A DNA stretch of 64,000 nt from an uncultured Actinomycetota bacterium. Its GTDB lineage: Bacteria > Actinomycetota > Actinomycetes > Streptosporangiales > Streptosporangiaceae. Within the stretch, counting starts at the first letter, position 1. Each line of letters starts with the position of its first letter. The notes below the pieces were generated by a model. That model worked only from the letters and a program-made list of their open reading frames with translations, did no database searches and was not told the origin of the DNA. Shown piece by piece: positions 1 through 64,000 of this stretch. A program made the translations under genes and the position numbers. The stretch spans positions 1,201,823 through 1,265,822 of the forward strand of contig CAWAPP010000007.1 of assembly GCA_963783935.1 (NCBI GenBank), in the 5' to 3' direction.

Positions 1-1056
1 GGGCGGGCTCTCTCCGCCTTTGTTTCCTGGCCATTACTGACCGGGCTGGCCGGAGGGCCGTGGCGGTGGCAGGTCGCCGGGCCAGGCGGGCTCTATGCCG
101 CGGCGATCCCGCCTGGCTGGCTGATCTGGACGGCAGTTCTCCTGGTCGCGACGACTGTGCTGCTCAGCGGGTGGGCCAGGCCGGGCGCCCGGCGGGCATG
201 GCTGATCTTCGCAGGCTGGATTGTGCTGGCTGACGCGGCGCCAGGACTTGACGTGAGGGATCTTAGCGATGTGGCGCCTGTCCTGGCGGTCTGCCTGGGC
301 TTGGCGTTCTTTCCGCTGGCGGGTCAGGTAGCGGGAGCCAATGCGCGGCGAGGCCGTGTTGTCCGGTCGGTCGGCCTGGTGTCCGTCGCGATCTTCATCG
401 CCGGGTCGATCTGGTCCGATCAGGTGTACCAGGACCTGACCGGCGGGAATCCCGTGGTCGCAAGCTACCTGAGCAACGCCGGTCACGCGGTGGCGCAGGC
501 GGCGCGCGGCACCGACGTCCTTGACTCGCCGGTGCCCGCCCCGCTCGTGTCGCCCCGCTTCGGTCTTGACCGCTATCAGTCGGCTGTGATCGGCAGCATG
601 AAAACCGGTCGGTTGCACTGGATCGACCAGTTGCGGGGCACGATCATCAAGCTGATGATGTTCGGGCCTGACGGCAAGCTCTACCCGGTGTTCATCGACG
701 GCGTCCAATCGCCCAGGCGCGCTGAGCCCGGCCTGTCCGCCTGCTGGCCGAACGTCGGCGGCCGGGTCACGGTACGGTTCCCGCGCGTGACGACGGCTGG
801 TGACCGAACGCTTCAGGTCAACTACATCTGGAACTCAGCGCCTGCGACGGTTCGGGTTAGGTACGGAGCCTCGGCCAGCCGGATCCGCCTGATGCCTGGC
901 CTGCACAACGCTTACCTGCCGGTGCTCGGCCGGGTCAGGAGTTTCACGATCTACGCAGACGCGCACCACCTCTGCGTAGGAGGCGCGGAAGCCGGGCGCC
1001 CCCGTGCCGCTCTAGAGAACCGAGCGGCTGGCTCTTGGGTTCGCCGCCCGAGTTAG
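1..1056 (+). CDS. integral membrane protein, C-terminal part (start lies upstream of window)
   Basis: Frame 1 is open from base 1 and runs into listed ORF 157..1056. TM-like stretches (LIWTAVLLVATTVLL, VLAVCLGLAFFPL, LVSVAIFIAGSIW) precede a soluble C-terminal domain. High-GC third-position bias. No family recognised. Confidence 0.55.
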   Translation, partial: GRALSAFVSWPLLTGLAGGPWRWQVAGPGGLYAAAIPPGWLIWTAVLLVATTVLLSGWARPGARRAWLIFAGWIVLADAAPGLDVRDLSDVAPVLAVCLGLAFFPLAGQVAGANARRGRVVRSVGLVSVAIFIAGSIWSDQVYQDLTGGNPVVASYLSNAGHAVAQAARGTDVLDSPVPAPLVSPRFGLDRYQSAVIGSMKTGRLHWIDQLRGTIIKLMMFGPDGKLYPVFIDGVQSPRRAEPGLSACWPNVGGRVTVRFPRVTTAGDRTLQVNYIWNSAPATVRVRYGASASRIRLMPGLHNAYLPVLGRVRSFTIYADAHHLCVGGAEAGRPRAALENRAAGSWVRRPS

Positions 1057-2330
1057 GTCGACCTAGTGCGCCACCCGGAGTGCGGGTGGACCGCGAAGTG
1101 CTCGCGCAGTCAGGGCGCCGGCCGGTTCACGTTCGGGCGGCGGTTCCGGGCTTGCGGCAATTACCCGAAATGCCGGGGCTGGGGGAGTAAGGGCAGTGGG
1201 GGCCAGGGCGGGGGCTTGACCCGATCGCGTCGCGTGAACCCAGTGCCGGCTATCGCGGCATTCCGGTATTCTCGGCATTCCGGTATTCTCGGCATTCCGG
1301 GTATTTGCCGCAACTGGCCGGACCGGGCCGCAACGATGTCCCGGCGTTGCTGCTCCCGGCCGGGCGGCAACGACAACGATGGCCCCGCGTTGCTGTTGCA
1401 GCAGCATCGATGGGACATCGATGCGGTAACCGCAGGCCAGGCAGCGACAACGATGGGCCACGGGTGCCTTTCTTTGGGAGTGAGGCCGGTCTCGGAGGGT
1501 CTCGCGCGGGAGGCGGGGGCACCCTGCTGTTGTTTTGCGAACGTAAAGTGCCCCCGCTTCCGGGGACCGCGCGGCGGGCTGGGGCGGCGGGGCGGCCCTG
1601 CCTTGGCGGCGAGCCCCGGCGTAGTTCCTGCGCCGTGGTCCTGGCCCCAGCTCCGGGACGACGGCGGGCCTGCGGCCGCCGCCCGGCCCGCGCTGACGGT
1701 CCGGTATGCGTTATATGCGGGTTTCGCGGGGTGAGGGGCGAGCGGGCCGGGCGGGCCGGCAGCGGCCGACGAAAACACAGACCACCCGTCACTTGAAAAG
1801 AAAGGCACCCATGGGCCACGGGTGCGTTTCCGCTGGAGTGAGGCGGGTGCCGGATGGTCTTGCCCGAGCCCCCCGGTGTCAGCGGCCGGGGCGGCGAGCT
1901 GCCCTGGATGCCGGGAATGCCGGGAATGCCGGTGGAGGCTGCGGCGGGAAGGGCTGGAGGACCGGTTCCGTCCGGGCCGTGCCGAGGAGTCGACCAGAAC
2001 TCACTCCCACGGAAACACACCCATGGCCCACCGATGCGCTTCTCTTGACGGGAGATCTGGCCGGGTCCTGGACCTGACCTGACCTGATCGGCGCCGTGTC
2101 CCGGGCCTCTGTTCCGGCCCGGCTGCCACCGGGTATTTCGGGCATTTGCCGCAATTAACCGCGCCGGAGCTGCTGCCCCGCCGGTGAACCGGCCGGCGCC
2201 CTGATAGCGGGGGCACTTTACGTTCGTAAAAACGATAGCGAAGTGCCCCCGCATCGGCAGTGGGACCCGCGGACATGCCTTCCCGGTCGGTGGCCAGTTC
2301 GGGTCCAGTTCCGCGGGCTGCTCGTCGCTG
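1057..2330. repeat. composite intergenic repeat cluster R1
   Basis: Four spaced copies of the GCATCGATGGGCCATCGATGC-type palindrome (about 1326-1470). Long hairpin GTCACTT..GGCACCCATGGGCCACGGGTGCG..GGAGTGAGG (1788-1843). Hairpin GCGGGGGCACTT-N22-AAGTGCCCCCGC (2207-2252) with an inverted half copy at 1531-1556. 17-bp tandem GGCATTCCGGTATTCTC x2.5 (1257-1307). 1110-1175 is an inverted degenerate copy of 2120-2205. Listed ORFs here overlap on both strands and translate to Arg/Pro/Gly-rich text with recurring MGHRC, so none is called. Confidence 0.8.
1813..2029 (-). mobile_element. MITE-like element, 217-bp copy, bounded by ~30-bp terminal inverted repeats
   Basis: Ends GGGCCACGGGTGCGTTTCCGCTGGAGTGAGG (1813-1842) and CTCACTCCCACGGAAACACACCCATGGCCC (2000-2029) are inverted repeats. 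The interior aligns by eye, in reverse orientation, with 17345-17613. Confidence 0.5.
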
Positions 2331-2701
2331 ACTGTGACTGGTTGTCTGTCCTGCGGAGGCTATGCTGCCGCGCCGCTTCCGGTGCTCGGGCCCGTGCTGC
2401 AAACACTGCGCGGCCCTGCGCTCCGGGTCGGCTTGCCCTCGGATTACCTCGGGGTTCTGCAGGCGCCGGCTGAGATCGCCGGCTGGGCTGGTCCCGGAAC
2501 TTGCGGCCGCTGGTCGTTCCGTTCGTCACTGCGGGTGATCACGGCGGTGCAAAGAGCGCGGCAGTTCGGTGCCGCCTCCTGGGCTAGTGAACACTTTCCG
2601 CAGGTCATCGCGACGTCGAGAGTTCATGCGTGGCCGAAGTCAGGTTTCACGTATCTGTCATTCGGCTTCTCTGGCGCCGTCCACTGCCTGGCCGTTTCTG
2701 A

Positions 2702-4060
2702 CTACAACCAGAACCTATCCGCAGGCTGCGCTATCTGATTGTCGTACTGGTGCCTGATTAGAAGTGGCGAGACCTTGTACCTGCTGGCAACTGCCTCTAT
2801 GGCGGAGTCGTCAGTCTTGCCGAGAATAGTCAGGTACTGTCTTATACCTTCGGCTGGTGCAAGAAGCTCCGCCGCGAACGCCCCGGCGACCTTCTCGTCA
2901 TTTCCCCGTGCTAGCGAAAGGATAAAGTGGCTCTGGTTCGGGCGGAGCAGGATGCGTCCGAGCGCTCTGGCCTGCGCGAACTTGTTTACCGAAATTCCCG
3001 TCCTCGGCAGGCCAAGTATCAGGCCGCACCGGCCGCTTTGCACGGCCGTAACGCCCTGTAGGCCGCGCGCTGGTGCATTCGACTCGCCTAGACCAACCCA
3101 CGGTGATGTATCGAACGGATCCATGGTGCTGACGTTCAGTTCCCGTCGAACGCTCGTGGCCATGGAATAGCCAGCAATCCAAGGTCTCTCCATGCGATTC
3201 GCGCCCAGGGTGTGACTGATGATATCGCCGTCAGTCGATACGGCATCATAGAGCGGCCGCAGGTTCTCGCGTGCCCTGACGGAGGCTTTCTCAGCCGAAA
3301 TCATCGCCCGTCGAGCCCATCGGGCGGCAGCCGTCAGGGCCTCGGGATCGGCGCTGTCAAAGAAGTCTGACACCAACTCCTGCGGAAGTTCCGCGGCTAT
3401 GTCTATGATATCGGCTGCAATGCCATCTGGAAGAGAATATGGATCTAGCCCAAGTTTACCTGCCGTCAGGCAGAAGTCTCTTTCATCTGGACTGGCATCG
3501 GCTATTGCTTCCCATTCGTCCGCGAGTCTGGTCTTGTGGAGGCCTTCCTCTGAAAGTCGTTCCAGTACCCGGTCAACGATCGATGCCAGGCCTTCAAGCA
3601 CATCGCTTGTGGCTCCTGCTGTCACTCCGTCGGCGGCGAAGCGGATTGGCCTGGGTGCGTACTTCAGATCTGACACCCAGCAGATCCGCGTTACCGCGCC
3701 TTCCGTCACAAGAGTCAGGTTGGGCCACGCCATGCCGTCGCCAGCGCCACGGAAATTATGGTTCGCCAACCACGGATAGGTGCGAATGTTCGGCCAGGTC
3801 CAGTAACGGCTTTCGACGGCCGAGGGCCGGATATGCGCGGTCAGAATCCACCAGTTGGTCGCGATCCACTCCGCCAACGGGTACACGGAGCCATAAATGG
3901 ATCTGCGCAACGTCCCATCGGGCGTCTCGGCTTGCGTCACGCACCTTCCGCCAACCCAGAGTTCCTGCCTGGCCCAGGTTGCCGCGAGTTCAGGAGTTGT
4001 GACTCCCGGCGCATCTAGCCATTCGATTCGAAAGTCAAAGGCGTCAGTCATGGCAACCAA
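2702..4060 (-). CDS. hypothetical protein with C-terminal ImmA/IrrE (peptidase M78)-like domain lacking the HExxH zinc site
   Basis: 452-aa ORF with non-junk composition. The C-terminal ~90 aa follow the M78/COG2856 pattern (KFAQARALGRILL .. DEKVAGAFAAELLAP .. VASRYKVSPLLIRHQ), but the expected HELGH is RALGR (codons at 2954-2968). The N-terminal ~330 aa are unrecognised. The region looks lower in G+C than its surroundings. Confidence 0.75.
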   Translation of the reverse strand: MVAMTDAFDFRIEWLDAPGVTTPELAATWARQELWVGGRCVTQAETPDGTLRRSIYGSVYPLAEWIATNWWILTAHIRPSAVESRYWTWPNIRTYPWLANHNFRGAGDGMAWPNLTLVTEGAVTRICWVSDLKYAPRPIRFAADGVTAGATSDVLEGLASIVDRVLERLSEEGLHKTRLADEWEAIADASPDERDFCLTAGKLGLDPYSLPDGIAADIIDIAAELPQELVSDFFDSADPEALTAAARWARRAMISAEKASVRARENLRPLYDAVSTDGDIISHTLGANRMERPWIAGYSMATSVRRELNVSTMDPFDTSPWVGLGESNAPARGLQGVTAVQSGRCGLILGLPRTGISVNKFAQARALGRILLRPNQSHFILSLARGNDEKVAGAFAAELLAPAEGIRQYLTILGKTDDSAIEAVASRYKVSPLLIRHQYDNQIAQPADRFWL

Positions 4061-4431
4061 CTCGGCGCTTCATCGTCCTGAATTGGATATCCTTTGTACT
4101 GTCCAAGGCCTGAGTTGCTCAGCCTGGCCTCGTAGACCTGCCCATCAACGCGCTTCCATGCGTAACGCGGAAAGTCGCCTTCGAGTTGCGCACTGACGTC
4201 ACCGTCACGCACAGCATCCCGAAGCCACTTGACTACATTATCGAGGTCCAGGCCTCTGGGACAGGCCGAAGCGTCACTGCGAAGCCGTCCGGGACCAGCA
4301 CTGGTCAGGTAATCCTTGTGCTCAGTGCTAATGACGTATGCCACCTTCTCGGACACAGTCGTCAAGTCGACATCGCACCCCAGCGCAAATCGATCCAGCT
4401 TGCGCGGCCGGTGACGATTAGGCGTGCGCAT
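4048..4431 (-). CDS. hypothetical 127-aa protein, co-transcribed with and overlapping the downstream M78-like gene
   Basis: ORF overlaps the downstream gene by 13 nt (4048-4060), implying translational coupling. Non-repetitive composition; C-terminal motif WKRVDGQVYEARLSNSGLGQYKGYPI. No family recognised. Confidence 0.6.
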   Translation of the reverse strand: MRTPNRHRPRKLDRFALGCDVDLTTVSEKVAYVISTEHKDYLTSAGPGRLRSDASACPRGLDLDNVVKWLRDAVRDGDVSAQLEGDFPRYAWKRVDGQVYEARLSNSGLGQYKGYPIQDDEAPSWLP

Positions 4432-4544
4432 CTCCAGCTCCCTCGGCGGCTCGGGTGTCCAGGCTCGGGCTTGTAGTCAGCGGTCTTCGAAGCCGTAGGT
4501 CTCGAACTTCAGCGTACGGGCATTCTCCGTGACGTTCGACTCTA

Positions 4545-4860
4545 TCCAGTGCACCGCCACCACCGCTCCCTGGCGTCACGGGTGCGTTTCATTTGGTGTG
4601 ACCAATGGCAGGCGGTTCGGCGGGCCACTGTCGGCCGGGCCGAGAAGCCCGCTCTGTCCACCCGGCCTCCCCGAACCGGGCATAAACCGCATACCAGTCC
4701 CGCGCCGGATCCGACGCCCCGCCCGCAGGCCCATCAATGTCCCGGCGCGGGCGCCAGGACCCCTTCGCCGGAACAACGCTGGGCCTCGCCACCCGCCCTC
4801 GCCACCCGCCCTCGCCACCCGCCTCGCCACTCGCCCTCGCCACCTGCCTGGCCGGCCGCG
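4545..4860. repeat. intergenic repeat cluster R2
   Basis: Half copy of the CACGGGTGCGTTTC..GGTGTGAC hairpin arm (4577-4602). 13-bp tandem CTCGCCACCCGCC x~5 (4784-4848). The overlapping ORFs are Arg/Pro-rich junk. Confidence 0.7.
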
Positions 4861-4951
4861 CCGGTGATTCGGGCGGGGCTGGTGCGAGAGAAAGCTATTA
4901 CTGATCTGAACTATCAGTCTTCTAAGGAATGACAATCTAACTACCAGGGTA

Positions 4952-4980
4952 TTGACGGCGACCAAACGCATTTCTACGCT
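4952..4980 (+). promoter_or_regulatory. candidate housekeeping-sigma promoter TTGACG-N17-TACGCT
   Basis: -35 TTGACG at 4952-4957, a 17-nt spacer, then -10 TACGCT (TAnnnT) at 4975-4980. It lies in an AT-richer stretch 36 nt upstream of the ATG at 5016 and ahead of a long + strand operon. Confidence 0.4.
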
Positions 4981-5015
4981 AACGGCAACCTGCGATTTAC
5001 CGGAAAGGCTCATTC

Positions 5016-5165
5016 ATGAACGAAAAGGTCATTATCAGAACAGACACCTCAGTGGCCCCAGTCCTGCTCACCCCGGCTCTGGTCGAGAAGATGCTCGCCA
5101 GCCGCGACGCCGTACAGGTCATGAAGTTCCGTACCACCTGCACGGACTGCGTGCCTAATTACTAA
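5016..5165 (+). CDS. small 49-aa ORF (MNEKVIIRTDTSVAPVLLTPALVEKMLASRDAVQVMKFRTTCTDCVPNY), possible precursor or accessory peptide
   Basis: ATG at 5016 is preceded by GGAAAGG 7 nt upstream; stop TAA at 5163-5165. Too short for the ORF track. Lower G+C than the flanks. First cistron after the candidate promoter and just upstream of the nucleotidyltransferase gene. Confidence 0.4.
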   Translation: MNEKVIIRTDTSVAPVLLTPALVEKMLASRDAVQVMKFRTTCTDCVPNY

Positions 5166-5254
5166 GCCGTGAAGCGACGCCGTGGTGACCGGCCGGCCGA
5201 GGTGCCGGCTCGCCTCGGCGCCGCTTCGGTGTCTGCTGCCGATCGCCAGGGAGG

Positions 5255-6436
5255 GTGATGGAGCTCAGCGGTGCGAACCTGGTCGAGGCGCTCGGCACGG
5301 CGTGCGGTGAGCAGGCCGAGGAACCCGCGGAGATCGTCGGGCTCGTGCGCCGGGCCGAGCCGGGGTTCGCGGCGACGCTGTTTTCTGCCTGGCAGGCTGA
5401 GGGCATCGCGCTCAACGCGGCCTTACGCGAGGACGTGGAGTCCGCGGCCAGCCGGGTCGGGTTTTATCGCTCGGTCGCGGCTGAGCTCACCAAACAGGTG
5501 GACAGCCTGACCACGATCAAGGGGCTCGAGGTCGCTGCTCTCTACCCGGCCGGCCTCGTCAGGTACATGAATGACCTGGATTTCATCACGCCGTCAGAAG
5601 ACGACCTGTGGCGGGCGGTCGGCTGGCTGACTGACGAAGGCTGGGAAACCGACACGGCGACGTTCTCGTTCCTTGAGGGCTCGCTCCGGGTCATGGTCAG
5701 CCTGCGCAAGCAGAACGAGGACAGATTCCGGCTGCCGTACGGCATCGAGCTGGCGACCTACTACACGCTCGGAGACCAGGGCGGCATACCGCCGATCATC
5801 GAGCTGCCGGCCAGATGGCAGGTCCCGGCGGTCAAGAACTCGATCATGCTGCTTCACGAGCGCTATGAACAACCCTTCCGCGCGCGTGACCTGGTGGACG
5901 CGGCTTTGCTGCACGAGTCGATGGGCGAGCCCGAGCGCCGCGCCCTGCGTGAGGCGGTGGCCGAGCTCAATCTCGCGGTCGAATACGCCGAACTGGTCCG
6001 GCTGGTCAATCAGGCCGGGCTCGCCGACCTGGCGCCGCTGCCAGGTGGCCGGTGGGTGACCGCGCGGACGAGGGCGGTCCGGCTGACCCGCGGAGCTGGC
6101 TTCTTCGCCAAGCCGGTGACCGGGACTGGCCGGCATCTGCAGCGCCGGCTGATGATGGCCAAGCCCGGCCGGGCCGAGAAGGCGGCGTGGGAGCTCGTGC
6201 AGCGGCGGCTGCACCCGGCCACGGCGATCCGGGGCGGGCTGCTTGGCTTCGGCCTGCCGCTCGGCGGCCCCCGTTCGGAGGTGGCCAGTGCTGTTCTCCG
6301 CCGTCGGGGCGACCTGGCCTGGGTCGACACCCCGGCTGGCCGGTTCCTGCTGACCGTTGGCGATTTCGTTTCCGAGGAAGCCGTCACGGAACTTAGCGAG
6401 GGGCAAGAACCTGAGCCGGTCGCGGAGGCCAGCTAA
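5255..6436 (+). CDS. nucleotidyltransferase-fold protein (NTP_transf_5 / uncharacterised nucleotidyltransferase family-like)
   Basis: Motif TTIKGLEVAALYPAGLVRYMNDLDFITPSEDDLWRAVGWLTDEGW matches the KG..la.lY...R...DlDllv...d...a...L...G signature of this family. SD AGGGAGGG precedes GTG 5255 / ATG 5258. Confidence 0.7.
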   Translation: MMELSGANLVEALGTACGEQAEEPAEIVGLVRRAEPGFAATLFSAWQAEGIALNAALREDVESAASRVGFYRSVAAELTKQVDSLTTIKGLEVAALYPAGLVRYMNDLDFITPSEDDLWRAVGWLTDEGWETDTATFSFLEGSLRVMVSLRKQNEDRFRLPYGIELATYYTLGDQGGIPPIIELPARWQVPAVKNSIMLLHERYEQPFRARDLVDAALLHESMGEPERRALREAVAELNLAVEYAELVRLVNQAGLADLAPLPGGRWVTARTRAVRLTRGAGFFAKPVTGTGRHLQRRLMMAKPGRAEKAAWELVQRRLHPATAIRGGLLGFGLPLGGPRSEVASAVLRRRGDLAWVDTPAGRFLLTVGDFVSEEAVTELSEGQEPEPVAEAS

Positions 6437-7704
6437 TGACGGAGATTACGGCCACGGCCGGGCGCGCCGCAACGGACGCCCTGGCCAACGGCGTGCGGTA
6501 CGCGGTGCTGCACCGGCCAGGTGCCCAGGTAACCACCGTCTCGGTCTGGGTGCTGGCCAGTTCCCGGCACGAGCCCGTTCCCGGAGTCGCTCACCTGCTT
6601 GAGCATGTCGTCATGCAGGCAGTGCCGGCCGGGCACAGCCAGCGGGTCGTCGATGAGATCGAGGCGTGGGGCGGCGACGTCAACGCGATGACGACCCGCG
6701 ACCATGTCGTGCTGCACGCGAAGGTACCCACCTCGGAAGCGGGTGCGGCCTTAGCGGTGCTCGCGGCCGCGGCGGCCACGGCGGAATTCGACGATGAACT
6801 GGTTGAGGCGGAACGGCGAGTCGTGCAGGAAGAACTAAGGCTTGCCGCCGCCGATCCCACCGACATCGTGCATGACGTGTTCTTCCAGGCCGCCTACGGC
6901 GATGACCAGATGGGCTGGCCGGTCGGCGGCACGGCCCCAGGCGTCGCCCGTCTCGGAACCGCTCACCTGCGCGAGTGGTCTCGCCGGTTCGTGCGGCCAG
7001 CGACAACAGCCGTGGTCGTGTGCGGCGGCCTGAGCAGGGAAGAGGTGGCCTGCCTGCTGGAGGACGGTCCGCTCGCCGGCCTGGTTCGGGACCCGCGAGG
7101 GCGGCCGCCAGACAGTTCGCCGCCGGTAACGGCCGGGCGCCGGGACCTGCCGATCGTCAGCGACACGGCTGCTGTGGTCATCGGCGGACAGGGCTTCGCC
7201 CTGAGCGACCGCGCGATCCTCGCGGCTGAGATCGTGCTCGAGCTGATAGCCGGCGGCAACGCGTCGGTGCTGAACGAGGAGATCAGGTCGAACCTGGGGC
7301 TGTCCTACGACATCTTCGGCGGGGTGAGCGGGTACCGGGAGACCGGCACCTGGCGGGTCGCGATCTCCACCGCCCCGGAAAACCGCGACGAGGTCGTCGG
7401 CCTCGCCACCGGGCTGATAGCCGATGCGGTCAGGCGGGGCTGGACGCCTGAGCAGGTCGGCGCGGCGCGGCGCCGGGTCGCCGGGCTGGCGCAGGTCAAT
7501 GCCGAGTCCTCGCTTGAGGAGGCGTTTCAGTTCGGCGATTACGCCTATGTGGGCGATTGCGCGGGCTTCTCGTTCCCCGGCTATCTCGGTCAGCTGGCCT
7601 CCGTCGAACCCGACGAGGTGGCCGCGGCCGCCGAGTTCATGACTAACCGCCTGGTGGTGGCGACGGCCGGACCGGACGGGTCGCAGGACTTCCCAGTCGA
7701 GTGA
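6436..7704 (+). CDS. M16 (pitrilysin/insulinase) family zinc peptidase
   Basis: Inverted zinc motif HxxEH in GVAHLLEHVVMQ. 422 aa, M16 N- plus C-domain size. The start overlaps the upstream stop (TAATG at 6434-6438). Confidence 0.85.
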   Translation: MTEITATAGRAATDALANGVRYAVLHRPGAQVTTVSVWVLASSRHEPVPGVAHLLEHVVMQAVPAGHSQRVVDEIEAWGGDVNAMTTRDHVVLHAKVPTSEAGAALAVLAAAAATAEFDDELVEAERRVVQEELRLAAADPTDIVHDVFFQAAYGDDQMGWPVGGTAPGVARLGTAHLREWSRRFVRPATTAVVVCGGLSREEVACLLEDGPLAGLVRDPRGRPPDSSPPVTAGRRDLPIVSDTAAVVIGGQGFALSDRAILAAEIVLELIAGGNASVLNEEIRSNLGLSYDIFGGVSGYRETGTWRVAISTAPENRDEVVGLATGLIADAVRRGWTPEQVGAARRRVAGLAQVNAESSLEEAFQFGDYAYVGDCAGFSFPGYLGQLASVEPDEVAAAAEFMTNRLVVATAGPDGSQDFPVE

Positions 7705-7727
7705 CAACCATGGAGAGGAGGTGCCAA

Positions 7728-7784
7728 TTGGACCGTCACATCAGATCCGCTCGCCGGCCGAAGATCAAGCCGATCAAGAAGTGA
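7728..7784 (+). CDS. micro-ORF 1: (M)DRHIRSARRPKIKPIKK, 18 aa
   Basis: TTG start 6 nt after GGAGAGGAGG (7712-7721); stop TGA. An in-frame ATG at 7710 would give a 24-aa form (MERRCQL...) but has no SD. Shares the RRPx[IV]KP[IV]KK core with micro-ORFs 2 and 3. Confidence 0.55.
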   Translation: MDRHIRSARRPKIKPIKK

Positions 7785-7795
7785 AGGAGTGACCA

Positions 7796-7852
7796 GTGAA
7801 CCGTCGTCTGTACGCCGCTCGCCGGCCCACCGTCAAGCCGGTCAAGAAGTAG
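7796..7852 (+). CDS. micro-ORF 2: MNRRLYAARRPTVKPVKK, 18 aa
   Basis: GTG start 6 nt after AAGGAG (7784-7789); stop TAG. Paralogous to micro-ORF 1, with synonymous codon differences in conserved residues. Confidence 0.55.
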   Translation: MNRRLYAARRPTVKPVKK

Positions 7853-7889
7853 CCGGCTGGTTCTCACGCCAACGAAGGAGGGAGGGGAC

Positions 7890-7940
7890 ATGGACCGTCG
7901 TCGAGCCTCATTGCGCCGTCCTGTCGTGAAGAAGAAGTAG
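7890..7940 (+). CDS. micro-ORF 3: MDRRRASLRRPVVKKK, 16 aa
   Basis: ATG start just after GAAGGAGGGAGGGG (7874-7887); stop TAG. Same M[DN]RR...RRPx[IV]K..KK pattern. Confidence 0.55.
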   Translation: MDRRRASLRRPVVKKK

Positions 7941-7965
7941 TGAGCCTTCCCTCACCACGTGAAGT

Positions 7966-8917
7966 GTGAGCAAGCCGGGGTGCGGCGCGCTGGACGGCGG
8001 CGCATCGTGCCCCGGCCGCGCCACCGGAAAGGCTTGGTCGTTGGAAAGTGTCGATCCTGATCGCACGATCTTCGCGCTGATCTGTCCCGATGCGCTGGCG
8101 AGGCATCTTGGCCGGGTAATCCTCGCGCGCGTCGGCGAGGCCGGCTTCGCGCCGGTGGCCTGGCGGGTGATCTGGCACCGCCCTGAGGATCTCGACTTCT
8201 TCCATGAGCGCAACATCAGCAGTGCCTGGCAGTCATATTTGTACCGCCTAGTCGACCAGTTGTTCGCCTTCGGCCCGGCGGTGGCCCTCCTGCTGGCCGA
8301 CCAGCGCCCGGGCATGGAAGGTCACAGCCGGCTGCGGCTAGCGAAAGGCCCAAGCGACCCCGCCCGCTCGGGACCGGGAACGATCAGGGGCGACCTCGGC
8401 TCGGTCAACGGCATGCTTTCGCTGCTCCATACCGCCGACTCCGCCGCCGACTCGGCCAGGGAAAGCGCCGTTTTCACTGGCCCGGACGGTTTTACTTCCG
8501 GCGACCAGGACGACCTGCTCAACGTGCTTGAACTGCTCGAGCTTCAGCCGGCCTCGCGAAATCCGCGACTACCCGGACGTGGTAGCCGGCCTGCGAGCCA
8601 AAGCTCTCGCGGCCGCCTGGCCAGACTTGCCAAGACCGGTCCGCAAGACCGCGAGCGAGCTTCTCAGGTCAGGAACGGCGGAACTGGCCGCGCCCGCGAG
8701 CGGCGAGCGGCTCGCCTGCCTGCTTGATCAGGACCATCCGCTCACCGGGATGCTCAGGGCCAGCTTCACCCCGGCGTCCGCCGGACCCGATCCGCAGCGG
8801 GTCGCCGTGACCCTGGCGGGATTCGGCACCGGCATCGACGAGTGGGAGCGCCTGGTGCTCGCCACGTCCCGCCGCTTCTGGCCGCGCCGGGTCATCCCTA
8901 CTAAAGGACCAGCTTGA
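7966..8917 (+). pseudogene. NDK-fold protein with C-terminal extension, paralogue of 16249..17190; apparent +1 frameshift near 8540-8565
   Basis: N-terminal part (ORF 7966..8727) shows an NDK-like pattern (DRTIFALICPDAL.., GTIRGDLGSVNGMLSLLHTADSAADSA with a retained His) and then turns into Arg-rich junk. ORF 8528..8917 in the next frame continues with text alignable to the C-terminal domain of the paralogue (GIDEWERLVLATS vs DWLPLWDRIVTAAH). Joined length ~317 aa versus 313 aa. The true start may be internal (TTG 8041 or GTG 8050). Confidence 0.6.
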
Positions 8918-8954
8918 ATCTGCCAATTTTCCCCAGCAGTCGAGGAGAGCCGCC

Positions 8955-10169
8955 GTGGCGTCAGTATTCTTCCGCACCAAGCTAGGCACCACCGAGGAAC
9001 TCGCGGCCGCACCTGGCCAGCCGCTGACGGACGTGCTCCTTCGCGCGGGCATTCCGGTGAACACGGTCCTGACCTGGCGTAACGGCACCATAGTGGCCGA
9101 GGAAACTACCGTCGTGCAAGCCGGCGACGTGATCGAGGTCCGCCAGGTCAGGCATTACGACCTGGACGTGCTCCGCCGGCCGAGGCGGCAGGTGTACGGC
9201 GTGCCTGACCCCGTATACGCCAAGACGGTGCTCTTCGACACGATGGGCTCGCTTGAGCGCAAGACCGAGCAGCTTGACGCGGCCGGTTTCGTGAAATACG
9301 TCGAGGAGACGTTCGTCCAGAGCGTGCTCTCTCATGACGTCATGCGGGCGGGGGACAAGGTAGTCGTCGGCCTGTCCGGCGGCCGGGACAGCGTCGCGTA
9401 CCTGACTTTGCTCGAGCGCACCAGGGAACGGCTGCCCGACCTCAACATGACGGCCGTCACTATTACGGGGCTGCCCGACTGGGAAGAGCCGGCCACGTTC
9501 GCCGCCGCCAGGGAATCCGGCGAGCGCCTCGGCATCGAGCAGGTGATCGTTACCTCGGCCGACGTCGAGCGGACGTTCAAGCTCAAAGGCCAGTTCGTAG
9601 ACGCCATGAACGAGGTCGTGGCCGGCGAGGGCAATCACCTGACCATGGTGATCGGCCATCAGGTGCTGCGCCGGATGCTCGAAGAGGAAGCCAGATCACG
9701 AGGGGCCGGGGTCGTGGCGTTCGGCTTCAACGCCGATGACCTGGTGGCTTCCATGGTGACGTGGTTCACGAGCGGCTTCCGCATGGGCGGCATCCCGGTG
9801 CGGGAGATCGGGGACCTTCGGTACGTGTTCCCGCTGTACCGGATCACCAAGAAGGAACTGACGCTGTACCTGGAGCTGGTCGCGCCCGAGCTGAACCGGC
9901 AGGGAACACCAGGCCGGTTCACGACCGGGCCCGATGAGCGATCGATGGCTTACGCCCTCACCGATCACCTCTTTGACTTGTGGCCGGGCATCGATTACTA
10001 CTTGTTCGCGGCGTTCGCCAACATGCAGCGTTACATGTTCCCGCTCATCGAGGTGTCCTGCCGGGGCTGCGGCGGTCTTTACCTGCTGCAAGAGGGCATT
10101 CCTAACGCGCCCGATCTGTGTGACGTGTGCGATTTCTTCGCCCGGCGCGAGCTGAGCACTATCAGCTGA
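8955..10169 (+). CDS. PP-loop (N-type) ATP pyrophosphatase, TilS/TtcA/TtuA-like, with N-terminal beta-grasp-like region and C-terminal CxxC..CxxC zinc ribbon
   Basis: SGGxDS PP-loop in VVVGLSGGRDSVAYL. Central GHQ/..NADDL.. block typical of the family. N-terminus resembles ThiS/MoaD (NGTIVAEETTVVQAGDVIEV). C-terminus CRGCGG...CDVCDFF. No Cys in the catalytic core. Confidence 0.85.
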   Translation: MASVFFRTKLGTTEELAAAPGQPLTDVLLRAGIPVNTVLTWRNGTIVAEETTVVQAGDVIEVRQVRHYDLDVLRRPRRQVYGVPDPVYAKTVLFDTMGSLERKTEQLDAAGFVKYVEETFVQSVLSHDVMRAGDKVVVGLSGGRDSVAYLTLLERTRERLPDLNMTAVTITGLPDWEEPATFAAARESGERLGIEQVIVTSADVERTFKLKGQFVDAMNEVVAGEGNHLTMVIGHQVLRRMLEEEARSRGAGVVAFGFNADDLVASMVTWFTSGFRMGGIPVREIGDLRYVFPLYRITKKELTLYLELVAPELNRQGTPGRFTTGPDERSMAYALTDHLFDLWPGIDYYLFAAFANMQRYMFPLIEVSCRGCGGLYLLQEGIPNAPDLCDVCDFFARRELSTIS

Positions 10170-11944
10170 TGCCCTGGTACGAGGACTATTTCACCGCCGA
10201 CTACTGGTCGTACGCGGACGCCGAGTACACGGCGGCGCGGACCCAGGCTGAGGTCGGGTACCTGGCCGAGGTGCTGAGGCAGCATGCGCCAGGTCGCCGG
10301 GTGCTTGACCTTGGCTGCGGCACCGGCAGGCACGCCGTCGGGCTCGCCCGGCTCGGGTTCGAGGTAACCGGTGTCGACGTGTCTGAGTACGCGCTCGGGC
10401 GAGCGCGCCTGGCAGCGGCCGAGGCGGGCGTAACGGTCCGCCTGCACCGGGCCGACGTGCTGGGGAACTGGACCTGCCCGCCTGCCGACGCGGTGGTTTG
10501 CGTGCAGGCCTTCGGCTGGGGGCAGGACGCCGACCAGCTCAGGCTGCTGCGCCGGATCAGGCGGCTGCTGGCCCCCGGCGGTCTGCTCGTGCTCGATCAT
10601 TCCAGCCTTCTCGCCATCACCAGGATGTACTCCGCGCACGCGGAGGCCAGCGTCGGCGCTTCGACGTTCACGTTCAGCCGGACCTTCGATCCGGTCAGCG
10701 GCCGGAGTGGTGGCGAGGTCCTGGTCGAGCGCCCGGACGGCAGCAGCGGCGTGCTGCCTGACAACGTGCGGCTTTACACCCCAGCCGAGATCGCCGGGCT
10801 GCTCGCGCGGGCGGGATTCGAGGTGATCAGGGCCGACGCGGACTTCGGCGCCGGTGAGCCGGTCACGCTGAGCACCAGGTACGTGCAGTTCCTGGCCACC
10901 CCGGCCGCCAGGGTGGAGCCTGCCCTCGCCGGGCATCGAGAGCCGGCCGGACCACGAGAAATCGACTTGCGCTGGGCGCCTGACGAAGCTGAGTTCACCC
11001 GCGCGGAAGTGGCGGCTGCCTGGGCGCGGACGAGCCTCGATCAGGCCAGGCGCTACGACCTGCGTGATCCGTACGGCGGCGGGCGGGCCGCACCGGTTCT
11101 TGGCCGGCACCTGGGCTGGCCGGCTGGCACGGCTCCCAGCCAGGACCGGGTCAGTGCCGGCGCGGGCGTCACTGGACTGCTGCACGGGCTGGCCAGGCTC
11201 GCCGACGGCGGCACCCTGCTGATGACGCCGGACGGGCATCCGCAGCTAGCCGAAGCGGCTTCCGCGGCCGGCGGCCGGGTCGCGGTCGCTGAGCTCGCCG
11301 ACCTGGCTAAGGCCGTCGTCGCTTCCCGGCCAGCGGTTACCGTACTCGACCGGCCAGGACTCACCGGCCCTTGCTGGCCGGCCAGCGGGATCGCCGACCT
11401 GGCGGCCCGCGGCGCCGAGCACGGCGGCGTGCTCGTCGTCGATGAGAGCTACGGCTGCTACCGGCCGGCCGACGACAGCGTGGCTCGGCTCACCGACAGC
11501 GTGGCCGGCCTCGTCGTGCTTCGCGGAGTGTCCAAAGGTTACTGCTGCGGCGGGCTGCGGATCGGGTTCGCTGTCGCCTCGGCGGAGGTCGCGGCCGAGG
11601 TGAGGGCGGTGCTGGCGCCGCTCGCCTTCGGCGCTCTCGCCTTCGACCTAGCCCTCGCGTTGCTTGACCGGCCCGATCCGTTCGGGCCGCTGCGGGCACG
11701 GGTGGCCGAGGTCAAGCCCGTGCTCGAGGCGGCGGTGCGCCGGGCAGGCGTCGAGGTGATCGGGAGCGACGAGCACGTGCCGTGGATCGTGCTGCCCGAC
11801 GACCCGGCGCCGCGGTCGGCGCTCGCCAAGTGGGGGCTCGTCGCGAAGCGCGTTCCGCTCGTCGGTCGGTCTGGCTGCCTGCTCCGGATGTCGGTCCCGT
11901 TGTCGCGAGAACGGGCGGACGCGGTGAGCGCGGCGCTGCGATGA
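10169..11944 (+). CDS. fusion protein: class I SAM-dependent methyltransferase domain + PLP-dependent class I/II aminotransferase-fold domain
   Basis: N-terminal motif I RVLDLGCGTGRHAVGLARLGFEVTGVDVS. C-terminal PLP-lysine block LRGVSKGYCCGGLRIGF, as in the HisC/CobD-like family. ATG at 10169 overlaps the upstream stop (TGATG). Confidence 0.85.
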   Translation: MPWYEDYFTADYWSYADAEYTAARTQAEVGYLAEVLRQHAPGRRVLDLGCGTGRHAVGLARLGFEVTGVDVSEYALGRARLAAAEAGVTVRLHRADVLGNWTCPPADAVVCVQAFGWGQDADQLRLLRRIRRLLAPGGLLVLDHSSLLAITRMYSAHAEASVGASTFTFSRTFDPVSGRSGGEVLVERPDGSSGVLPDNVRLYTPAEIAGLLARAGFEVIRADADFGAGEPVTLSTRYVQFLATPAARVEPALAGHREPAGPREIDLRWAPDEAEFTRAEVAAAWARTSLDQARRYDLRDPYGGGRAAPVLGRHLGWPAGTAPSQDRVSAGAGVTGLLHGLARLADGGTLLMTPDGHPQLAEAASAAGGRVAVAELADLAKAVVASRPAVTVLDRPGLTGPCWPASGIADLAARGAEHGGVLVVDESYGCYRPADDSVARLTDSVAGLVVLRGVSKGYCCGGLRIGFAVASAEVAAEVRAVLAPLAFGALAFDLALALLDRPDPFGPLRARVAEVKPVLEAAVRRAGVEVIGSDEHVPWIVLPDDPAPRSALAKWGLVAKRVPLVGRSGCLLRMSVPLSRERADAVSAALR

Positions 11945-13839
11945 TGCGGCTGGCGGAGGTCGTGGCGGCCGTGCACGACGAATTCGATCTGGGCCTGGCC
12001 CTGGCTGACCTGCGCGCGGTCTGCGAGTACGACCGCTACCAGGCGTCGGCCGGGATTACCGCCGCCGCCGAGTACGTGGCCGAGCGGGCGAGGTGCGCCG
12101 GGCTGGCCGACGTCAAGGTGCTGACGTTCCCGGCCGACGGCGGGCGGCGGTGGTGGACCTATCGCGCGCCGGTGTCCTGGACGCCGCTGCGAGCCAGGCT
12201 CGCGGTCGGCGGCGACGTTCTGGTCAGCTACCCCGAGCAGCCGTACACGCTGGCGGCCTATTCGGCGCCGGTCGGGCCGGGCGGACGGTCGTTGCCGCTG
12301 GTCCGCTGGACCGCCGTGCGACAAGGCGCCGACTCGCGCGGCTCCCTGGTCGTCGCCGACGAACCGGTCGCGCTTGGCTCGGTCGCTCACTCGCTGGCGG
12401 GAGCTGGCGCCGTGGCCGTGGCCGCCGATCCCCTCGGCCGGTCACCACAGCGGGGGGCCGGCCAGGTTGGCCGGATCGAGTTGCCCGCCGGGTGCGGGCT
12501 GGCGGCCTTCAGCGTGACCGCCGGGGTGCTGGCCCGGCTCGCGGCCGAGGCTGACCGGGGTGGCGCGGCTCAGGTTGAGGTCGTGCTCGATGCCAGCGTC
12601 GCGGCGATGCCGGTTGTGACCGGGCGGCTGCGTGGTGACGCCGAAAAGGAAATCCTGCTCAGCGCTCATCTGTGTCATCCAAGACCCAGTGCCAACGACA
12701 ACGCGTCTGGTGTCGCCGCGCTGCTCGGGATCGCACGGGTGCTGGCCAGAGCGCCCGCCGGTCGCGCCCGCCCGGCCATCAGGTTCCTGTGGGGACCGGA
12801 GTTCACCGGCATCGCCGCCTACCTGCATGAGCAGGTCGGCACCGGCAAAGCTTCCGCGCCTTCGTTCGCGATCAATGTGGACATGGCCGGCCAGGATGTG
12901 GCCAGGTGCGGTGGCCCGCTGGTCATCGAGCGCGGGCCCGATGACATCCCCTCGTTCCTGCCCGCCCTCGCCTCCCGCTGTGCCGAACTGCTGCCGCCCG
13001 CCTCCCGCTCCTACAGCGGTGCGGTCGGGTGCGACCCGTGGACCTGGCGCGAGACGCCGTTCGCGGGCGGCGCCGATCACGCCCTGCTGGCCGACTCGCC
13101 GGCCAGGTGCCAGGTCGTCGGGCTCGGCCACTGGCCGGACCGCGCCAATCACAGCTCAGCCGACACCCCGAACCTGGTTGATCCGCAGGAGCTCCGGCGG
13201 ACAGCGACCATCGCTGGTGCGGCAGCGGCCGCGATCAGCGCCAGCGCTGGCGGCAATTTGGCGGATGATCTTGAGGAAGTAACCGTGAGCTGGGCGGCGA
13301 GGCACGTGCTGGCGACGTTGCCCGGCAGCCGGCCTTGGTCAGGTCGAAGACCTCAGCAGCTGCTCGATCCGCACGACGAGGCGGAAGCGGGACGGTGGCT
13401 CAGGCATCGGGCCGCGGTCGCGCTGGGCGCGATCAGGGCGCTGCCGGCCGCCGGGGTCGATGACGCCAGGGTGCGCGCCGCCCAGGCCTGGATCGGGCCA
13501 GTCATCACCGCTACCGCGGAACGGCTGCCGCCTGCGGCCGGGGCTGCTGCCGGCGCCGAGCCGCTGATCAGGTGCTGGGCCGGTCCGGCGAACTTGCGCG
13601 CGCTCGCCGAGGACGCCGCGCCCTTGGACAGGGACTGGCTAAATGAGGCCCTCGCCGTCGACCGGGGCGGCAACTACGCCCGCGCGCTGGCGCTGATGCG
13701 CGGCGTCAATGGCGAGCGCGATCAGGCCGAGGTCGCCTGGTGGGCGGCGCTGAGCAGTGAGCTTGCCATTCCGGTGGCGTTCGCGGAGACGTTCGTTGCC
13801 TTGCTTGTCCGGGCCGGATGGGTGCGAGGAGATCAGTAA
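11941..13839 (+). CDS. M28-like aminopeptidase-fold protein (DUF4910-type) with C-terminal winged-helix-like tail
   Basis: Signature LSAHLCHPRPSANDNASGVAALLGIARVL. Start chosen at ATG 11941 (MMRLAEV..), overlapping the upstream stop as ATGA. The upstream part of listed ORF 11782.. overlaps the previous gene. Confidence 0.8.
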   Translation: MMRLAEVVAAVHDEFDLGLALADLRAVCEYDRYQASAGITAAAEYVAERARCAGLADVKVLTFPADGGRRWWTYRAPVSWTPLRARLAVGGDVLVSYPEQPYTLAAYSAPVGPGGRSLPLVRWTAVRQGADSRGSLVVADEPVALGSVAHSLAGAGAVAVAADPLGRSPQRGAGQVGRIELPAGCGLAAFSVTAGVLARLAAEADRGGAAQVEVVLDASVAAMPVVTGRLRGDAEKEILLSAHLCHPRPSANDNASGVAALLGIARVLARAPAGRARPAIRFLWGPEFTGIAAYLHEQVGTGKASAPSFAINVDMAGQDVARCGGPLVIERGPDDIPSFLPALASRCAELLPPASRSYSGAVGCDPWTWRETPFAGGADHALLADSPARCQVVGLGHWPDRANHSSADTPNLVDPQELRRTATIAGAAAAAISASAGGNLADDLEEVTVSWAARHVLATLPGSRPWSGRRPQQLLDPHDEAEAGRWLRHRAAVALGAIRALPAAGVDDARVRAAQAWIGPVITATAERLPPAAGAAAGAEPLIRCWAGPANLRALAEDAAPLDRDWLNEALAVDRGGNYARALALMRGVNGERDQAEVAWWAALSSELAIPVAFAETFVALLVRAGWVRGDQ

Positions 13840-15104
13840 TGAAGATGATCGTGCTTGCCGATCGCAACCTGCGAGTGCTGTTCGCCGGGCAGACGATGAA
13901 CATGATCGGCAACACCGCCATGACCATTGTTCTTGGCATCTGGGTGAAGGACCTGACCGGATCGAGTGGTGACGCCGGCCTGATCTTCTTGCTCCTGGCG
14001 GCGGCGGCGTTTCTGGCGCCGGTGACCGGCCTCATTGTCGATCGCTTCCCGCGCCGCAGCCTGCTGGTGGTCAACGACTCCATTACTGGCCTGGCCGTCG
14101 GGTTGCTCCTGCTAGTGCACCATAGGGATCAGGTGTGGCTGATCTACGTGGTGGCGGCCGTGTACGGCGTTTCCGGGCTGATCTACCGGTCCGCTCGGGG
14201 CGGGCTGCTGCACTCGATGGTGCCCGACCAGCAGCTTGGTGAGGTCAACGGCCTGTTCAGCAGCCTGTCCCAGGGGATGAGGATCGTCGGGCCGCTCGCC
14301 GGCGCCGGGATCTACGCGGCCTGGGGCGGCGGCGTGGTAGCCGTCGCTGACATGGCTACTTTCGCGGTTTCGATCGCGTCCTACCTGGCTCTTCGTCAGT
14401 TCCGTGACCTGAAGCGAGCCGACCAGGAGCGGCTTGGCCGCACGCCGCGCGAGTTCGCGGCCGAGCTGACGGCCGGGGTGCGGCATTTGTTCGGTAACGA
14501 CGTGATCCGGCGGATGGTCATCGCCAGCACGATCGGCTTCGCCGGGGCCGGCATGATCGACGTGGCCATGTTCTCGCTGGTCGATCAGGGTCTTGGGCGC
14601 CCTACCTCCTGGATCGGGGTGCTGGCGAGCGTTCAGGGCGCTGGCAGCGTGCTGGCGGGCTTTATCGTCGGCCCCTACATGCGCCGCTTCGGTGAGTACA
14701 GCGCGGCCTGCGTGGGGTTTCTGCTGAACGGCGTCGGCCTGGCGGCGGCGAGCACGTCGGTGCTGCCCGGTGCGCTGTGCGGCTCGGCGCTGATCGGGAT
14801 CGGGCTGCCCATGGTCTTGGTCGCCGAGTTGACTGTGCTCCAGCGCCGTACTCCGGCCGACTTGCAGGGGCGGGCGATCGCGGCCTCGGAGGCGATTATC
14901 AATACCCCGTTCTCGATCGCGATCGCGGTCGGCGCGGGTGTGATCGCGACCGTCGGGTTCCGGCCGATCTACATCGGGGTGGCCGCCGGCTTCACCGTCG
15001 TCGGCCTGGCCCTGCTGCCCTACCTGAAGGTCACTAAGCCGGAGGACGCCAAGCCGGCCGACGTAGCGGACGAAGTCGCGGTGGTCGGGCAGGCGCCTGA
15101 ATGA
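13839..15104 (+). CDS. MFS transporter (EntS/efflux-like)
   Basis: About 12 hydrophobic segments. N-terminus MKMIVLADRNLRVLFAGQTMNMIGNTAM is typical of the MFS_3/EntS type. Start overlaps the upstream stop (TAATG at 13837-13841). Confidence 0.85.
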   Translation: MKMIVLADRNLRVLFAGQTMNMIGNTAMTIVLGIWVKDLTGSSGDAGLIFLLLAAAAFLAPVTGLIVDRFPRRSLLVVNDSITGLAVGLLLLVHHRDQVWLIYVVAAVYGVSGLIYRSARGGLLHSMVPDQQLGEVNGLFSSLSQGMRIVGPLAGAGIYAAWGGGVVAVADMATFAVSIASYLALRQFRDLKRADQERLGRTPREFAAELTAGVRHLFGNDVIRRMVIASTIGFAGAGMIDVAMFSLVDQGLGRPTSWIGVLASVQGAGSVLAGFIVGPYMRRFGEYSAACVGFLLNGVGLAAASTSVLPGALCGSALIGIGLPMVLVAELTVLQRRTPADLQGRAIAASEAIINTPFSIAIAVGAGVIATVGFRPIYIGVAAGFTVVGLALLPYLKVTKPEDAKPADVADEVAVVGQAPE

Positions 15105-16252
15105 GAGTGTCGGCTGACGAGTTGCTTGATCAGGTCCGGGGGCCGGTGCTCGGCCTGTGCCGGCGGCATCCTGAGCACAACCTGACCGTGATCGCGCGAG
15201 CGATTACTGACAGCTATCATGGCCTGGGGCCGGTTTGGCTCGGCCCTGCCCGCAGCCTGGTCGTGCTTGCCGTGGACGGGCTCGGGTACGAGGCTGCTGC
15301 TTCGGCGTTTCCCGCGGCCGAGCTCTGGCCGCTGACCAGCGAGTTTCCGACCACGACGGTGGCTTGCCTGATGACGTCGGTGACCGGCGTGCCGGCCGGC
15401 GAACACGGGTTCACCGGCGTCCAGTACCTGCACGCCGACGGGCACCGCGTCGTCAACTGTCACAGCGGCCAGGTCACCGGCTGGTCTGACGCCATTGCCC
15501 GGCCGACGGCCACGCCCGAATTTCCGACCGTGTTCGACCGGCTTGACGCGGTCGGCGTGCGGTCGGTCGCTCTGCCGCGTGAGCTTGCTGGTCTTCATGG
15601 AGATGTCACGAACCGGATGCTGCACGGCGCGCGGCTCAGCCCGGACGCGGCGGCCGTCCGGTCCGCTGCCCCCGCTGACCCGGTCGGTCTGGTGGAGGCC
15701 TTCGCCGGCGGGCTCGTGATCGAACCGGGCACGCTGACCTGGGCCTACCTTGATTTCGACAGCTACCTGCATCGGCACGGCTTCGATCACCGCATCCACG
15801 TAGCGGCTCGGGCTCTTGGCGACCTTGCTCAGCGGCTGCGTGATAGTGGCGTCTCGGTGCTGATCTTCAGCGATCACGGCCTGACCGCCAGTGCGCCCGC
15901 TCCTGGCACCTTGGAGACGTGGGATGCGGTTGCCGTTGAGCGCTGGTGCCGGCTGCCTCCTGGCGGGGCTGGGCGGGTCAGGTGGCTGTATCCGCATCCG
16001 GGTCTGGCCGGGGAGCTCGCCGATCGGCTAGCCGGGCAGCTCGGCGACGCCTTCGTGACTTCGCCTGACGAACTCGCCGACCTTGGCCTGGTCGCGGCCG
16101 GATCCGTCGGGCAGCGCCGGCTCGGCGAGGTCGTGCTCGTGGCCACCGGACCTGATTTCCCTGTGCCCGATCCTGGTACTTCCTACGAGCACGGCTCCAT
16201 GACCGCGGCTGAGGTGCTGGTGGCAATGGCGATCTGGTCGGCGGGGCCGTGA
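15101..16252 (+). CDS. alkaline-phosphatase superfamily protein (type I phosphodiesterase / nucleotide pyrophosphatase-like)
   Basis: LAVDGLGYEA .. SEFPTTTVACLMTSVTGVPAGEHG matches the metal-site/nucleophile Thr region of the family. ATGA overlap with the MFS stop. Confidence 0.75.
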   Translation: MRVSADELLDQVRGPVLGLCRRHPEHNLTVIARAITDSYHGLGPVWLGPARSLVVLAVDGLGYEAAASAFPAAELWPLTSEFPTTTVACLMTSVTGVPAGEHGFTGVQYLHADGHRVVNCHSGQVTGWSDAIARPTATPEFPTVFDRLDAVGVRSVALPRELAGLHGDVTNRMLHGARLSPDAAAVRSAAPADPVGLVEAFAGGLVIEPGTLTWAYLDFDSYLHRHGFDHRIHVAARALGDLAQRLRDSGVSVLIFSDHGLTASAPAPGTLETWDAVAVERWCRLPPGGAGRVRWLYPHPGLAGELADRLAGQLGDAFVTSPDELADLGLVAAGSVGQRRLGEVVLVATGPDFPVPDPGTSYEHGSMTAAEVLVAMAIWSAGP

Positions 16253-17190
16253 TCGGCGAGTCGGTGGCCGCTGTCGAGATCGAGCCTTGGGTCATTCCTG
16301 ATCAGCGCAAACTTGCGACTTACGCCGACGATCCTTACTTCTGGGAAGGCTGGGCCTCGTTCGCGCGGGCTTGCGGGGGTCAGCCAAGCGCTCGCGCCTT
16401 TGAGCGGATGACCTTTCTGATGATCAAGCCGGAGGCGATCGCCGGGCGCCGGATCGAGCTGATACTTGATTTCCTTGCTTCGCGCGGATTCTTGATCACC
16501 GGTGCCTGGCCGGTTCGGATGAGCAGGCACGCCGTCAGGGCACTCTGGCGTTATCAGATCAACGTCGTGCCGGTGGCGCACTTGCGGGCGCTTGAGCTTG
16601 GGGTTACCTCCGATGAGCTTTTCGTCGTCGGGCTGATCCACCTTGAGCCTTGGGACGGGGCGGGCAGCGCGGCCGAACTGCTGCGCTTGTGCAAGGGGAG
16701 TTCGTCGGCCCCGGCCGGCGATTCGCTGCGGGACGTGCTGGGTGGTCAGGCTCGGATGCTCAGTTTCGTGCACGCGCCGGACGAGTCGGCGGACGTGATC
16801 CGTGAACTGCCCATCTTGTGCGAGCCAGGGCAGCTCGGTCAGGTTCTGGCCAGCCTGGTGCCCTCGGCCGCATCGGCGCCCGGTCGGTCCGAGGCTGAAG
16901 CTCGGCTGGCCATGACCGCTAGGTATCAGCAAGTGCCCGAGCACGACCTCGACGTTCGCGCGACCTTCCAACGAATGCTGGCCGCGTCCGGTGGCTTGCC
17001 CCAGGTTGCGCGGGCGGCGATCCGCGCTGGGCGTACCACCTCCGAGCAGGCACTTGAGGTAGTGGCTGCGCTCGAGGTGGCCGACTGGCTGCCGTTGTGG
17101 GACCGGATCGTGACCGCTGCTCACCTCACCGATGGTCTTCGTAACGGCCGCGCGATGCTGCTGCCGCCATGTCCCCGTCCTGCCAGTTAG
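16249..17190 (+). CDS. NDK-fold protein with ~130-aa C-terminal extension
   Basis: ERMTFLMIKPEAIAGRRIELILDFLASRGF and RDVLGGQARMLSFVHAPDES mimic the NDK blocks (lIKPDav.., N..HgSDs) and keep the His. GTGA overlap with the upstream stop. Last gene of the + strand operon. Confidence 0.7.
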   Translation: MIGESVAAVEIEPWVIPDQRKLATYADDPYFWEGWASFARACGGQPSARAFERMTFLMIKPEAIAGRRIELILDFLASRGFLITGAWPVRMSRHAVRALWRYQINVVPVAHLRALELGVTSDELFVVGLIHLEPWDGAGSAAELLRLCKGSSSAPAGDSLRDVLGGQARMLSFVHAPDESADVIRELPILCEPGQLGQVLASLVPSAASAPGRSEAEARLAMTARYQQVPEHDLDVRATFQRMLAASGGLPQVARAAIRAGRTTSEQALEVVAALEVADWLPLWDRIVTAAHLTDGLRNGRAMLLPPCPRPAS

Positions 17191-17650
17191 CCATTTCCGA
17201 CTCTGGACGTTCCGGAACCGCATCGATGGCCCACCGCTGCTGTTCCCGGCCGACGGGCAACGACAACGATGGGCCATGGATGCGGTTGCAGCAGCATCCA
17301 TGGGTCATCGATGCGGTAGCCGTCGGCCAGGCAACAACAACGATGGGCCATGGGTGCGTTTCCGTGGGAGTGAGTTCTAATCGACCGCTCGGCTTGGCCC
17401 GGACTGAACTGGTCCTCCAGCCCTTCCCGCGTCAGCCTCTCCCGACATTCCAGACATTCCCGACATTCCCGGCATCCAGGGCTGCCCGCCGCCCCGGCCG
17501 CTGACACCGGGGGCACTTCGCGGTCGTGAACCCGCGGACCCCGAAGTGCCCCCGGTGCTCGGGCAAGACCGTCCGGGACCCGCCTCACTCCACCAGAAAC
17601 CCACCCATGGGCCATCGATGCGGTTAATCGGCCGCCGAAACGGCAAACAA
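17191..17650. repeat. intergenic repeat cluster R3
   Basis: Four spaced GCATCGATGG-type palindromes (17213-17352) aligning ~85% by eye with 1320-1490. A MITE-like unit (17345-17613) holds a perfect 14-bp-stem hairpin CCGGGGGCACTTCG..CGAAGTGCCCCCGG (17507-17555) and ACATTCC[AC]G tandems. Confidence 0.8.
17345..17613 (+). mobile_element. MITE-like element, 269-bp copy, ~30-bp terminal inverted repeats
   Basis: Left end GGGCCATGGGTGCGTTTCCGTGGGAGTGAG (17345-17374), right end CTCACTCCACCAGAAACCCACCCATGGGCC (17584-17613). Collinear with the reverse complement of 1813-2029 except for an extra nested 49-bp hairpin. Confidence 0.5.
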
Positions 17651-17792
17651 CGTCCCGGCGATGGAGCTAAGCCGGGGCGATCCCCTCGGGCTCACGATCT
17701 CGCGAGGCCCGTCATTCACGCTTTCCACACGGGCCTATGTCAGTCTCGGCTCCGCGCGCTGTCGTCTGCCGGCGGCCTTAAGACCGTCGCGG

Positions 17793-18818
17793 CTAAGGCG
17801 TCCCGATGAACGCCATCAATTCGACCGGGGTCAGCCGGAACCTCAGCTTGGTGGCGGCGTTTCCCCGGCCGCCCTCGAGCACCGCCCGCCCGGCCGCTGT
17901 CGCCTCCTCCACGGCTGGCATCAGCATCAGCGGGAACGCGCTGCGGGCACCGGCCATTACCGAATAGTCGATCCCGCCGGCCCACAAGTGAAACCTGGTC
18001 GCGTCCCTGAGGCTGATGCTCGCCAGCCCAAGTTGCCCGTCTAGCCAGATCTCCGTCACGCTGATCAACCCGGCCGCGATCGCCACGAACTGACCGAACT
18101 CATCCGGATAATAAGCGGCAGTGCCGTGGCGCGCGGTCGTCCGCTGACAGAGTCCAACGGCGTCGGGCACGCCCGTCGCCGGGTCAGGACGCACGTACCG
18201 CATTCCGATCCGGTCCGCCTGGCGGCGGCCCTGCCGGATAAGAGCCCTGGCTTTCTGGCTGGGAATCGCCGCGATGAAGTCTTCTGACGAGCTGAAGCCG
18301 CGCAGGTCCTTGTTGTACCGGGTGTTCATGGGAATCTTCGTCAGCCCAACCTCGGCCAGTGCCGCCGAAAGCTGGGAATCGCCATCTACGTTCAGGAACG
18401 CGAACCACTTCACGCCTGCCTGGCGGGCTAGGTCGGCGAGGACCAGGCAAGCCCGTTCCACCAGGTGTGTCGTGAGATGCCCAGGCCGGGTCGGCAGCGC
18501 GGTGTCGTAGCAGTGCGCGACGTGGGTGATCAGGATCAGGTCACCTGGTTCTTTGCCGGGCAGGCCGAGCCCGGAAAGTATTCCAAGGGGATCGTCGCTG
18601 CTCTGCAGGTAAGCGGGCAGCACCGCGACGGCCGGGTCGCCGAATCGCAGGTAGAAGAAGTTCTCGGTTACCTGTAAGGGCGCTTGCTCGTAGGCGCGGA
18701 GGAAAACGTAGTCATAGAAGGCCGGCGCCCCGGCCGCCTCGGTCACAGCCGACCACTCTGCCCGGCCAATCCCGTCAATGGCGTGACCGACCAAGACGGG
18801 TCCGGCGTTCTTACTCAC
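17793..18818 (-). CDS. GNAT-fold / FemAB-like acyltransferase (Acetyltransf_6 or DUF482-like)
   Basis: 341 aa with clean composition. The N-terminal FYDYVFLRAYEQAP..FYLRF..AVAVLPAYL and C-terminal GGIDY..LEGGRGNAATKLRF pattern resembles FemAB-like/BioF2-like GNAT proteins. Assigned from memory only. Confidence 0.5.
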   Translation of the reverse strand: MSKNAGPVLVGHAIDGIGRAEWSAVTEAAGAPAFYDYVFLRAYEQAPLQVTENFFYLRFGDPAVAVLPAYLQSSDDPLGILSGLGLPGKEPGDLILITHVAHCYDTALPTRPGHLTTHLVERACLVLADLARQAGVKWFAFLNVDGDSQLSAALAEVGLTKIPMNTRYNKDLRGFSSSEDFIAAIPSQKARALIRQGRRQADRIGMRYVRPDPATGVPDAVGLCQRTTARHGTAAYYPDEFGQFVAIAAGLISVTEIWLDGQLGLASISLRDATRFHLWAGGIDYSVMAGARSAFPLMLMPAVEEATAAGRAVLEGGRGNAATKLRFRLTPVELMAFIGTP

Positions 18819-18868
18819 CGTCGCCGCGAATCCCGATCATGTTTCTCGGACACACTCGGGGCGGGAGG

Positions 18869-19477
18869 TTAAAAGTCAAGCAGGTTAGCGGGGTCGAGGG
18901 AGACCGTAAACGGCTTGTCCGAGTCAATCTCAGCTTCAAGCCTGCCGCCTTCCACGACTGCCGGGGCGGCTGTATACGTTCCGTCTGTCAGGATGAGGAC
19001 CTGGACAGATAGCCGGGGCGTGTGCTCGATGATCCAGTACTGCGGAATGCCGAGGGCGGCGTATTCTCCGACCTTGCGCAACCGGTCTGTGCGCTCGCTA
19101 CCGCTCCCCGGTGAGATGACCTCCGCCACCATGAGCAGGTCAGAACCGGGGATGAGCTTCGGCGACTCCTCGATGATCGCCGCGCGGGCAGTCTCCCTTG
19201 GAACTACGAACACGTCCGGCTTGCGCACACCCACCGGAGTGCTGATTTCCCACTCGCCGCCATCACACACGATGACCGGTGAGTCCGCGTCAGCGGCGGC
19301 TTGCTCGATGATCCGGGCCAGGGTCCGCAGCGCCCAGTTATGCCGTGAGCTTGCCGCCACTTCAGTCAGCCACCCGTCTTCGAGTTCGAATCCCTTGCCG
19401 TCCTCCGGTAGTTCGTGCAGGTCGAGGATGGTGTACGGCCCGAATTGGGTGCCATGCACCGAAGTTCGCGCTCGCAT
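18869..19477 (-). CDS. Uma2 family (DUF820) PD-(D/E)xK endonuclease-like protein
   Basis: RKPDVFVV .. VAEVISPGS..RTDRLRKVGEYAALGIPQYWII matches the Uma2 D..EV.S..K..Y...GI..YW core. Confidence 0.8.
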   Translation of the reverse strand: MRARTSVHGTQFGPYTILDLHELPEDGKGFELEDGWLTEVAASSRHNWALRTLARIIEQAAADADSPVIVCDGGEWEISTPVGVRKPDVFVVPRETARAAIIEESPKLIPGSDLLMVAEVISPGSGSERTDRLRKVGEYAALGIPQYWIIEHTPRLSVQVLILTDGTYTAAPAVVEGGRLEAEIDSDKPFTVSLDPANLLDF

Positions 19478-19481
19478 GGCG

Positions 19482-19877
19482 TCACCTCCGGCGGTTCACG
19501 GTATGCATGGCCACTGTATCGTGCGCCTCAGCCTGGATCAGCTCGCGAGTCGCCTTCTGCGACCCGCGAAGCAGGCATCTCAACGCATGGAGCCCGCGCC
19601 GGCCCGAGCCGTGGTTGTTCGGACAGATCGCCCATAGTGCAGGGCTGCAACGATGACTCCCACGAGAACGAAGCCTGTGCACCACTTCTTCCGCTTCCCC
19701 GTCACTGCCAACGGCGACCACGAAGTCTAGGTCCTTGGTGAACCGAGGATCCGTACGCGCTGACACCGCGAGGCCCCCAACGAGCGCCCAATGTGCCGCT
19801 ATAGCGTCCAGGTCAGCTATTCCGTTTATGAGTGCGGACTCAACCGGCGTCACTGTCCCGTTTCCTTGCGGAAGCAC
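19482..19877 (-). CDS. Pol-beta-type nucleotidyltransferase-fold protein, possibly truncated or frameshifted (toxin-like)
   Basis: LVGGLAVSARTDPRFTKDLDFVV is a minimal-NTase GG..(n)..DLD motif. After ~residue 70 the text turns Arg/Cys/His-rich and unnatural, suggesting a disrupted 3' half. Confidence 0.4.
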   Translation of the reverse strand: MLPQGNGTVTPVESALINGIADLDAIAAHWALVGGLAVSARTDPRFTKDLDFVVAVGSDGEAEEVVHRLRSRGSHRCSPALWAICPNNHGSGRRGLHALRCLLRGSQKATRELIQAEAHDTVAMHTVNRRR

Positions 19878-20076
19878 GGCGGGGACCGCTCCGTGGGGGC
19901 TCGGCTAGCCACGTCCTCACCATCTTGTCGATCTCCTCTTGGCTAGCTTGCGGGTGATCCCTGCGCATCCGCTGCCGGTACAACTTGACGCCCAAGTCGT
20001 GCATGTCCAGAGCGGTTCGCAGACGCGCGGTCTCTGGCGTGACTGAGTCTGAAGTTCCAGGTGCTTCATTGGACAT
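19840..20076 (-). CDS. small 78-aa protein upstream of the NTase (antitoxin-like partner)
   Basis: Helical-looking ALDMHDLGVKLYRQRMRRDHPQASQEEIDKMVRTWL. Overlaps the start of the NTase ORF by 38 nt. Confidence 0.4.
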   Translation of the reverse strand: MSNEAPGTSDSVTPETARLRTALDMHDLGVKLYRQRMRRDHPQASQEEIDKMVRTWLAEPPRSGPRRASARKRDSDAG

Positions 20077-20191
20077 CGTGACCCCTGCGGACCTGTATGC
20101 GTCCAGTTAGTTGACAGTACCAATGATCATCATCTCTTAACGCGTTCCTAGAAGTAAGCGCGCCGCATAGCGCGGTTTGGACGCGGTGGAT

Positions 20192-22330
20192 TCACGCGTC
20201 CTGGCGCGGGCCGTTAGCGGGGGGGATGATCAGGACGTCGGCGGCGATGGCGCCTGCTGGGCCGCAGATCAGGGGGTTGATGTCTAGGGCCGAGAGGTCT
20301 TCGGCTAGTTCGGTGGCCAGGGCGCTGAGGTTCACGATCGCGGTAGTGATCGCGGTCAGGTCGGCGGGCGGGGCGCCTCGGACGCCGGCTAGCAGCTTGC
20401 TGATCTTGAGTTCGGCCAGCAGGGAGCTGGCTTGGTCAGCGGAGACCGGCGGCAGGGCAACGGCGCGGTCGGCGATTACTTCTACCAGGGTGCCGCCTGC
20501 GCCGACGACGATCAGCGGGCCCAGGTCGGGATCGATGGTGATGCCCAGGGCCAGTTCTACGCCGGGCGGGGCGGTCTGGCAGATCAGGACTTCGGTGCCC
20601 AGGCGGGCGGCCAGGTCGGCGTAGGCGGCGCGGAGTGCCTGTTCGTCGGCTAGGCCGAGCTTGACGCCGCCTACGTCGGATTTGTGGGCGATCGCCGGGT
20701 TGTCGGTTTTGAGTATCACGGGGTAGCCAGTGCGGGCGGCGGCGGCCGCCGCTTGGTCGGCGCTGGACGCTCGTTCGGTGCGGGTTACCTGGATGCCGTA
20801 GAGGGTGAGCAGGTCGAACGGGGCGGCGAGTAGTTGCCTGGCGCGGGACTGGCGGGGTTGGTTGATCTCGGGGGCAGGGTGGGGTTTTTGACCGGCTCCG
20901 TGGTTGAGCAGGTGGCGGATGGCTTTCAGGCCGGGGCGGAGGCCTTCTAGTACCGGGATGCCGTTCTTGCGCAGCAGGGCGGCCGCGTCTTGGTCCAGGG
21001 CGCTCGGGACGTTGCTGATCAGCATCAGCGGCTTGGTCGTACGCTGCGCCGCGTCTAGGGCCGCGAGTTGGTAGGACTCGTCGCCGTCTAGCTCTTTGAC
21101 CAGGTCCACCGCCAGAGCTACGGCGTCGACGGCGGGGTCTTCGGCGAGGGCCGTCAGGCACTCGCCGAAGAGTTCCCTGGTATCGGCTCCGGTGCCCCAG
21201 ACGTCGAGCGGATTAGTCGGGAGCAGTCCGGGGTCGAGCAACGAGGCCAGCTTGGACTTCGTGGACTCGGAGATGGCCCCGTACGGCACCCGCAATTCCT
21301 CGGCGACGTCGGCCGCGTGGGCTCTTTCGAGTCCTGAATCGTGGACCGTTGCTATGCCATGTCCGGGCGCGCTTGTTCGCGCGACCGGACGGCGGGCACA
21401 GAACAGCTCAAGGGTGTCGCACAGTTCGGCTAGGTCGGTTACCCGGTGGACGCCGTAAGCGCGGGTCAGGGCTTCCCAGCCTGCCCCCGAGCCCGCCAGC
21501 GCCCCTGAGTGGGCGGCGACCATGGCCCGGCCTCTGGCTGAGTTGCCGGCGGTGAGCAGCACGACGGGGATGTCCCGCTCGGCCGCGGTCGCCAGTACGC
21601 CGACGAGACGGCTGGGCTCCCTGATCGCCTCGAGTACCAGGGCGAGCACCTTGGTCTCCGGCTGGGCGAGGGCGTACTCGAGGTAGGAAGGCGCTGCTGT
21701 GACCAGCTCCTGACCGGAGGACACGGCCAGCGTGAAGCCGAAGGCACGCCGGGTGCGGAGCAGGGCCGAGAAGACCGACCCCGAGTGCGTGACCAGGGCG
21801 ACGGGACCAGCAGGGATCGGGTCGGGCTCGATGTACCCCATCGCCCGCAGTCCGTAGGTGACGTTGGCGAACCCCATGCACCCGGCCCCGCACAGTTCCA
21901 TCCCAGCCGACCGCGCGATTGCGGCCAGCCGCGCCCGAAGCCCGCAGGAGGCGGCGCCGGGCGGGGTCTCGTTCGCGTTTCCGAAGATCACTCCCGCTCG
22001 GCAGCCCAGCTCGGCGGCCAGCGTGAGCTGGGCCTCGAGCGCCGCGTCTGGTACGCCGAACAGCACCAGATCGGTCGGACCAGGCAGGTCAGCCAGCGTC
22101 GGGTAACACCGTTCGTCGTTGATCCGCGAGTACCTGGGGTTCACCGGGTACACCGTCGGCCGGGCCGGCGACTTCGCGACTTCGGCCAGCATCCGGGCGC
22201 CGAAACTGTCCGCACGGGCCGAGCCACCCACGACCGCGACGGAACGAGCCTCAAGCAAGCTGAGCAAGGCCGACCCCGAGGGAGAGTTGGCCTGCTCGGC
22301 TGGTTTATTGGCGGATGTAACGATTGTCAT
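20192..22330 (-). CDS. acetate--CoA ligase family protein (ADP/NDP-forming acyl-CoA synthetase; CoA-binding + ATP-grasp)
   Basis: N-terminal CoA-binding Rossmann SVAVVGGSARADSFG. C-terminal ATP-grasp block YPVILKTDNPAIAHKSDVGGVKLGL. 712 aa. Confidence 0.85.
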   Translation of the reverse strand: MTIVTSANKPAEQANSPSGSALLSLLEARSVAVVGGSARADSFGARMLAEVAKSPARPTVYPVNPRYSRINDERCYPTLADLPGPTDLVLFGVPDAALEAQLTLAAELGCRAGVIFGNANETPPGAASCGLRARLAAIARSAGMELCGAGCMGFANVTYGLRAMGYIEPDPIPAGPVALVTHSGSVFSALLRTRRAFGFTLAVSSGQELVTAAPSYLEYALAQPETKVLALVLEAIREPSRLVGVLATAAERDIPVVLLTAGNSARGRAMVAAHSGALAGSGAGWEALTRAYGVHRVTDLAELCDTLELFCARRPVARTSAPGHGIATVHDSGLERAHAADVAEELRVPYGAISESTKSKLASLLDPGLLPTNPLDVWGTGADTRELFGECLTALAEDPAVDAVALAVDLVKELDGDESYQLAALDAAQRTTKPLMLISNVPSALDQDAAALLRKNGIPVLEGLRPGLKAIRHLLNHGAGQKPHPAPEINQPRQSRARQLLAAPFDLLTLYGIQVTRTERASSADQAAAAAARTGYPVILKTDNPAIAHKSDVGGVKLGLADEQALRAAYADLAARLGTEVLICQTAPPGVELALGITIDPDLGPLIVVGAGGTLVEVIADRAVALPPVSADQASSLLAELKISKLLAGVRGAPPADLTAITTAIVNLSALATELAEDLSALDINPLICGPAGAIAADVLIIPPANGPRQDA

Positions 22331-23955
22331 CCCTTGGCCGACCCCGAACGGGAGAGCTTCTTGTCGGCGATCGCTGCCCGGGCGGCCTGCCAGCCTGGGA
22401 TACCGCAGACGCCGCCGCCCGCGTGCGTAGCCGAGCTGCCGTAGTACATGCCTGCTACCGGCGTCCGGTAGTCCGCGAAGCCCGGGGCGGGGCGCATGTG
22501 GAAGAGCTGCTCGAGGGACAGCTCGCCGTGGAAGATATTGCCGCCGATGAGGCCGTACTCCTGCTCCATTTCATGCGGGCTGACGACGTCCCTGTGCAGG
22601 ATCGACGCCTTGAAGTTGGGTGCCACCTCGTCGTACAGCTCGATCATCCGGTCGGCGTAGGCCTCGAGCTCGGACTGGTGCGGTTCGAGGTTCCAGTCGG
22701 CCGGTACCCACTGGGTGAACAGCGACATGATGTGCGTGCCTTCCGGGCACAGGGTCTTGTCGAACGTGGTCGGGATCACGCCGTCGCTGAACGGTCGCAG
22801 CGCGGGCTTGCCGTTGCGGGCGTCCTGGAACGCCTGCTCGATGAATTCCATCGTCGGTGCCATCTCGACCGAGCCGGTGTGGTGCTCTTGCTGCTGCGAA
22901 CCGGGGTCGGCGATGAAGTCAGGCAGCTCGGAGAGGGCCAGGTTGATCTTGACTACGCCTGAGCGGGTCTTCCAAATCTTGATGTCCCGCGCGAACTCTG
23001 GCGGCAGGTTCGCCTCGCCGACCTGGTCGAGGAACGCGGTACGTGGATGCAGGGTGGACACGACCGTGCTGGCCCGCAACTCGGTGCCGTCCTCGAGCGC
23101 GACGCCAGTGACTCGCCCGCCCGAGGTAAGGACCCGGCTCACGCGGGAGTTGAGCCGCACCTGCGCCCCGAAGCCCTTCGCGGCGGCCTCGATAGCGTCG
23201 GAGACCGCGCCCATGCCGCCTTCCTGGAAGCCCCAGTTGCCGAGATGGCCGTCACCCACGTCGCCGATCGAGTGGTGCGCCATCACGTAGGCGGTGCCAG
23301 GCTCGTAAGGACCGGCCCAGGTACCGATCACGCCGTTGACCGCCAGGGCGCCTTTGACCTGGGAGGACTCGAACCAGTCGTCGAGCAGGTCGGCGATCGA
23401 CATCGTCATCAGGCGGGTCACATCAGCCGTCGTGCGGACGTTAAGGCCCCGGTTCCGCCAGGCGAGCTTGAGGAGACCGCGCAGGTCCCTCGGCTTGCGG
23501 GAACCGATGTTCGGCGGCACGGTGAGCAGCAGCGGGCCGAGTACGTCGGCTAGCCCGGCCAGCCAGGCGTCCCACTTCGGCATCGCCTCAGCGTCCTTTT
23601 TCGACCACTGCGCGACGGAATCATAGTTACGCTGGGCGTCGTCGGCATACAGCTTGATCGAGCCGCCCTCCGGGAATGCCTGGTAGTAAGGCCCCATTGG
23701 GTGGACCTTGTAACCGTGGCTGGCTAGCTTGAGATCGTTGATAATGGTCGGCGGCATCAGGCTCATCACGTAGGAAAGCCTCGTCACCTTGAACTCGGGA
23801 GCATCGGGCCATGGGGATTCAGTGGTTGCTGCGCCGCCGGTCTTATGGCGGCTTTCCAGCACTACTGTCCGGGCGCCTGCCCGGGCCAGATATGCGGCGG
23901 CCACAAGGCCGTTATGCCCTCCGCCTATGACGATGGCATCGTATGTTGCGGCCAT
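22327..23955 (-). CDS. FAD/NAD(P)-dependent oxidoreductase, phytoene-desaturase (CrtI)-like family
   Basis: Dinucleotide fold YDAIVIGGGHNGLVAAAYLARAGARTVVLE. Start set at the MAATYD ATG (23955), preceded by GGAAAGGAAA. The longer listed ORF adds an Arg-rich leader. 4-nt overlap with the downstream gene. Confidence 0.85.
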   Translation of the reverse strand: MAATYDAIVIGGGHNGLVAAAYLARAGARTVVLESRHKTGGAATTESPWPDAPEFKVTRLSYVMSLMPPTIINDLKLASHGYKVHPMGPYYQAFPEGGSIKLYADDAQRNYDSVAQWSKKDAEAMPKWDAWLAGLADVLGPLLLTVPPNIGSRKPRDLRGLLKLAWRNRGLNVRTTADVTRLMTMSIADLLDDWFESSQVKGALAVNGVIGTWAGPYEPGTAYVMAHHSIGDVGDGHLGNWGFQEGGMGAVSDAIEAAAKGFGAQVRLNSRVSRVLTSGGRVTGVALEDGTELRASTVVSTLHPRTAFLDQVGEANLPPEFARDIKIWKTRSGVVKINLALSELPDFIADPGSQQQEHHTGSVEMAPTMEFIEQAFQDARNGKPALRPFSDGVIPTTFDKTLCPEGTHIMSLFTQWVPADWNLEPHQSELEAYADRMIELYDEVAPNFKASILHRDVVSPHEMEQEYGLIGGNIFHGELSLEQLFHMRPAPGFADYRTPVAGMYYGSSATHAGGGVCGIPGWQAARAAIADKKLSRSGSAKG

Positions 23956-24059
23956 GCTGTTTTCCTTTCCGGCCGTCTCCTGCGGTCCGAGGTCCGGCCG
24001 CTTCGTTACCCTGAGGCTCCGCTCGCGTGACCTGCGAGATCGAGGTCTGCGCGAGTCCT

Positions 24060-24075
24060 GACTGAACATTCAGTC
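24060..24075. promoter_or_regulatory. 16-bp palindromic operator GACTGAA-CA-TTCAGTC (site 1)
   Basis: In the divergent intergenic region between the oxidoreductase (ATG 23955) and TetR (ATG 24121) genes. An identical 16-mer (reverse complement) recurs at 41791-41806. Confidence 0.6.
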
Positions 24076-24120
24076 TAAATTTTTGCTACGGTTACGACAA
24101 GTGCTGCGGAGGAAGTGCGG

Positions 24121-24921
24121 ATGAGACAGCAGGTCGAACGCGTTACAGCGACTCGCACCCCGGCGGTTCAAGCCGCGCGGGCGGCTGGGCTCGGCGCGGC
24201 CGGGCTCGGTACCACGGGACTTGACCCGTCGGCGTCAGGCGTCGACGAGCCGGACGGGGGCCTGCCTGGTACCGCCGCGGCCGGTCAGGGCATCGCGGAC
24301 CAGCGGCGCAGGCAGATGCTTAACGCCGCCCTCGACGTGATCTCCGAGCGGGGGTTCGCTGACACCAGGATCGCCGACATCGCCGAGCGGATCGGGATAA
24401 GCCCGGCGCTGATCATTTATTACTTCAAGACCAAGGATCAGCTGCTTACCGAGGCGATCAGGCACTATGAGGACACCTGGTACGCCGAGGGCAAGCGGCG
24501 GATGGATGCCCTGCCGACGGCGGCCGCTCGGATCGAAGAATTTGTCGCGATGAACCTGCTGCCGGAGAGCGACGAGGAACTTGAGGGCAACTGGCAACTC
24601 TGGCTTGAGTTCTGGGTCCAGGCCGCGAGGAACCCGGGCATCGCCGTGCTGCGCCAGAGGTCTGATGAGCGCTGGCGGGAGGCACTGGTCGCCCTCGTGC
24701 GCTCTGGCCAGGCCGATGGCGAGTTCGCTACTATCGATCCTCACCCGTTCTCGATCATGGTGTCGTCTTTGCTCGACGGGCTGACAGTCCAGATCGCTCT
24801 GGAAGATCCGGTAGTTGACCCGGTGAGCGCATTTGAGCTATCTATGCGCTACATAGCAGAACATCTAGGTTTTGCGTGGGAGCCGACCGGGCGGACCCAC
24901 GCGAATGGCCGGGAGAGCTAG
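24121..24921 (+). CDS. TetR/AcrR family transcriptional regulator
   Basis: HTH block RRRQMLNAALDVISERGFADTRIADIAERIGISPALIIYYFKTKDQLL. ATG 24121 lies 6 nt after GGAGGAAG; GTG 24115 is also possible. Confidence 0.9.
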   Translation: MRQQVERVTATRTPAVQAARAAGLGAAGLGTTGLDPSASGVDEPDGGLPGTAAAGQGIADQRRRQMLNAALDVISERGFADTRIADIAERIGISPALIIYYFKTKDQLLTEAIRHYEDTWYAEGKRRMDALPTAAARIEEFVAMNLLPESDEELEGNWQLWLEFWVQAARNPGIAVLRQRSDERWREALVALVRSGQADGEFATIDPHPFSIMVSSLLDGLTVQIALEDPVVDPVSAFELSMRYIAEHLGFAWEPTGRTHANGRES

Positions 24922-24955
24922 CACAGTCAGTTAACACGCAGGAAGGCGGCCGCAG

Positions 24956-26074
24956 ATGTCTGGTGGACAGATCGACCTCATCTCGCTCAGCAAGCGATTC
25001 GTCGAGGTAGCCGTCGACAACGTGGACCTGACCGTGGCGAGCGGGGAGTTCTTTTCCCTGCTCGGGCCCTCTGGCTGTGGCAAGACGACCACGCTGCGGC
25101 TGATCGCCGGCTTTGAGCAGCCGACGTCCGGTCAGGTCCTGCTCGACGGCCTTGACGTCACGCACACCGCGCCGAACAAGCGCAAGGTCAACACGGTGTT
25201 CCAGAGCTACGCCCTGTTCCCGTTCCTCAATGTGTACGAGAACGTCGCCTTCGGGCTGCGCAACACGGGCGCCGACAAGGCGACGATCAAGACCAAGGTC
25301 CACGGGATGCTCGAACTAGTCGGCCTGGTCGAGTTCGAGAAGCGCCGCCCCGGCCAGCTTTCCGGCGGCCAGCAGCAGCGCGTGGCGCTGGCCCGCGCCC
25401 TCGTGCTCGACCCGGCGGTGCTGCTGCTCGACGAACCGCTCGGCGCGCTCGACGCCAAGCTGCGCCGGTCTCTGAAGGTTGAGCTCAAGGCGCTGCAGGA
25501 ACGAGTGGGCATTACCTTCCTCTACGTCACCCATGACCAGGAGGAAGCGCTCACGATGTCGGACCGGCTCGCCGTGATGCGGGCAGGGAAGATCGTGCAG
25601 ATGGGTGGGCCGCACGAGATCTACGATGAGCCTGCTGACACGTACGTGGCTGATTTCCTCGGGGTGTCCAACCTGATGGAGGTCAGCGTGATTGAGCGCG
25701 GGCCCGGGGCTAAGTGCGTGGTCAAGCTGGGCGATTCGACTCTCGAAGCCGACCATGGCGGCCTTGACGCCCCTGACCGGGCGCACGCGGTGATCAGGCC
25801 AGAGCGGGTGCGCATCGAGGCATTCGGTTCCGGCGGATCCAACCGGGTGCCTGGCATGATCGAGCGGCTGGTGTATCTCGGCTCGACTACCCAGGTGCTG
25901 ATCAGGCTGGCGCCGGGGCATCAGGTGCAGGCGCTGGTGCAAAACGACGGCAGCGCGTCCGACCTGACTCAGGGCACGCCGGTCAATGTGCACCTGGCGC
26001 CGGACGCGTTGCGGGTCCTGACCGGCACCGACATCACCATGGACGAAGACGAGCTCGTGGTAACTCCCGCCTGA
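24956..26074 (+). CDS. ABC transporter ATP-binding protein, PotA (spermidine/putrescine importer)-like
   Basis: Walker A LLGPSGCGKTT, signature LSGGQQQRVALARAL, Walker B LLLDEP, and a C-terminal TOBE-like tail. No permease gene is adjacent. Confidence 0.9.
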   Translation: MSGGQIDLISLSKRFVEVAVDNVDLTVASGEFFSLLGPSGCGKTTTLRLIAGFEQPTSGQVLLDGLDVTHTAPNKRKVNTVFQSYALFPFLNVYENVAFGLRNTGADKATIKTKVHGMLELVGLVEFEKRRPGQLSGGQQQRVALARALVLDPAVLLLDEPLGALDAKLRRSLKVELKALQERVGITFLYVTHDQEEALTMSDRLAVMRAGKIVQMGGPHEIYDEPADTYVADFLGVSNLMEVSVIERGPGAKCVVKLGDSTLEADHGGLDAPDRAHAVIRPERVRIEAFGSGGSNRVPGMIERLVYLGSTTQVLIRLAPGHQVQALVQNDGSASDLTQGTPVNVHLAPDALRVLTGTDITMDEDELVVTPA

Positions 26075-26090
26075 CCCCGCGCTGCGGACG

Positions 26091-26129
26091 GTTGTATAGT
26101 TACGCTTATAATAAACGTAGTTATACAAC
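26091..26129 (+). promoter_or_regulatory. AT-rich near-palindrome GTTGTATAGTTACG-N11-CGTAGTTATACAAC containing TATAAT
   Basis: A 14-bp stem is possible in RNA (two G-U pairs) with an 11-nt loop. TATAAT at 26107-26112. Strikingly AT-rich for this DNA. Lies between the potA-like stop and the ATPase gene. Confidence 0.35.
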
Positions 26130-26175
26130 TGGGGGCCTCATCAACGGTGAAACTGGCGTGGATAGGCCGGCTGAC

Positions 26176-27633
26176 ATGTTTGACCGTGAGTTCGAGTGGG
26201 GCGAGCTGGCCCGATTCGCACGGTTGCGCGGGCAAGGTCCGGCGCTGGGAATCGTGTCCGGTCGGCGGCGGCAAGGCAAGACCTACCTTCTCGACGCCGT
26301 TACCCGAGCCTGCGGCGGCTTGATGTTCACGGCGACCGAGGCTACGGCGGCTGAGTCGCTCGGCCAGTTCGGTGCGGCGCTGGCGCGCTTCCGGGGGGAG
26401 CCAGTTCCTCATCGGTTCGCGACTTGGGACGAGGCACTGTCCCAGCTTCTCCGGGCAACTTCCGACGGCGACCCTTTCGTCGCCGTCATTGACGAGTTTC
26501 CCTACCTGGTCAGGCAGTCGCCCGAGTTGCCATCGGTGATACAGCGGCTATTTGACCCGGCGGGCAGGAGATCGGCCGGGCCGGTTCGGTTGTTGCTGTG
26601 CGGCTCCGCGATGTCGTTCATGGGGGCGTTGCTCTCCGGCGGCGCGCCGCTGCGGGGGAGGGCCTCGCTTGAGCTCGTGGTTCCTACCTTTGACTACCGC
26701 CTTGCCGCCAGGTTCTGGGACATCACTGACCGCAGGACCGCGGTGCTGGCTAACGCGATCGTCGGCGGGACGCCTGCCTATCGCCGGGAGTTCTCTCAGG
26801 ATGACACTCCCGCCGGGCCCGATGACTTCGATCCGTGGGTAGTGCGCGCAGTTCTGAATCCGGCTCGGCCGCTGTTCAGGGAGGCTCGTTACCTGCTCGC
26901 TGAGGAGCCGGGCATTCGCGACACTGCCGTATACAGCTCAGTACTGGCTGCCATCGCCCAGGGCAACACGACTAGGGGCGGAATAGCCGGATACCTGGCG
27001 CGGCCTTCAACTGACCTGGCCCATCCGCTCGAGGTGCTTGAAGATGCCGGCTTTATCGCCAGGGAGGCTGACCTTTTCCGCGCTAATCGCTCTTCCTACC
27101 GTATCGCCGAGCCGATCGTCGGCTTCTATCACGCCGTAATGCGGCCAGCCTGGGGAGAGCTGGAAAGACCAGGATCAGCGGCCGCGATCTGGCGCCGGAT
27201 GCGCCAGACGTTTACCAGCAAGGTCGTCGGCCCGCACTTCGAGCGGCTCTGCCGGGACTGGGCGCGGTGGTATGCGGCACCGGAAAGTCTTGGCGGCTAC
27301 CCGGCGAAGGTCGGCGGCGGAGCGATCAACGACCGGTCCGGGCGGATGCTCCTAGAGGTCGATGTGGTCGTACTCGGGCAGGACGGTGCGAGCCCGGCTG
27401 AGATCCTGTGCCTAGGTGAAGCGAAGTGGAACACGGTGATGACCCCCGGCCATCTTGAGCGGCTTGAGCGGGCAAGGGACCTCCTGCGCGAGCATTCAGG
27501 GGCGCGGTCGACCGACCGGACGCGGCTGGCATTGTTTTCTGGCGCGGGCTTTTCCGAAGATCTCAAGGAACTCGCCGAACACGCCGCCGATATTGTCCTG
27601 GTTGACCTTGACCGCCTGTACGAGAGTGAGTAA
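26176..27633 (+). CDS. AAA-type ATPase (archaeal-ATPase/DUF234 family-like)
   Basis: Walker A GRRRQGKTYLL, Walker B-like FVAVIDEFPYL, and a C-terminal DUF234-like region. Start set at MFDREFEW (26176); GTG 26158 is also possible. Confidence 0.75.
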   Translation: MFDREFEWGELARFARLRGQGPALGIVSGRRRQGKTYLLDAVTRACGGLMFTATEATAAESLGQFGAALARFRGEPVPHRFATWDEALSQLLRATSDGDPFVAVIDEFPYLVRQSPELPSVIQRLFDPAGRRSAGPVRLLLCGSAMSFMGALLSGGAPLRGRASLELVVPTFDYRLAARFWDITDRRTAVLANAIVGGTPAYRREFSQDDTPAGPDDFDPWVVRAVLNPARPLFREARYLLAEEPGIRDTAVYSSVLAAIAQGNTTRGGIAGYLARPSTDLAHPLEVLEDAGFIAREADLFRANRSSYRIAEPIVGFYHAVMRPAWGELERPGSAAAIWRRMRQTFTSKVVGPHFERLCRDWARWYAAPESLGGYPAKVGGGAINDRSGRMLLEVDVVVLGQDGASPAEILCLGEAKWNTVMTPGHLERLERARDLLREHSGARSTDRTRLALFSGAGFSEDLKELAEHAADIVLVDLDRLYESE

Positions 27634-28514
27634 GCCGATTAGCGTGCGCGAGGCAGTGACTTCGGTTCCGACGGCGATGGGTGAGTTGCGGGCTCTCGTG
27701 CGCTGCCCTGACGAGGACGGGGCGTCATTGCCAGGGGTCGTATTGGTCGACGGAGCAGGCGAGGGTACGGCCGAAGACTGGGGTGAGTATCCCGAGCGGC
27801 TGGTCAGCTTCGGCGCCGTGGTGCTGAGTCATGACAAGCCTGGCGGCGGCGGGTCGCCGGGGGACTGGCGTGAGCAGACTTTGGAGGACCTGGCCGGGGA
27901 GACTCTCGCCGCGGTCGAGGTGCTGCGGGCGCAGCCGAGCGTCGACGCCTCCTGTGTGAGCCTGCTTGGGGTTAGCCAGGGTGGCTGGGTGTCGCTCATC
28001 GCGGCCAGTCTGGCTCCGGAAGCGATCAGCCGGGTCGTGACGGTCTCCGGGCCGGCGTGCCCGCGCTTGAGCAAGAGCGCTACCGGCTCATGCGATCCGT
28101 CGATGGCGATCCTGAGGCAATGGCCTGGGTGGACGAGCGGGCCCAGCGGATTTCAGCTGGAGAGGATCCGCAGTCGATCATTGACCGCCAGCTCACCTAT
28201 GCCGAACGACCCTGGTACGCGGCGGTGACGATGGCCTACGACGACCCCGTCCTGCTCCGGTTCGGTCAGCGGATCGTCGGATTCGACCCGGCCGTGGTGC
28301 TGTCTGAGGTGCGCTGCCCGGTGTTCGCGGCATTCGGCGGCGCGGATGAATCGTACCCGTTCCGGCGAGCGTCGTGCAGTTCGCCAGCCTGCTGCAGCGG
28401 AGTGCCAGGCACGCGCTCGCCGTCTTTCCCGGCGCTGGTCACGGCCTGTCCGCGAACGGGCAGCTCGCACCGGGCTTCCTGGCCATGCTGCGCCAGTTCC
28501 TCATGACATCCTAG
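27626..28514 (+). pseudogene. alpha/beta-hydrolase, disrupted by two apparent -1 frameshifts
   Basis: Frame A holds the nucleophile elbow GVSQGGW. The sense text moves to a second frame near 28045-28060 (..VSGPA / VPALEQERYRLM..) and to a third near 28350-28360, where it ends VFPGAGHGL..LRQFLMTS* (TAG 28512-28514) with the catalytic His motif. Confidence 0.65.
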
Positions 28515-29155
28515 GAGTTGAGGTAGGCGAGCACGGCGAGGACCCGGCGGTTATCGTCGTCGGAGGGTTCCAGGTTCAGTTTGGCGAAGATGCTGGTGCT
28601 GTGCTTGCTGACGGCCTTCTCCGAGATGTAGAGACGCTGGGCGATGGCGGCGTTCGACCTTCCCTGGGCCATGAGCTCGAGCACTTCACGCTCGCGGGGC
28701 GATAGCGCGGCGATCGGCTCGTCGGCCTGGCGCCTGCGCAGCAGCTTGCTGATCACTTCCGGGTCTAGCACGGTACCGCCGTCGGCTACTGTGCGGAGCG
28801 CCTCAACGAAGGCGTCGTCGCTGAACACCCGGTCCTTAAGCAGGTAGCCGACGCCGCCCGCGTGGTCAGAAAGCAGCTCGCGGGCGTAGAGCTGCTCGAC
28901 GTACTGGGAGAGCACGAGCACTGGCAGGCCCGGCAGTTCCTGCCGGGCCGCGAGCGCTACCCTCAGCCCTTCGTCGGTGAACGTTGGCGGCAGCCGGACG
29001 TCGATCACGGCGACGTCCGGCTTCTGTTCTAGCAGCGCATCGAGCAGTTCAGGGCCGCTGCCGACGGCCGCCGTCACCTCGATGTCGTGAGCGCGCAGTA
29101 GCCTGGTCAGGCCATCCCGCAGCAGGAACAGATCCTCGGCGATAACTACGCGCAT
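28511..29155 (-). CDS. two-component response regulator, NarL/FixJ (LuxR HTH) family
   Basis: REC domain MRVVIAEDLFLLRDGL..DVAVIDVRLPP. C-terminal LuxR HTH LSPREREVLELMAQGRSNAAIAQRLYISEKAVSKH. Confidence 0.9.
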   Translation of the reverse strand: MRVVIAEDLFLLRDGLTRLLRAHDIEVTAAVGSGPELLDALLEQKPDVAVIDVRLPPTFTDEGLRVALAARQELPGLPVLVLSQYVEQLYARELLSDHAGGVGYLLKDRVFSDDAFVEALRTVADGGTVLDPEVISKLLRRRQADEPIAALSPREREVLELMAQGRSNAAIAQRLYISEKAVSKHSTSIFAKLNLEPSDDDNRRVLAVLAYLNS

Positions 29156-29164
29156 TTCGCCACT

Positions 29165-30748
29165 CTAAGCGGCGATCCTGATCGCGCAGGGCACCTCGAT
29201 CGCGATGATGGTCGGCCCGCCCGGTGGGCTGTTCACGGCCAGCACGCCGTCGAACATGCCGAGCCTGCGCTCCAGGCCGAGCAGCCCTGAGCCGCGCTGC
29301 GGGTCGGCGCCGCCCGAGCCGTCGTCGGTCACCGTGATTCGCAGCGCGCGGCCGGCGTGCCAGATCCTGACGTACGCGTGCCTGGCGCCCGAGTGCTTGA
29401 CCACGTTGACGAGAGCTTCGGCGACGGCGAAGTAGCAGGCGGTTTCCACTGGCAGGTCGGGGCGGCCGGCTAGGTCCACCTCGACGTCCACCGGCAGTGG
29501 CGTGTCGAGCGCCAGTGCTTTCACCGCGTCAGCGAGGCCGCGGTCGGCCAGCACCGGCGGGCAGATCCCCCGCACCAGGTCGCGGAGATCGGCGAGCACC
29601 CTGACCGAGGTATCGCGCGCCTCGGCGACCAGCGCGGCGGCGGCGTTCGGGTCAGTCGGAATCAGCCGTTCAGCCGCCCGCAAGCTCATGCCGAGCGCGA
29701 TCAGCCTGGCCTGGGCCCCGTCGTGCAGATCGCGTTCCAGCCGGCGGATCTCGGCGTTGGCGGTGTCGACGGCGTCGGCCCTTGTCCTGGTCAGCCGCAC
29801 TACCCGAGTGGCAAGGTCGGCGTCGGCGGCGGACCGCAGCAGCGCCCTGGTCCGGTTGTCGAGCGCCCGTGGCATCAACCAGAGCCCGAAGCCGAACAGC
29901 GCAAGACCCTCAACCCCGGCCAGCACCGCCGAGGCCCGGCTGTCCACCAGCACAGCGCCATAACGAACGACGTCGTTGTACGGCGAGGGAAGCGGAACGT
30001 GCGTTGGCCAGAAGAGTCCAAGAGCAACCCCGTAAATTCCCAGCAAAATGAACCCGGCGATAGCCACGTCCGCGGCCAGGGCAGGGAACCTGATGACGAG
30101 GAGCGTCGCCGCGACCGCGACCGAGAACGTGAGGCCAGCACCCCACCAGGCCGTGCCTAGCCAGTACACCCGCCCGAGCAGTTCGATAAGTATCGCTGCG
30201 GCGGGGAGCAGGAGGATTCCCCAGCGGAAAGTGCCCTGCCCGGCGGCGGTGCGACCTGGCCGCCAGAGCAGTTTCCTGGCCCAGGGAATGTCCTTGGAGG
30301 ATCGCCAGAGCAGGTACAGCCCGAGACCGCCGAACAGGCAGGCCTGGAACAGGACTAGCTGCGAGTAACTACCGCCATCGCGAAACGAGGCAAGGCCGTA
30401 GCGAGTGTGCTCCGGGATCCCGCGCAGGTAGTCCCTGAACTTAACGATTCCTTCGTATCCGAGAAGCGCCAGCGCGACCGGAACGATCTTGTCCGTAATG
30501 AACCTCGGCGCGAACGTCCAGAGTGCGAGCGCGACCAGCGGGGCCGCCAATGTAACCGCATCACCTTCAGCGGATAGTGCCGCCACCACTGGCAGCAGCA
30601 GCACGCCGAGGCCAAGCCGGCGAAGCCGGTCCGCGGGCGGCAGCGACCTGAGTTCTGACCGCTTGAGCCGGCGCCAGAGGACCGCAAGGAACCAGCCTGC
30701 GAGGCCGATCAGATAACAGAACACAATCGCGGCTGGCACCCAGGGCAT
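29165..30748 (-). CDS. sensor histidine kinase (HisKA_3 / NarX-DesK type) with polytopic N-terminal membrane domain
   Basis: H-box ERDLHDGAQARLIALGMSL, HATPase_c VTDDGSGGAD..GSGLLGLERR, and about 8 N-terminal TM segments. Confidence 0.9.
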   Translation of the reverse strand: MPWVPAAIVFCYLIGLAGWFLAVLWRRLKRSELRSLPPADRLRRLGLGVLLLPVVAALSAEGDAVTLAAPLVALALWTFAPRFITDKIVPVALALLGYEGIVKFRDYLRGIPEHTRYGLASFRDGGSYSQLVLFQACLFGGLGLYLLWRSSKDIPWARKLLWRPGRTAAGQGTFRWGILLLPAAAILIELLGRVYWLGTAWWGAGLTFSVAVAATLLVIRFPALAADVAIAGFILLGIYGVALGLFWPTHVPLPSPYNDVVRYGAVLVDSRASAVLAGVEGLALFGFGLWLMPRALDNRTRALLRSAADADLATRVVRLTRTRADAVDTANAEIRRLERDLHDGAQARLIALGMSLRAAERLIPTDPNAAAALVAEARDTSVRVLADLRDLVRGICPPVLADRGLADAVKALALDTPLPVDVEVDLAGRPDLPVETACYFAVAEALVNVVKHSGARHAYVRIWHAGRALRITVTDDGSGGADPQRGSGLLGLERRLGMFDGVLAVNSPPGGPTIIAIEVPCAIRIAA

Positions 30749-30910
30749 CGCGTCACTCCTTCTCGGGCAATGCCATCACCAACTCAGCGACGGCAGCACC
30801 GTTATCGTGCCGCAGTACACCCGTCCGCCGGAATGGTCGCCGACCTACACCTGAGGTAGGCGTAGACCCACTAGGGTTCTTCCAGCGCCCCAAATGATGG
30901 GATCTGTCCG

Positions 30911-32031
30911 ATGCGCTTGCGCAAATGGTTCGTTGTCACGGGCACCGTGGCGGCCCTGCTCGGGACCGTCGCCGGTTCCGGCGGTGCGGTCGCTCAGCCC
31001 GCTGCGCGCAAGCCGCCGCTGATGCTGTACGTGGTGAACTCGGGCAGTTCCACCGTCACGCCGGTCAACACGGCCACCGACCGGGCCGGGCCCCGATCAA
31101 GGTCGGCTCGGAACCAACCGCCATCGCGATCGCGCCGGGCGGCCGGTTCGCTTACGTTCTCGATCAGGGCTCGGGCGCGGTCACTCCGATCCGGCTCAGC
31201 ACTGACCGGCCTGGCCGCCCGATCAAGCTCGGCGGAGAGCTAACCAGGATCACGATCACCCCGGATGGCAAGAAGCTCTACGTGCTTGACGGCGCCGGCG
31301 TCATCCCGATCAGTACCGCCACAGACAAGGCCGGCAAGCCGATCCCGGCCGGGGTCGGTCCCAACCGGATGGAGCTCACGCCGAACGGCAAGACCTTGTA
31401 CGTCACCGACCCGGTCTCTGACCACTTGATCGCGATCTCGACGGCCGCCAACCGGGTGGCAAGGCTGATCACGGTGAAGAGTTCGCCCGTCGTCGTGACG
31501 GTCACGCCTAACGGCAAGAAGGCGCTGGTGCTGAGCGACGGCGGGTTCGTGACCCCGATTGACACCGCGACCAACCACGCGGGCCGGGCGATCGCGGCCG
31601 GCGTATTTCCCGAGGACATCGTCGTGTCGCCAGACAGCAAGATCGCTTATGTGCTTGGCGGGGACGCCGATGGAACCGTGACTCCGGTCAACCTGATCAC
31701 CCGCAAGCCAGGCCGGGCTATCAAGACCAGCCTGGATGCGCTCGCCACTTTGGCGGCGACACCGAACGGCCGGACGCTCTACATCGGCCTCGCCGGCTTC
31801 GTCAGCGGCCCGGGCTTCGTCATCCCGATCAACCCGGCGACCGGCGCCATCCGCAAGCGTGTCCAGGTCGGCACGGGCGACACGACGATGCTCGCGGCGC
31901 CGGACAGCAGAATTCTGTACGTCGCCAGCGCGGGCTCCGGCACCGTGACGCCGATCGTCACCAGCACCAGCCGGCGCCTCAAGCCGATCAAGGTCGGCAA
32001 AGGCCCGGCCGCGATGGCCTTCGGTCGTTAG
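30911..32031 (+). pseudogene. secreted YVTN-type beta-propeller repeat protein, apparent frameshift near 31080-31100
   Basis: ORF 30911.. gives a signal peptide (MRLRKWFVVTGTVAALLGTVAGSGGAVA) and the first repeat LYVVNSGSSTVTPVNTATDRAG, then junk. The repeat text continues in the frame of ORF 30925..32031 (PIKVGSEPTAIAIAPGGRFAYVLDQGSGAVTPI.. x7). The switch falls in the run GGGCCGGGCCCC. Confidence 0.65.
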
Positions 32032-32510
32032 CAGAGCGCGCGCTGCCGATCGCGGACCGCGCCGCGGCTGAGCACGATCACTTCACGTTACCCGCAATGG
32101 GAGGCCTCACGTGCTGGTGGTTCCCGCATGGTTGTTTCTGAGTGATGGCGGCGGCGGCGGTCCTGGCCCGGGCGGTCAGCCCCAGCCTTGTTCCCGCGAT
32201 GGGGTCCAGGCCCCGGCTCCGGGACGACGGTGGGGTGCGACCGGGAACCCGCTGGTCCGGGATGTACTATATGCGCGGTTCGCGACGCCGGGAGCCGCGG
32301 TTAGCCTGGCTGGCCGGCAACGCGGGCCGCTGCTCACTGGCGAAGAAACGCACCCATGAGCCATGGGTGCCTTTCTTCTGGAGTGACGGTGATCGGCGGG
32401 CATGGAGCGCAGGCTGGCCCCCCTGCGCGTCGACCGGTATGCCGCTAATGCCCGGTTCGCGGAGGTTAGCCCGTGAGGTTTTCGTCCAGGGCGGGCCGGG
32501 CCGGGAGTGC

Positions 32511-32672
32511 GTCCAGAAAGTGAACCCGTGGTAAGTCGCCCGGGGACCGTGCCTTACCACGTTTTAGCTAAGAAAATACCGGCATAAACCACGTATAACG
32601 ATCCGCGGTTGCTAGCTAAAACGTGGTAAGCCGCCGGGCTGAGGCGGCTTACCACGTTTTCACTTTCTGGAC
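32511..32672. repeat. 162-bp nested double palindrome (MITE- or structured-RNA-like)
   Basis: Outer arms GTCCAGAAAGTGAACCCGTGGTAAG / CTTACCACGTTTTCACTTTCTGGAC. Inner arms CTTACCACGTTTTAGCTA / TAGCTAAAACGTGGTAAG (perfect). AT-richer centre. Single copy in this window. Confidence 0.6.
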
Positions 32673-32937
32673 TGACTCAAACCGCCCATATCGCCCGGCC
32701 GCCAGCCTGGCCGACCGCGACTCCACGGACAGACTGTCGCTCGTCACTCCCCGGGAAACGCACCCATGGCCCATCGATGTCGTTTGCGCGATCTGGGGTT
32801 ACCGCATCGATGGCCCATGGTTGCGGTAGGAGCAGCATCGATGGCCCATGGTTGTTGTTGCCTGGCGGCCGCGAACCGCATCGGTGGGCCATCGTTGCTG
32901 CCCCGCCCGGACAGTTGCGGCAAATGCCCCGGATGCA

Positions 32938-33039
32938 GGGATCGGGCTGACCGCCGGGATCCGGCTGACCGCCGGGATCCGGCTGACCGCCGGGATCCGG
33001 CTGACCGCCGGGATCGGGCTGACCGCCGGGATCGGGCCG
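32938..33039. repeat. 18-bp minisatellite GGGATC[CG]GGCTGACCGCC x~5.6
   Basis: Five full units plus a partial one, read directly. The variable base makes a 1-3-2 unit pattern (G,C,C,C,G,G). Confidence 0.9.
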
Positions 33040-33198
33040 GGGTATACGACACCCGCCGGGCTCGGCCTTCACCCCAGTCACGGCAGTCACGCCAGCTCTG
33101 GTCGCTGACCCGAGCCCTGACGGGCAACCACACGAGAACCTTCCGTGATGATGGACCGCGAGCGTGCTGGGGCCGGGGTGGCTGCCGGGCCTCGGGTA

Positions 33199-35634
33199 CT
33201 AGGCCAGGATGCGGAGGCGCTGGGGGTCGTAGAAGGGGGGGAGCTGGAGTCGGGCCGGCCATTCGCGGGAGTCGGACCGCACTGTGAAGTTGCCCGACTT
33301 GAGCCACTCGCCCGTGACGCCGTCGGGGCACGACACTTGCGCCAGCGCGACCGGACCGCCGACCGAGTATCCGTAGGCGGCCGCCCGCACGTACCCGACA
33401 CGGGTCCCGTCGAGGAACACCGGCTCGTTGCCGAACAAGTCCGCCGTCGGATCAGGGACGAACAGCCCGACGACTCGTTGCTGCGGCGGCCCGGAGGCGC
33501 GCAAAGCGAGCAAGGCGTCAAGCCCGGTGAACCCGCCTGGCTTGTCCCAGGCGACGGTGAACCCGAGCCCAGCCGACAGCGGATCGTCGGTGTTGTCGAT
33601 GTCGATGCCCATGTCGCGGTAGCCCTTTTCCAGCCGCAGGCTGGACATGGCCGACAGGCCGACTGGCCGCAGCCCAAGGTCGGCGCCGACCGCGAAGAGA
33701 TCGTCGTAGACACCGGCCGCGTACTCGGCGGGCACGTGCAGTTCCCAGCCAAGTTCCCCCACGTACGTCACTCGCAACGCGAGCACCGGCGCGTAGCCGA
33801 CGTGGACCGGCCGGGCGGAAAGGTAAGGGAAGTCCTCAAGGTCGGCATCGGTGAGCCGGGAAATCAGCTCGCGCGACGCCGGGCCTTGCACCGTGAGCAG
33901 GGTCGTTCCCGAGGTGACGTCGGTGACCGTGACCGCCTCGCCGGCGCGGGTCTCGCGGCGGATCAGCGGCTCGACCCGGCGGTGAATGATGTCACTGGCG
34001 ACGACCATGAACCGCTCCTGCGGCAGGCGGGTCACGGTGAGGTCGGCCACGATCCCCCCGGCGCGATTCAGCCACGGTGTGTAGACGATCCGGCCGAGCT
34101 CGCGGGCCACGTCGTTCGCCGACAGCCGGTTAAGCACGGCGGCGGCGTCGGGACCGGCCACGATGAACTTCGCCATCAGGCTCATGTCGATCACGCCGAC
34201 GGCCTCGCGGATCGCGGCGTGCTCCTGCCGCACGAGGTCGAACGAGCCAGGGCGCGCGAAGTTCAGCGCGGTCGGTGCGTCGCCGAACCACTCCGCGAAC
34301 TCCCAGCCGGCGGACACCCCGAAGTGCGCCCCGGCCGCCGCGAGCCGGTCGTGCAGCACGGACCGGCGCACGTTCCTGGCCGTCTTCGGCTGCCACGATG
34401 GCCAGACCGCGTCCCCGAACAGCACCCCGAGCTGCTCCACCGTCCGCTCGGACCTGAACTTCCGCGAGGTCTCATACAGCGCCGTCCGGTCGATCGCGAC
34501 CGGGGTGGCGTCGACCGGGGGGACGCCGTCGACGATCCAGTGGGCGATCAGGTTGCCGACCCCGCCGCCGGACAGGATGCCGAGCGAGTTGAGGCCGGCC
34601 GCGACCCAGTAACCGTCAAGCTCGGGCGCGGGGCCGAGCAGCGGCCTGACATCAGTGGTGAACGACTCGGGACCGCAGAAGAACGTCCGCACCCCGGTGT
34701 CGGCCAGCGAAGGGATCCGCTCCATCGCGCGAGCCAGATAGGGTTCCATCCGCTCCCAGTCAGGAGGCAGCTTGCCGAAGGCGAACTCGCGGGCCACACC
34801 ATCAAGCGACCAAGGGGCCCCGACGGGCTCGAAGAGCCCTACGAGCATGCCGTCGCCTTCTGGACGGTAATAGCCGTAGCTATCGGGATCCTCGATCACC
34901 GGGAGGTCGACGTCCATCCCGGCGACCGTGTCGGTCAGCAGGTAGTAGTGCTCGGCCGCCTGGAGCGGCACGTGCACCCCGGCGAGGGCACCGAACTGGC
35001 GCGCCCACATGCCGCAGGAGTTGACCACGATCTCGGTCTCGACGTCGCCCTGCTCAGTGGTGACCGCAGTCACTCGGCCTCGGGCGGTCTTTACCCCTGT
35101 GGCGGCCACCCCCTCGACCACCCGCACTCCGAGTTGCCGCGCTCCCTTGGCCAGCGACGTCGCCACGCCGACCGGATCGGCCCGGCCCTCATCGGCCACG
35201 TAGAAGGCCGACAGCACGTCGCTGGTCTTCGCGAGTGGCCACAATTCGGCCAGTTCACGCGGCGAGATCTCCACGTCCTGCACCCCGAACCCGTGCATCC
35301 AGGCGGCTTCGCGCCGCAGCGCGGCCTGCCGCTCCGGGTCAGTAGCCAGCGAGATGTGCCCGACGGCGCGGAATCCGGTGGAGTGCCCGGTCTCCTCTTC
35401 CAGGCGGGCGTACAGGTCGCGCGAATACCGGCTGAAGAACAGCGCGGTCTCGTCGGTCATCCCGGCCGAGGTGATCAGCCCGGCCGCGTGCCAGGTGGTC
35501 CCGGCCGTGAGCTGGTGCTGCTCGAGCAGCACGACATCGGTCCAGCCAAGATGCGCCAGGTGATAGGCAATGCTGCACCCGATCACCCCGCCGCCGACAA
35601 TCACAACCTGTGCCCTAGCGGGCAGTTCGCTCAC
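33199..35634 (-). CDS. FAD-dependent oxidoreductase fused to GcvT-like folate-binding domain (dimethylglycine/sarcosine dehydrogenase family)
   Basis: N-terminal VVIVGGGVIGCSIAYHLAHLG..TTWHAAGL (DAO). C-terminal aminomethyltransferase fold (VTYVGELGWELHVPAEY). 811 aa. Confidence 0.9.
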   Translation of the reverse strand: MSELPARAQVVIVGGGVIGCSIAYHLAHLGWTDVVLLEQHQLTAGTTWHAAGLITSAGMTDETALFFSRYSRDLYARLEEETGHSTGFRAVGHISLATDPERQAALRREAAWMHGFGVQDVEISPRELAELWPLAKTSDVLSAFYVADEGRADPVGVATSLAKGARQLGVRVVEGVAATGVKTARGRVTAVTTEQGDVETEIVVNSCGMWARQFGALAGVHVPLQAAEHYYLLTDTVAGMDVDLPVIEDPDSYGYYRPEGDGMLVGLFEPVGAPWSLDGVAREFAFGKLPPDWERMEPYLARAMERIPSLADTGVRTFFCGPESFTTDVRPLLGPAPELDGYWVAAGLNSLGILSGGGVGNLIAHWIVDGVPPVDATPVAIDRTALYETSRKFRSERTVEQLGVLFGDAVWPSWQPKTARNVRRSVLHDRLAAAGAHFGVSAGWEFAEWFGDAPTALNFARPGSFDLVRQEHAAIREAVGVIDMSLMAKFIVAGPDAAAVLNRLSANDVARELGRIVYTPWLNRAGGIVADLTVTRLPQERFMVVASDIIHRRVEPLIRRETRAGEAVTVTDVTSGTTLLTVQGPASRELISRLTDADLEDFPYLSARPVHVGYAPVLALRVTYVGELGWELHVPAEYAAGVYDDLFAVGADLGLRPVGLSAMSSLRLEKGYRDMGIDIDNTDDPLSAGLGFTVAWDKPGGFTGLDALLALRASGPPQQRVVGLFVPDPTADLFGNEPVFLDGTRVGYVRAAAYGYSVGGPVALAQVSCPDGVTGEWLKSGNFTVRSDSREWPARLQLPPFYDPQRLRILA

Positions 35635-35636
35635 GC

Positions 35637-36575
35637 TCAGGTTCCGGCGATAGTGGTCAGCGCGTCGGTACTCGTGCCGCGCTCGCCCCTGGTCATCAGC
35701 CGGAAGCCGAAGTAGCCGAGGATCGCGATGATGAACGAGAGGAGCAGCATGATCGTGCCGAGCGCGTTGAGAGCCGGGCCGCCATTGCCGCCCCGCTGGG
35801 TGCTGTAGATGTACACCGACATCGGCGTGTTCCCGGCCGTGTTGCTGAGCAGGTCGACGATCACGAAGTCGTCGATGACGGACGAGAACACCAGGATGGC
35901 GCTGGCGAAGATCGCCGGCGACAGCAGCGGCAGCCAGACCCGGTACATCGTCTGGAACGGATTGCAGCCAAGATCCGCCGCCGCCTCTGAGTACGAGTCA
36001 CCGATGGTCGAAAGGCGCGCTTGCACGATGATCGCCGGCCAGGAGACGTTCCAGGTCACCAGGGCCAGAGTCTCGGCCAGGGTGCCGAGGCCCACGCCGC
36101 TGAACAACGTGGTGAACACGAAGAACATCGCCACGCCGAAGATCAGCTCGGGGATCACGAACGACAGCAGCATCACGAAGTTGAACGACGCCGAGGTCCG
36201 CGTGCGCCAGCGGTGAATGCCGAGCGCGAACAGCACGCCGATCGGGACCGCGATCAGCGTGGTATACGCGGACAGCTTGAGCGTCTGGAGCACGGCGAGC
36301 TGGAGCACGTTGCTGTGCGCGATCGAGTTGACCGGGTCGGTGAAGTACCAGCGCCAGGAGAAGCCCTGCCAGACCGCCTGCGATTTGCCGCTGTTGAAGG
36401 AGAACAGCACGGCGAGCACGATCGGCACCAGCGACCAGACCAGGTACAGCCAGGTGAAGCCCTCAAGGAACCAGGGATGCCGCCACGGGTTCGGCTTGAA
36501 CCAGGGCCGGCGCGGGCTGCTCGTGGCGCTGGCGGCCGCGGCCGCTCTCCTGGCCGAAGTGGTCGCCGTGGTCAT
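35637..36575 (-). CDS. ABC transporter permease (PotC-like)
   Basis: Six TM segments and EAA loop EAAADLGCNPFQTMYRVWLPLLSP. 4-nt overlap with the upstream permease gene. Confidence 0.9.
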   Translation of the reverse strand: MTTATTSARRAAAAASATSSPRRPWFKPNPWRHPWFLEGFTWLYLVWSLVPIVLAVLFSFNSGKSQAVWQGFSWRWYFTDPVNSIAHSNVLQLAVLQTLKLSAYTTLIAVPIGVLFALGIHRWRTRTSASFNFVMLLSFVIPELIFGVAMFFVFTTLFSGVGLGTLAETLALVTWNVSWPAIIVQARLSTIGDSYSEAAADLGCNPFQTMYRVWLPLLSPAIFASAILVFSSVIDDFVIVDLLSNTAGNTPMSVYIYSTQRGGNGGPALNALGTIMLLLSFIIAILGYFGFRLMTRGERGTSTDALTTIAGT

Positions 36576-37528
36576 GACGCCTCCCTGGCTGACTTGGCCG
36601 TGGCCCTGACGTAGTAGACCATCGGGACGACCAGCACGACGAGCAGCAGCAGCGAGAGCACCGCGCCCTGGCCTTCGAATCCGTTGGTGCCGAGCTGGTT
36701 CTGGATGACGTTGCCGATCATCGCGGTGCCCGGCGTCGCGGACAGCAGCTGGTTGGTGAAGTAGTCGCCGAGCATGGGCAGCACGGTAATCAGCAGGCCG
36801 GTCAGGATCGGCTGCCTGGAAAGCGGCATCGTGATCTTGAGGAACGTTCTCGCCCGGCCGAGGCCGAGGTCGCGCCCGGCTTCGAGCAGGGAGCCGTCGA
36901 TCCGGTCAAGGCCCGCGTAGAGCACCAGGATGATGTAAGGGATGTACCCGTAGACGAGCCCGAGCACGACGGTGAACCAGTGACCGCCGAGCCAGTTGGT
37001 ATCGCTCGGCAGGTGCAGCCAGCCAAGCGCCTTGTTCAGGTAGCCGTTGGTCTGGAGCAGGCCGATCCAGGCCAGCATGCGCATCATGTAGCTGATCCAG
37101 AACGGGGCGATGAGCAGCACGAGGAACAGCGCCTTGCGGCGCCCGGCGAACCTGGCCACGAAGTAGGCCGCCGGATAGCCGATGACCAGGCAAAGCGCCG
37201 AGGCTACGGCCGTGTACCAGACGGTGCGCCAGATGATCGGCAGTTCGAACCCGGTCGCGCCGAAGATGCCGCGCCAGGTATCGACGAGGTTCGCGTGCGA
37301 CCAGTTGAGCGGGTTGTAGACCGCGACCGGCGAGCCGGTCAGGAAGTCGAGGCGGCCGCCGGCGATCGCGAGCACGTCGTAAAACGGCACGATGAAAAGG
37401 ACCGTGAGCCAGACGATGCCCGGCGCGGCGAGCAGGAAGTAGAACAGCCGGTTGTGCTGCGTTTTCTCGGTGCGCCTGTCGCCCTTGTCCCGCTGGCCGC
37501 CGAAGCGCAGGGCCGTTGGAGCCGCCAT
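36572..37528 (-). CDS. ABC transporter permease (PotB-like)
   Basis: EAA loop LEAGRDLGLGRARTFLKITMPLS; polytopic. Confidence 0.9.
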   Translation of the reverse strand: MAAPTALRFGGQRDKGDRRTEKTQHNRLFYFLLAAPGIVWLTVLFIVPFYDVLAIAGGRLDFLTGSPVAVYNPLNWSHANLVDTWRGIFGATGFELPIIWRTVWYTAVASALCLVIGYPAAYFVARFAGRRKALFLVLLIAPFWISYMMRMLAWIGLLQTNGYLNKALGWLHLPSDTNWLGGHWFTVVLGLVYGYIPYIILVLYAGLDRIDGSLLEAGRDLGLGRARTFLKITMPLSRQPILTGLLITVLPMLGDYFTNQLLSATPGTAMIGNVIQNQLGTNGFEGQGAVLSLLLLVVLVVPMVYYVRATAKSAREAS

Positions 37529-37541
37529 CGTCCGCCTCCTG

Positions 37542-38888
37542 TCAGAGCCCGAGGCCCACGGTTTGCCAGACCTGCTGCCAGGCCAGGTCCGTTTCGACCG
37601 GTAGCTGAAGCTCCCACAGGCCGGTCTTCAGCGTCTTTTCGTGAACCACGGTCGAGGTCAGCGCCTCGGGCAGGATCTTCTCGTGCACTAGCCGGTCCTC
37701 GGTGACGCCGTAGACCGGCTGCATGTAGCCGTTGTAGCTGATGTTGACCAGGGCGTTGTCGAGATCCTGCAGGTAGTTGAGGAACAGGTGCGCCAGCACC
37801 GGGTTCTGGGCGCCGCGCAGGACCGTGTTGGTGTCGTTGGCGACCGGGCCCTTGCCGTCAGCGGGGAACCAGTAACCCACGACGTCGACCGGCACGCCCT
37901 TCGGCATGTACTGCCCGGCCGCGGCCATGTCACCGGACCAGGAGTGGTGTATCCACATCTGGCCGGAGGGGATCTCGGTGTAGTCGTTGTTGTCGATGTG
38001 CACGTTGGTGAGCTTGACCAGGTCCTGCAGCGAATGCTGGGCGATGGCCAGCTGGGTGGTTGACGTCGTGTTGAGGTCGTAGATGCCGTTCTTCATCAGG
38101 GCCAGGCTCGGTGACTCCCGGTAGTCGTCGAGGATCGCGACCTTGCCCGCGTACTTGCCCTGCCAGGGGAACTGATAGCCGTTCACCCAGCTCGCCGGGC
38201 TGTCGGGGATGTGGTCTTTGCGCCAGGAGATCCCGGTCGTGTAGATCGTGTAAGGGACCGTGTACTGCCAGTGCTGGTCGTAGAACGGGTTCTGGTACTC
38301 GCGCCAGGCCTGGTTGACGATGTTCGGCAGGTAACTGTGGTTGATCGGCTGGATGAGCTTCTCCGCGACGGCCTTGCCGATCACGTCGGCGGTGACGCCC
38401 ATGAAGACGTCGAAGTTGACCTGCTTGCTGCTGAGCTTGGCCAGCGCCTCGGTCATCGTGTTGAAGGTGGTGACCTCGACCTGGCAGTTGTACTTCTTGC
38501 TGAAGTTCTTCACGCTCTGCGGGTTCAGGTAGGCGACCCAGTTGTAAATCTTGAGCGTGGCGTTCTTTTCCGGGAGCAGGCCGCTCTTGATCGGCTTGTT
38601 GTCGGCGTAGATCGGCCAGGTCACCGGGTTGTTCGGCCGCGGCAGCGGCAGCGGCTTGCCGACCGGCCCGGTAGCCAGGGCGCTGCTGCAGGCCTCGAGG
38701 AGGGAACCGGCACCCCCGGCCGCGAGCAGGGCGGCCCCGGCTCCGGCGCCGCGCTGGAACAAGGCGCGGCGCGAAAGCGCCCTGTCAGCGTCACCGGGGC
38801 GCGTGACTCCTGGGATCGGCGGCCGCCCGTCGCGCCAGCCTTCCTTCGGATGCATGATGGGCCACCCCTCGCTACCTCGCTGAACCAT
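37542..38888 (-). CDS. extracellular solute-binding protein, PotD/PotF (polyamine)-like, Tat signal
   Basis: SRRALFQRGAGAGAALLAAGGAGSLLEAC (twin-Arg plus lipobox-like Cys). PotD-like core (LKIYNWVAYL.., YTVPYTIYTTGISWRKD). Alternative start at ATG 38855. Confidence 0.85.
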   Translation of the reverse strand: MVQRGSEGWPIMHPKEGWRDGRPPIPGVTRPGDADRALSRRALFQRGAGAGAALLAAGGAGSLLEACSSALATGPVGKPLPLPRPNNPVTWPIYADNKPIKSGLLPEKNATLKIYNWVAYLNPQSVKNFSKKYNCQVEVTTFNTMTEALAKLSSKQVNFDVFMGVTADVIGKAVAEKLIQPINHSYLPNIVNQAWREYQNPFYDQHWQYTVPYTIYTTGISWRKDHIPDSPASWVNGYQFPWQGKYAGKVAILDDYRESPSLALMKNGIYDLNTTSTTQLAIAQHSLQDLVKLTNVHIDNNDYTEIPSGQMWIHHSWSGDMAAAGQYMPKGVPVDVVGYWFPADGKGPVANDTNTVLRGAQNPVLAHLFLNYLQDLDNALVNISYNGYMQPVYGVTEDRLVHEKILPEALTSTVVHEKTLKTGLWELQLPVETDLAWQQVWQTVGLGL

Positions 38889-38946
38889 CCTTCAATTTTG
38901 TCTCACTTCATTACTACTATGTCGGCGCGGAGGCAAGGTCAGCAGG

Positions 38947-40191
38947 TCAGCGACTTCGGTTGAGTTGTTGCACCACCGAGTGCCACTCCTGATTCCACAA
39001 GGCCTGCGCGCCGATCTGAAGCTGAAGTTCCTTCAGGCCGCGGTAGAAGTAGTTCTCCAGCACCGTCGCGGTGATCAGCGCCGAAGGTATGGCCCCTTCG
39101 TGGATCAGCCGCTCAGGGGTCATCCAGGTCAACGGCTGCATGAAGCCGGTGTCGCGGACATTGTTCACCGCGGTTCGCTTGCCGAGCAGGAAGTTCACGA
39201 ACAAGTGGGCTAGCACCGGGTTGCGCGCGTAACGGGGGATCGTCATGGTGTCGTTGGCGACCGGTCCGGCCCCGTTCGGCGGGAACCAGTAGCCGAGCAC
39301 GTCGCCAGACGTCCCGGGGGGCAGGTACTTGGCTGCTCCTGCGACTTGCCCGGACCAGGCATGGGCCATCGCTACCTTTCCGGTGCCCAGTTGCCGGTAC
39401 GCGGTATTGGACAGCGAGGGACGCACCAGCCCCGCCAGTTCTGACAAAGCGCTGCCGGCCGCGTCGATCAGTCTCGGGTCGGGAGTTTCCAGGTCGGTGG
39501 CACCGGTCTTGAGCAGGCCCAGGCTGATGCCCTCGCGGTAGTTGTTCAGCAGCGAGACCTTGCCGTGGTACTTGGCGTTCCACAGCACGTCCCAGCCGTT
39601 GGCCAGGGCGAACGGGTTCGCGTCGATGAGGTCCTTACGCCAGCCGATGCCGGTCGTGTAGATCGTGTAGGGGACGGTGTACTGCCAGTTCTGGTCGTAG
39701 TACGGGTTGGTGTACTGCGGCCAGACCGCGCCGATGTTCGTGATGTAGTCGTGGTTGACCGGCTGGAGCAGCTTGCCGTCGATGAACGAGCTGAGCGCAT
39801 CGATGGTGGCGCCGAGCAGAACGTCGACCTGGGAGCCATTGCGGGCCAACGTGGCGATGGCCTCACTCATGGACTCGAAGGTGCGCAGTTCTACCTGGCA
39901 CTTGAACTTGTGCCCGAAGTCGTTCAGGGTGTTGATCCCGACCCGTCCAGGCCAGCAGTACACCCGCAGCGTGGCATCGGCTTCCGGCCGCTGCGCCCCG
40001 GCGATCGGCAGGTTGTTCAGGTGGATCGGCCAGAGCACCGGGTTGACCGGTGTCGGCGGCGTACCCTGAAACAGAAGTTTCGCCTTGACTTCCCCGGCCC
40101 CGCATCCGGACAGGAGCCCGCCAGCCGCCACTGCGGCGGCCCCGGCTCCGGCCGCGGCCAGGAAACCTCGCCTGCTTGTGCCAGCCTTCAC
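38947..40191 (-). CDS. second PotD/PotF-like extracellular solute-binding protein, Tat/lipoprotein signal
   Basis: MKAGTSRRGFLAAAGAGAAAVAAGGLLSGC. Paralogous to 37542..38888 (YTVPYTIYTTGIGWRKD). Confidence 0.9.
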   Translation of the reverse strand: MKAGTSRRGFLAAAGAGAAAVAAGGLLSGCGAGEVKAKLLFQGTPPTPVNPVLWPIHLNNLPIAGAQRPEADATLRVYCWPGRVGINTLNDFGHKFKCQVELRTFESMSEAIATLARNGSQVDVLLGATIDALSSFIDGKLLQPVNHDYITNIGAVWPQYTNPYYDQNWQYTVPYTIYTTGIGWRKDLIDANPFALANGWDVLWNAKYHGKVSLLNNYREGISLGLLKTGATDLETPDPRLIDAAGSALSELAGLVRPSLSNTAYRQLGTGKVAMAHAWSGQVAGAAKYLPPGTSGDVLGYWFPPNGAGPVANDTMTIPRYARNPVLAHLFVNFLLGKRTAVNNVRDTGFMQPLTWMTPERLIHEGAIPSALITATVLENYFYRGLKELQLQIGAQALWNQEWHSVVQQLNRSR

Positions 40192-41768
40192 CCGGCGGAA
40201 TCTAGCACCTTGCCAGAGTCGGCGATGCTTGCCGCGAATCTCGCAACGTTTCCGTTAAACCGGTCGATATCAGAGGTGTCGTGCTGCACCGAGATCAGCC
40301 ACTGCTCCGACTTCCCCCACGGCGGCAGGAAGACGCCGCCATTGTGCTGGAAAAGCCAGTGCGCGTTGCTGTACTCATCGGAAATGGCGAGGAAGCCGCG
40401 GAAGTCCGTCACCGGCTCGCTGGTGAAGACGATGCAGCCCTTGGCGCCGACCGACACGACCCGCGCCGCGAGTCCGTTGGCCGCGATGGCCGCCTCGGTC
40501 GCCGTGACCGCCTGACGGCGAAGCCGCTCGATCCGCTGGTACGCCTCGGGGGTCGCTACTTCGTACAGCATCGCCCTGGTCGCTGCCATCGCCAGCGGAT
40601 TGCCGTTGAAGGTGCCCACCATCTCGTAATCGCCGTTGGCCACGTGCCCCATGACTTCCGCCGTGCCGCCGACCGCCGCGACAGAAAGGCCGCCGCCGAT
40701 CGCCTTGGCCAGGCAGATGATGTCCGGGGTAACGCCGGTCACGCCGACCGCGCCCTTCGGCCCGGCGGTCAGGCCGGTCTTGACTTCGTCGAAGGCCAGC
40801 AAGGCGCCGTGGCGGTGCAGCAGTTCCTTAAGGCCGGCGAGATAGCCGGGCTCGGGCGGGATGATTCCGGCGTTCATCATGATCGGCTCGAGGATCATGC
40901 CGGCGACCTGGCCTCTGTTTTCCTCGAGTACCCGCTCGACGGCCCCGAGATCGTTGAAGCCGACGATCAGCGTGAGGTCGGTCAGCGCGCGCGGGATGCC
41001 GGTGCTAGACGGGGCGCTGACCGGCCGGTCGGCGGGGCCCATCTCCTCGGGGTCCGGGTACACGGAGACCTGGACCGAGTCGTGGTGGCCGTGGTAACAG
41101 CCCTCGACCTTGATAATCAGGTCACGTCCGGTAATCGCCCGCATCAGGTGCACGGCGTCCATCGTCGCCTCGGTACCCGAGTTGCCGAACCGCCACAGCG
41201 GCAACTCGAACCGCTCGGCCAGCTGCCTGGCCACGGCCAGCGCGTCCCTTGTCGGCTGAGCGAAGTGAGTGCCGCTCGCGACCTGGCGCTGCACGGCTTC
41301 GACAATCGCGGGATGCGCGTGCCCGGCCAGGGAAACCCCGTAACCGCCGTGCAGGTCGACGTACTCGTTGCCGTCCACGTCATAGAGCTTGGAGCCGCGC
41401 CCGTGGCTGAGCCAGACTGGCTGCGGCCTTGAGATCTGCCAGCTCGAGGTCACGCCGCCGGCGAGGGCCGACTTGGCCGTGCTGGCCAGCCTGGCCGACT
41501 CGGGCTGGCGGCGGATGAAGATCGCCTCCTGCTCGCTGATGATGTCGGCGAGGCTCGGCCGCGGCCCGGCCATGGTCTGGCCGGCCATGGTCTGGCTGGC
41601 TCCGTGCCGGCTGCCGTCGCGCGGAGTGACGGGGCGGCCGGGGTTGGCTGGCGTCGCCGGCGGGCGCTGGGGAGCAGCGGCGGGGCGGGGCGGGGGAGCG
41701 GCGGTGGCGGAGTGGGCTGGCGACTTGCTGGACGAACTTTCGCTGGACGAGGCCTGTCTACGGGCCAT
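40188..41768 (-). CDS. class III (ornithine/GABA/GSA-type) PLP aminotransferase with Ser/Ala/Pro-rich N-terminal extension
   Basis: GNSGTEATMDAVHLMRAITGRD, LAFDEVKTG, CLAKAIGGGLSV (PLP Lys). Start set at ATG 41768 (MARRQASS..), preceded by GGGGAG. The longer listed ORF would run through the operator at 41791-41806. Confidence 0.85.
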   Translation of the reverse strand: MARRQASSSESSSSKSPAHSATAAPPPRPAAAPQRPPATPANPGRPVTPRDGSRHGASQTMAGQTMAGPRPSLADIISEQEAIFIRRQPESARLASTAKSALAGGVTSSWQISRPQPVWLSHGRGSKLYDVDGNEYVDLHGGYGVSLAGHAHPAIVEAVQRQVASGTHFAQPTRDALAVARQLAERFELPLWRFGNSGTEATMDAVHLMRAITGRDLIIKVEGCYHGHHDSVQVSVYPDPEEMGPADRPVSAPSSTGIPRALTDLTLIVGFNDLGAVERVLEENRGQVAGMILEPIMMNAGIIPPEPGYLAGLKELLHRHGALLAFDEVKTGLTAGPKGAVGVTGVTPDIICLAKAIGGGLSVAAVGGTAEVMGHVANGDYEMVGTFNGNPLAMAATRAMLYEVATPEAYQRIERLRRQAVTATEAAIAANGLAARVVSVGAKGCIVFTSEPVTDFRGFLAISDEYSNAHWLFQHNGGVFLPPWGKSEQWLISVQHDTSDIDRFNGNVARFAASIADSGKVLDSAG

Positions 41769-41790
41769 GGCTTGCTCCCCTAACGGAGTT

Positions 41791-41806
41791 GACTGAATGT
41801 TCAGTC
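41791..41806. promoter_or_regulatory. 16-bp palindromic operator GACTGAA-TG-TTCAGTC (site 2)
   Basis: Exact reverse complement of the 24060-24075 16-mer. Lies 22 nt upstream of the aminotransferase ATG and 83 nt upstream of the divergent flavodoxin-like gene. Confidence 0.6.
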
Positions 41807-41889
41807 TAAGAGGAGAGGCAGTTGGGCCGCAAGGAGCGGCGCCCAGATGAGCCCCCTGAAGCCACCGTCGCGGGTTATGCTCCGGCCTC

Positions 41890-42348
41890 ATGCGCCGGTT
41901 GCTTGTCGTTCACCACACGCCGTCCCCGGCGATGCAGGAAATGCTCGAGGCCGTGCTCAGCGGTGCGCGCAACGACGAGATCGAAGGCGTAGAAGTAGCG
42001 GTAACCCCGGCCCTGACCGCCGGCGCGGCGCAGGCCCTTGCCGCCGACGGCTACCTGCTCGGCACCCCCGCCAACATCGGCTACATGTCCGGCGCGCTCA
42101 AGCACTTCTTCGACGGCATCTATTACCCCTGCCTCGAAGCCACCAAGCGCCGCCCCTACGGCCTGTACGTACACGGCGCGAGCGACACCACCGGCGCCGT
42201 CAAAGCCGTCGAGTCAATCACGACCGGCCTGGCCTGGCGCCAGGCCAGGCCCCCGGTCCTGGTCACCGGCCCGCCCAAGCCCGCCGACCTGGAAGCCTGC
42301 TGGGAACTAGGCGCCATCCTCGCCGCCGAACTAGCGGCCGAGCCCTAA
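41890..42348 (+). CDS. flavodoxin-like fold / NAD(P)H-dependent FMN reductase-like protein
   Basis: 152 aa. MRRLLVVHHTPSP.. and GYLLGTPANIGYMSGALKHFFD fit the flavodoxin_2/FMN_red pattern. Confidence 0.7.
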   Translation: MRRLLVVHHTPSPAMQEMLEAVLSGARNDEIEGVEVAVTPALTAGAAQALAADGYLLGTPANIGYMSGALKHFFDGIYYPCLEATKRRPYGLYVHGASDTTGAVKAVESITTGLAWRQARPPVLVTGPPKPADLEACWELGAILAAELAAEP

Positions 42349-43440
42349 GCCGATTCTCGTGCCGGGTGCTCGGCTGGACAAAATGCCCATAGTGTCGACC
42401 ATAGGCGCAACGATGTCCCACCGATACTGCTCGCCGAGCCCGACTAACCGCAACGATGTCCCATGGGTGTGGCTGTGGCGGGTGGAGGTGGTCAGGCGGC
42501 GAGGGCAGGCGTACTAGCTTCGGCGGGTTGTGCGGCTGGTGTTTCGCGTGTGGCTGGAGCGGCAGGTGAGATCCAGTCCTGGCTAGCGGTTCCATGATCG
42601 TGGAAACCCCGAATGGCGGGCCATCTGAGGTTTCCACAATCATGGAACCTCCACCCAGAAGAGCCACGCCTATGTCCCATCGATGCTGCGGGCACAGCAT
42701 CGGTGGCTCTGGCGCATATAACGTGATGGTAACGGTGAGGGCGGGGGCTGATGGGCTGATGCTTGGAGGTCAGGACTTGTCACGGGGTGGCGGGGCGCTG
42801 ATCCGGCTGACGGCAGCCGCCCCGGCAACCGCAAGGCCGGCCGGGCGCCGATCCCGCTTGCCGCAGCCGCCCCTGGCAACCCGCAAGACCGACAATTCGC
42901 CCGAGCCGGCCGGCCGCCAGGGCACGCGAGCCGCTGCGGCGGTCGCGAACTGGCCGGCGACACCGGCTGACCGGACATTTCAGCTCACCTCACCGCAACG
43001 ATGGCCCAGCGATGCTGTCCGGCGGCGACGGCCAACCGCAACTATGGGCCATCGTTGCTGCGGCAACGACATCCATGGGCCGTCGTTGTGGTTGCCCGGC
43101 CGGGCTGAGCAGCATCGATGGCCCATCGTTGCGGTTGCGGTTGCGGTTGCGGTTGCGGTTGCGGTCCCGGGCCTGGCGGCCAGGTGCCCTGGTGAGTCAA
43201 GAGCCGGGGACCCGGACGGCGGGCACCCGGATCCGGGAGCGGAAAGAGCCGGGAACCGGGTCGCCAGGAACGACGCTGCCGCACCTAACGCCGTTACCTT
43301 CACGTTATGTGTGCCAGAGCCGCATCGATGGGCCATGGTTGTCGTTCGCCCGGCCCGCTGAACAGCAACGATGGCCCAGCGATGATGTTGATCAACTTCG
43401 CCCGCGCAGCCAGAATGGGGCCGCGCCGATGTGGGGAGCG
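42349..43440. repeat. intergenic repeat cluster R5
   Basis: GCAACGATGG-type palindromes (42395-42470, 42985-43125, 43310-43385). Hairpin element copy A (42530-42649). Hexamer GTTGCG x6 (43128-43163). All ORFs overlap each other and read as junk. Confidence 0.8.
42530..42649 (-). mobile_element. ~120-bp palindromic element, copy A (hairpin GGTTCCATGATCGTGGAAACC..GGTTTCCACAATCATGGAACC plus ~60-bp tail)
   Basis: 61-bp hairpin at 42589-42649. The tail 42530-42588 is the reverse complement of the tails of copies B and C (..GGATCTCACC.GCC.CT.CAGCC.CACG.G.AACACC.GCCGCAC). Confidence 0.6.
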
Positions 43441-43444
43441 GGTG

Positions 43445-43588
43445 TTACCTGGAGCCGTAGTTGAACAGCTGCTGGTTGACCGGGCTGTCGTTGGCTCCGG
43501 CCAGCGCACCGGTGACGGCGAAGGCGGCACCGAGGGCAAGCGCTGCGCCGGCAACGATGGCGATGATCATGAGCCAAAGCGATGACAC
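43445..43588 (-). CDS. small single-TM protein, DUF2613-like
   Basis: GTG 43588 lies 5 nt after GAGGAGGA. The product VSSLWLMIIAIVAGAALALGAAFAVTGALAGANDSPVNQQLFNYGSR has the TM plus ..YGxR tail typical of DUF2613. Confidence 0.6.
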   Translation of the reverse strand: MSSLWLMIIAIVAGAALALGAAFAVTGALAGANDSPVNQQLFNYGSR

Positions 43589-43674
43589 GCTGTCCTCCTC
43601 GACAAACCCCCTGAGCCTGTGCGCAACTGTAGTGAATAACACGCCACTCTTGCCAGATCGATACTAAATAGTAA

Positions 43675-45357
43675 CTAACGCGCGGTCAGCCGAAACACGA
43701 TCAGATCGCCGCTGGCGGTCAGGACCTGCGCGCCAGGAAGTCTGGCCAGGTCAGCGAGGCGATCTCGGGGTTGCCCGAGCAAGGGTCCCGCGTCAACGAT
43801 GACGTACCTGACCCCCGCCCTCAGCAGGACAGACGTCAGCGGGCGCCCGGAACCGGACGTGATCGCCGGTCCCAGGACCCGGGCCGCCGCGCTCTCGGCG
43901 GCCACCGTCGTGCTCCCGACCTGCAACGCGTCATTCCAGATCATCGCCCTGGACAGCAGCCGGGGCCACGGATCGAACACGGGCTCGCCGTGATTCCACG
44001 GATATCGCCGGTACTGGGCCCACGGCAGCAGCAGGACAGAGCCTGACTCGGTGGCCGAGTCGATGACCTTGCGCGCCGCCAGCCAGTCTCCCGGATACTC
44101 CACCGCCCGAAGCCGCCCGAACGCCCCCCACGCCAGCCCGGGCAGCAGCACCACCGGCGCGAGCAGCGCGAGCACCCCGACCAGGGCCGTCGCCCCCGCG
44201 AGCCCATCGGCCCGCGAGCGTTCAGCCGGGGCGGCAAGCACCCAGAGCACAGCGGCCCCGAGCCCGGCCGACTCAGCCAGCGCCAGCGGCGCGATGAACT
44301 GCTGCCCGTCCCTGAGCAGCGCGAACGCCGGCCAGAACGAGATCGCCGAGCGCAACAAGGCCAGCGTAGGCGCCCAGGTACCGACCGCCGCGACGCAGAA
44401 CCCAAGCAAGGCCGCCACCCCAAGCCCAGGGCACACCCGGCGCGACCGCGCGACCAGCACGTATCCGCCCAAGGCGACGAGCACCACCGCCAGCCACGCC
44501 ACGGACACAGCCACGCCGCCATACCCGGCAGGCACGGCCTGACCATTCCAGATCCCGCCCAGCATGACCAGGCTGCCGAGCGCCCCGAACGGAGTATCCG
44601 CCCGCGCCGCGAACGCGTTCGCTCCGTTCGGGTCGGCGTGCACCGCCACGAGCAGCGAAGGAATCACCCACGGCAAGCTCGCGACCAGCAGCACCGCGAG
44701 CGTGATGACGGCCCGCCTGAACCGCTCCGCCACCGGACCCCGGCCACAGAAGGCCACCGCAAGTGCCGCGATCGCCGTAATCGACATCGCCGCGAACCCG
44801 CCGATCGCCGCAGGCAAGATGGAGACCACGAGCCGCCAGACCCTGAGCTTCCCCGACTCCGACCAGCCCGCTAGCTCCCGCAGCACCCACGGCAGCCCGG
44901 CGTACCCGAGCAGCAGCGCCCACTGCCCCATGATCAGCCGCTCGGCGACGAACGGGTTCCACGCGTAGAACACCCCAGCGACCAGCCGGCCAACCACGAG
45001 CCGCCAGTCACCGCCCGGCGGCGACTTCCACCTAGCCGAAACCAAGGCCGCCGCTCCGGCACAGGCCGCCGCGAAGATTGCCAGCAAGATCAATTTTTCC
45101 GCAAATTCAGCGGGGACGACTCTCGCCAGCAGGGCAACGACAAGGTCGCTAGGCACCGCCCGAGCCGGCCCCCCGGTAACCCCGAGATCAGCGACGCCGA
45201 TCGGCGGCCGGGGCACGAACACCAGGTCGTACGACAAAACGAACCCGCGCCCAAGCCCCGGCCCAAGCGCCAGCAACCCAAGAACAAGCCCGGCCACGGC
45301 CGGAAGGATGTGGGAGATGCCCGCAGAGCCGGGGCGCGCCTTAAAGCGCGCCGGCAT
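43675..45357 (-). CDS. polytopic membrane protein of unknown function (possibly GT-C-like)
   Basis: More than 10 hydrophobic segments followed by a C-terminal soluble domain. Start set at MPARFKARPG (45357), so the G/C hairpin at 45358-45395 is intercistronic. Confidence 0.65.
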   Translation of the reverse strand: MPARFKARPGSAGISHILPAVAGLVLGLLALGPGLGRGFVLSYDLVFVPRPPIGVADLGVTGGPARAVPSDLVVALLARVVPAEFAEKLILLAIFAAACAGAAALVSARWKSPPGGDWRLVVGRLVAGVFYAWNPFVAERLIMGQWALLLGYAGLPWVLRELAGWSESGKLRVWRLVVSILPAAIGGFAAMSITAIAALAVAFCGRGPVAERFRRAVITLAVLLVASLPWVIPSLLVAVHADPNGANAFAARADTPFGALGSLVMLGGIWNGQAVPAGYGGVAVSVAWLAVVLVALGGYVLVARSRRVCPGLGVAALLGFCVAAVGTWAPTLALLRSAISFWPAFALLRDGQQFIAPLALAESAGLGAAVLWVLAAPAERSRADGLAGATALVGVLALLAPVVLLPGLAWGAFGRLRAVEYPGDWLAARKVIDSATESGSVLLLPWAQYRRYPWNHGEPVFDPWPRLLSRAMIWNDALQVGSTTVAAESAAARVLGPAITSGSGRPLTSVLLRAGVRYVIVDAGPLLGQPRDRLADLARLPGAQVLTASGDLIVFRLTAR

Positions 45358-45395
45358 CCGGGGGGTTCCGGGGGGTCGCCCCCCCGGGCCAACAC
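45358..45395. repeat. G6/C7 hairpin repeat CCGGGGGGTTCCGGGGGGTCGCCCCCCCGGGCCAACAC
   Basis: Near-identical 37-38-mer at 52179-52215. CCGGGGGG-TCG(C)-CCCCCCGG forms an all-G:C 8-bp stem. Fills the gap between two co-directional genes. Confidence 0.7.
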
Positions 45396-45398
45396 AGT

Positions 45399-46247
45399 TC
45401 ACGATTTACGGGCGTGGACGAGCAGGATCGACGATGCCGATGGCCAGTAGCAGAACAATCGGTCGGCCGGGCGCAGGATAGGCGGGACATCGTGGTACCG
45501 GGCGCCGGCTACGCGGACGCAAGAGAATCCGTACGCTTCGAGGAACTCGACCAGCGCTCGCTTGGTGAACATGTGCAGGTGCCCGGCGACCTGGCTGCCG
45601 GGCCGGCCGAAGACGCCGCGCAGGCTGACCTCGGAGAAGATGGGTTGGACGCCCAGGGCGAGCAGGCCGCGGTTGTACCAGGACGCGAGGTTGGGCGTCG
45701 AGAGCAGCAGCGATCCTCCCGGCTTGAGCACCCGGTGCGCCGCCTCGATCGCCGCGTCGGTATCCACGAGGTGCTCGATCACCTCGCTCATCACGACCAC
45801 GTCGACGGTGCCCGCCGCGAGCGGCAGGCTTGGTGCGTCAATGCTCGCCCTGACCACGGTGATCCCGCGATCCCCGGCGATCTTGAGCGAGGAGGCGGAC
45901 CAGTCGAGGCCGACGAAGCGATGCCCAGCATTGCGGTCGGCCGCGACCTTAGTGGCGAACCCGTCCCCGCAGCCCACGTCGACGATCAAGGCGGGCGCAG
46001 CTACGCCTCGGAGCAAGTCGGCAAGCATCGCCGCCTGCCGGTAAGCCCGGTCGGGCCCCGAACTCGCCGGAACGGCCGGGTCCTCGTAAAAGTCACGCAG
46101 CGCGTTGCCCGTGGTACCGCCGGGGATTGCGGGGCTCGCGGAACCCCTGAGGCTGGTGTCGTCCGTGGGATCTCCGGAGCTTACGGGGTCAGCGGGATTG
46201 CTGAGGCTGGTGTCGTCCGTGGAGCTGACGGCCGGGAGGCGCGGCAT
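45399..46247 (-). CDS. class I SAM-dependent methyltransferase
   Basis: Motif I LIVDVGCGDGFATKVAA. Start set at the MPRLPAVSS ATG (46247), which overlaps the upstream glycosyltransferase stop by 1 nt (TGATG). The longer listed ORF overlaps that gene. Confidence 0.8.
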   Translation of the reverse strand: MPRLPAVSSTDDTSLSNPADPVSSGDPTDDTSLRGSASPAIPGGTTGNALRDFYEDPAVPASSGPDRAYRQAAMLADLLRGVAAPALIVDVGCGDGFATKVAADRNAGHRFVGLDWSASSLKIAGDRGITVVRASIDAPSLPLAAGTVDVVVMSEVIEHLVDTDAAIEAAHRVLKPGGSLLLSTPNLASWYNRGLLALGVQPIFSEVSLRGVFGRPGSQVAGHLHMFTKRALVEFLEAYGFSCVRVAGARYHDVPPILRPADRLFCYWPSASSILLVHARKS

Positions 46248-47473
46248 CAGGCGGGCTCCGAGGGCGCGGGCGCGGCTGGGTCGGCGACCAGTTGCTCGGC
46301 CGGCACCGGAGACCGCGCGTAACCGGGAACCCGCGCCCTGGCTATCGCCTCGTCGGCGACGGCCGAGAAGCCTTCGACCGCGACCGACCAGTGCAGCCGC
46401 AGCGCCCGCTCCCGCGCCGCGTGCCCCATCGTCTGCCGTCGGCGCTCGTCGATGGCGAGGGTTGCCCACGCCGAGGCGAACTCGCCTTCGGTCCTGACGA
46501 GCAGGCCGGTCTCGTTGGGAACGACCGAGTCGCGCAGGCCAGGCACGCTGAACCCGATCGCGGGCGTGCCACGAACGGCGGCCTCGGCGACCACGATGCC
46601 CCAGCCTTCGATGCTCGCCGGGTGCAGCAGGATCCAGGCCGAGGAAAGCAGCCGGTGCTTTTCTCCCTCAGATACCCGCCCGGCAAAGACCACGTCGGGC
46701 CCGGCGAGCTGGGCCAGCCGGCTCCGCTCAGGCCCGTCGCCCGCGATCACGAGTTTCCCGCCCACCACGCTCCGCACCCGTTCCCAGAGCTTGAGCAGCA
46801 CGTCGATGCGCTTGTACTCGGCGAGCCGGCCGAGGGCGAGGAAGAGCGGCTCCGGCGAACGCGGCACTGGCGGCGGCGCCGGCTCGACGCCGTTGCAGAT
46901 CAGCCTGATCCGGTCCGCGTCAACGCCGATCTCGGTGAGCGCGCCGAACGTGGACGCGGAGACCGTGACGAACAAGTTCTTCCTGTGTGCCCACGGCATC
47001 ACCACCGACTCGGCCAGCCGTCCCGCGGCGGCCATCGGCTGCGGGAAGCGCAGCGGCCACAGTTCGGTGTGCACGTGATTAACCAGGCAGATGACTGGTC
47101 GCCTGGCCCAGAGCGGCGCGAGGTAAGGCATGCCGTTGCAGACCTCAACGATCAGGTCACTGTCGCGCAGGTGGCGCGAGTAGGCAAGCGGCGCCCGCAG
47201 GAACTGGCTATAAGTCCCGCCGCTGCGCCTGACGTCGTAATCCCGCTCGGCGATCGCGCCGCCGCAGAGGAGCGTGACCTGATCGCCTCGTGCGTGCAGA
47301 CCCTGCGCCAGGCGGTCGACGAGCAGCTCAGATCCGCCCGCGTTCCGGTTCGCGAGATCACGCCAGGCAACGAAAACTATTCGCCTCGGCTCCTTAGCCG
47401 CTCTGCTCTCGTCCGATTGACTCGCCGCCTTGTCAGGTTCCGACTTCAGGGTAGGCGCCTGATTGTGCTCCAT
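46247..47473 (-). CDS. glycosyltransferase family 4 (GT-B, GT1/GT4 type)
   Basis: C-terminal EGWGIVVAEAAVRGTPAIGFSVPGLRDSVVPNETGLLV (E-x7-E region). 408 aa. Confidence 0.85.
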   Translation of the reverse strand: MEHNQAPTLKSEPDKAASQSDESRAAKEPRRIVFVAWRDLANRNAGGSELLVDRLAQGLHARGDQVTLLCGGAIAERDYDVRRSGGTYSQFLRAPLAYSRHLRDSDLIVEVCNGMPYLAPLWARRPVICLVNHVHTELWPLRFPQPMAAAGRLAESVVMPWAHRKNLFVTVSASTFGALTEIGVDADRIRLICNGVEPAPPPVPRSPEPLFLALGRLAEYKRIDVLLKLWERVRSVVGGKLVIAGDGPERSRLAQLAGPDVVFAGRVSEGEKHRLLSSAWILLHPASIEGWGIVVAEAAVRGTPAIGFSVPGLRDSVVPNETGLLVRTEGEFASAWATLAIDERRRQTMGHAARERALRLHWSVAVEGFSAVADEAIARARVPGYARSPVPAEQLVADPAAPAPSEPA

Positions 47474-47531
47474 CCCGGACCTTGCGGCAATATTGTGGCG
47501 ATATTAGTAGATCGCGATAGGGAGTCGGTGC

Positions 47532-48242
47532 ATGTTGAGGTCTGTCCGGCTGTTCCGGCTGTTCCTCACTGAGCAGCAGGATCCCGACGGCTTCTACTCC
47601 GCGCTTGCCAGGGACGCAGCGGCGCAGCTCGGGAAGTTCGTCGCGATCGCCGGGCGGACCGTGCTCGACATCGGCGGCGGGGCCGGCTACGTCACCAGGG
47701 AATTCAGGTCCCAGGGGGCGAACTGCTACCTGCTCGAGGTCGACCAGTCTGAGTTGCTCAGCCGGGGCGACCCGCCGCCTGGCGCCATGCTCGCGGACGG
47801 CTTCTGGCTTCCGGTCAGGGACGGCGGTGCCGACGTGTGCGTCTCGTCGAACGTGCTCGAGCACGTCAGGGATCCGCACGGCCTGATCGAGGAGATGGTC
47901 CGGGCTACCAAGCCTGGCGGGCTGATCTACCTGTCCTTCACTAACTGGTTCTCGCCGTGGGGCGGACACGAGATGTCGCCCTGGCATTACCTCGGCGCGG
48001 ACCTCGCCGAGCGCCGGTATGTCAGCAAACACGGTAAACTTCCGAAAAATCGGGTCGGCAGCAGCCTGTTCCGCGTGCATATTGGCCAGATACTGAAGAT
48101 GATGCGAGATCGCTCCGATGTTCAGGTCGTGTCCGCCCGCCCGCGGTACTACCCGGCCTGGTGCCGGGTGCTGCTTTATGTGCCTGTCATCCGTGAGATC
48201 GCTACCTGGAATCTGCTGCTGATCTTGCGGAGGACTGATTGA
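47532..48242 (+). CDS. class I SAM-dependent methyltransferase
   Basis: Motif I VLDIGGGAGYVTREF, post-I ...LLEVD, and VCVSSNVLEHV. 4-nt overlap with the downstream gene. Confidence 0.85.
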   Translation: MLRSVRLFRLFLTEQQDPDGFYSALARDAAAQLGKFVAIAGRTVLDIGGGAGYVTREFRSQGANCYLLEVDQSELLSRGDPPPGAMLADGFWLPVRDGGADVCVSSNVLEHVRDPHGLIEEMVRATKPGGLIYLSFTNWFSPWGGHEMSPWHYLGADLAERRYVSKHGKLPKNRVGSSLFRVHIGQILKMMRDRSDVQVVSARPRYYPAWCRVLLYVPVIREIATWNLLLILRRTD

Positions 48243-51200
48243 CCATCGCGCGGGATCAGGTCCGCGACGAGGCTGAACTACCTGCGGCCAGCCCACCCGC
48301 GGATCGTCCGCGCTCCATCACCAGGTGGGTCGCGCTCGTCTGGCTGGTTGCCTTTCTTATCTTGCTCGCTAACGCTTCCGGGCACATATTCTTCGACACC
48401 AAGCTCGGCGTTGACATCGATCCGGCCAGTTTCCTCGCCCGCCTGTGGCAACTGTGGAATCCGTACGAATGGTTCGGCACGCTTCAGGATCAGTACATCG
48501 GCTACGCCTTTCCCATGGCGCCTTTTTACCTGGTCGCCGAGGCACTTAAATTCCCAGTCTGGATAACCGAGCGGCTCTGGCTGGCGACGCTCATCGCGGT
48601 CGGTTTCGCCGGTCTGCTCAAGCTGGGACGAGCGGTTGACCTCGGCACCGACCGGTCCCGAGTGGTCGCCGGGGTCGTATTCGTACTCTGGCCGACGTTC
48701 ACGATCGCGATCGGCTCCACCTCGGCCGGGCTCATCCCTGGCCTGCTAGCGCCGTGGGCCGTGCTGCCGCTCGTCCGGGGCGCCAAGACCGGTTCGGTGG
48801 TTCGCGCGGCGGCGCTGTCGGGGGTAGCCGTCCTGTGCATGGGCGGAGTCAACGCCACCTCCACGCTCGACGCCCTGATCCTGCCCGCGGCGTTCGTCGT
48901 CACCCAGACGCGCGGGCGCAGGCTGGTCATGCTGTCGCTGGCCTGGGTCGGTGCGGTCGGGCTCGCCACGATGTGGTGGGTCGGTCCGCTGCTGCTGCAG
49001 GCCAGGTACTCGTTCAACTTCCTGCCCTACATCGAGCAGTCGGCGACCACCACGGCCACCATGTCGGCGGCGACCTTCCTGCGCGGAGGCGGCAACTGGA
49101 CCGCCTACTTCAACCTGGGCCAGCCCTGGGTGAACGCCGGCTGGACGGACGTCACTAACCCGTTCTGCATCACGGCCGCAGCGATCGCGGCCGGGATCGG
49201 GCTGCTCGGGATTGCCCGCAGGGACCTGCGTTACCGGGGCTGGCTGAGGCTGGCCCTGGCGGCGGCCGCTCTCGTCGCGCTCGCCGGGTACCCGGGAGCG
49301 CTCGGCGGCCTGTTCCATCATCCGATCGACCAGTTGCTCAACGGCGTACTCGCCCCGCTGCGCAGCGTCTACAAGGTGGAGCCCGCGGTCGCCGCCGTGC
49401 TCGCACTCGGGGTCGCGCACGCGCTCGTGCTGAGGACCAGGCGGACCGCGATCATCTCTGATCCGGCGAACCGCACCCTCTGGCACCTGCTCGCCGCCCC
49501 GGTGATCGCGCTGGTCCTGCTCGGCCTCGCCTACCCGTACGTGACCGGCCAGGTACTCAATCCAGGCTCTTTCAAGTCCGTTCCCGGCTACTGGTACCAG
49601 GCGGCGGCGTTCATCAAGAAGCACTCGCCGAACGCTCCCGCCCTGGTCGTCCCGGCCGCCGCGCACGGCACGTTCCTGTGGGGCGAGTCGGAGGACGAGC
49701 CGCTTGAGCCGCTGGCAAGCTCGCCCTGGGTCACCCAGGGCCTGGTGCCCTACGGCGGCGCCGGCTCGCAGTTGCTGCTCACCTCGCTGGAAACGGCGGT
49801 CGACTCGGGCGAGGACGTGCCCGGCCTGGCCGCCACGCTGGCCCGCTCGGGCATCCGCTACGTGGTCGTGCGCAACGACCTGAACCCGAACGCGCTCGGC
49901 TACACCCCGCCGCAGACCGTGCACAACGCGCTGCGAAGCTCGGGATTCCGGCGGGTCGCCGTCTTCGGCCCCCTCGTCACCGGGGAGCAAACCGATCCCG
50001 GGGCAATCGAGATCCAGTACGCACTGCCGTCTTATCCGTCGGTAGAGATTTTCGCAGCCAAAGGTGCACAAGGAACTGCCGTACCCCCGCCGGCGCTGGC
50101 CCTCCCGGTCAGCCGCACGGTCCTGGTCAACGGCGGTCCCGACGCGATGCTCCAGCTCGTCGGCCAGGGACTGCTCAAGTCCGCGTCCCCGGCGGTCATC
50201 GCCGGCGACAAGCTGGTCACCGCCCCGGCGACCTGGGCGGTGACCGACTCGCTTGCCCGCGCCGATCACTCGTTCGGCCTCATCGATAACTCGCCGTCCT
50301 ACACCTACACCGCGAAGGAGACCAACCCGTCCGGCGACCCCCTTGGCGGCGCCGGCCAGCCGCCCAGGCAGCTCCTTCCGGTCAGCCCGGCCGGGCATCA
50401 GACCGTCGCGGTGCTGTCGGGCGCGGCCAGCGTGACGGCCTCGTCGTCTGGATCCTGGCTGGCGGAGACGCCGCAGATCGACCCGGTGAACGCCTTCGAC
50501 GCCAATCCAGGTACCTACTGGACCGAGGCGAGCCCGACGACGCCGGTCGGCCAGTGGATCCAGATCAACTTCAGCCAGCCGATCGTGCTGACCGGCCAGA
50601 TCGGCATCAAGCTGCTGATCGGTGATCGCCCCGTCGCCGACCAGCTCACGGTGCACACCGCCGCGGGCACTGTGACCAGCCACGTGCTGCCCGTCGGCAC
50701 GCTGCAGGCGCTGCCGGTCCCGGTCGGCGAGACCAGGATGCTGCGGGTCACGATCACCGGCGCCCGCGGGCAACTGCCCGGCGGCCCTGGCGCCGGAATC
50801 ACCGATATCAAGATCCCTGGCGTCACCGTGACCAGGTACTCGGCACCGGCGCAGAGCCCGGCCGGCCAGCGGGCCGCGCGGGTCGAGTTCTCCTTCAGCC
50901 GGGCGGTGCCCTCACCGGCCAGCCTGGCCGACGTGACCGCGTTCCCGCCCCTCGCCAGGCAGATCTTCACCAACTCGGCTGGCACCTACAAGTTCTCGGC
51001 CACCGCGATCGCGGTACCAGGCCAGAAGCTCGACGCGCTGCTCGCCCGGCTGACCCCGGCCCGCAAGTACGCGCTCGAGGTGACCGCGAGCTCCACCTGG
51101 GGCTCGCTGCCTGACCTGGCCCCGGTCCGGCTGTTCGAGAAGGGCAAGCAGCGCGGCTCGTGGATCGCCGGGGCCGGCCTGCCGGTGCTCCGCCTGAGCT

Positions 51201-52585
51201 GGCGGGGCAAGCGCACGATCCGCCGGCTGGTGATCCTGCCCGTCGCCGGCTTCGGTGCCGCGCCGGAATCGATCAAGATCACCAGCCCCGACGGCGTCAG
51301 GTTCGCCAGCATCGGGCTCGACGGGCTGACGACGCTGGTGCCGCCGCTGACCACGAACCGGATGAGCATCAGCTTCCCGGTCGTGCAGTACACCGTGGCC
51401 GGTTCTGAGTCGGCCTCGGGACAGTCGGCCCAGCTCCCGGTCGGCTTGTCGAAGCTGGCCATTCCCGCCTTGCACGGGCTGAGCCCGACCACGCTGTCCG
51501 GCTCGGCTACGTTCAGGCTCCGCTGCGGCAGCGGCCCGGCGATCACCGTCGACGGGCAGCGGATGCCGACTCGGATCGCAGGGACGGTCGGTGACCTGAC
51601 GAACTTCAGGCCACTGCGGGTCAGCCTGTGCTCCGCGGGCTCGGTACTGCCGCTTTCCCCCGGACAGCACCGGCTTCTGGCGTCAAGGCCCGCTCCTTTC
51701 ACGATCACGGGCCTCAGCCTGGTCAGCCAGCCGGCCCCGGCGCCCAGCCCGGCCGCCGGGGCCGGTCGGCCCATCAAGATCTTGTCCTGGCAGCCCGAAT
51801 ACAGGGAAATCAGGCTCGCGCCCGGCGCGGCTTCCTACGTCGAACTGCACCAGAACGCCAATCCCGGCTGGGTCGCCAGCCTGGACGGGCGGGCCCTCAC
51901 ACCGGTGACCCTGGACGGCTGGCAACAGGGATTCGTGGTGCCCGCAGGAAAAGGCGGCGTCATCGCGATGACCTTCGCGCCGGACAGGTTTTATCATCTC
52001 TGGATTATTATTTCCGCGATCGCGGCCCTAGCCCTGCTAGCAATCGCCCTGATTCGCCGGAGACTGTCGGCGCGCGGCGCCGTCTGGACTGAGGAGCGAG
52101 GAGCGAGGCACGAGCGAAGGAGCGAGGAGGGAAGACGGCGCAGTGAAGGGGGCAGGGGCGGTGGGCGGGGAGCCGACCCCGGGGGGTCCGGGGGGTCGCC
52201 CCCCCGGGTCAACACCTTCCTACAGTTCGCCGGGCTATGTCTGCTGATCGCCATACTCGGCCGCTACACCGTCTTCGCCGTCCCGGTGATCGCGCTGGCG
52301 GCCTGGCGGTGGCCGAACTGGTACGGCGCGATCGCGCTCGCTGCTGCCGTCGCGACCGGCCTGCTCACCGTACTCACCGGGTCGAGCGCGCCGAGCTCCT
52401 CCGGCGCTTTCGGCGCACCCGCTCAAGCTTGCGCGCTGATCGCGCTGGCCGTCGCCCTGATGCCGGTGCCGCCCGAGGTCAGGTGGGCGAGCTGGCTGAA
52501 CCGGCTGCCGCTCCTGCGCGAGATGCCGGGCAAGATGGCCGGCAGGCGGCGGAAGCCTGATGCGGAGGCGTCCAGTGACGGCTAG
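48239..52585 (+). CDS. aftD: alpha-(1->3)-arabinofuranosyltransferase AftD-like (DUF3367) giant membrane glycosyltransferase
   Basis: 1448 aa. N-terminal GT-C-like region (GHIFFDTKLGVDIDP..YIGYAFPMAPFY). Discoidin/F5-8-type-C-like segment (AFDANPGTYWTEASPTTPVGQWIQINF). C-terminal TM helices. Size and layout match mycobacterial AftD. Confidence 0.8.
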   Translation: MTIARDQVRDEAELPAASPPADRPRSITRWVALVWLVAFLILLANASGHIFFDTKLGVDIDPASFLARLWQLWNPYEWFGTLQDQYIGYAFPMAPFYLVAEALKFPVWITERLWLATLIAVGFAGLLKLGRAVDLGTDRSRVVAGVVFVLWPTFTIAIGSTSAGLIPGLLAPWAVLPLVRGAKTGSVVRAAALSGVAVLCMGGVNATSTLDALILPAAFVVTQTRGRRLVMLSLAWVGAVGLATMWWVGPLLLQARYSFNFLPYIEQSATTTATMSAATFLRGGGNWTAYFNLGQPWVNAGWTDVTNPFCITAAAIAAGIGLLGIARRDLRYRGWLRLALAAAALVALAGYPGALGGLFHHPIDQLLNGVLAPLRSVYKVEPAVAAVLALGVAHALVLRTRRTAIISDPANRTLWHLLAAPVIALVLLGLAYPYVTGQVLNPGSFKSVPGYWYQAAAFIKKHSPNAPALVVPAAAHGTFLWGESEDEPLEPLASSPWVTQGLVPYGGAGSQLLLTSLETAVDSGEDVPGLAATLARSGIRYVVVRNDLNPNALGYTPPQTVHNALRSSGFRRVAVFGPLVTGEQTDPGAIEIQYALPSYPSVEIFAAKGAQGTAVPPPALALPVSRTVLVNGGPDAMLQLVGQGLLKSASPAVIAGDKLVTAPATWAVTDSLARADHSFGLIDNSPSYTYTAKETNPSGDPLGGAGQPPRQLLPVSPAGHQTVAVLSGAASVTASSSGSWLAETPQIDPVNAFDANPGTYWTEASPTTPVGQWIQINFSQPIVLTGQIGIKLLIGDRPVADQLTVHTAAGTVTSHVLPVGTLQALPVPVGETRMLRVTITGARGQLPGGPGAGITDIKIPGVTVTRYSAPAQSPAGQRAARVEFSFSRAVPSPASLADVTAFPPLARQIFTNSAGTYKFSATAIAVPGQKLDALLARLTPARKYALEVTASSTWGSLPDLAPVRLFEKGKQRGSWIAGAGLPVLRLSWRGKRTIRRLVILPVAGFGAAPESIKITSPDGVRFASIGLDGLTTLVPPLTTNRMSISFPVVQYTVAGSESASGQSAQLPVGLSKLAIPALHGLSPTTLSGSATFRLRCGSGPAITVDGQRMPTRIAGTVGDLTNFRPLRVSLCSAGSVLPLSPGQHRLLASRPAPFTITGLSLVSQPAPAPSPAAGAGRPIKILSWQPEYREIRLAPGAASYVELHQNANPGWVASLDGRALTPVTLDGWQQGFVVPAGKGGVIAMTFAPDRFYHLWIIISAIAALALLAIALIRRRLSARGAVWTEERGARHERRSEEGRRRSEGGRGGGRGADPGGSGGSPPRVNTFLQFAGLCLLIAILGRYTVFAVPVIALAAWRWPNWYGAIALAAAVATGLLTVLTGSSAPSSSGAFGAPAQACALIALAVALMPVPPEVRWASWLNRLPLLREMPGKMAGRRRKPDAEASSDG
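52179..52215. repeat. G6/C7 hairpin repeat, second copy, inside the aftD-like CDS
   Basis: CCGGGGGGTCCGGGGGGTCGCCCCCCCGGGTCAACAC, translated in frame as ..DPGGSGGSPPRVNT.. at the end of a Glu/Arg/Gly low-complexity stretch. Confidence 0.7.
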
Positions 52586-53930
52586 GACTAAGTTCGCCGT
52601 CGCTGACGAGCTGACCTGCTACTACGATCGGCCGGCTGAGCCGGCGAACGTGCACGTCGAGGCTCAGCTCGCAGCGCCGCTCGACGAGTCGGCCGTGCGG
52701 GCCGCGGTAGCGGCCGTGCTCGCCGCTGAGCCCGGCCTGCGGGTCCGGCGGGCCGCGACCGGGAGTTGGCGGTCCAGCTATTACTGGGAGTTTCCGCCGG
52801 TCATCGACCTGGATCCGGTTGAGGTTGTCAGCTACGCCGACGACGCGGAGCTTGACCGGCACCGGGCGGCCTTCCTGTCGCGATCGCCTTCGCTGGCGAC
52901 GTCGCCTCCGGTGCGATTCCTGCTCGGCGGCGACGTGCTCATGCTGAACGCCCATCACGCCTGCTTTGACGGGCTGTCCGCGTTGCGGTTGCTGCGCCGG
53001 GTGGCCGCCGAATACAGCGAGCTGACCCGGGTCGGAGGGGGGAGGTCCATGATCGTGGAAACTTTTGATGGCTATAACACCCGAAGTTTCCACAATCATG
53101 GAGTCCCCGCCGGGGGAGAGATCCCACTAGCCACTCCAGCCTCACGAGAGACACCGGCAGCGCCGCCGCCGGGGAAAAGCACCGGCCGGGTCGTGCGGAT
53201 CGCCGGGGACGCTGACCGGCGCGCTCCTGGTTACGGCACCGTGCAACTCACCTGGGACGGGCTCACGGCGGTGACCGGCGTTCTGCGGGCGGCCGGGTAC
53301 AGCGTCAACGATCTGCTGATCGCGGCGCTGATCGTCACCATCGGCGAGTGGAACGCCGCGCGCGGCGGCTCGTCCGGGCTGATTAAGATCACGATGCCGG
53401 TGGGGGATCCGGTCCAGGCCACCGAGCAGGGGGAGTGGGCCAACCGGTCGCGGCTGACCAAGGTGACCGCCCGCCCGGCCGCAGTCGACACCGCGGCCGG
53501 CCTCCTCAGCGAGGTGGCGGCGCAGACCAGGTACGCGAAGAACCACGACAGCGGCCAGGTTGACGTGCTGTCGGCGGCGCTCGCCCTGGCGCCCGTTCCG
53601 GTCTCGGTCAAAGGGATCACACTCCGTGCCATGCTGCGCGTGGCCGGGCCTATTTGCTGCGATACTTCACTGATCTCTAATCTCGGCGTGGTAACACCGG
53701 TTCGCTTTGGTACGGCAGGTGACGCGTACGTGTGGTTTTCCACCTCGGCCCACTTGCCGCGCGGGCTTTCTGTCGGCGCTGTGACGACTGACGGCAAGCT
53801 CCGGCTGACCTTCAGGTACCGGCGGGCGCTGCTGACCGGGGCGGCCGCCGCCGAGTTCGCGGCGAGTTACCGCCTGGCCCTCGATGCGGTGCTTGATGGT
53901 GCGGCCGTGGCCGCGGCGGTGCCTGAGTGA
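52560..53930 (+). CDS. condensation-domain-like acyltransferase (HHxxxDG; PapA/WS-DGAT-like)
   Basis: Catalytic motif LNAHHACFDGLSA. 456 aa. Contains an in-frame palindromic element at 53046-53165. GTG 52575 is an alternative start. Confidence 0.75.
   Translation: MRRRPVTARTKFAVADELTCYYDRPAEPANVHVEAQLAAPLDESAVRAAVAAVLAAEPGLRVRRAATGSWRSSYYWEFPPVIDLDPVEVVSYADDAELDRHRAAFLSRSPSLATSPPVRFLLGGDVLMLNAHHACFDGLSALRLLRRVAAEYSELTRVGGGRSMIVETFDGYNTRSFHNHGVPAGGEIPLATPASRETPAAPPPGKSTGRVVRIAGDADRRAPGYGTVQLTWDGLTAVTGVLRAAGYSVNDLLIAALIVTIGEWNAARGGSSGLIKITMPVGDPVQATEQGEWANRSRLTKVTARPAAVDTAAGLLSEVAAQTRYAKNHDSGQVDVLSAALALAPVPVSVKGITLRAMLRVAGPICCDTSLISNLGVVTPVRFGTAGDAYVWFSTSAHLPRGLSVGAVTTDGKLRLTFRYRRALLTGAAAAEFAASYRLALDAVLDGAAVAAAVPE
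53046..53165 (+). mobile_element. ~120-bp palindromic element, copy B, in frame within a CDS
   Basis: Hairpin TCCATGATCGTGGAAACTT..AAGTTTCCACAATCATGGA (53046-53102) plus a tail homologous to copies A and C. Translated as SMIVETFDGYNTRSFHNHGVPAGGEIPLATPASRETPAAP. Confidence 0.6.
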
Positions 53931-54907
53931 GCGCGGGGGCCGGGCTCGGGATAGCGGTGGCCGCGCTGGCGACGACGTCCTACAACGTCGGCTTGATCGT
54001 GGAGAAGCGCGCACTCGGCCGGATGCCGGCGATCGACGCCAGGCACGCCGTTTCTCTGGTGCGGACCGTGCTGCTCAACCCGCTGTGGCTTGGCGGCTTC
54101 GCCTTGATGCTGTGCGGGTTTGGGCTCCAGGTGGTGGCGCTGATGCTGGCGCCGGTCAGCGTGGTGCAGCCCGTGCTCGGCTCTGGCGTGGTCATCCTCG
54201 TGCTGCTCTCCAGCCTGGTGCTGCGGGAACGGCTCGGGCGGGTCGAGCTTGGCTGCGTGCTTGGCGTCGCGGTGGCGATCGCGGCGATCGCGCTGTCCGC
54301 CGCTGGGTCGGCCGGGCAGGTCGGGCACGAGGCGAGCGGGCTGCTGATCGCGGTTGTCGCCGTCCCTGCCTGTGTGGTCGCGCTGATGCTCGGGGCAAGC
54401 GCGCTGCGTCCGGTGTCTGGCGGCAAGCACAGGATGCCGGCCGTCGGGGTGTCTTACGGGCTGGCCGCCGGACTGCTTTACGGTGTCGCGACGCTGGCGA
54501 TCAAGGCGCTTTCCGGCGCGATCTTCCACCACGGCGGCGGGCTCGGCGGGCTGGTCACGGCCGTGCTGACCTCGCCCTATCCGTACCTGACCGTCGGCTG
54601 CTCCGGGGTCGCGCTGCTGATCTTCCAGACCGGTCTTCAGCGCTGCCGGGTCGCCATTGTCGGCCCGGTCTCGAACATCACGGGGAGCATCTTCTTCATG
54701 GTCGCCGGCACCTGGCTGTTCGGTGAGCGGTTGCCCGCCAGCCCGGTGGGGCTCACGCTCCGGCTGGGCGGAATCCTGCTCGCCGGAGCGGCGGTGATCG
54801 TGCTGTCGAGGCAGCCGGCCGGGCCCGATGGCCGCAGGGAGACCCGGCCCGAGCCTGCGCCGAAGGTAGAAAGGACCGTGCATGCCGATCGAGCGCCCGC
54901 TGCTTGA
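53927..54907 (+). CDS. DMT-superfamily / NIPA-like membrane transporter
   Basis: About 9 TM segments. N-terminus GIAVAALATTSYNVGLIVEKRAL..LWLGGFALMLCGFGLQVVAL resembles NIPA/EamA-type proteins. ATGA-type overlap with the upstream gene. Confidence 0.7.
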   Translation: MSAGAGLGIAVAALATTSYNVGLIVEKRALGRMPAIDARHAVSLVRTVLLNPLWLGGFALMLCGFGLQVVALMLAPVSVVQPVLGSGVVILVLLSSLVLRERLGRVELGCVLGVAVAIAAIALSAAGSAGQVGHEASGLLIAVVAVPACVVALMLGASALRPVSGGKHRMPAVGVSYGLAAGLLYGVATLAIKALSGAIFHHGGGLGGLVTAVLTSPYPYLTVGCSGVALLIFQTGLQRCRVAIVGPVSNITGSIFFMVAGTWLFGERLPASPVGLTLRLGGILLAGAAVIVLSRQPAGPDGRRETRPEPAPKVERTVHADRAPAA

Positions 54908-55142
54908 CATTCTCGCCTGCCCGATCGACAAGCAAGGGCTGCTGTTGTTCGAGGACGAGGCGATCCTTTACAACCCGAGGCTGCGACGGATCTACCGGAT
55001 GCCTGACGGCTTTCCTGTCATGCTGGCCGACCGGGCCGAGCCGGCTGCGGAAGACGAGCATGAGCGGTTGCTGAAGCGGGCGCGGCACGGCGAAGCGATC
55101 GGCACGGCGGGAGTAGATGCCCAGGTCACCGACTTCGATTGA
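54882..55142 (+). CDS. Trm112 family (UPF0434) small protein
   Basis: LLDILACPIDKQGLL...YRMPDGFPVMLADRA matches the Trm112p-like signature. Confidence 0.8.
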   Translation: MPIERPLLDILACPIDKQGLLLFEDEAILYNPRLRRIYRMPDGFPVMLADRAEPAAEDEHERLLKRARHGEAIGTAGVDAQVTDFD

Positions 55143-55298
55143 GCTATTTGTCGGTTATCTTCGGATTATCGGAATCAGGTCGTTATGATCATGTGTCCGG
55201 CTCGTAGTGACACATCTGCTACCGGTCAGTATCATGCCTCAAACTGCAATGTTCCTCAACTAGGCCGCCAGATCTGACAGCCAATCCCAGGAGGATCC

Positions 55299-56273
55299 AT
55301 GCGCCGCGTCGTCTGGTCAGTGCTGGCTGGGCTCGGAGTCTTCTTCATCGTGATCGCGATTATGTCGCGGATCTTCATTCCCGGGCAGGCGGTCAAGTTC
55401 CCGCTCAACGAGTACGGCATTAACACCCTTGTTGCCAGCGGCGCTAGCTGGTTCAGCCCGGAAAATGTCAGCGAGCTTTCCCCGGTTACCCTTCAGATCA
55501 CCAACACGACCAAGGGCAACGTCGCCGCGTCTGACCAGCTCGGCAGCTCCACCTACGCGGTGTGGCAGAGCTTCGGGGTCATTGAGGACACCACGGACCA
55601 CCAGCAGGTCAGCATCCCGGCGGCCGCCGACCAGTTCGCCTTTAACCGGCGGACTGGCGTGCTGTTCAACTGGAAAGGCAACGAGATCGCCGGCAAGCCG
55701 GTGAAGTCGGTGAGCGGTCAGGGCTACGTCTGGCCCCTCGGCGCGGGCAAGCAGAATTACGAGGTCTACGACACCACGCTCCAAAAGCCGGTCCTGTTCA
55801 AGTACTCGCGCGTGGCGATCGTAGACGGCGTGACCACTTACCTCTACATTGCCAATATCCCGCCCACTCAGACCGGCACCCAGCAGCTGCCCGGATCGCT
55901 GGTCGGGTCGAGTGCCCCCGAGGTGACGCTTCCCGAGTTCTACAGCTCGACCGAGGATTACTACGTCGACCCGGTTACGGGCGCCCCGATCCAGGTGGAC
56001 CGCAAGGTGAGCAGCGTGCTCAAGGACAACTCGGGCACGACCCGCCTGGTCCTGCTCCAAGCCGACTTCAAGTCCTCGCCGACCAGCGTCGCCTCCACTC
56101 TCAAGACTGACAACCACTACCGCAACGAGATCAACCTCGTCGAGAACATCATCCCGATCGTCGCGCTGCTCGTCGGCATCATCTTGCTGGTGATCGGTCT
56201 GGTGCTGAGCCGGATGGGGACCGAAGATGAGCAGTACGAGGAGGACGACCAGCGAGTCGGCTCGACCGTCTAA
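55299..56273 (+). CDS. DUF3068 (PorA-like) membrane-anchored protein
   Basis: N-terminal anchor VLAGLGVFFIVIAIMSRIFIPGQAVKFPLN, C-terminal TM IPIVALLVGIILLVIGLVL. Typical DUF3068 layout. SD AGGAGGA precedes the ATG. Confidence 0.7.
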   Translation: MRRVVWSVLAGLGVFFIVIAIMSRIFIPGQAVKFPLNEYGINTLVASGASWFSPENVSELSPVTLQITNTTKGNVAASDQLGSSTYAVWQSFGVIEDTTDHQQVSIPAAADQFAFNRRTGVLFNWKGNEIAGKPVKSVSGQGYVWPLGAGKQNYEVYDTTLQKPVLFKYSRVAIVDGVTTYLYIANIPPTQTGTQQLPGSLVGSSAPEVTLPEFYSSTEDYYVDPVTGAPIQVDRKVSSVLKDNSGTTRLVLLQADFKSSPTSVASTLKTDNHYRNEINLVENIIPIVALLVGIILLVIGLVLSRMGTEDEQYEEDDQRVGSTV

Positions 56274-56308
56274 CTCACTTCGCTTCACCACGGGCCGGAG
56301 GGCAGCTG

Positions 56309-57850
56309 ATGGGGTTCTGGGCGCGCGCGCAAGAAAATCCTGACTGGGTCGCGGTAGTCGAGCCGGACGGGACCGAGCACAAGGCAGGCGACTTGCTCGG
56401 CCGTGCTAACCAGATCGTGCACGCGCTGCGCGAGCGGGGGCTCCGCGCGGGCGACGGCATCGCCGCCCTGGTACCTAACGGCGTGGCCCCGGTCGAGCTC
56501 TACCTGGCCGCGCTCCAGGCCGGCTGGTACTACACACCCGTGAACTGGCACTTCACCCCGCCCGAAATCGCTTACATCGTGCGCGACACCGGTGCCAAGG
56601 CGTTCTTCGTGCATTCTCGGTTTGCCGATGCCGGGGTAGCCGCTGCGGACGAGGCCGAGGTGCCCGGCGATGCCCGGTTCAGCTTCGGCGCCGTGCCCGG
56701 GTTTACGCCAGTCTCTTCCCTGCGCGAGGGGCAGCCGGTAAGCCTGCCCGGTGACCGCGCCTCGGGGACCGCGATGCACTACACCTCGGGTACCACCGGC
56801 CTGCCCAAGGGGGTCAGGCGGGCTCTGATCGGACTCGACCCCGACGTGTCGGCGGACCTGCTCACCGGGCTTCTCCAGTTCTTCGGCGTGACCGAAGGCG
56901 GCTCGAACGTGCACCTGGTCACGTCGCCGGCTTACCACACCGCGGTGACGATGTTCGGCGGCTGCGCTCTCCAGTTCGGGCACACCCTGGTGATGATGGA
57001 TAACTGGGACGCTGAGCAGGCGCTCGACCTGGTGCAGCGGTACCAGGTCACGAACACGCACATGGTGCCGACGCAGTTCAAGCGGATGCTGACGCTGCCG
57101 GAGGACGTGCGCGGCCGTTACGACGTGTCGTCGATGAAGTGGATGATCCACGCTGCGGCTCCCTGTCCGGTGCCGATCAAGCGGGAAATGCTCGACTGGT
57201 GGGGGCCTTGCGTCTACGAGTACTACGCCGCGACCGAGGGCGGCGGGACAATCGTGACGCCGGAGGAGTGGCTGGCCAAGCCGGGGACGGTTGGCAAGGC
57301 CTGGCCGGGCAGCGAGGTCATCGCGGTCGATGACGATGGCGTGGAAGTTCCGGTCGGGACGCCTGGCACCGTCTACATGAAGATGGGCGTCATGGAGTTC
57401 GAGTACAAGGGCGACCCGGACAAGACCGCCGCTTCCCGGCTGCGCGATTACTTCACCGTGGGGGACATCGGGTTCCTTGACTCCGACGGGTTCCTGTTCT
57501 TGTGCGACCGCAAGTCGGACCTGATCATCTCGGGCGGGGCCAACATCTACCCGGCCGAGATCGAATCGGAGATCGTGACCCATCCGAAGGTCGCCGACGT
57601 GGCGGTGTTCGGCATTCCGGACGAGGAGTGGGGGGAGCAGATCAAGGCCGTGGTCCAGCCTGCGGAAGGGGTCTCGCCTTCCGATGAGCTGACCGCCGAG
57701 ATCCTCGCCTCGCTCGACGGGCGGCTGGCCAAGATGAAGTGGCCGAGGTCGATCGATTACGTGGAAGAACTGCCCAGAGACCCGAGCGGCAAGCTGTTGA
57801 AGCGCAAGCTGCGCGAGCCGTACTGGGCCGGCCGCTCCACCGCCATCTGA
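56309..57850 (+). CDS. AMP-dependent acyl-CoA synthetase/ligase (FadD-like)
   Basis: AMP-binding motifs MHYTSGTTGLPKGV, YYAATEGG, GDIGFLDSDGFLFLCDRKSDLIISGGANIYPAEIE and a C-terminal PRDPSGKLLKRKL. Confidence 0.9.
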   Translation: MGFWARAQENPDWVAVVEPDGTEHKAGDLLGRANQIVHALRERGLRAGDGIAALVPNGVAPVELYLAALQAGWYYTPVNWHFTPPEIAYIVRDTGAKAFFVHSRFADAGVAAADEAEVPGDARFSFGAVPGFTPVSSLREGQPVSLPGDRASGTAMHYTSGTTGLPKGVRRALIGLDPDVSADLLTGLLQFFGVTEGGSNVHLVTSPAYHTAVTMFGGCALQFGHTLVMMDNWDAEQALDLVQRYQVTNTHMVPTQFKRMLTLPEDVRGRYDVSSMKWMIHAAAPCPVPIKREMLDWWGPCVYEYYAATEGGGTIVTPEEWLAKPGTVGKAWPGSEVIAVDDDGVEVPVGTPGTVYMKMGVMEFEYKGDPDKTAASRLRDYFTVGDIGFLDSDGFLFLCDRKSDLIISGGANIYPAEIESEIVTHPKVADVAVFGIPDEEWGEQIKAVVQPAEGVSPSDELTAEILASLDGRLAKMKWPRSIDYVEELPRDPSGKLLKRKLREPYWAGRSTAI

Positions 57851-57899
57851 CCAGCGCCGCTTCGCCCGCCTGCCCGATGCGCCGCCCACCCGCCGCGTC

Positions 57900-59040
57900 G
57901 CCTCGTCCGGTGCGCCGCCTCGCCCGGTACTTCTTCAGCAGCAACGGTGGCCCACGGATGCTGTTGCTAACCACGTGACGGCGACAACGATGGGCCTGGC
58001 CTCAGGGAGTGAACCGGGGCTGGTGTGACTAGCGTGCCCTTAGTGACTGCCGGGGCTGGCGGGGTTGAGGGTCCGGCTGGCGGTGGCGCTGGTGACCGCA
58101 TCGGTGGGCCATCGTTGCGGGCCGGCGGGCCGGGCTAACGACATCGATGTCCCAGGGTTGCTGTTCCCGCAGCATCGATGGGCCATCGTTGCGGTCCGGC
58201 GCCGCCTGGCAACCGCATCGGTGGGCCATCGATGCGGCCGGCCGGGCATTACGAGCGTTTTGTCCCGCCCGGGTCCTGGTGGGCACTGGCTAGAGGCCGC
58301 TAGCCCGCACTCCATGATCAACTCAAGCTACGTGGCATGTTTCTGACCGCACCTTGGGACAGGGGTGGGGCTCTTATGGACGGGAGGGCCATGATCGTGG
58401 AAACCTCGGGTGCTGGGACAACCCGAGGTTTCCACGATCATGGAATCCCCGGACAGGGCCGGGTCTCACCAGCCACTTCAGCCGCACGAGGAACACCGGC
58501 CGCACCGCAGAACCCGAGCCAGTGCGCCCGTCCTCGCTGCCGACACCATCCCTCCCAAAGAGCACCCGACCATGGCCTACCGTCGCGGTTGCCCGCCCGG
58601 CGAGAAAAGCAACGGTGGGATATGGGTGCATTTCTTTTGGCGTGAGCGTGCGGCGGGGCTGAGGGGTCGGGATTCCGGCAACAGTAATGCGGGGTTTACT
58701 GTTGCCGGGCAACAGTAATGGGGGCTTTACTGTTGCGCCCGGCGACCGGGAAGGGCGGCGTCCCCGGTTGTCCCGCCTGTGATCTCGCGCACGGCACCGG
58801 CGTGATTACGCGCTGATCGTACTGCTGCGGGAAGCGAGAGTGGCGGCGCGCCGGTGCTGAGTGCAACCCCGCATCCATGTTGATCGACTTCGGCGGCGGT
58901 CAAAGATCCGCCGCCTGGCGCCACCCGCACCGCAACGATGGCACAGCAATGCGGTCGGGGCGGTTGGGGCGGTCGGGGTTGGCGGCCGGGCGGCCGGGCG
59001 GTCGGGGCAGTCGGGCGCCCAGGGCCACGGGCAGTCACAT
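57900..59040. repeat. intergenic repeat cluster R6
   Basis: Palindromes CCGCATCGGTGGGCCATCGTTGCGG (58096-58120), 58172-58192, 58213-58237 and others. Hairpin element copy C (58389-58505). Two tandem hairpins GGCAACAGTAA..TTACTGTTGCC (~58677-58740). G-run tract 58957-59007. Confidence 0.8.
58389..58505 (+). mobile_element. ~120-bp palindromic element, copy C (intergenic)
   Basis: Perfect 23-bp arms CCATGATCGTGGAAACCTCGGGT / ACCCGAGGTTTCCACGATCATGG (58389-58443) plus the conserved tail. Confidence 0.65.
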
Positions 59041-59337
59041 CTGACGTGCTTTCGCATTTGGGACCAGTTCTCGCTTACTGGCACGCCAGTTAAGTATTGC
59101 CCTCAGGCATATGGACAATGGCCGGCTGGGCGGTGCCATTGCTGTTCGCCTGGGTGCTGGTCCTGCGAAAGTGGGCATTTGGCGGTTGAACGGCGGGTGA
59201 AAATATGTATTTCTGCTGGTGGCCGTGGCTGTCCGGTCAAAAGTGACTGTCCCGCGCTCTGGGCCGGATAGAGATGATCTTGGTTGCTAGGCCGTAAATT
59301 TTCGCGTGTTAGCCTTTATTGCTTTTGCATTGCGCGG

Positions 59338-60405
59338 ATGGCAGCCATCGGGAGGAACCGGAACTTGAGCACGCAGCAGGAGCAAGAGCCGCAGGCCCCC
59401 GCTATCGGGCACCGGACGTTTACCTGGTTCCAGCCGCAGGGTCGGCGGCCGACCGAATATGAGCTCTATACCGTTGGCCATCAGTCGTCGCCGAAAGAGT
59501 GGCTGAGGGTTGGCTGGCCGATCCGGTTTGACAACGGCCGGGAGCCTTATGCCGAGGAGTCGACTAAGGTGCGGTCTTCGCGGTGGCGGGACTGGCGGGA
59601 TCCGGCCCAGCTCTGGCAGCGGCCGTACGTGCAGGCGTCGAACTTTGGTGAGCAGGCACTCGACCGGCTGATCCCGGCCGCGCTGGCGGGCGGGCAACTG
59701 GCGTCGGTCAATGAGACCTGGCTAGCTGAGGCGGTCGGCAAGTACTACGCGGCTTGGCCCTACGCCGAGTACGGGCTGTTCCTCTGCTTATGTTATTCGG
59801 TGCGGGAAGCGCTGGCTGACACCGTGATGTTTGCCTTGGCCTTCGAGGCTACCGACAAGCTGCGCCATCAGCAGGATGTCGTGCGGCTGCTGCTCGACTT
59901 GCAGGAGGCCAGGCCGGGGTTCACCGACGATCAGGCTAAGGACGCCTGGATGTCAGGCCCGATTTTCCGGCCGGTGCGGGAGAACATTGAGCGGATCTAC
60001 TCAGCCGACGACTGGGCCGAGGTTCTGATCGCGATCAACCTGGCTTTCGAGCCGCTCATCGGGTCGCTGGTCAAGGACGAGTTCCTGGCCAGGAACGCCA
60101 GCTACAACGGCGACGCGGTGACCCCGATGATCCTCGCCGGCGTCCGGGTTGACACAGAACGTCAGCTGGCCACGACCCGGAGTTTCGTCGAGTTCCTGAT
60201 CAGCGATCCTGAGCACGGATCGGCTAACCGGGCGGTGATCGCCGGGTGGGCGGACCGGTGGACGGAGGAGAGTCTGGCGGCCGCGACGGCTGCCTCAGCG
60301 TTGTTCGACCTTGACGGGATCACGCTCGCCGAGGACGGAGAGGTCGCGCTCGGCCGGGTTGCCGCCGCGCAGGCGGCTTTGCTCGGCGGACTCGGGATTG
60401 GCTAG
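59338..60405 (+). CDS. soluble di-iron monooxygenase hydroxylase beta (small) subunit
   Basis: About 350 aa, sitting directly upstream of coupling-protein, alpha and reductase genes. Helical text consistent with SDIMO beta subunits. Start uncertain: ATG 59338, or TTG 59365 which lies 7 nt after GGGAGGAA. Confidence 0.7.
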   Translation: MAAIGRNRNLSTQQEQEPQAPAIGHRTFTWFQPQGRRPTEYELYTVGHQSSPKEWLRVGWPIRFDNGREPYAEESTKVRSSRWRDWRDPAQLWQRPYVQASNFGEQALDRLIPAALAGGQLASVNETWLAEAVGKYYAAWPYAEYGLFLCLCYSVREALADTVMFALAFEATDKLRHQQDVVRLLLDLQEARPGFTDDQAKDAWMSGPIFRPVRENIERIYSADDWAEVLIAINLAFEPLIGSLVKDEFLARNASYNGDAVTPMILAGVRVDTERQLATTRSFVEFLISDPEHGSANRAVIAGWADRWTEESLAAATAASALFDLDGITLAEDGEVALGRVAAAQAALLGGLGIG

Positions 60406-60422
60406 CGGGAGAGGACGACGCG

Positions 60423-60764
60423 ATGACCGCGAGCGAGACCGTGAGTCCGGCGCCGAGGTGGAAGCAGGGACGGGACCGGCGCACGGTCGGCGTCAGCCTG
60501 ATGGGCAGCGCGGAGACCGACGCCGTCATTGAATACCTGCGCGCGGAGATTCCGGACGCGACGGTCAGCTTCCGCGACTGCTATTACAAGATCGAGCGCG
60601 ATGACGTGCTTGAGTTCGATATGGCCAAAGTCAGCGAGTATCTCGGGCACAAGCTGACGACCGAGATGTTCCTGGTCAACCTGACCACCTACTACGGGCG
60701 GATGGATCGCAGCAACGACAAGATCCAGATCTTCGCCGATATTCAGCCCGGCCGCTTCAAGTAG
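60423..60764 (+). CDS. monooxygenase coupling/effector protein (MmoB/DmpM family)
   Basis: 113 aa. VGVSLMGSAETDAVIEYLRAE..CYYKIERDDVLEFDM fits the MmoB/DmpM pattern and position. Confidence 0.8.
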   Translation: MTASETVSPAPRWKQGRDRRTVGVSLMGSAETDAVIEYLRAEIPDATVSFRDCYYKIERDDVLEFDMAKVSEYLGHKLTTEMFLVNLTTYYGRMDRSNDKIQIFADIQPGRFK

Positions 60765-60778
60765 CAGAGGAAACGCTC

Positions 60779-62284
60779 ATGCCCGCGAGCCTGGAGGAAG
60801 TGCACGAGAAGGCCAAGAGCTATGACTGGCCCTTCTCGGTCGGTGACCAGCGGCCGAAGTTCGAGAGCAAGTACGTGATCCCGCCGAAAGGCAGGGACCC
60901 GTTCCGTACGCTGGTGCGCGATTACCTGAAGATGGAAGCGGAAAAGGACGACCGCACGCACGGCTTCCTTGACGCCGCTGTGCGCCTGCGCGTGGCCGAG
61001 CGGACCGATCCGAGGTTTCTCGAGGTCATGAAAGTCACGCTGACCGATCTCACGCTCGCCGAATTCCAGGCGGTGTCCGCGTGCGGCATGCTGATCTCAT
61101 CCGTGCCGAACCAGGAAATCCGCCAGGGTTACCAGGCTCAGATGATGGACGAGATGCGGCACGCCCAGCTTGAGATGGCCCTGCGGCATTATTACGTCAA
61201 GCACGCGCCTGATCCGGCGGGTTTTGACATCGGCCAGAAGGCCCTGTACGAACTGCCGGGCGGGCTGATCGGCGTCGGCGCCTTCGCGCAGTTCAACTGC
61301 GGTGACCCGATCGACGCCATCATCAACTTGAACGTGGTGCTCGAGACCGCTTATACCAACCCGCTCCTGGTGGCGACCCCGCAGATCGCCGTCGCGAACG
61401 GCGACGACGCCCTCGCCACGACCTTCCTCTCGATCCAGTCCGACGAGGCTCGCCACATGGCCAACGGCTACGGCTCCCTCATGGCGGTGCTGAGCGTCGA
61501 GCAGAACATCCCGCTGGTCAACGAGGCGCTCGAGCGCTCCTTCTGGATCGGGCACCGGCAGTTCGACGCGCTCAGCGGGTTCACCTCGGAATACGGCGCC
61601 ACGGTCCGGCCCTGGGCGTACCGCGACCAGTGGGACGAGTGGATCGGCGATGACTTCATCTCCAGTTACCTGGAGCGGCTGACGCCGTTCGGGGTCAAGG
61701 TTCCCTCGCGGGCCGCGAAGGCGGCGCAGGACGTCAACTGGCTCCATCACACGACCGCGCTCGCGCTGGCCGCGATCTGGCCGCTCAATTTCTGGCGGAC
61801 GCCGGTGATGCGCCAGCCGGACTTCGACTGGTTCGAGAAACACTATCCAGGCTGGTACGGCTACTACGGGCAGTACTGGGAAGGCACGGCCGCGCTCGCC
61901 GATCCGGCTGGCGGCCGGATCATGCTGCAGGAGTTTCCCGCCTTGCCGCCGCTCTGCCAGGTGTGCCAGCTTCCCTGCGTCATGCCCAGGCTGGACATCG
62001 CGGACACTCAAATCCTCAGCTACCAAGGAGCACCGATCGCGGTCTGCAGCGAAGGCTGCGCCTGGGTCTTCCAGAAGTGGCCGACCGTCTACGCGGGCAG
62101 GAAGCAGTTCTGGAGCCTGTTCCACGGCTGGGATCTCGCCGACGTGATCATCGAGCTCGGCTTGCTCCGCGAGGACGGGAAGACCCTGGTCGGCCAGCCG
62201 AGCATAGAACTGGAGCGGATGTGGACCATCGACGACATCAGGAAGCTGGGTTATGAGGTGAAAGACCCGCTGCATGCCCTCTAG
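60779..62284 (+). CDS. soluble di-iron monooxygenase hydroxylase alpha (large) subunit
   Basis: Two carboxylate-bridged di-iron motifs, E..(n)..DEMRH (QMMDEMRHAQLE) and E..(n)..DEARH (QSDEARHMANG). 501 aa. Confidence 0.9.
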   Translation: MPASLEEVHEKAKSYDWPFSVGDQRPKFESKYVIPPKGRDPFRTLVRDYLKMEAEKDDRTHGFLDAAVRLRVAERTDPRFLEVMKVTLTDLTLAEFQAVSACGMLISSVPNQEIRQGYQAQMMDEMRHAQLEMALRHYYVKHAPDPAGFDIGQKALYELPGGLIGVGAFAQFNCGDPIDAIINLNVVLETAYTNPLLVATPQIAVANGDDALATTFLSIQSDEARHMANGYGSLMAVLSVEQNIPLVNEALERSFWIGHRQFDALSGFTSEYGATVRPWAYRDQWDEWIGDDFISSYLERLTPFGVKVPSRAAKAAQDVNWLHHTTALALAAIWPLNFWRTPVMRQPDFDWFEKHYPGWYGYYGQYWEGTAALADPAGGRIMLQEFPALPPLCQVCQLPCVMPRLDIADTQILSYQGAPIAVCSEGCAWVFQKWPTVYAGRKQFWSLFHGWDLADVIIELGLLREDGKTLVGQPSIELERMWTIDDIRKLGYEVKDPLHAL

Positions 62285-62299
62285 CCGGGCCGCTCGCTA

Positions 62300-63316
62300 A
62301 TGCCGCGGCTGAGGCTGGAGCCGTTCGGCGCTGAGGTCGAGTGCGCGCCCGGTGAGACCGTTCTCGGGGCGGTGCTCCGCAGCGGGTTCTACCTGCGGTA
62401 CGGGTGCAAGTTCGGCGGCTGCGGTACCTGCCGGGTGCGCCTCGTCGCGGGCGAGGTCGCGGATTCCGGGTCGACGTTCGCGCTGCCTTCGCCGGATCGC
62501 GACCTCGGGTGGATCCTGGCCTGCTCGTCCGCGCCGCTCGAAGATTGCGTGCTCGACGCGTCATCCATGGGGCTGAGCGAGCCCGAGTTCTTCGGCGGTG
62601 ACCGGGTTCAGGTCTTCGAGGCCACGCTGACCTCGGTCAGCCGGCTTACGCCCGCGATCTTCGGCGTCGAGTTGCGATTGATCGACCCGCCGGTCCTGTC
62701 GTTCAACGCCGGCCAGTTCGTCAACGTGGAGGTGCCAGGCACCGAACCACCGATGGCCAGAGCGTTCTCCCTGGCCAACGGACCGGCCGCCAGCGGGACG
62801 GTCGAGTTGCTGGTCAAGCGCCTGCCGGGCGGGGCCTTCTGCGGTTATCTGGAATCGGCGCGGCCTGATGATCGCTTGCGGTTGCACGGGCCTTTCGGGT
62901 TGCTGCGGATCCGGCCGTCCTACCGGAAGATGATCATGATTGCGGGCGGGTCTGGGCTCGCGCCGATCCTTTCGATGCTGACCGACCTGGCCGCGCAGGG
63001 GGACCGCCGGCCGGTGCGGCTGTTTTTCGGCGCGCGAACACAAGACGAGCTTTATCACCTGGACCGGATCGGCCGACTCTGCGAGGAGTCAGCTGAACTT
63101 GAGTTCGTTCCGGTCGTCGAGCGGCCTGGTGCCCTTTGGCCGGGCGAATTTGGCTTGGTGACCGACGCGGTGGCGAGGCTGATGCCGAGCCTGCGAGGCT
63201 ACGACGCTTACGTCTGCGGACCGCCTCCCATGGTCGCGGCGGCGCTTGAGTTGCTGCCGAGGCTAGGTGCGCGCGCACCCAACCTCTACTACGACGCCTT
63301 CCTTCCGGCCACCTAA
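62300..63316 (+). CDS. monooxygenase NADH:ferredoxin reductase component (plant-type 2Fe-2S + FNR-like FAD/NAD domains)
   Basis: CKFGGCGTCRV (C-x4-C-x2-C), RAFSLAN (RxYS-type FAD motif), MIAGGSGLAPILSM (NAD-binding). Confidence 0.9.
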   Translation: MPRLRLEPFGAEVECAPGETVLGAVLRSGFYLRYGCKFGGCGTCRVRLVAGEVADSGSTFALPSPDRDLGWILACSSAPLEDCVLDASSMGLSEPEFFGGDRVQVFEATLTSVSRLTPAIFGVELRLIDPPVLSFNAGQFVNVEVPGTEPPMARAFSLANGPAASGTVELLVKRLPGGAFCGYLESARPDDRLRLHGPFGLLRIRPSYRKMIMIAGGSGLAPILSMLTDLAAQGDRRPVRLFFGARTQDELYHLDRIGRLCEESAELEFVPVVERPGALWPGEFGLVTDAVARLMPSLRGYDAYVCGPPPMVAAALELLPRLGARAPNLYYDAFLPAT

Positions 63317-64000
63317 GGTCGCGGTCGGCACGTCCTGACGAGCGGCGGCATTGACCAGTGCCTGGACGAGACTGGCCGTGACGGGCCTGCCGGCCGTGCC
63401 GCTCGTGCCGGCCGTGCCGCTCGGATGCGTGATGGCCAGGACCTCGCGGCTGGCTCCCGGCAGTTCGGCCGCGCGGATCCCCGGATGCCTGGCGGCCCGC
63501 AGCGCCAGGCCGGGCAGGATCGTCGCGCCCAGGTCGGCCGCGGCGAGCGCCTGAGCGGTCAGGAAGTCATCGACCCGCAGGCAAATGTCCGGATTAAGGT
63601 CCGAGCGGCGGCACAGGTCAAGGAGAAAGCCGGCGCTGTGCTCGCCGGCCGCGATCCAGGGCAGGTCCTTTCTGGCCGCTAGCTGGGGTTCGGCCGACTC
63701 GGCGGTGACCAGGTAGACAGGCTCGGTCAGCAGGAGTTCTCCGCCAACGTCCGCCGGCGCGCCTTCGGCGCCGTCATGCAGGTACCTGTATACGAGCGCT
63801 ACGTCGACTTCGCTGGTCTTGAGCAGGTGCGTCGCCTCCGCTGGCTCGGCCTGCACCAGGTGCACCTCACAGTCGGGATGCTCGGAGCGCAGCGCCACCG
63901 CGGCCTCGGCGACCAGCGGGCCGATCGCCGAGCCGAACGAGGCGACTCGCACCCGGCCCTGCCGTTGCCGCACGTGCGTGGCCAGTTCCGCTTCGGCCGC
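63263..64000 (-). CDS. LysR family transcriptional regulator (substrate-binding domain; N-terminal HTH lies beyond window end)
   Basis: Frame stays open to base 64000 (..AAEAELATHVRQRQGRVRVASFGSAIGPLV..). LysR_substrate-like text. Converges on the reductase gene with a 54-nt overlap. Confidence 0.75.
   Translation of the reverse strand, partial: AAEAELATHVRQRQGRVRVASFGSAIGPLVAEAAVALRSEHPDCEVHLVQAEPAEATHLLKTSEVDVALVYRYLHDGAEGAPADVGGELLLTEPVYLVTAESAEPQLAARKDLPWIAAGEHSAGFLLDLCRRSDLNPDICLRVDDFLTAQALAAADLGATILPGLALRAARHPGIRAAELPGASREVLAITHPSGTAGTSGTAGRPVTASLVQALVNAAARQDVPTATLGGRKEGVVVEVGCART

Follow-up and report, generated by a model that had tools for sequence, protein, structure and literature searches.

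A non-coding repeat fragment read in frame within a condensation-fold acyltransferase gene of an actinobacterium

Introduction

How does a palindromic repeat come to be translated within an apparently functional enzyme, and does its presence there reflect a habit of the repeat or a single event? The question is raised by an acyltransferase gene in a 64-kb stretch of genomic DNA from an uncultured actinobacterium (64,000 nt, analyzed as a whole and referred to below as the window), in which a preliminary description had recognized an in-frame copy of a repeat that also occurs between genes, and had compared it with the Rickettsia palindromic elements (RPEs). In the RPE section of PMC10969869, which refers to the source studies of Ogata et al. 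(2000, 2002), 44 RPE integrations are given for R. conorii, and nearly half of RPEs are placed inside open reading frames (ORFs).

Results

Copies of the repeat in the window

A hidden Markov model (HMM) of the repeat core (136 columns, built from the three window copies) gave three full matches in the 64 kb (nhmmer E-values 5e-40, 3e-39, and 5e-37) and no fourth. All three consist of a hairpin (CCATGATCGTGGAAAC…GTTTCCACRATCATGG) followed by a tail, and their pairwise identity is 68-74% over 129 nt. The core matches are as follows.

53038-53166, forward strand: genic copy, 129 nt or 43 codons, inside CDS 52560..53930; core-HMM E-value 5.5e-40; hairpin arms 53047-53062 and 53086-53101
58380-58508, forward strand: core of the intergenic copy at 58.4 kb; hairpin arms 58389-58404 and 58428-58443
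42527-42654, reverse strand: core of the intergenic copy at 42.5 kb; hairpin arms 42592-42607 and 42630-42645

One genic and two intergenic copies, that at 42.5 kb being inverted, had been described before, and both sequence and coordinates bear this out (E-values of the order of 1e-37 to 1e-40). The 16-nt arm alone has eight matches at up to three mismatches (0.46 expected). A supposed additional copy at ~51690, where the upstream AftD gene read in another frame yields an SFHDHG-like peptide, was rejected, as nhmmer returned nothing there and the DNA match was partial.

The repeat had been taken for a 120-bp element; this length covers only the core of a composite unit of ~260 nt bounded by terminal inverted repeats of ~40 nt. 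The alignment between the stretches 58340-58599 and 42441-42699 extends for ~260 nt.

58340..58599, forward strand: full-length copy, ~260 nt; left inverted repeat ~58346-58388, hairpin 58389-58443, tail, right inverted repeat ~58546-58589; in a 1.4-kb non-coding region between genes 56309..57850 and 59284..60405
42441..42699, reverse strand: full-length copy, ~260 nt; terminal inverted repeats 42450-42489 and 42647-42686, hairpin 42592-42645; in a 1.3-kb non-coding region between convergent genes 41890..42348 (forward) and 43675..45402 (reverse)

The inverted-repeat scan found perfect arms of 23 nt in the 58.4-kb copy, and the terminal repeats of the 42.5-kb copy form 40-nt arms that are 75% complementary. 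Both intergenic copies thus carry terminal inverted repeats; the genic copy has none. When searched with the full-length HMM (266 positions), the gene matched positions 47-175 only (nhmmer E-value 3.6e-23). A left-flank motif occurs in both intergenic DNA copies and, by eye, its translation is apparently present also in protein sequences P0125-P0128; the genic copy lacks it. The intergenic tails continue for ~35 nt beyond the end of the genic tail. No direct repeats were recognizable at the genic junctions or at the ends of the two full-length copies, where neighboring REP-like units blur the boundaries.

These units belong to a second repeat. A 21-nt palindrome, GCAWCGATGGSCCATCGWTGC, has 23 copies in place of the expected 0.01, all of them outside ORFs with high GC3, and forms alternating arrays with a fixed spacing of 43/31/43 nt, mixed with other motifs including the hairpin element. 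It is this 21-mer that represents a short, high-copy extragenic palindrome, the 55-nt hairpin element being embedded in its arrays. An extended REP variant, with CTCCACC beside the REP unit and no core, lies at 17588-17631.

Copies beyond the window

Counting the three window copies and five more in public protein sets, at least eight copies are detectable, of which one lies inside a real protein; the five others are spurious ORFs, short and called in intergenic DNA. Three of these came from an exhaustive search of representative sequences, where clustering at 50% hides any insert behind an insert-free representative, and two from a profile of six sequences. A word-indexed protein search returned no match to the 47-aa peptide query; it also missed the window's own protein and the known positives P0001 and P0123, and is unreliable for such short queries. 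Solo hairpins with the same arms were found twice in foreign DNA in a scan of genome contigs and once in a metagenome scan. The census covers the window and the public protein sets, and further genic or core-only copies may exist elsewhere in the genome.

Within this census, recurrent in-frame insertion into many unrelated genes was not seen (one genic copy among those detected, in an incomplete count), nor was a conserved peptide in a single frame: the left arm of the 42.5-kb copy and of P0125, P0126, P0127, and P0128 is read as HDCG/EDHD, not MIVET. The suggestion of an RPE-like coding habit, i.e., a tendency to colonize genes, finds no evidence in one genic copy out of at least eight. The element was also considered as a gene for a small protein; this was rejected, since reading frames vary among the copies. 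A length of ~260 nt, at least eight copies, and no protein conserved across them are traits of small non-coding miniature elements (MITEs), and the best explanation of the repeat is a lineage-specific, non-coding, MITE/BIME-like element of ~260 nt. Its layout would comprise terminal inverted repeats of ~40 nt with a REP-like unit at their outer ends, a hairpin of 55 nt whose outer arms are invariant, and a tail of ~100 nt.

Scans of viral contigs and of plasmid collections revealed no copy of the element. In Rfam there was no match at gathering thresholds, and relaxed E-values yielded generic miRNA-precursor hairpins far below threshold. A literature search with the 14-nt arm sequences produced no report, and nothing useful on actinobacterial MITE or REP sequences either.

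The host gene

The gene that contains the repeat lies in a cell-envelope glycan/lipid cluster whose gene order is the same in four relatives (L003, L005, L006, and L007).

48239..52585, forward strand: upstream gene, AftD-like GT-C glycosyltransferase (Pfam GT-C_AftD, E-value 7e-193)
52560..53930, forward strand: host gene, intact; 456-aa stand-alone condensation-fold acyltransferase with HHACFDG at residues 132-138

Both the HHxxxDG motif and the two-lobe CAT-like fold are present in the host protein. The Pfam Condensation family (PF00668) matches with an E-value of 1.2e-5 and 24.7 bits, below the gathering cut-off of 30.6, and the NCBIfam WS/DGAT model gives 25.6 against a cut-off of 309.95. 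Foldseek returned C, E, and Cy domains of NRPS (E-values 1e-17 to 1e-15). The gene is a distant, unnamed member subfamily of the condensation-domain superfamily, and an identical 456-aa protein is present in an NCBI/ENA-derived protein collection.

The genic copy occupies residues ~160-202 and, as had been described, begins 25 codons past HHACFDG and is read in frame without a stop codon (...GGGRSMIVETFDGYNTRSFHNHGVPAGGEIPLATPASRETPAAP...).

53047..53101: genic hairpin, 55 nt, CCATGATCGTGGAAAC...GTTTCCACAATCATGG, encoding SMIVETFDGYNTRSFHNHG
53102..53166, forward strand: genic tail, encoding VPAGGEIPLATPASRETPAAP

In the AlphaFold2 model (pTM 0.84) the lobes on either side of the insert are confident, while pLDDT is below 50 at residues 161-197, a stretch that follows helix 138-159 and precedes strand 225. 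The insert is thus predicted to sit in a disordered inter-lobe linker, a site that the fold tolerates; this linker is of variable length, 34-91 aa in the orthologues (median 52) and 60 aa here. Comparison with the L003 orthologue gave dN/dS of 0.23 for the N lobe, upstream of the insert, and 0.29 for the C lobe, downstream of it, values that point to purifying selection on both lobes, and every invariant residue of the family is retained. The possibility that the insertion had disrupted the fold and left a pseudogene fails on these dN/dS values, the conserved motifs, and the model confidence.

Absence of the segment from relatives

The segment is a derived feature of this gene. A word search for MIVET and FH[DN]HG found it in none of 119 orthologues, and the corresponding gap is visible in an alignment of 26 sequences, so that the segment has no native homologue at this position, contrary to what the reverse direction of transfer would predict. 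A search of the syntenic DNA of L003, L005, L006, and L007 (51 kb together) with nhmmer revealed no copy of the repeat. In the databases there is no relative of >75% identity in which the site is empty; the breakpoints given here are approximate, and native linker may have been lost. Aligned with the native linker of L003, the closest relative, the genic tail scored 15, which is not significant (p~0.09; p 0.94 for the 42.5-kb copy). A native origin of the tail, prompted by an 'RET' match to P0002, was rejected, as the DNA likeness to L003 is within chance.

Composition and reading frame of the segment

The homology of the segment to the repeat extends through the tail, which aligns locally with the tails of the other copies with scores of 26-32 where the null gives 11 +/- 2, i.e., 8-10 standard deviations above shuffled sequences. 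Its composition is foreign to the gene: GC3 is 0.525 in the insert, a value typical of non-coding DNA, and 0.837 in the rest of the CDS; the hairpin has 44% G+C, and the residues F, I, M, V, Y, W, L, N, and H make up 55% of those that it encodes vs. 14% in native linkers. Among six hairpins compared, the genic one is the most degraded, with 20 Watson-Crick pairs and 5 mismatches, and its folding energy (DNA parameters) is -13.4 kcal/mol vs. -28.7 for the 58.4-kb copy. As RNA, the genic region folds with -54.6 kcal/mol over 131 nt (z = -4.1 against shuffles). The 16 substitutions specific to the genic copy are spread 5/6/5 over the three codon positions and give no sign of selection on the insert peptide.

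The open frame had been remarked on before. Half of all 120-nt frames in this window of 67% G+C are open, and the absence of a stop codon is therefore unremarkable and carries little weight. Both intergenic copies are indeed open in the equivalent frame, as claimed, but the loop of the 42.5-kb copy is 1 nt shorter, so the frame of its tail is shifted.

At the left junction, native GGGGAG(A/G)G (L003/L007) faces GGGAGG of the element, and at the right junction native GC.GC.CCGCC faces GCCGCACCGC; microhomologies of 8-10 nt such as these are common by chance in G+C-rich DNA coding for Pro, Ala, and Gly.

Discussion

Origin of the insert

The segment is a tolerated in-frame insertion, neither a pseudogene lesion nor the source of a spread gene fragment, because it is missing from all 119 orthologues, has foreign GC3, and occupies a variable, disordered linker between lobes under purifying selection. 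We consider it probable (about 0.7) that the acyltransferase linker captured, in frame and by a route other than canonical transposition, a fragment of a non-coding repeat that has since been a neutral passenger. An internal piece of 129 nt, running from ~10 nt before the end of the left repeat through the hairpin and over the proximal two thirds of the tail, would have been copied into the acyltransferase gene and landed between the N- and C-terminal lobes, in a disordered linker free to vary in length and sequence. By chance, the piece would have arrived in one of its two open frames and with a length divisible by three. Given the tolerant linker, the open frame, and this length, the enzyme would have survived, with ~43 extra residues now translated. 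The even spread of substitutions and the decay of the genic hairpin suggest that the insert is probably neutral, with no selected peptide or RNA function, a reading based on 16 substitutions and a structure prediction. Since the genic copy has no terminal repeats and its junctions fall in 8-10-nt stretches common to element and linker, short microhomologies may have let the piece in through recombination or template switching.

Canonical transposition appears unlikely. Here the mobile unit would be the ~130-nt hairpin-plus-tail core, the ~40-nt inverted repeats being halves of a palindromic REP-type target and the gene another target. With the core removed, the flanking arms of the 42.5-kb copy (…GGGTGGAGGT / ACCTCCACCC…) would abut to give one long palindrome, the extended REP variant at 17588-17631 is core-free, GGGGGGAGGT precedes the genic copy too, and solo hairpins sharing the element's hairpin arms are found in other genera. 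However, the right ends differ, the intergenic tails being longer than the genic one; a target-site duplication was seen at none of the copies, whose ends REP-like units blur; and the DNA copies number only three.

A broader role of the hairpin would also be rather improbable. At least four genomes of different families share the 14-nt outer arms (ATGATCGTGGAAAC/GTTTCCACGATCAT) without variation, while the interior is unrelated, yet self-complementary, in each copy, and the hairpin might be the recognizable module of an undescribed actinobacterial mobile palindrome, expanded here in the composite repeat and able to colonize disordered linkers in frame, as RPEs do. If so, some conserved enzyme acting in trans would have to read the arms.

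Retention of the insert for a function is very unlikely. An RNA hairpin acting on translation or mRNA decay, an internal start for a product limited to the C lobe, and a peptide linker module come into consideration, as the predicted RNA structure is strong, GGGAGGTCCATG provides a Shine-Dalgarno-like motif 3 nt upstream of an in-frame ATG at 53049 (GGAGG-N3-ATG), and the gene is still intact though the copies have diverged to ~70% identity. However, of the six hairpins the genic one is the weakest, substitutions are not biased by codon position, disorder is predicted for the region, the stretch 52400-53600 has neither an intrinsic terminator nor a promoter consensus, no Rfam family exceeds its threshold, and the spacing from motif to ATG is short, with the ATG buried in the stem.

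Hardly credible, finally, are a native segment that gave rise to dispersed gene fragments, a recent pseudogene, or a mis-assembly across the repeat: the tail peptide (…PASRETPAAPPPG…) looks superficially like the native linker (…PARPRETGNADGPVLPPRAG…) found in the closest orthologue, and repeats can cause assembly errors, but the DNA likeness behind that resemblance is not significant, no orthologue has the hairpin part, GC3 is of the non-coding type, the intergenic copies carry extra flanks missing in the gene, the frame and all conserved motifs run on downstream under a dN/dS of 0.29, and copies only ~70% identical are too diverged for assembly collapse.

Comparison with known repeats

Capture of a repeat fragment resembles RPE insertion in its outcome, and to this extent the proposed likeness holds: a palindromic repeat of ~100-150 bp, also found between genes, is translated in frame within a protein that otherwise functions, at a site that suits the fold (RPE section of PMC10969869). 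It does not extend to a recurrent coding habit. As that section presents them, RPEs enter genes repeatedly, whereas here one of at least eight copies is genic. Each RPE encodes a conserved peptide; here the frame after the loop varies, and the peptide shows no constraint. Moreover, the host is an unrelated high-G+C actinobacterium, and what the gene contains is part of a larger element. The comparison is a matter of functional analogy only.

Overlap or fusion of MITEs with ORFs is known for intragenic ERIC copies, Coxiella QMITE1/2, Anabaena MITEb/MITEe, and pneumococcal BOX (PMC10969869; PMC5896051). The present element resembles bacterial MITEs in being small, non-autonomous, multi-copy, mostly intergenic, and strongly structured by prediction, in having terminal inverted repeats, and in that occasional copies lengthen or interrupt ORFs in frame (PMC10969869; PMC5896051). 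In contrast to MITEs, no target-site duplication was recognized at its ends, blurred as these are by REP-like units, and its terminal repeats are built from an array-forming REP-like unit. QMITE overlaps lie mostly at the C-terminal ends of genes, whereas the insertion described here is internal, between two enzyme lobes. The companion 21-mer, strictly extragenic and arranged in alternating arrays of fixed spacing with mixed motifs, is similar to proteobacterial REP/BIME sequences (PMC3733652; PMC3184786), although the GTAG/CGTC tag is not evident; compared with a typical REP, the hairpin element has a greater length (55 nt) and a much lower copy number.

In-frame MITE and RPE insertions being well documented, current concepts are unchanged: the phenomenon itself is already known from Rickettsia and other bacteria, and the acyltransferase adds a real, single, and probably neutral case. 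The analysis also flags the hairpin composite and the 21-nt REP-like array unit as undescribed families of repeats, and gene callers translate both into spurious 'hypothetical proteins'. Taken at face value, the locus is a clean actinobacterial case of non-coding repeat DNA absorbed by a working enzyme; with an insert that is clearly derived and apparently drifting neutrally in a disordered linker, it illustrates which sites accept such insertions and how sequence is added to linkers.

Repeat copies and the host gene

The window has a G+C content of 67%, being actinobacterial DNA, and Streptosporangiaceae is the label on its nearest relatives in a protein search. The preliminary description had reported a palindromic hairpin with a conserved tail in three places, and this arrangement was recovered: a profile HMM of the three copies found all of them in the 64 kb (E 5e-40 to 5e-37) and no fourth, and the 16-nt arm gave 8 matches in the window with up to three mismatches (0.46 expected). 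One copy lies within an acyltransferase gene.

48239..52585: AftD-like GT-C glycosyltransferase gene, upstream of the acyltransferase (Pfam E 7e-193)
52560..53930: acyltransferase ORF, 456 aa, HHACFDG at residues 132-138
53047-53101, plus strand: genic hairpin, 55 nt, CCATGATCGTGGAAAC-(loop)-GTTTCCACAATCATGG, followed by the conserved tail
58389-58508, plus strand: intergenic hairpin and tail, arranged as in the genic copy
42527-42645, inverted: intergenic hairpin and tail, arranged as in the genic copy

The genic region folds as RNA at -54.6 kcal/mol (z = -4.1). In RNAalifold the hairpin persists, a few of its pairs being compensated, whereas the tail yields nothing convincing; no Rfam family matches the element.

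The acyltransferase ORF is adjoined downstream by a NIPA/DMT-type transporter gene, and relatives share the order methyltransferase, GT4, methyltransferase, AftD-like, acyltransferase, NIPA-like, Trm112-like, PorA, AMP-ligase. An identical 456-aa protein is present in an NCBI/ENA-derived collection. The match to Pfam Condensation is weak (24.7 bits, under the 30.6 cut-off); the confident two-lobed AlphaFold2 model (pTM 0.84) has condensation, epimerisation and cyclisation domains of NRPS as top PDB matches (E ~1e-17). From its first start codon the ORF overlaps the AftD-like gene by 26 nt (52560-52585), the corresponding overlap in relatives being 4 nt (10001/10004 in L003, a syntenic locus); therefore, the true start may lie a few codons downstream.

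Insertion into a tolerant linker

Four lines of evidence identify the genic segment as an insertion, in agreement with the expectation that orthologues would lack it. First, nothing corresponds to RVGGGRSMIVETFDGYNTRSFHNHGVP in relatives in a 26-sequence alignment, and MIVET or FH[DN]HG words occur in 0 of 119 orthologues. Second, no copy was found in 51 kb of syntenic DNA from four loci (L003, L005, L006 and L007) encoding proteins 68-73% identical. Third, GC3 of the insert is 0.525 vs 0.837 in the remaining CDS, the G+C content of its hairpin being 44%. Finally, hydrophobic, aromatic, Asn and His residues make up 55% of the hairpin-coded residues vs 14% in native linkers, which are rich in Ala, Gly, Pro and Arg.

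The tail peptide (PASRETPAAPPPG) superficially resembles the linker of the closest orthologue (PARPRETGNADGPVLPPRAG). That the tail is native linker was ruled out, as the match at the DNA level is not significant (score 15 vs null 11.5 +/- 2.1). Compared with one another, the three tails score 26-35; hence it was the repeat that moved into the gene and not the reverse.

The gene is not a pseudogene, the outcome that the preliminary description had set against itself: all family-invariant residues are retained on both sides of the insert, and dN/dS vs the L003 orthologue is 0.23 (residues 1-152) and 0.29 (residues 210-456). In the AlphaFold2 model the linker runs from the helix at 138-159, after the catalytic motif, to the first C-lobe strand at 225, and the insert coincides with the only internal low-confidence stretch (pLDDT <50 at 161-197). 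Linkers of orthologues have 34-91 residues (median 52), and that of the window, with 60, is within range; linker length and predicted structure thus place the insert in a tolerant site. As the insert takes up 43 codons and the linkers of the five closest relatives are just 34-44 residues long, part of the native linker was probably lost or replaced. Across the family, insertions and duplications concentrate at this site; in orthologue P0011 the linker has the peptide PVTSPARAAQAS in 2-3 tandem copies (alignment A2, columns ~200-260).

Structure of the full repeat

The intergenic copies align over ~260 nt (58340-58599 and 42441-42699, 170 identities in 267 columns) and carry inverted repeats, so that a unit of ~120 bp, as initially proposed, was not borne out. 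A REP-like palindrome of 21 nt, GCAWCGATGGSCCATCGWTGC, makes up the outer ends of the inverted repeats. It has 23 copies in the window vs 0.01 expected, all outside high-GC3 ORFs, and forms REP/BIME-like arrays with 43/31/43-nt spacing.

42450-42489/42647-42686: inverted repeats, ~40 nt, 75% complementary
~58346-58388/58546-58589: inverted repeats, ~40 nt
1330-1424; 17220-17621; 32760-32898; 42407-43385; 57941-58952: extragenic arrays of GCAWCGATGGSCCATCGWTGC

Of the full-length HMM, the genic copy covers positions 47-175 alone (53038-53166, 129 nt), and the intergenic copies are longer; what the gene carries therefore appears to be an inner piece of a composite repeat of MITE/BIME-like type. 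In the chief rival reading, the mobile unit proper would be the ~130-nt core, with a preference for palindromic targets of the REP type. In its favour, taking out the core would join the flanking arms into a single palindrome, and an extended REP variant (CTCCACC…CCATGGGCCATCGATGC) without the core is present at 17588-17631; against it, the genic and intergenic copies end at different points on the right.

The palindrome is far commoner in the window than the hairpin element and nearly absent from the relatives' 51 kb (at most one copy in L003, L005, L006 and L007); gene callers translate it as MGHRCG, QRWPIVA or IDGPSL in spurious ORFs. The same repeat-rich intergenic regions contain a (GTTGCG)n hexanucleotide microsatellite of ~7 units (43128-43169) and a tandem pair of 29-nt palindromes, GGCAACAGTAATGCGGGGTTTACTGTTGC (58677-58736). 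A crude gene filter (ORF >=120 aa, GC3 >=0.78, GC2 <0.62) left 1056-5255 and 26074-28511, each multi-kb, without genes; these stretches may contain pseudogenes or genes of atypical composition, or else further non-coding DNA rich in repeats. A compositionally distinct block of 3-4 consecutive minus-strand genes (35637-38888) has GC3 of 0.92-0.93 vs 0.80-0.88 elsewhere in the window, and low GC1 (0.53-0.61).

Reading frames and further copies

Five more copies were found in public protein sets as short spurious ORFs, none being a real domain-bearing protein (P0123 and P0126 on a 4.31-Mb contig, P0125 on a 0.49-Mb contig, and also P0127 and P0128). By eye, in those that extend over the left flank, the translation apparently contains it (…VWLFGIEDHD…, …VWLSWMEDHD…, …RLLGVEDHD…), and several carry the REP-like motifs MGHRCG and QRWP. 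Genic copies amount to 1 of at least 8 known.

Two of the six frames of the genic copy are open, and the gene uses +2 (MIVET…), so the claimed reading without a stop codon stands; the openness of the intergenic copies carries little weight, as 50% of all 120-nt frames in the window are open. In the 42.5k copy and in P0125-P0128 the loop is 1 nt shorter and the left arm lies in another frame than the tail; the element therefore encodes no conserved peptide. In each copy, the left-arm ATG is preceded at a distance of 3-4 nt by a Shine-Dalgarno-like GGAGG.

53041-53051; 58383-58393; 42643-42653 (minus strand): GGAGG-ATG sites

As the genic ATG (M164) shares the reading frame of the C lobe, internal initiation there is conceivable, despite its burial in the stem.

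Age and route of entry

Identity among the three copies is 68-74%, and the synonymous distance to L003 is 0.6-0.75. As the copies are less diverged than this dS predicts for an earlier burst, they are compatible with a burst specific to this lineage and later than its split from that of L003. Differences specific to the genic copy (16 positions) fall 5/6/5 on codon positions 1/2/3, and, of six hairpins compared, its own has decayed furthest (20 Watson-Crick pairs, 5 mismatches; -13.4 kcal/mol vs -28.7 in the 58.4k copy). These numbers, although small, fit an insert drifting neutrally as a passenger.

Both terminal repeats are missing from the genic copy, and no target duplication is visible there. 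At the left junction relatives have GGGGAG(A/G)G (L003 ACGGGGGAGAGTCC; L007 GCCGGGGAGGGCAC), and the element has GGGAGG(G/T)(C/T)CC directly before the hairpin; at the right, native GC.GC.CCGCCGCC faces the element's GCCGCACCGC. Entry could have involved recombination or template switching at these microhomologies, possibly from a copy 5-10 kb away; this route is tentative, since the matches are short, G+C-rich and easily fortuitous.

Solo hairpins in other genomes

Exact scans for ATGATYGTGGAAAC-N15-35-GTTTCCACRATCAT in 185,579 species genomes and JGI metagenomes yielded three solo hairpins, with ~3e-4 matches expected by chance by our own estimate.

L001 7554-7605: Planosporangium flavigriseum
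L002 4649-4700: Streptosporangiaceae MAG
L004 372-423: metagenome contig

They are intergenic and have neither tail nor flanking inverted repeats. All six hairpins agree exactly in the outer 14 nt of each arm; the inner ~24 nt differ in sequence from one hairpin to the next, showing no relationship, yet are self-complementary within each, perfectly so in the foreign ones. This pattern hints at an arm-reading factor or a palindrome-regenerating copying mechanism. A literature search brought up no account of the motif. A conserved actinobacterial mobile hairpin able to colonise protein linkers seems improbable.

Comparison with known systems

Fusion of small repeats in frame with genes is documented for several families (PMC10969869; PMC5896051). 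Rickettsia palindromic elements (RPEs) have 44 integrations in R. conorii, nearly half of RPEs lying in ORFs (PMC10969869); other cases are intragenic ERIC copies, Coxiella QMITE1/2, Anabaena MITEs and BOX elements. In outcome, the window's gene resembles these cases. The element shows neither the recurrence in genes nor the conserved encoded peptide of RPEs, and most features of MITEs are present, only in its intergenic copies. What survives of the preliminary interpretation is a translated piece of repeat in an intact gene; the 120-bp unit and the RPE-like coding habit do not. The case is solid and tidy, yet single and conceptually familiar, and is best filed as a known phenomenon, the new part being a composite repeat in an actinobacterium, of which a single fragment is tolerated in frame in the linker of an enzyme.
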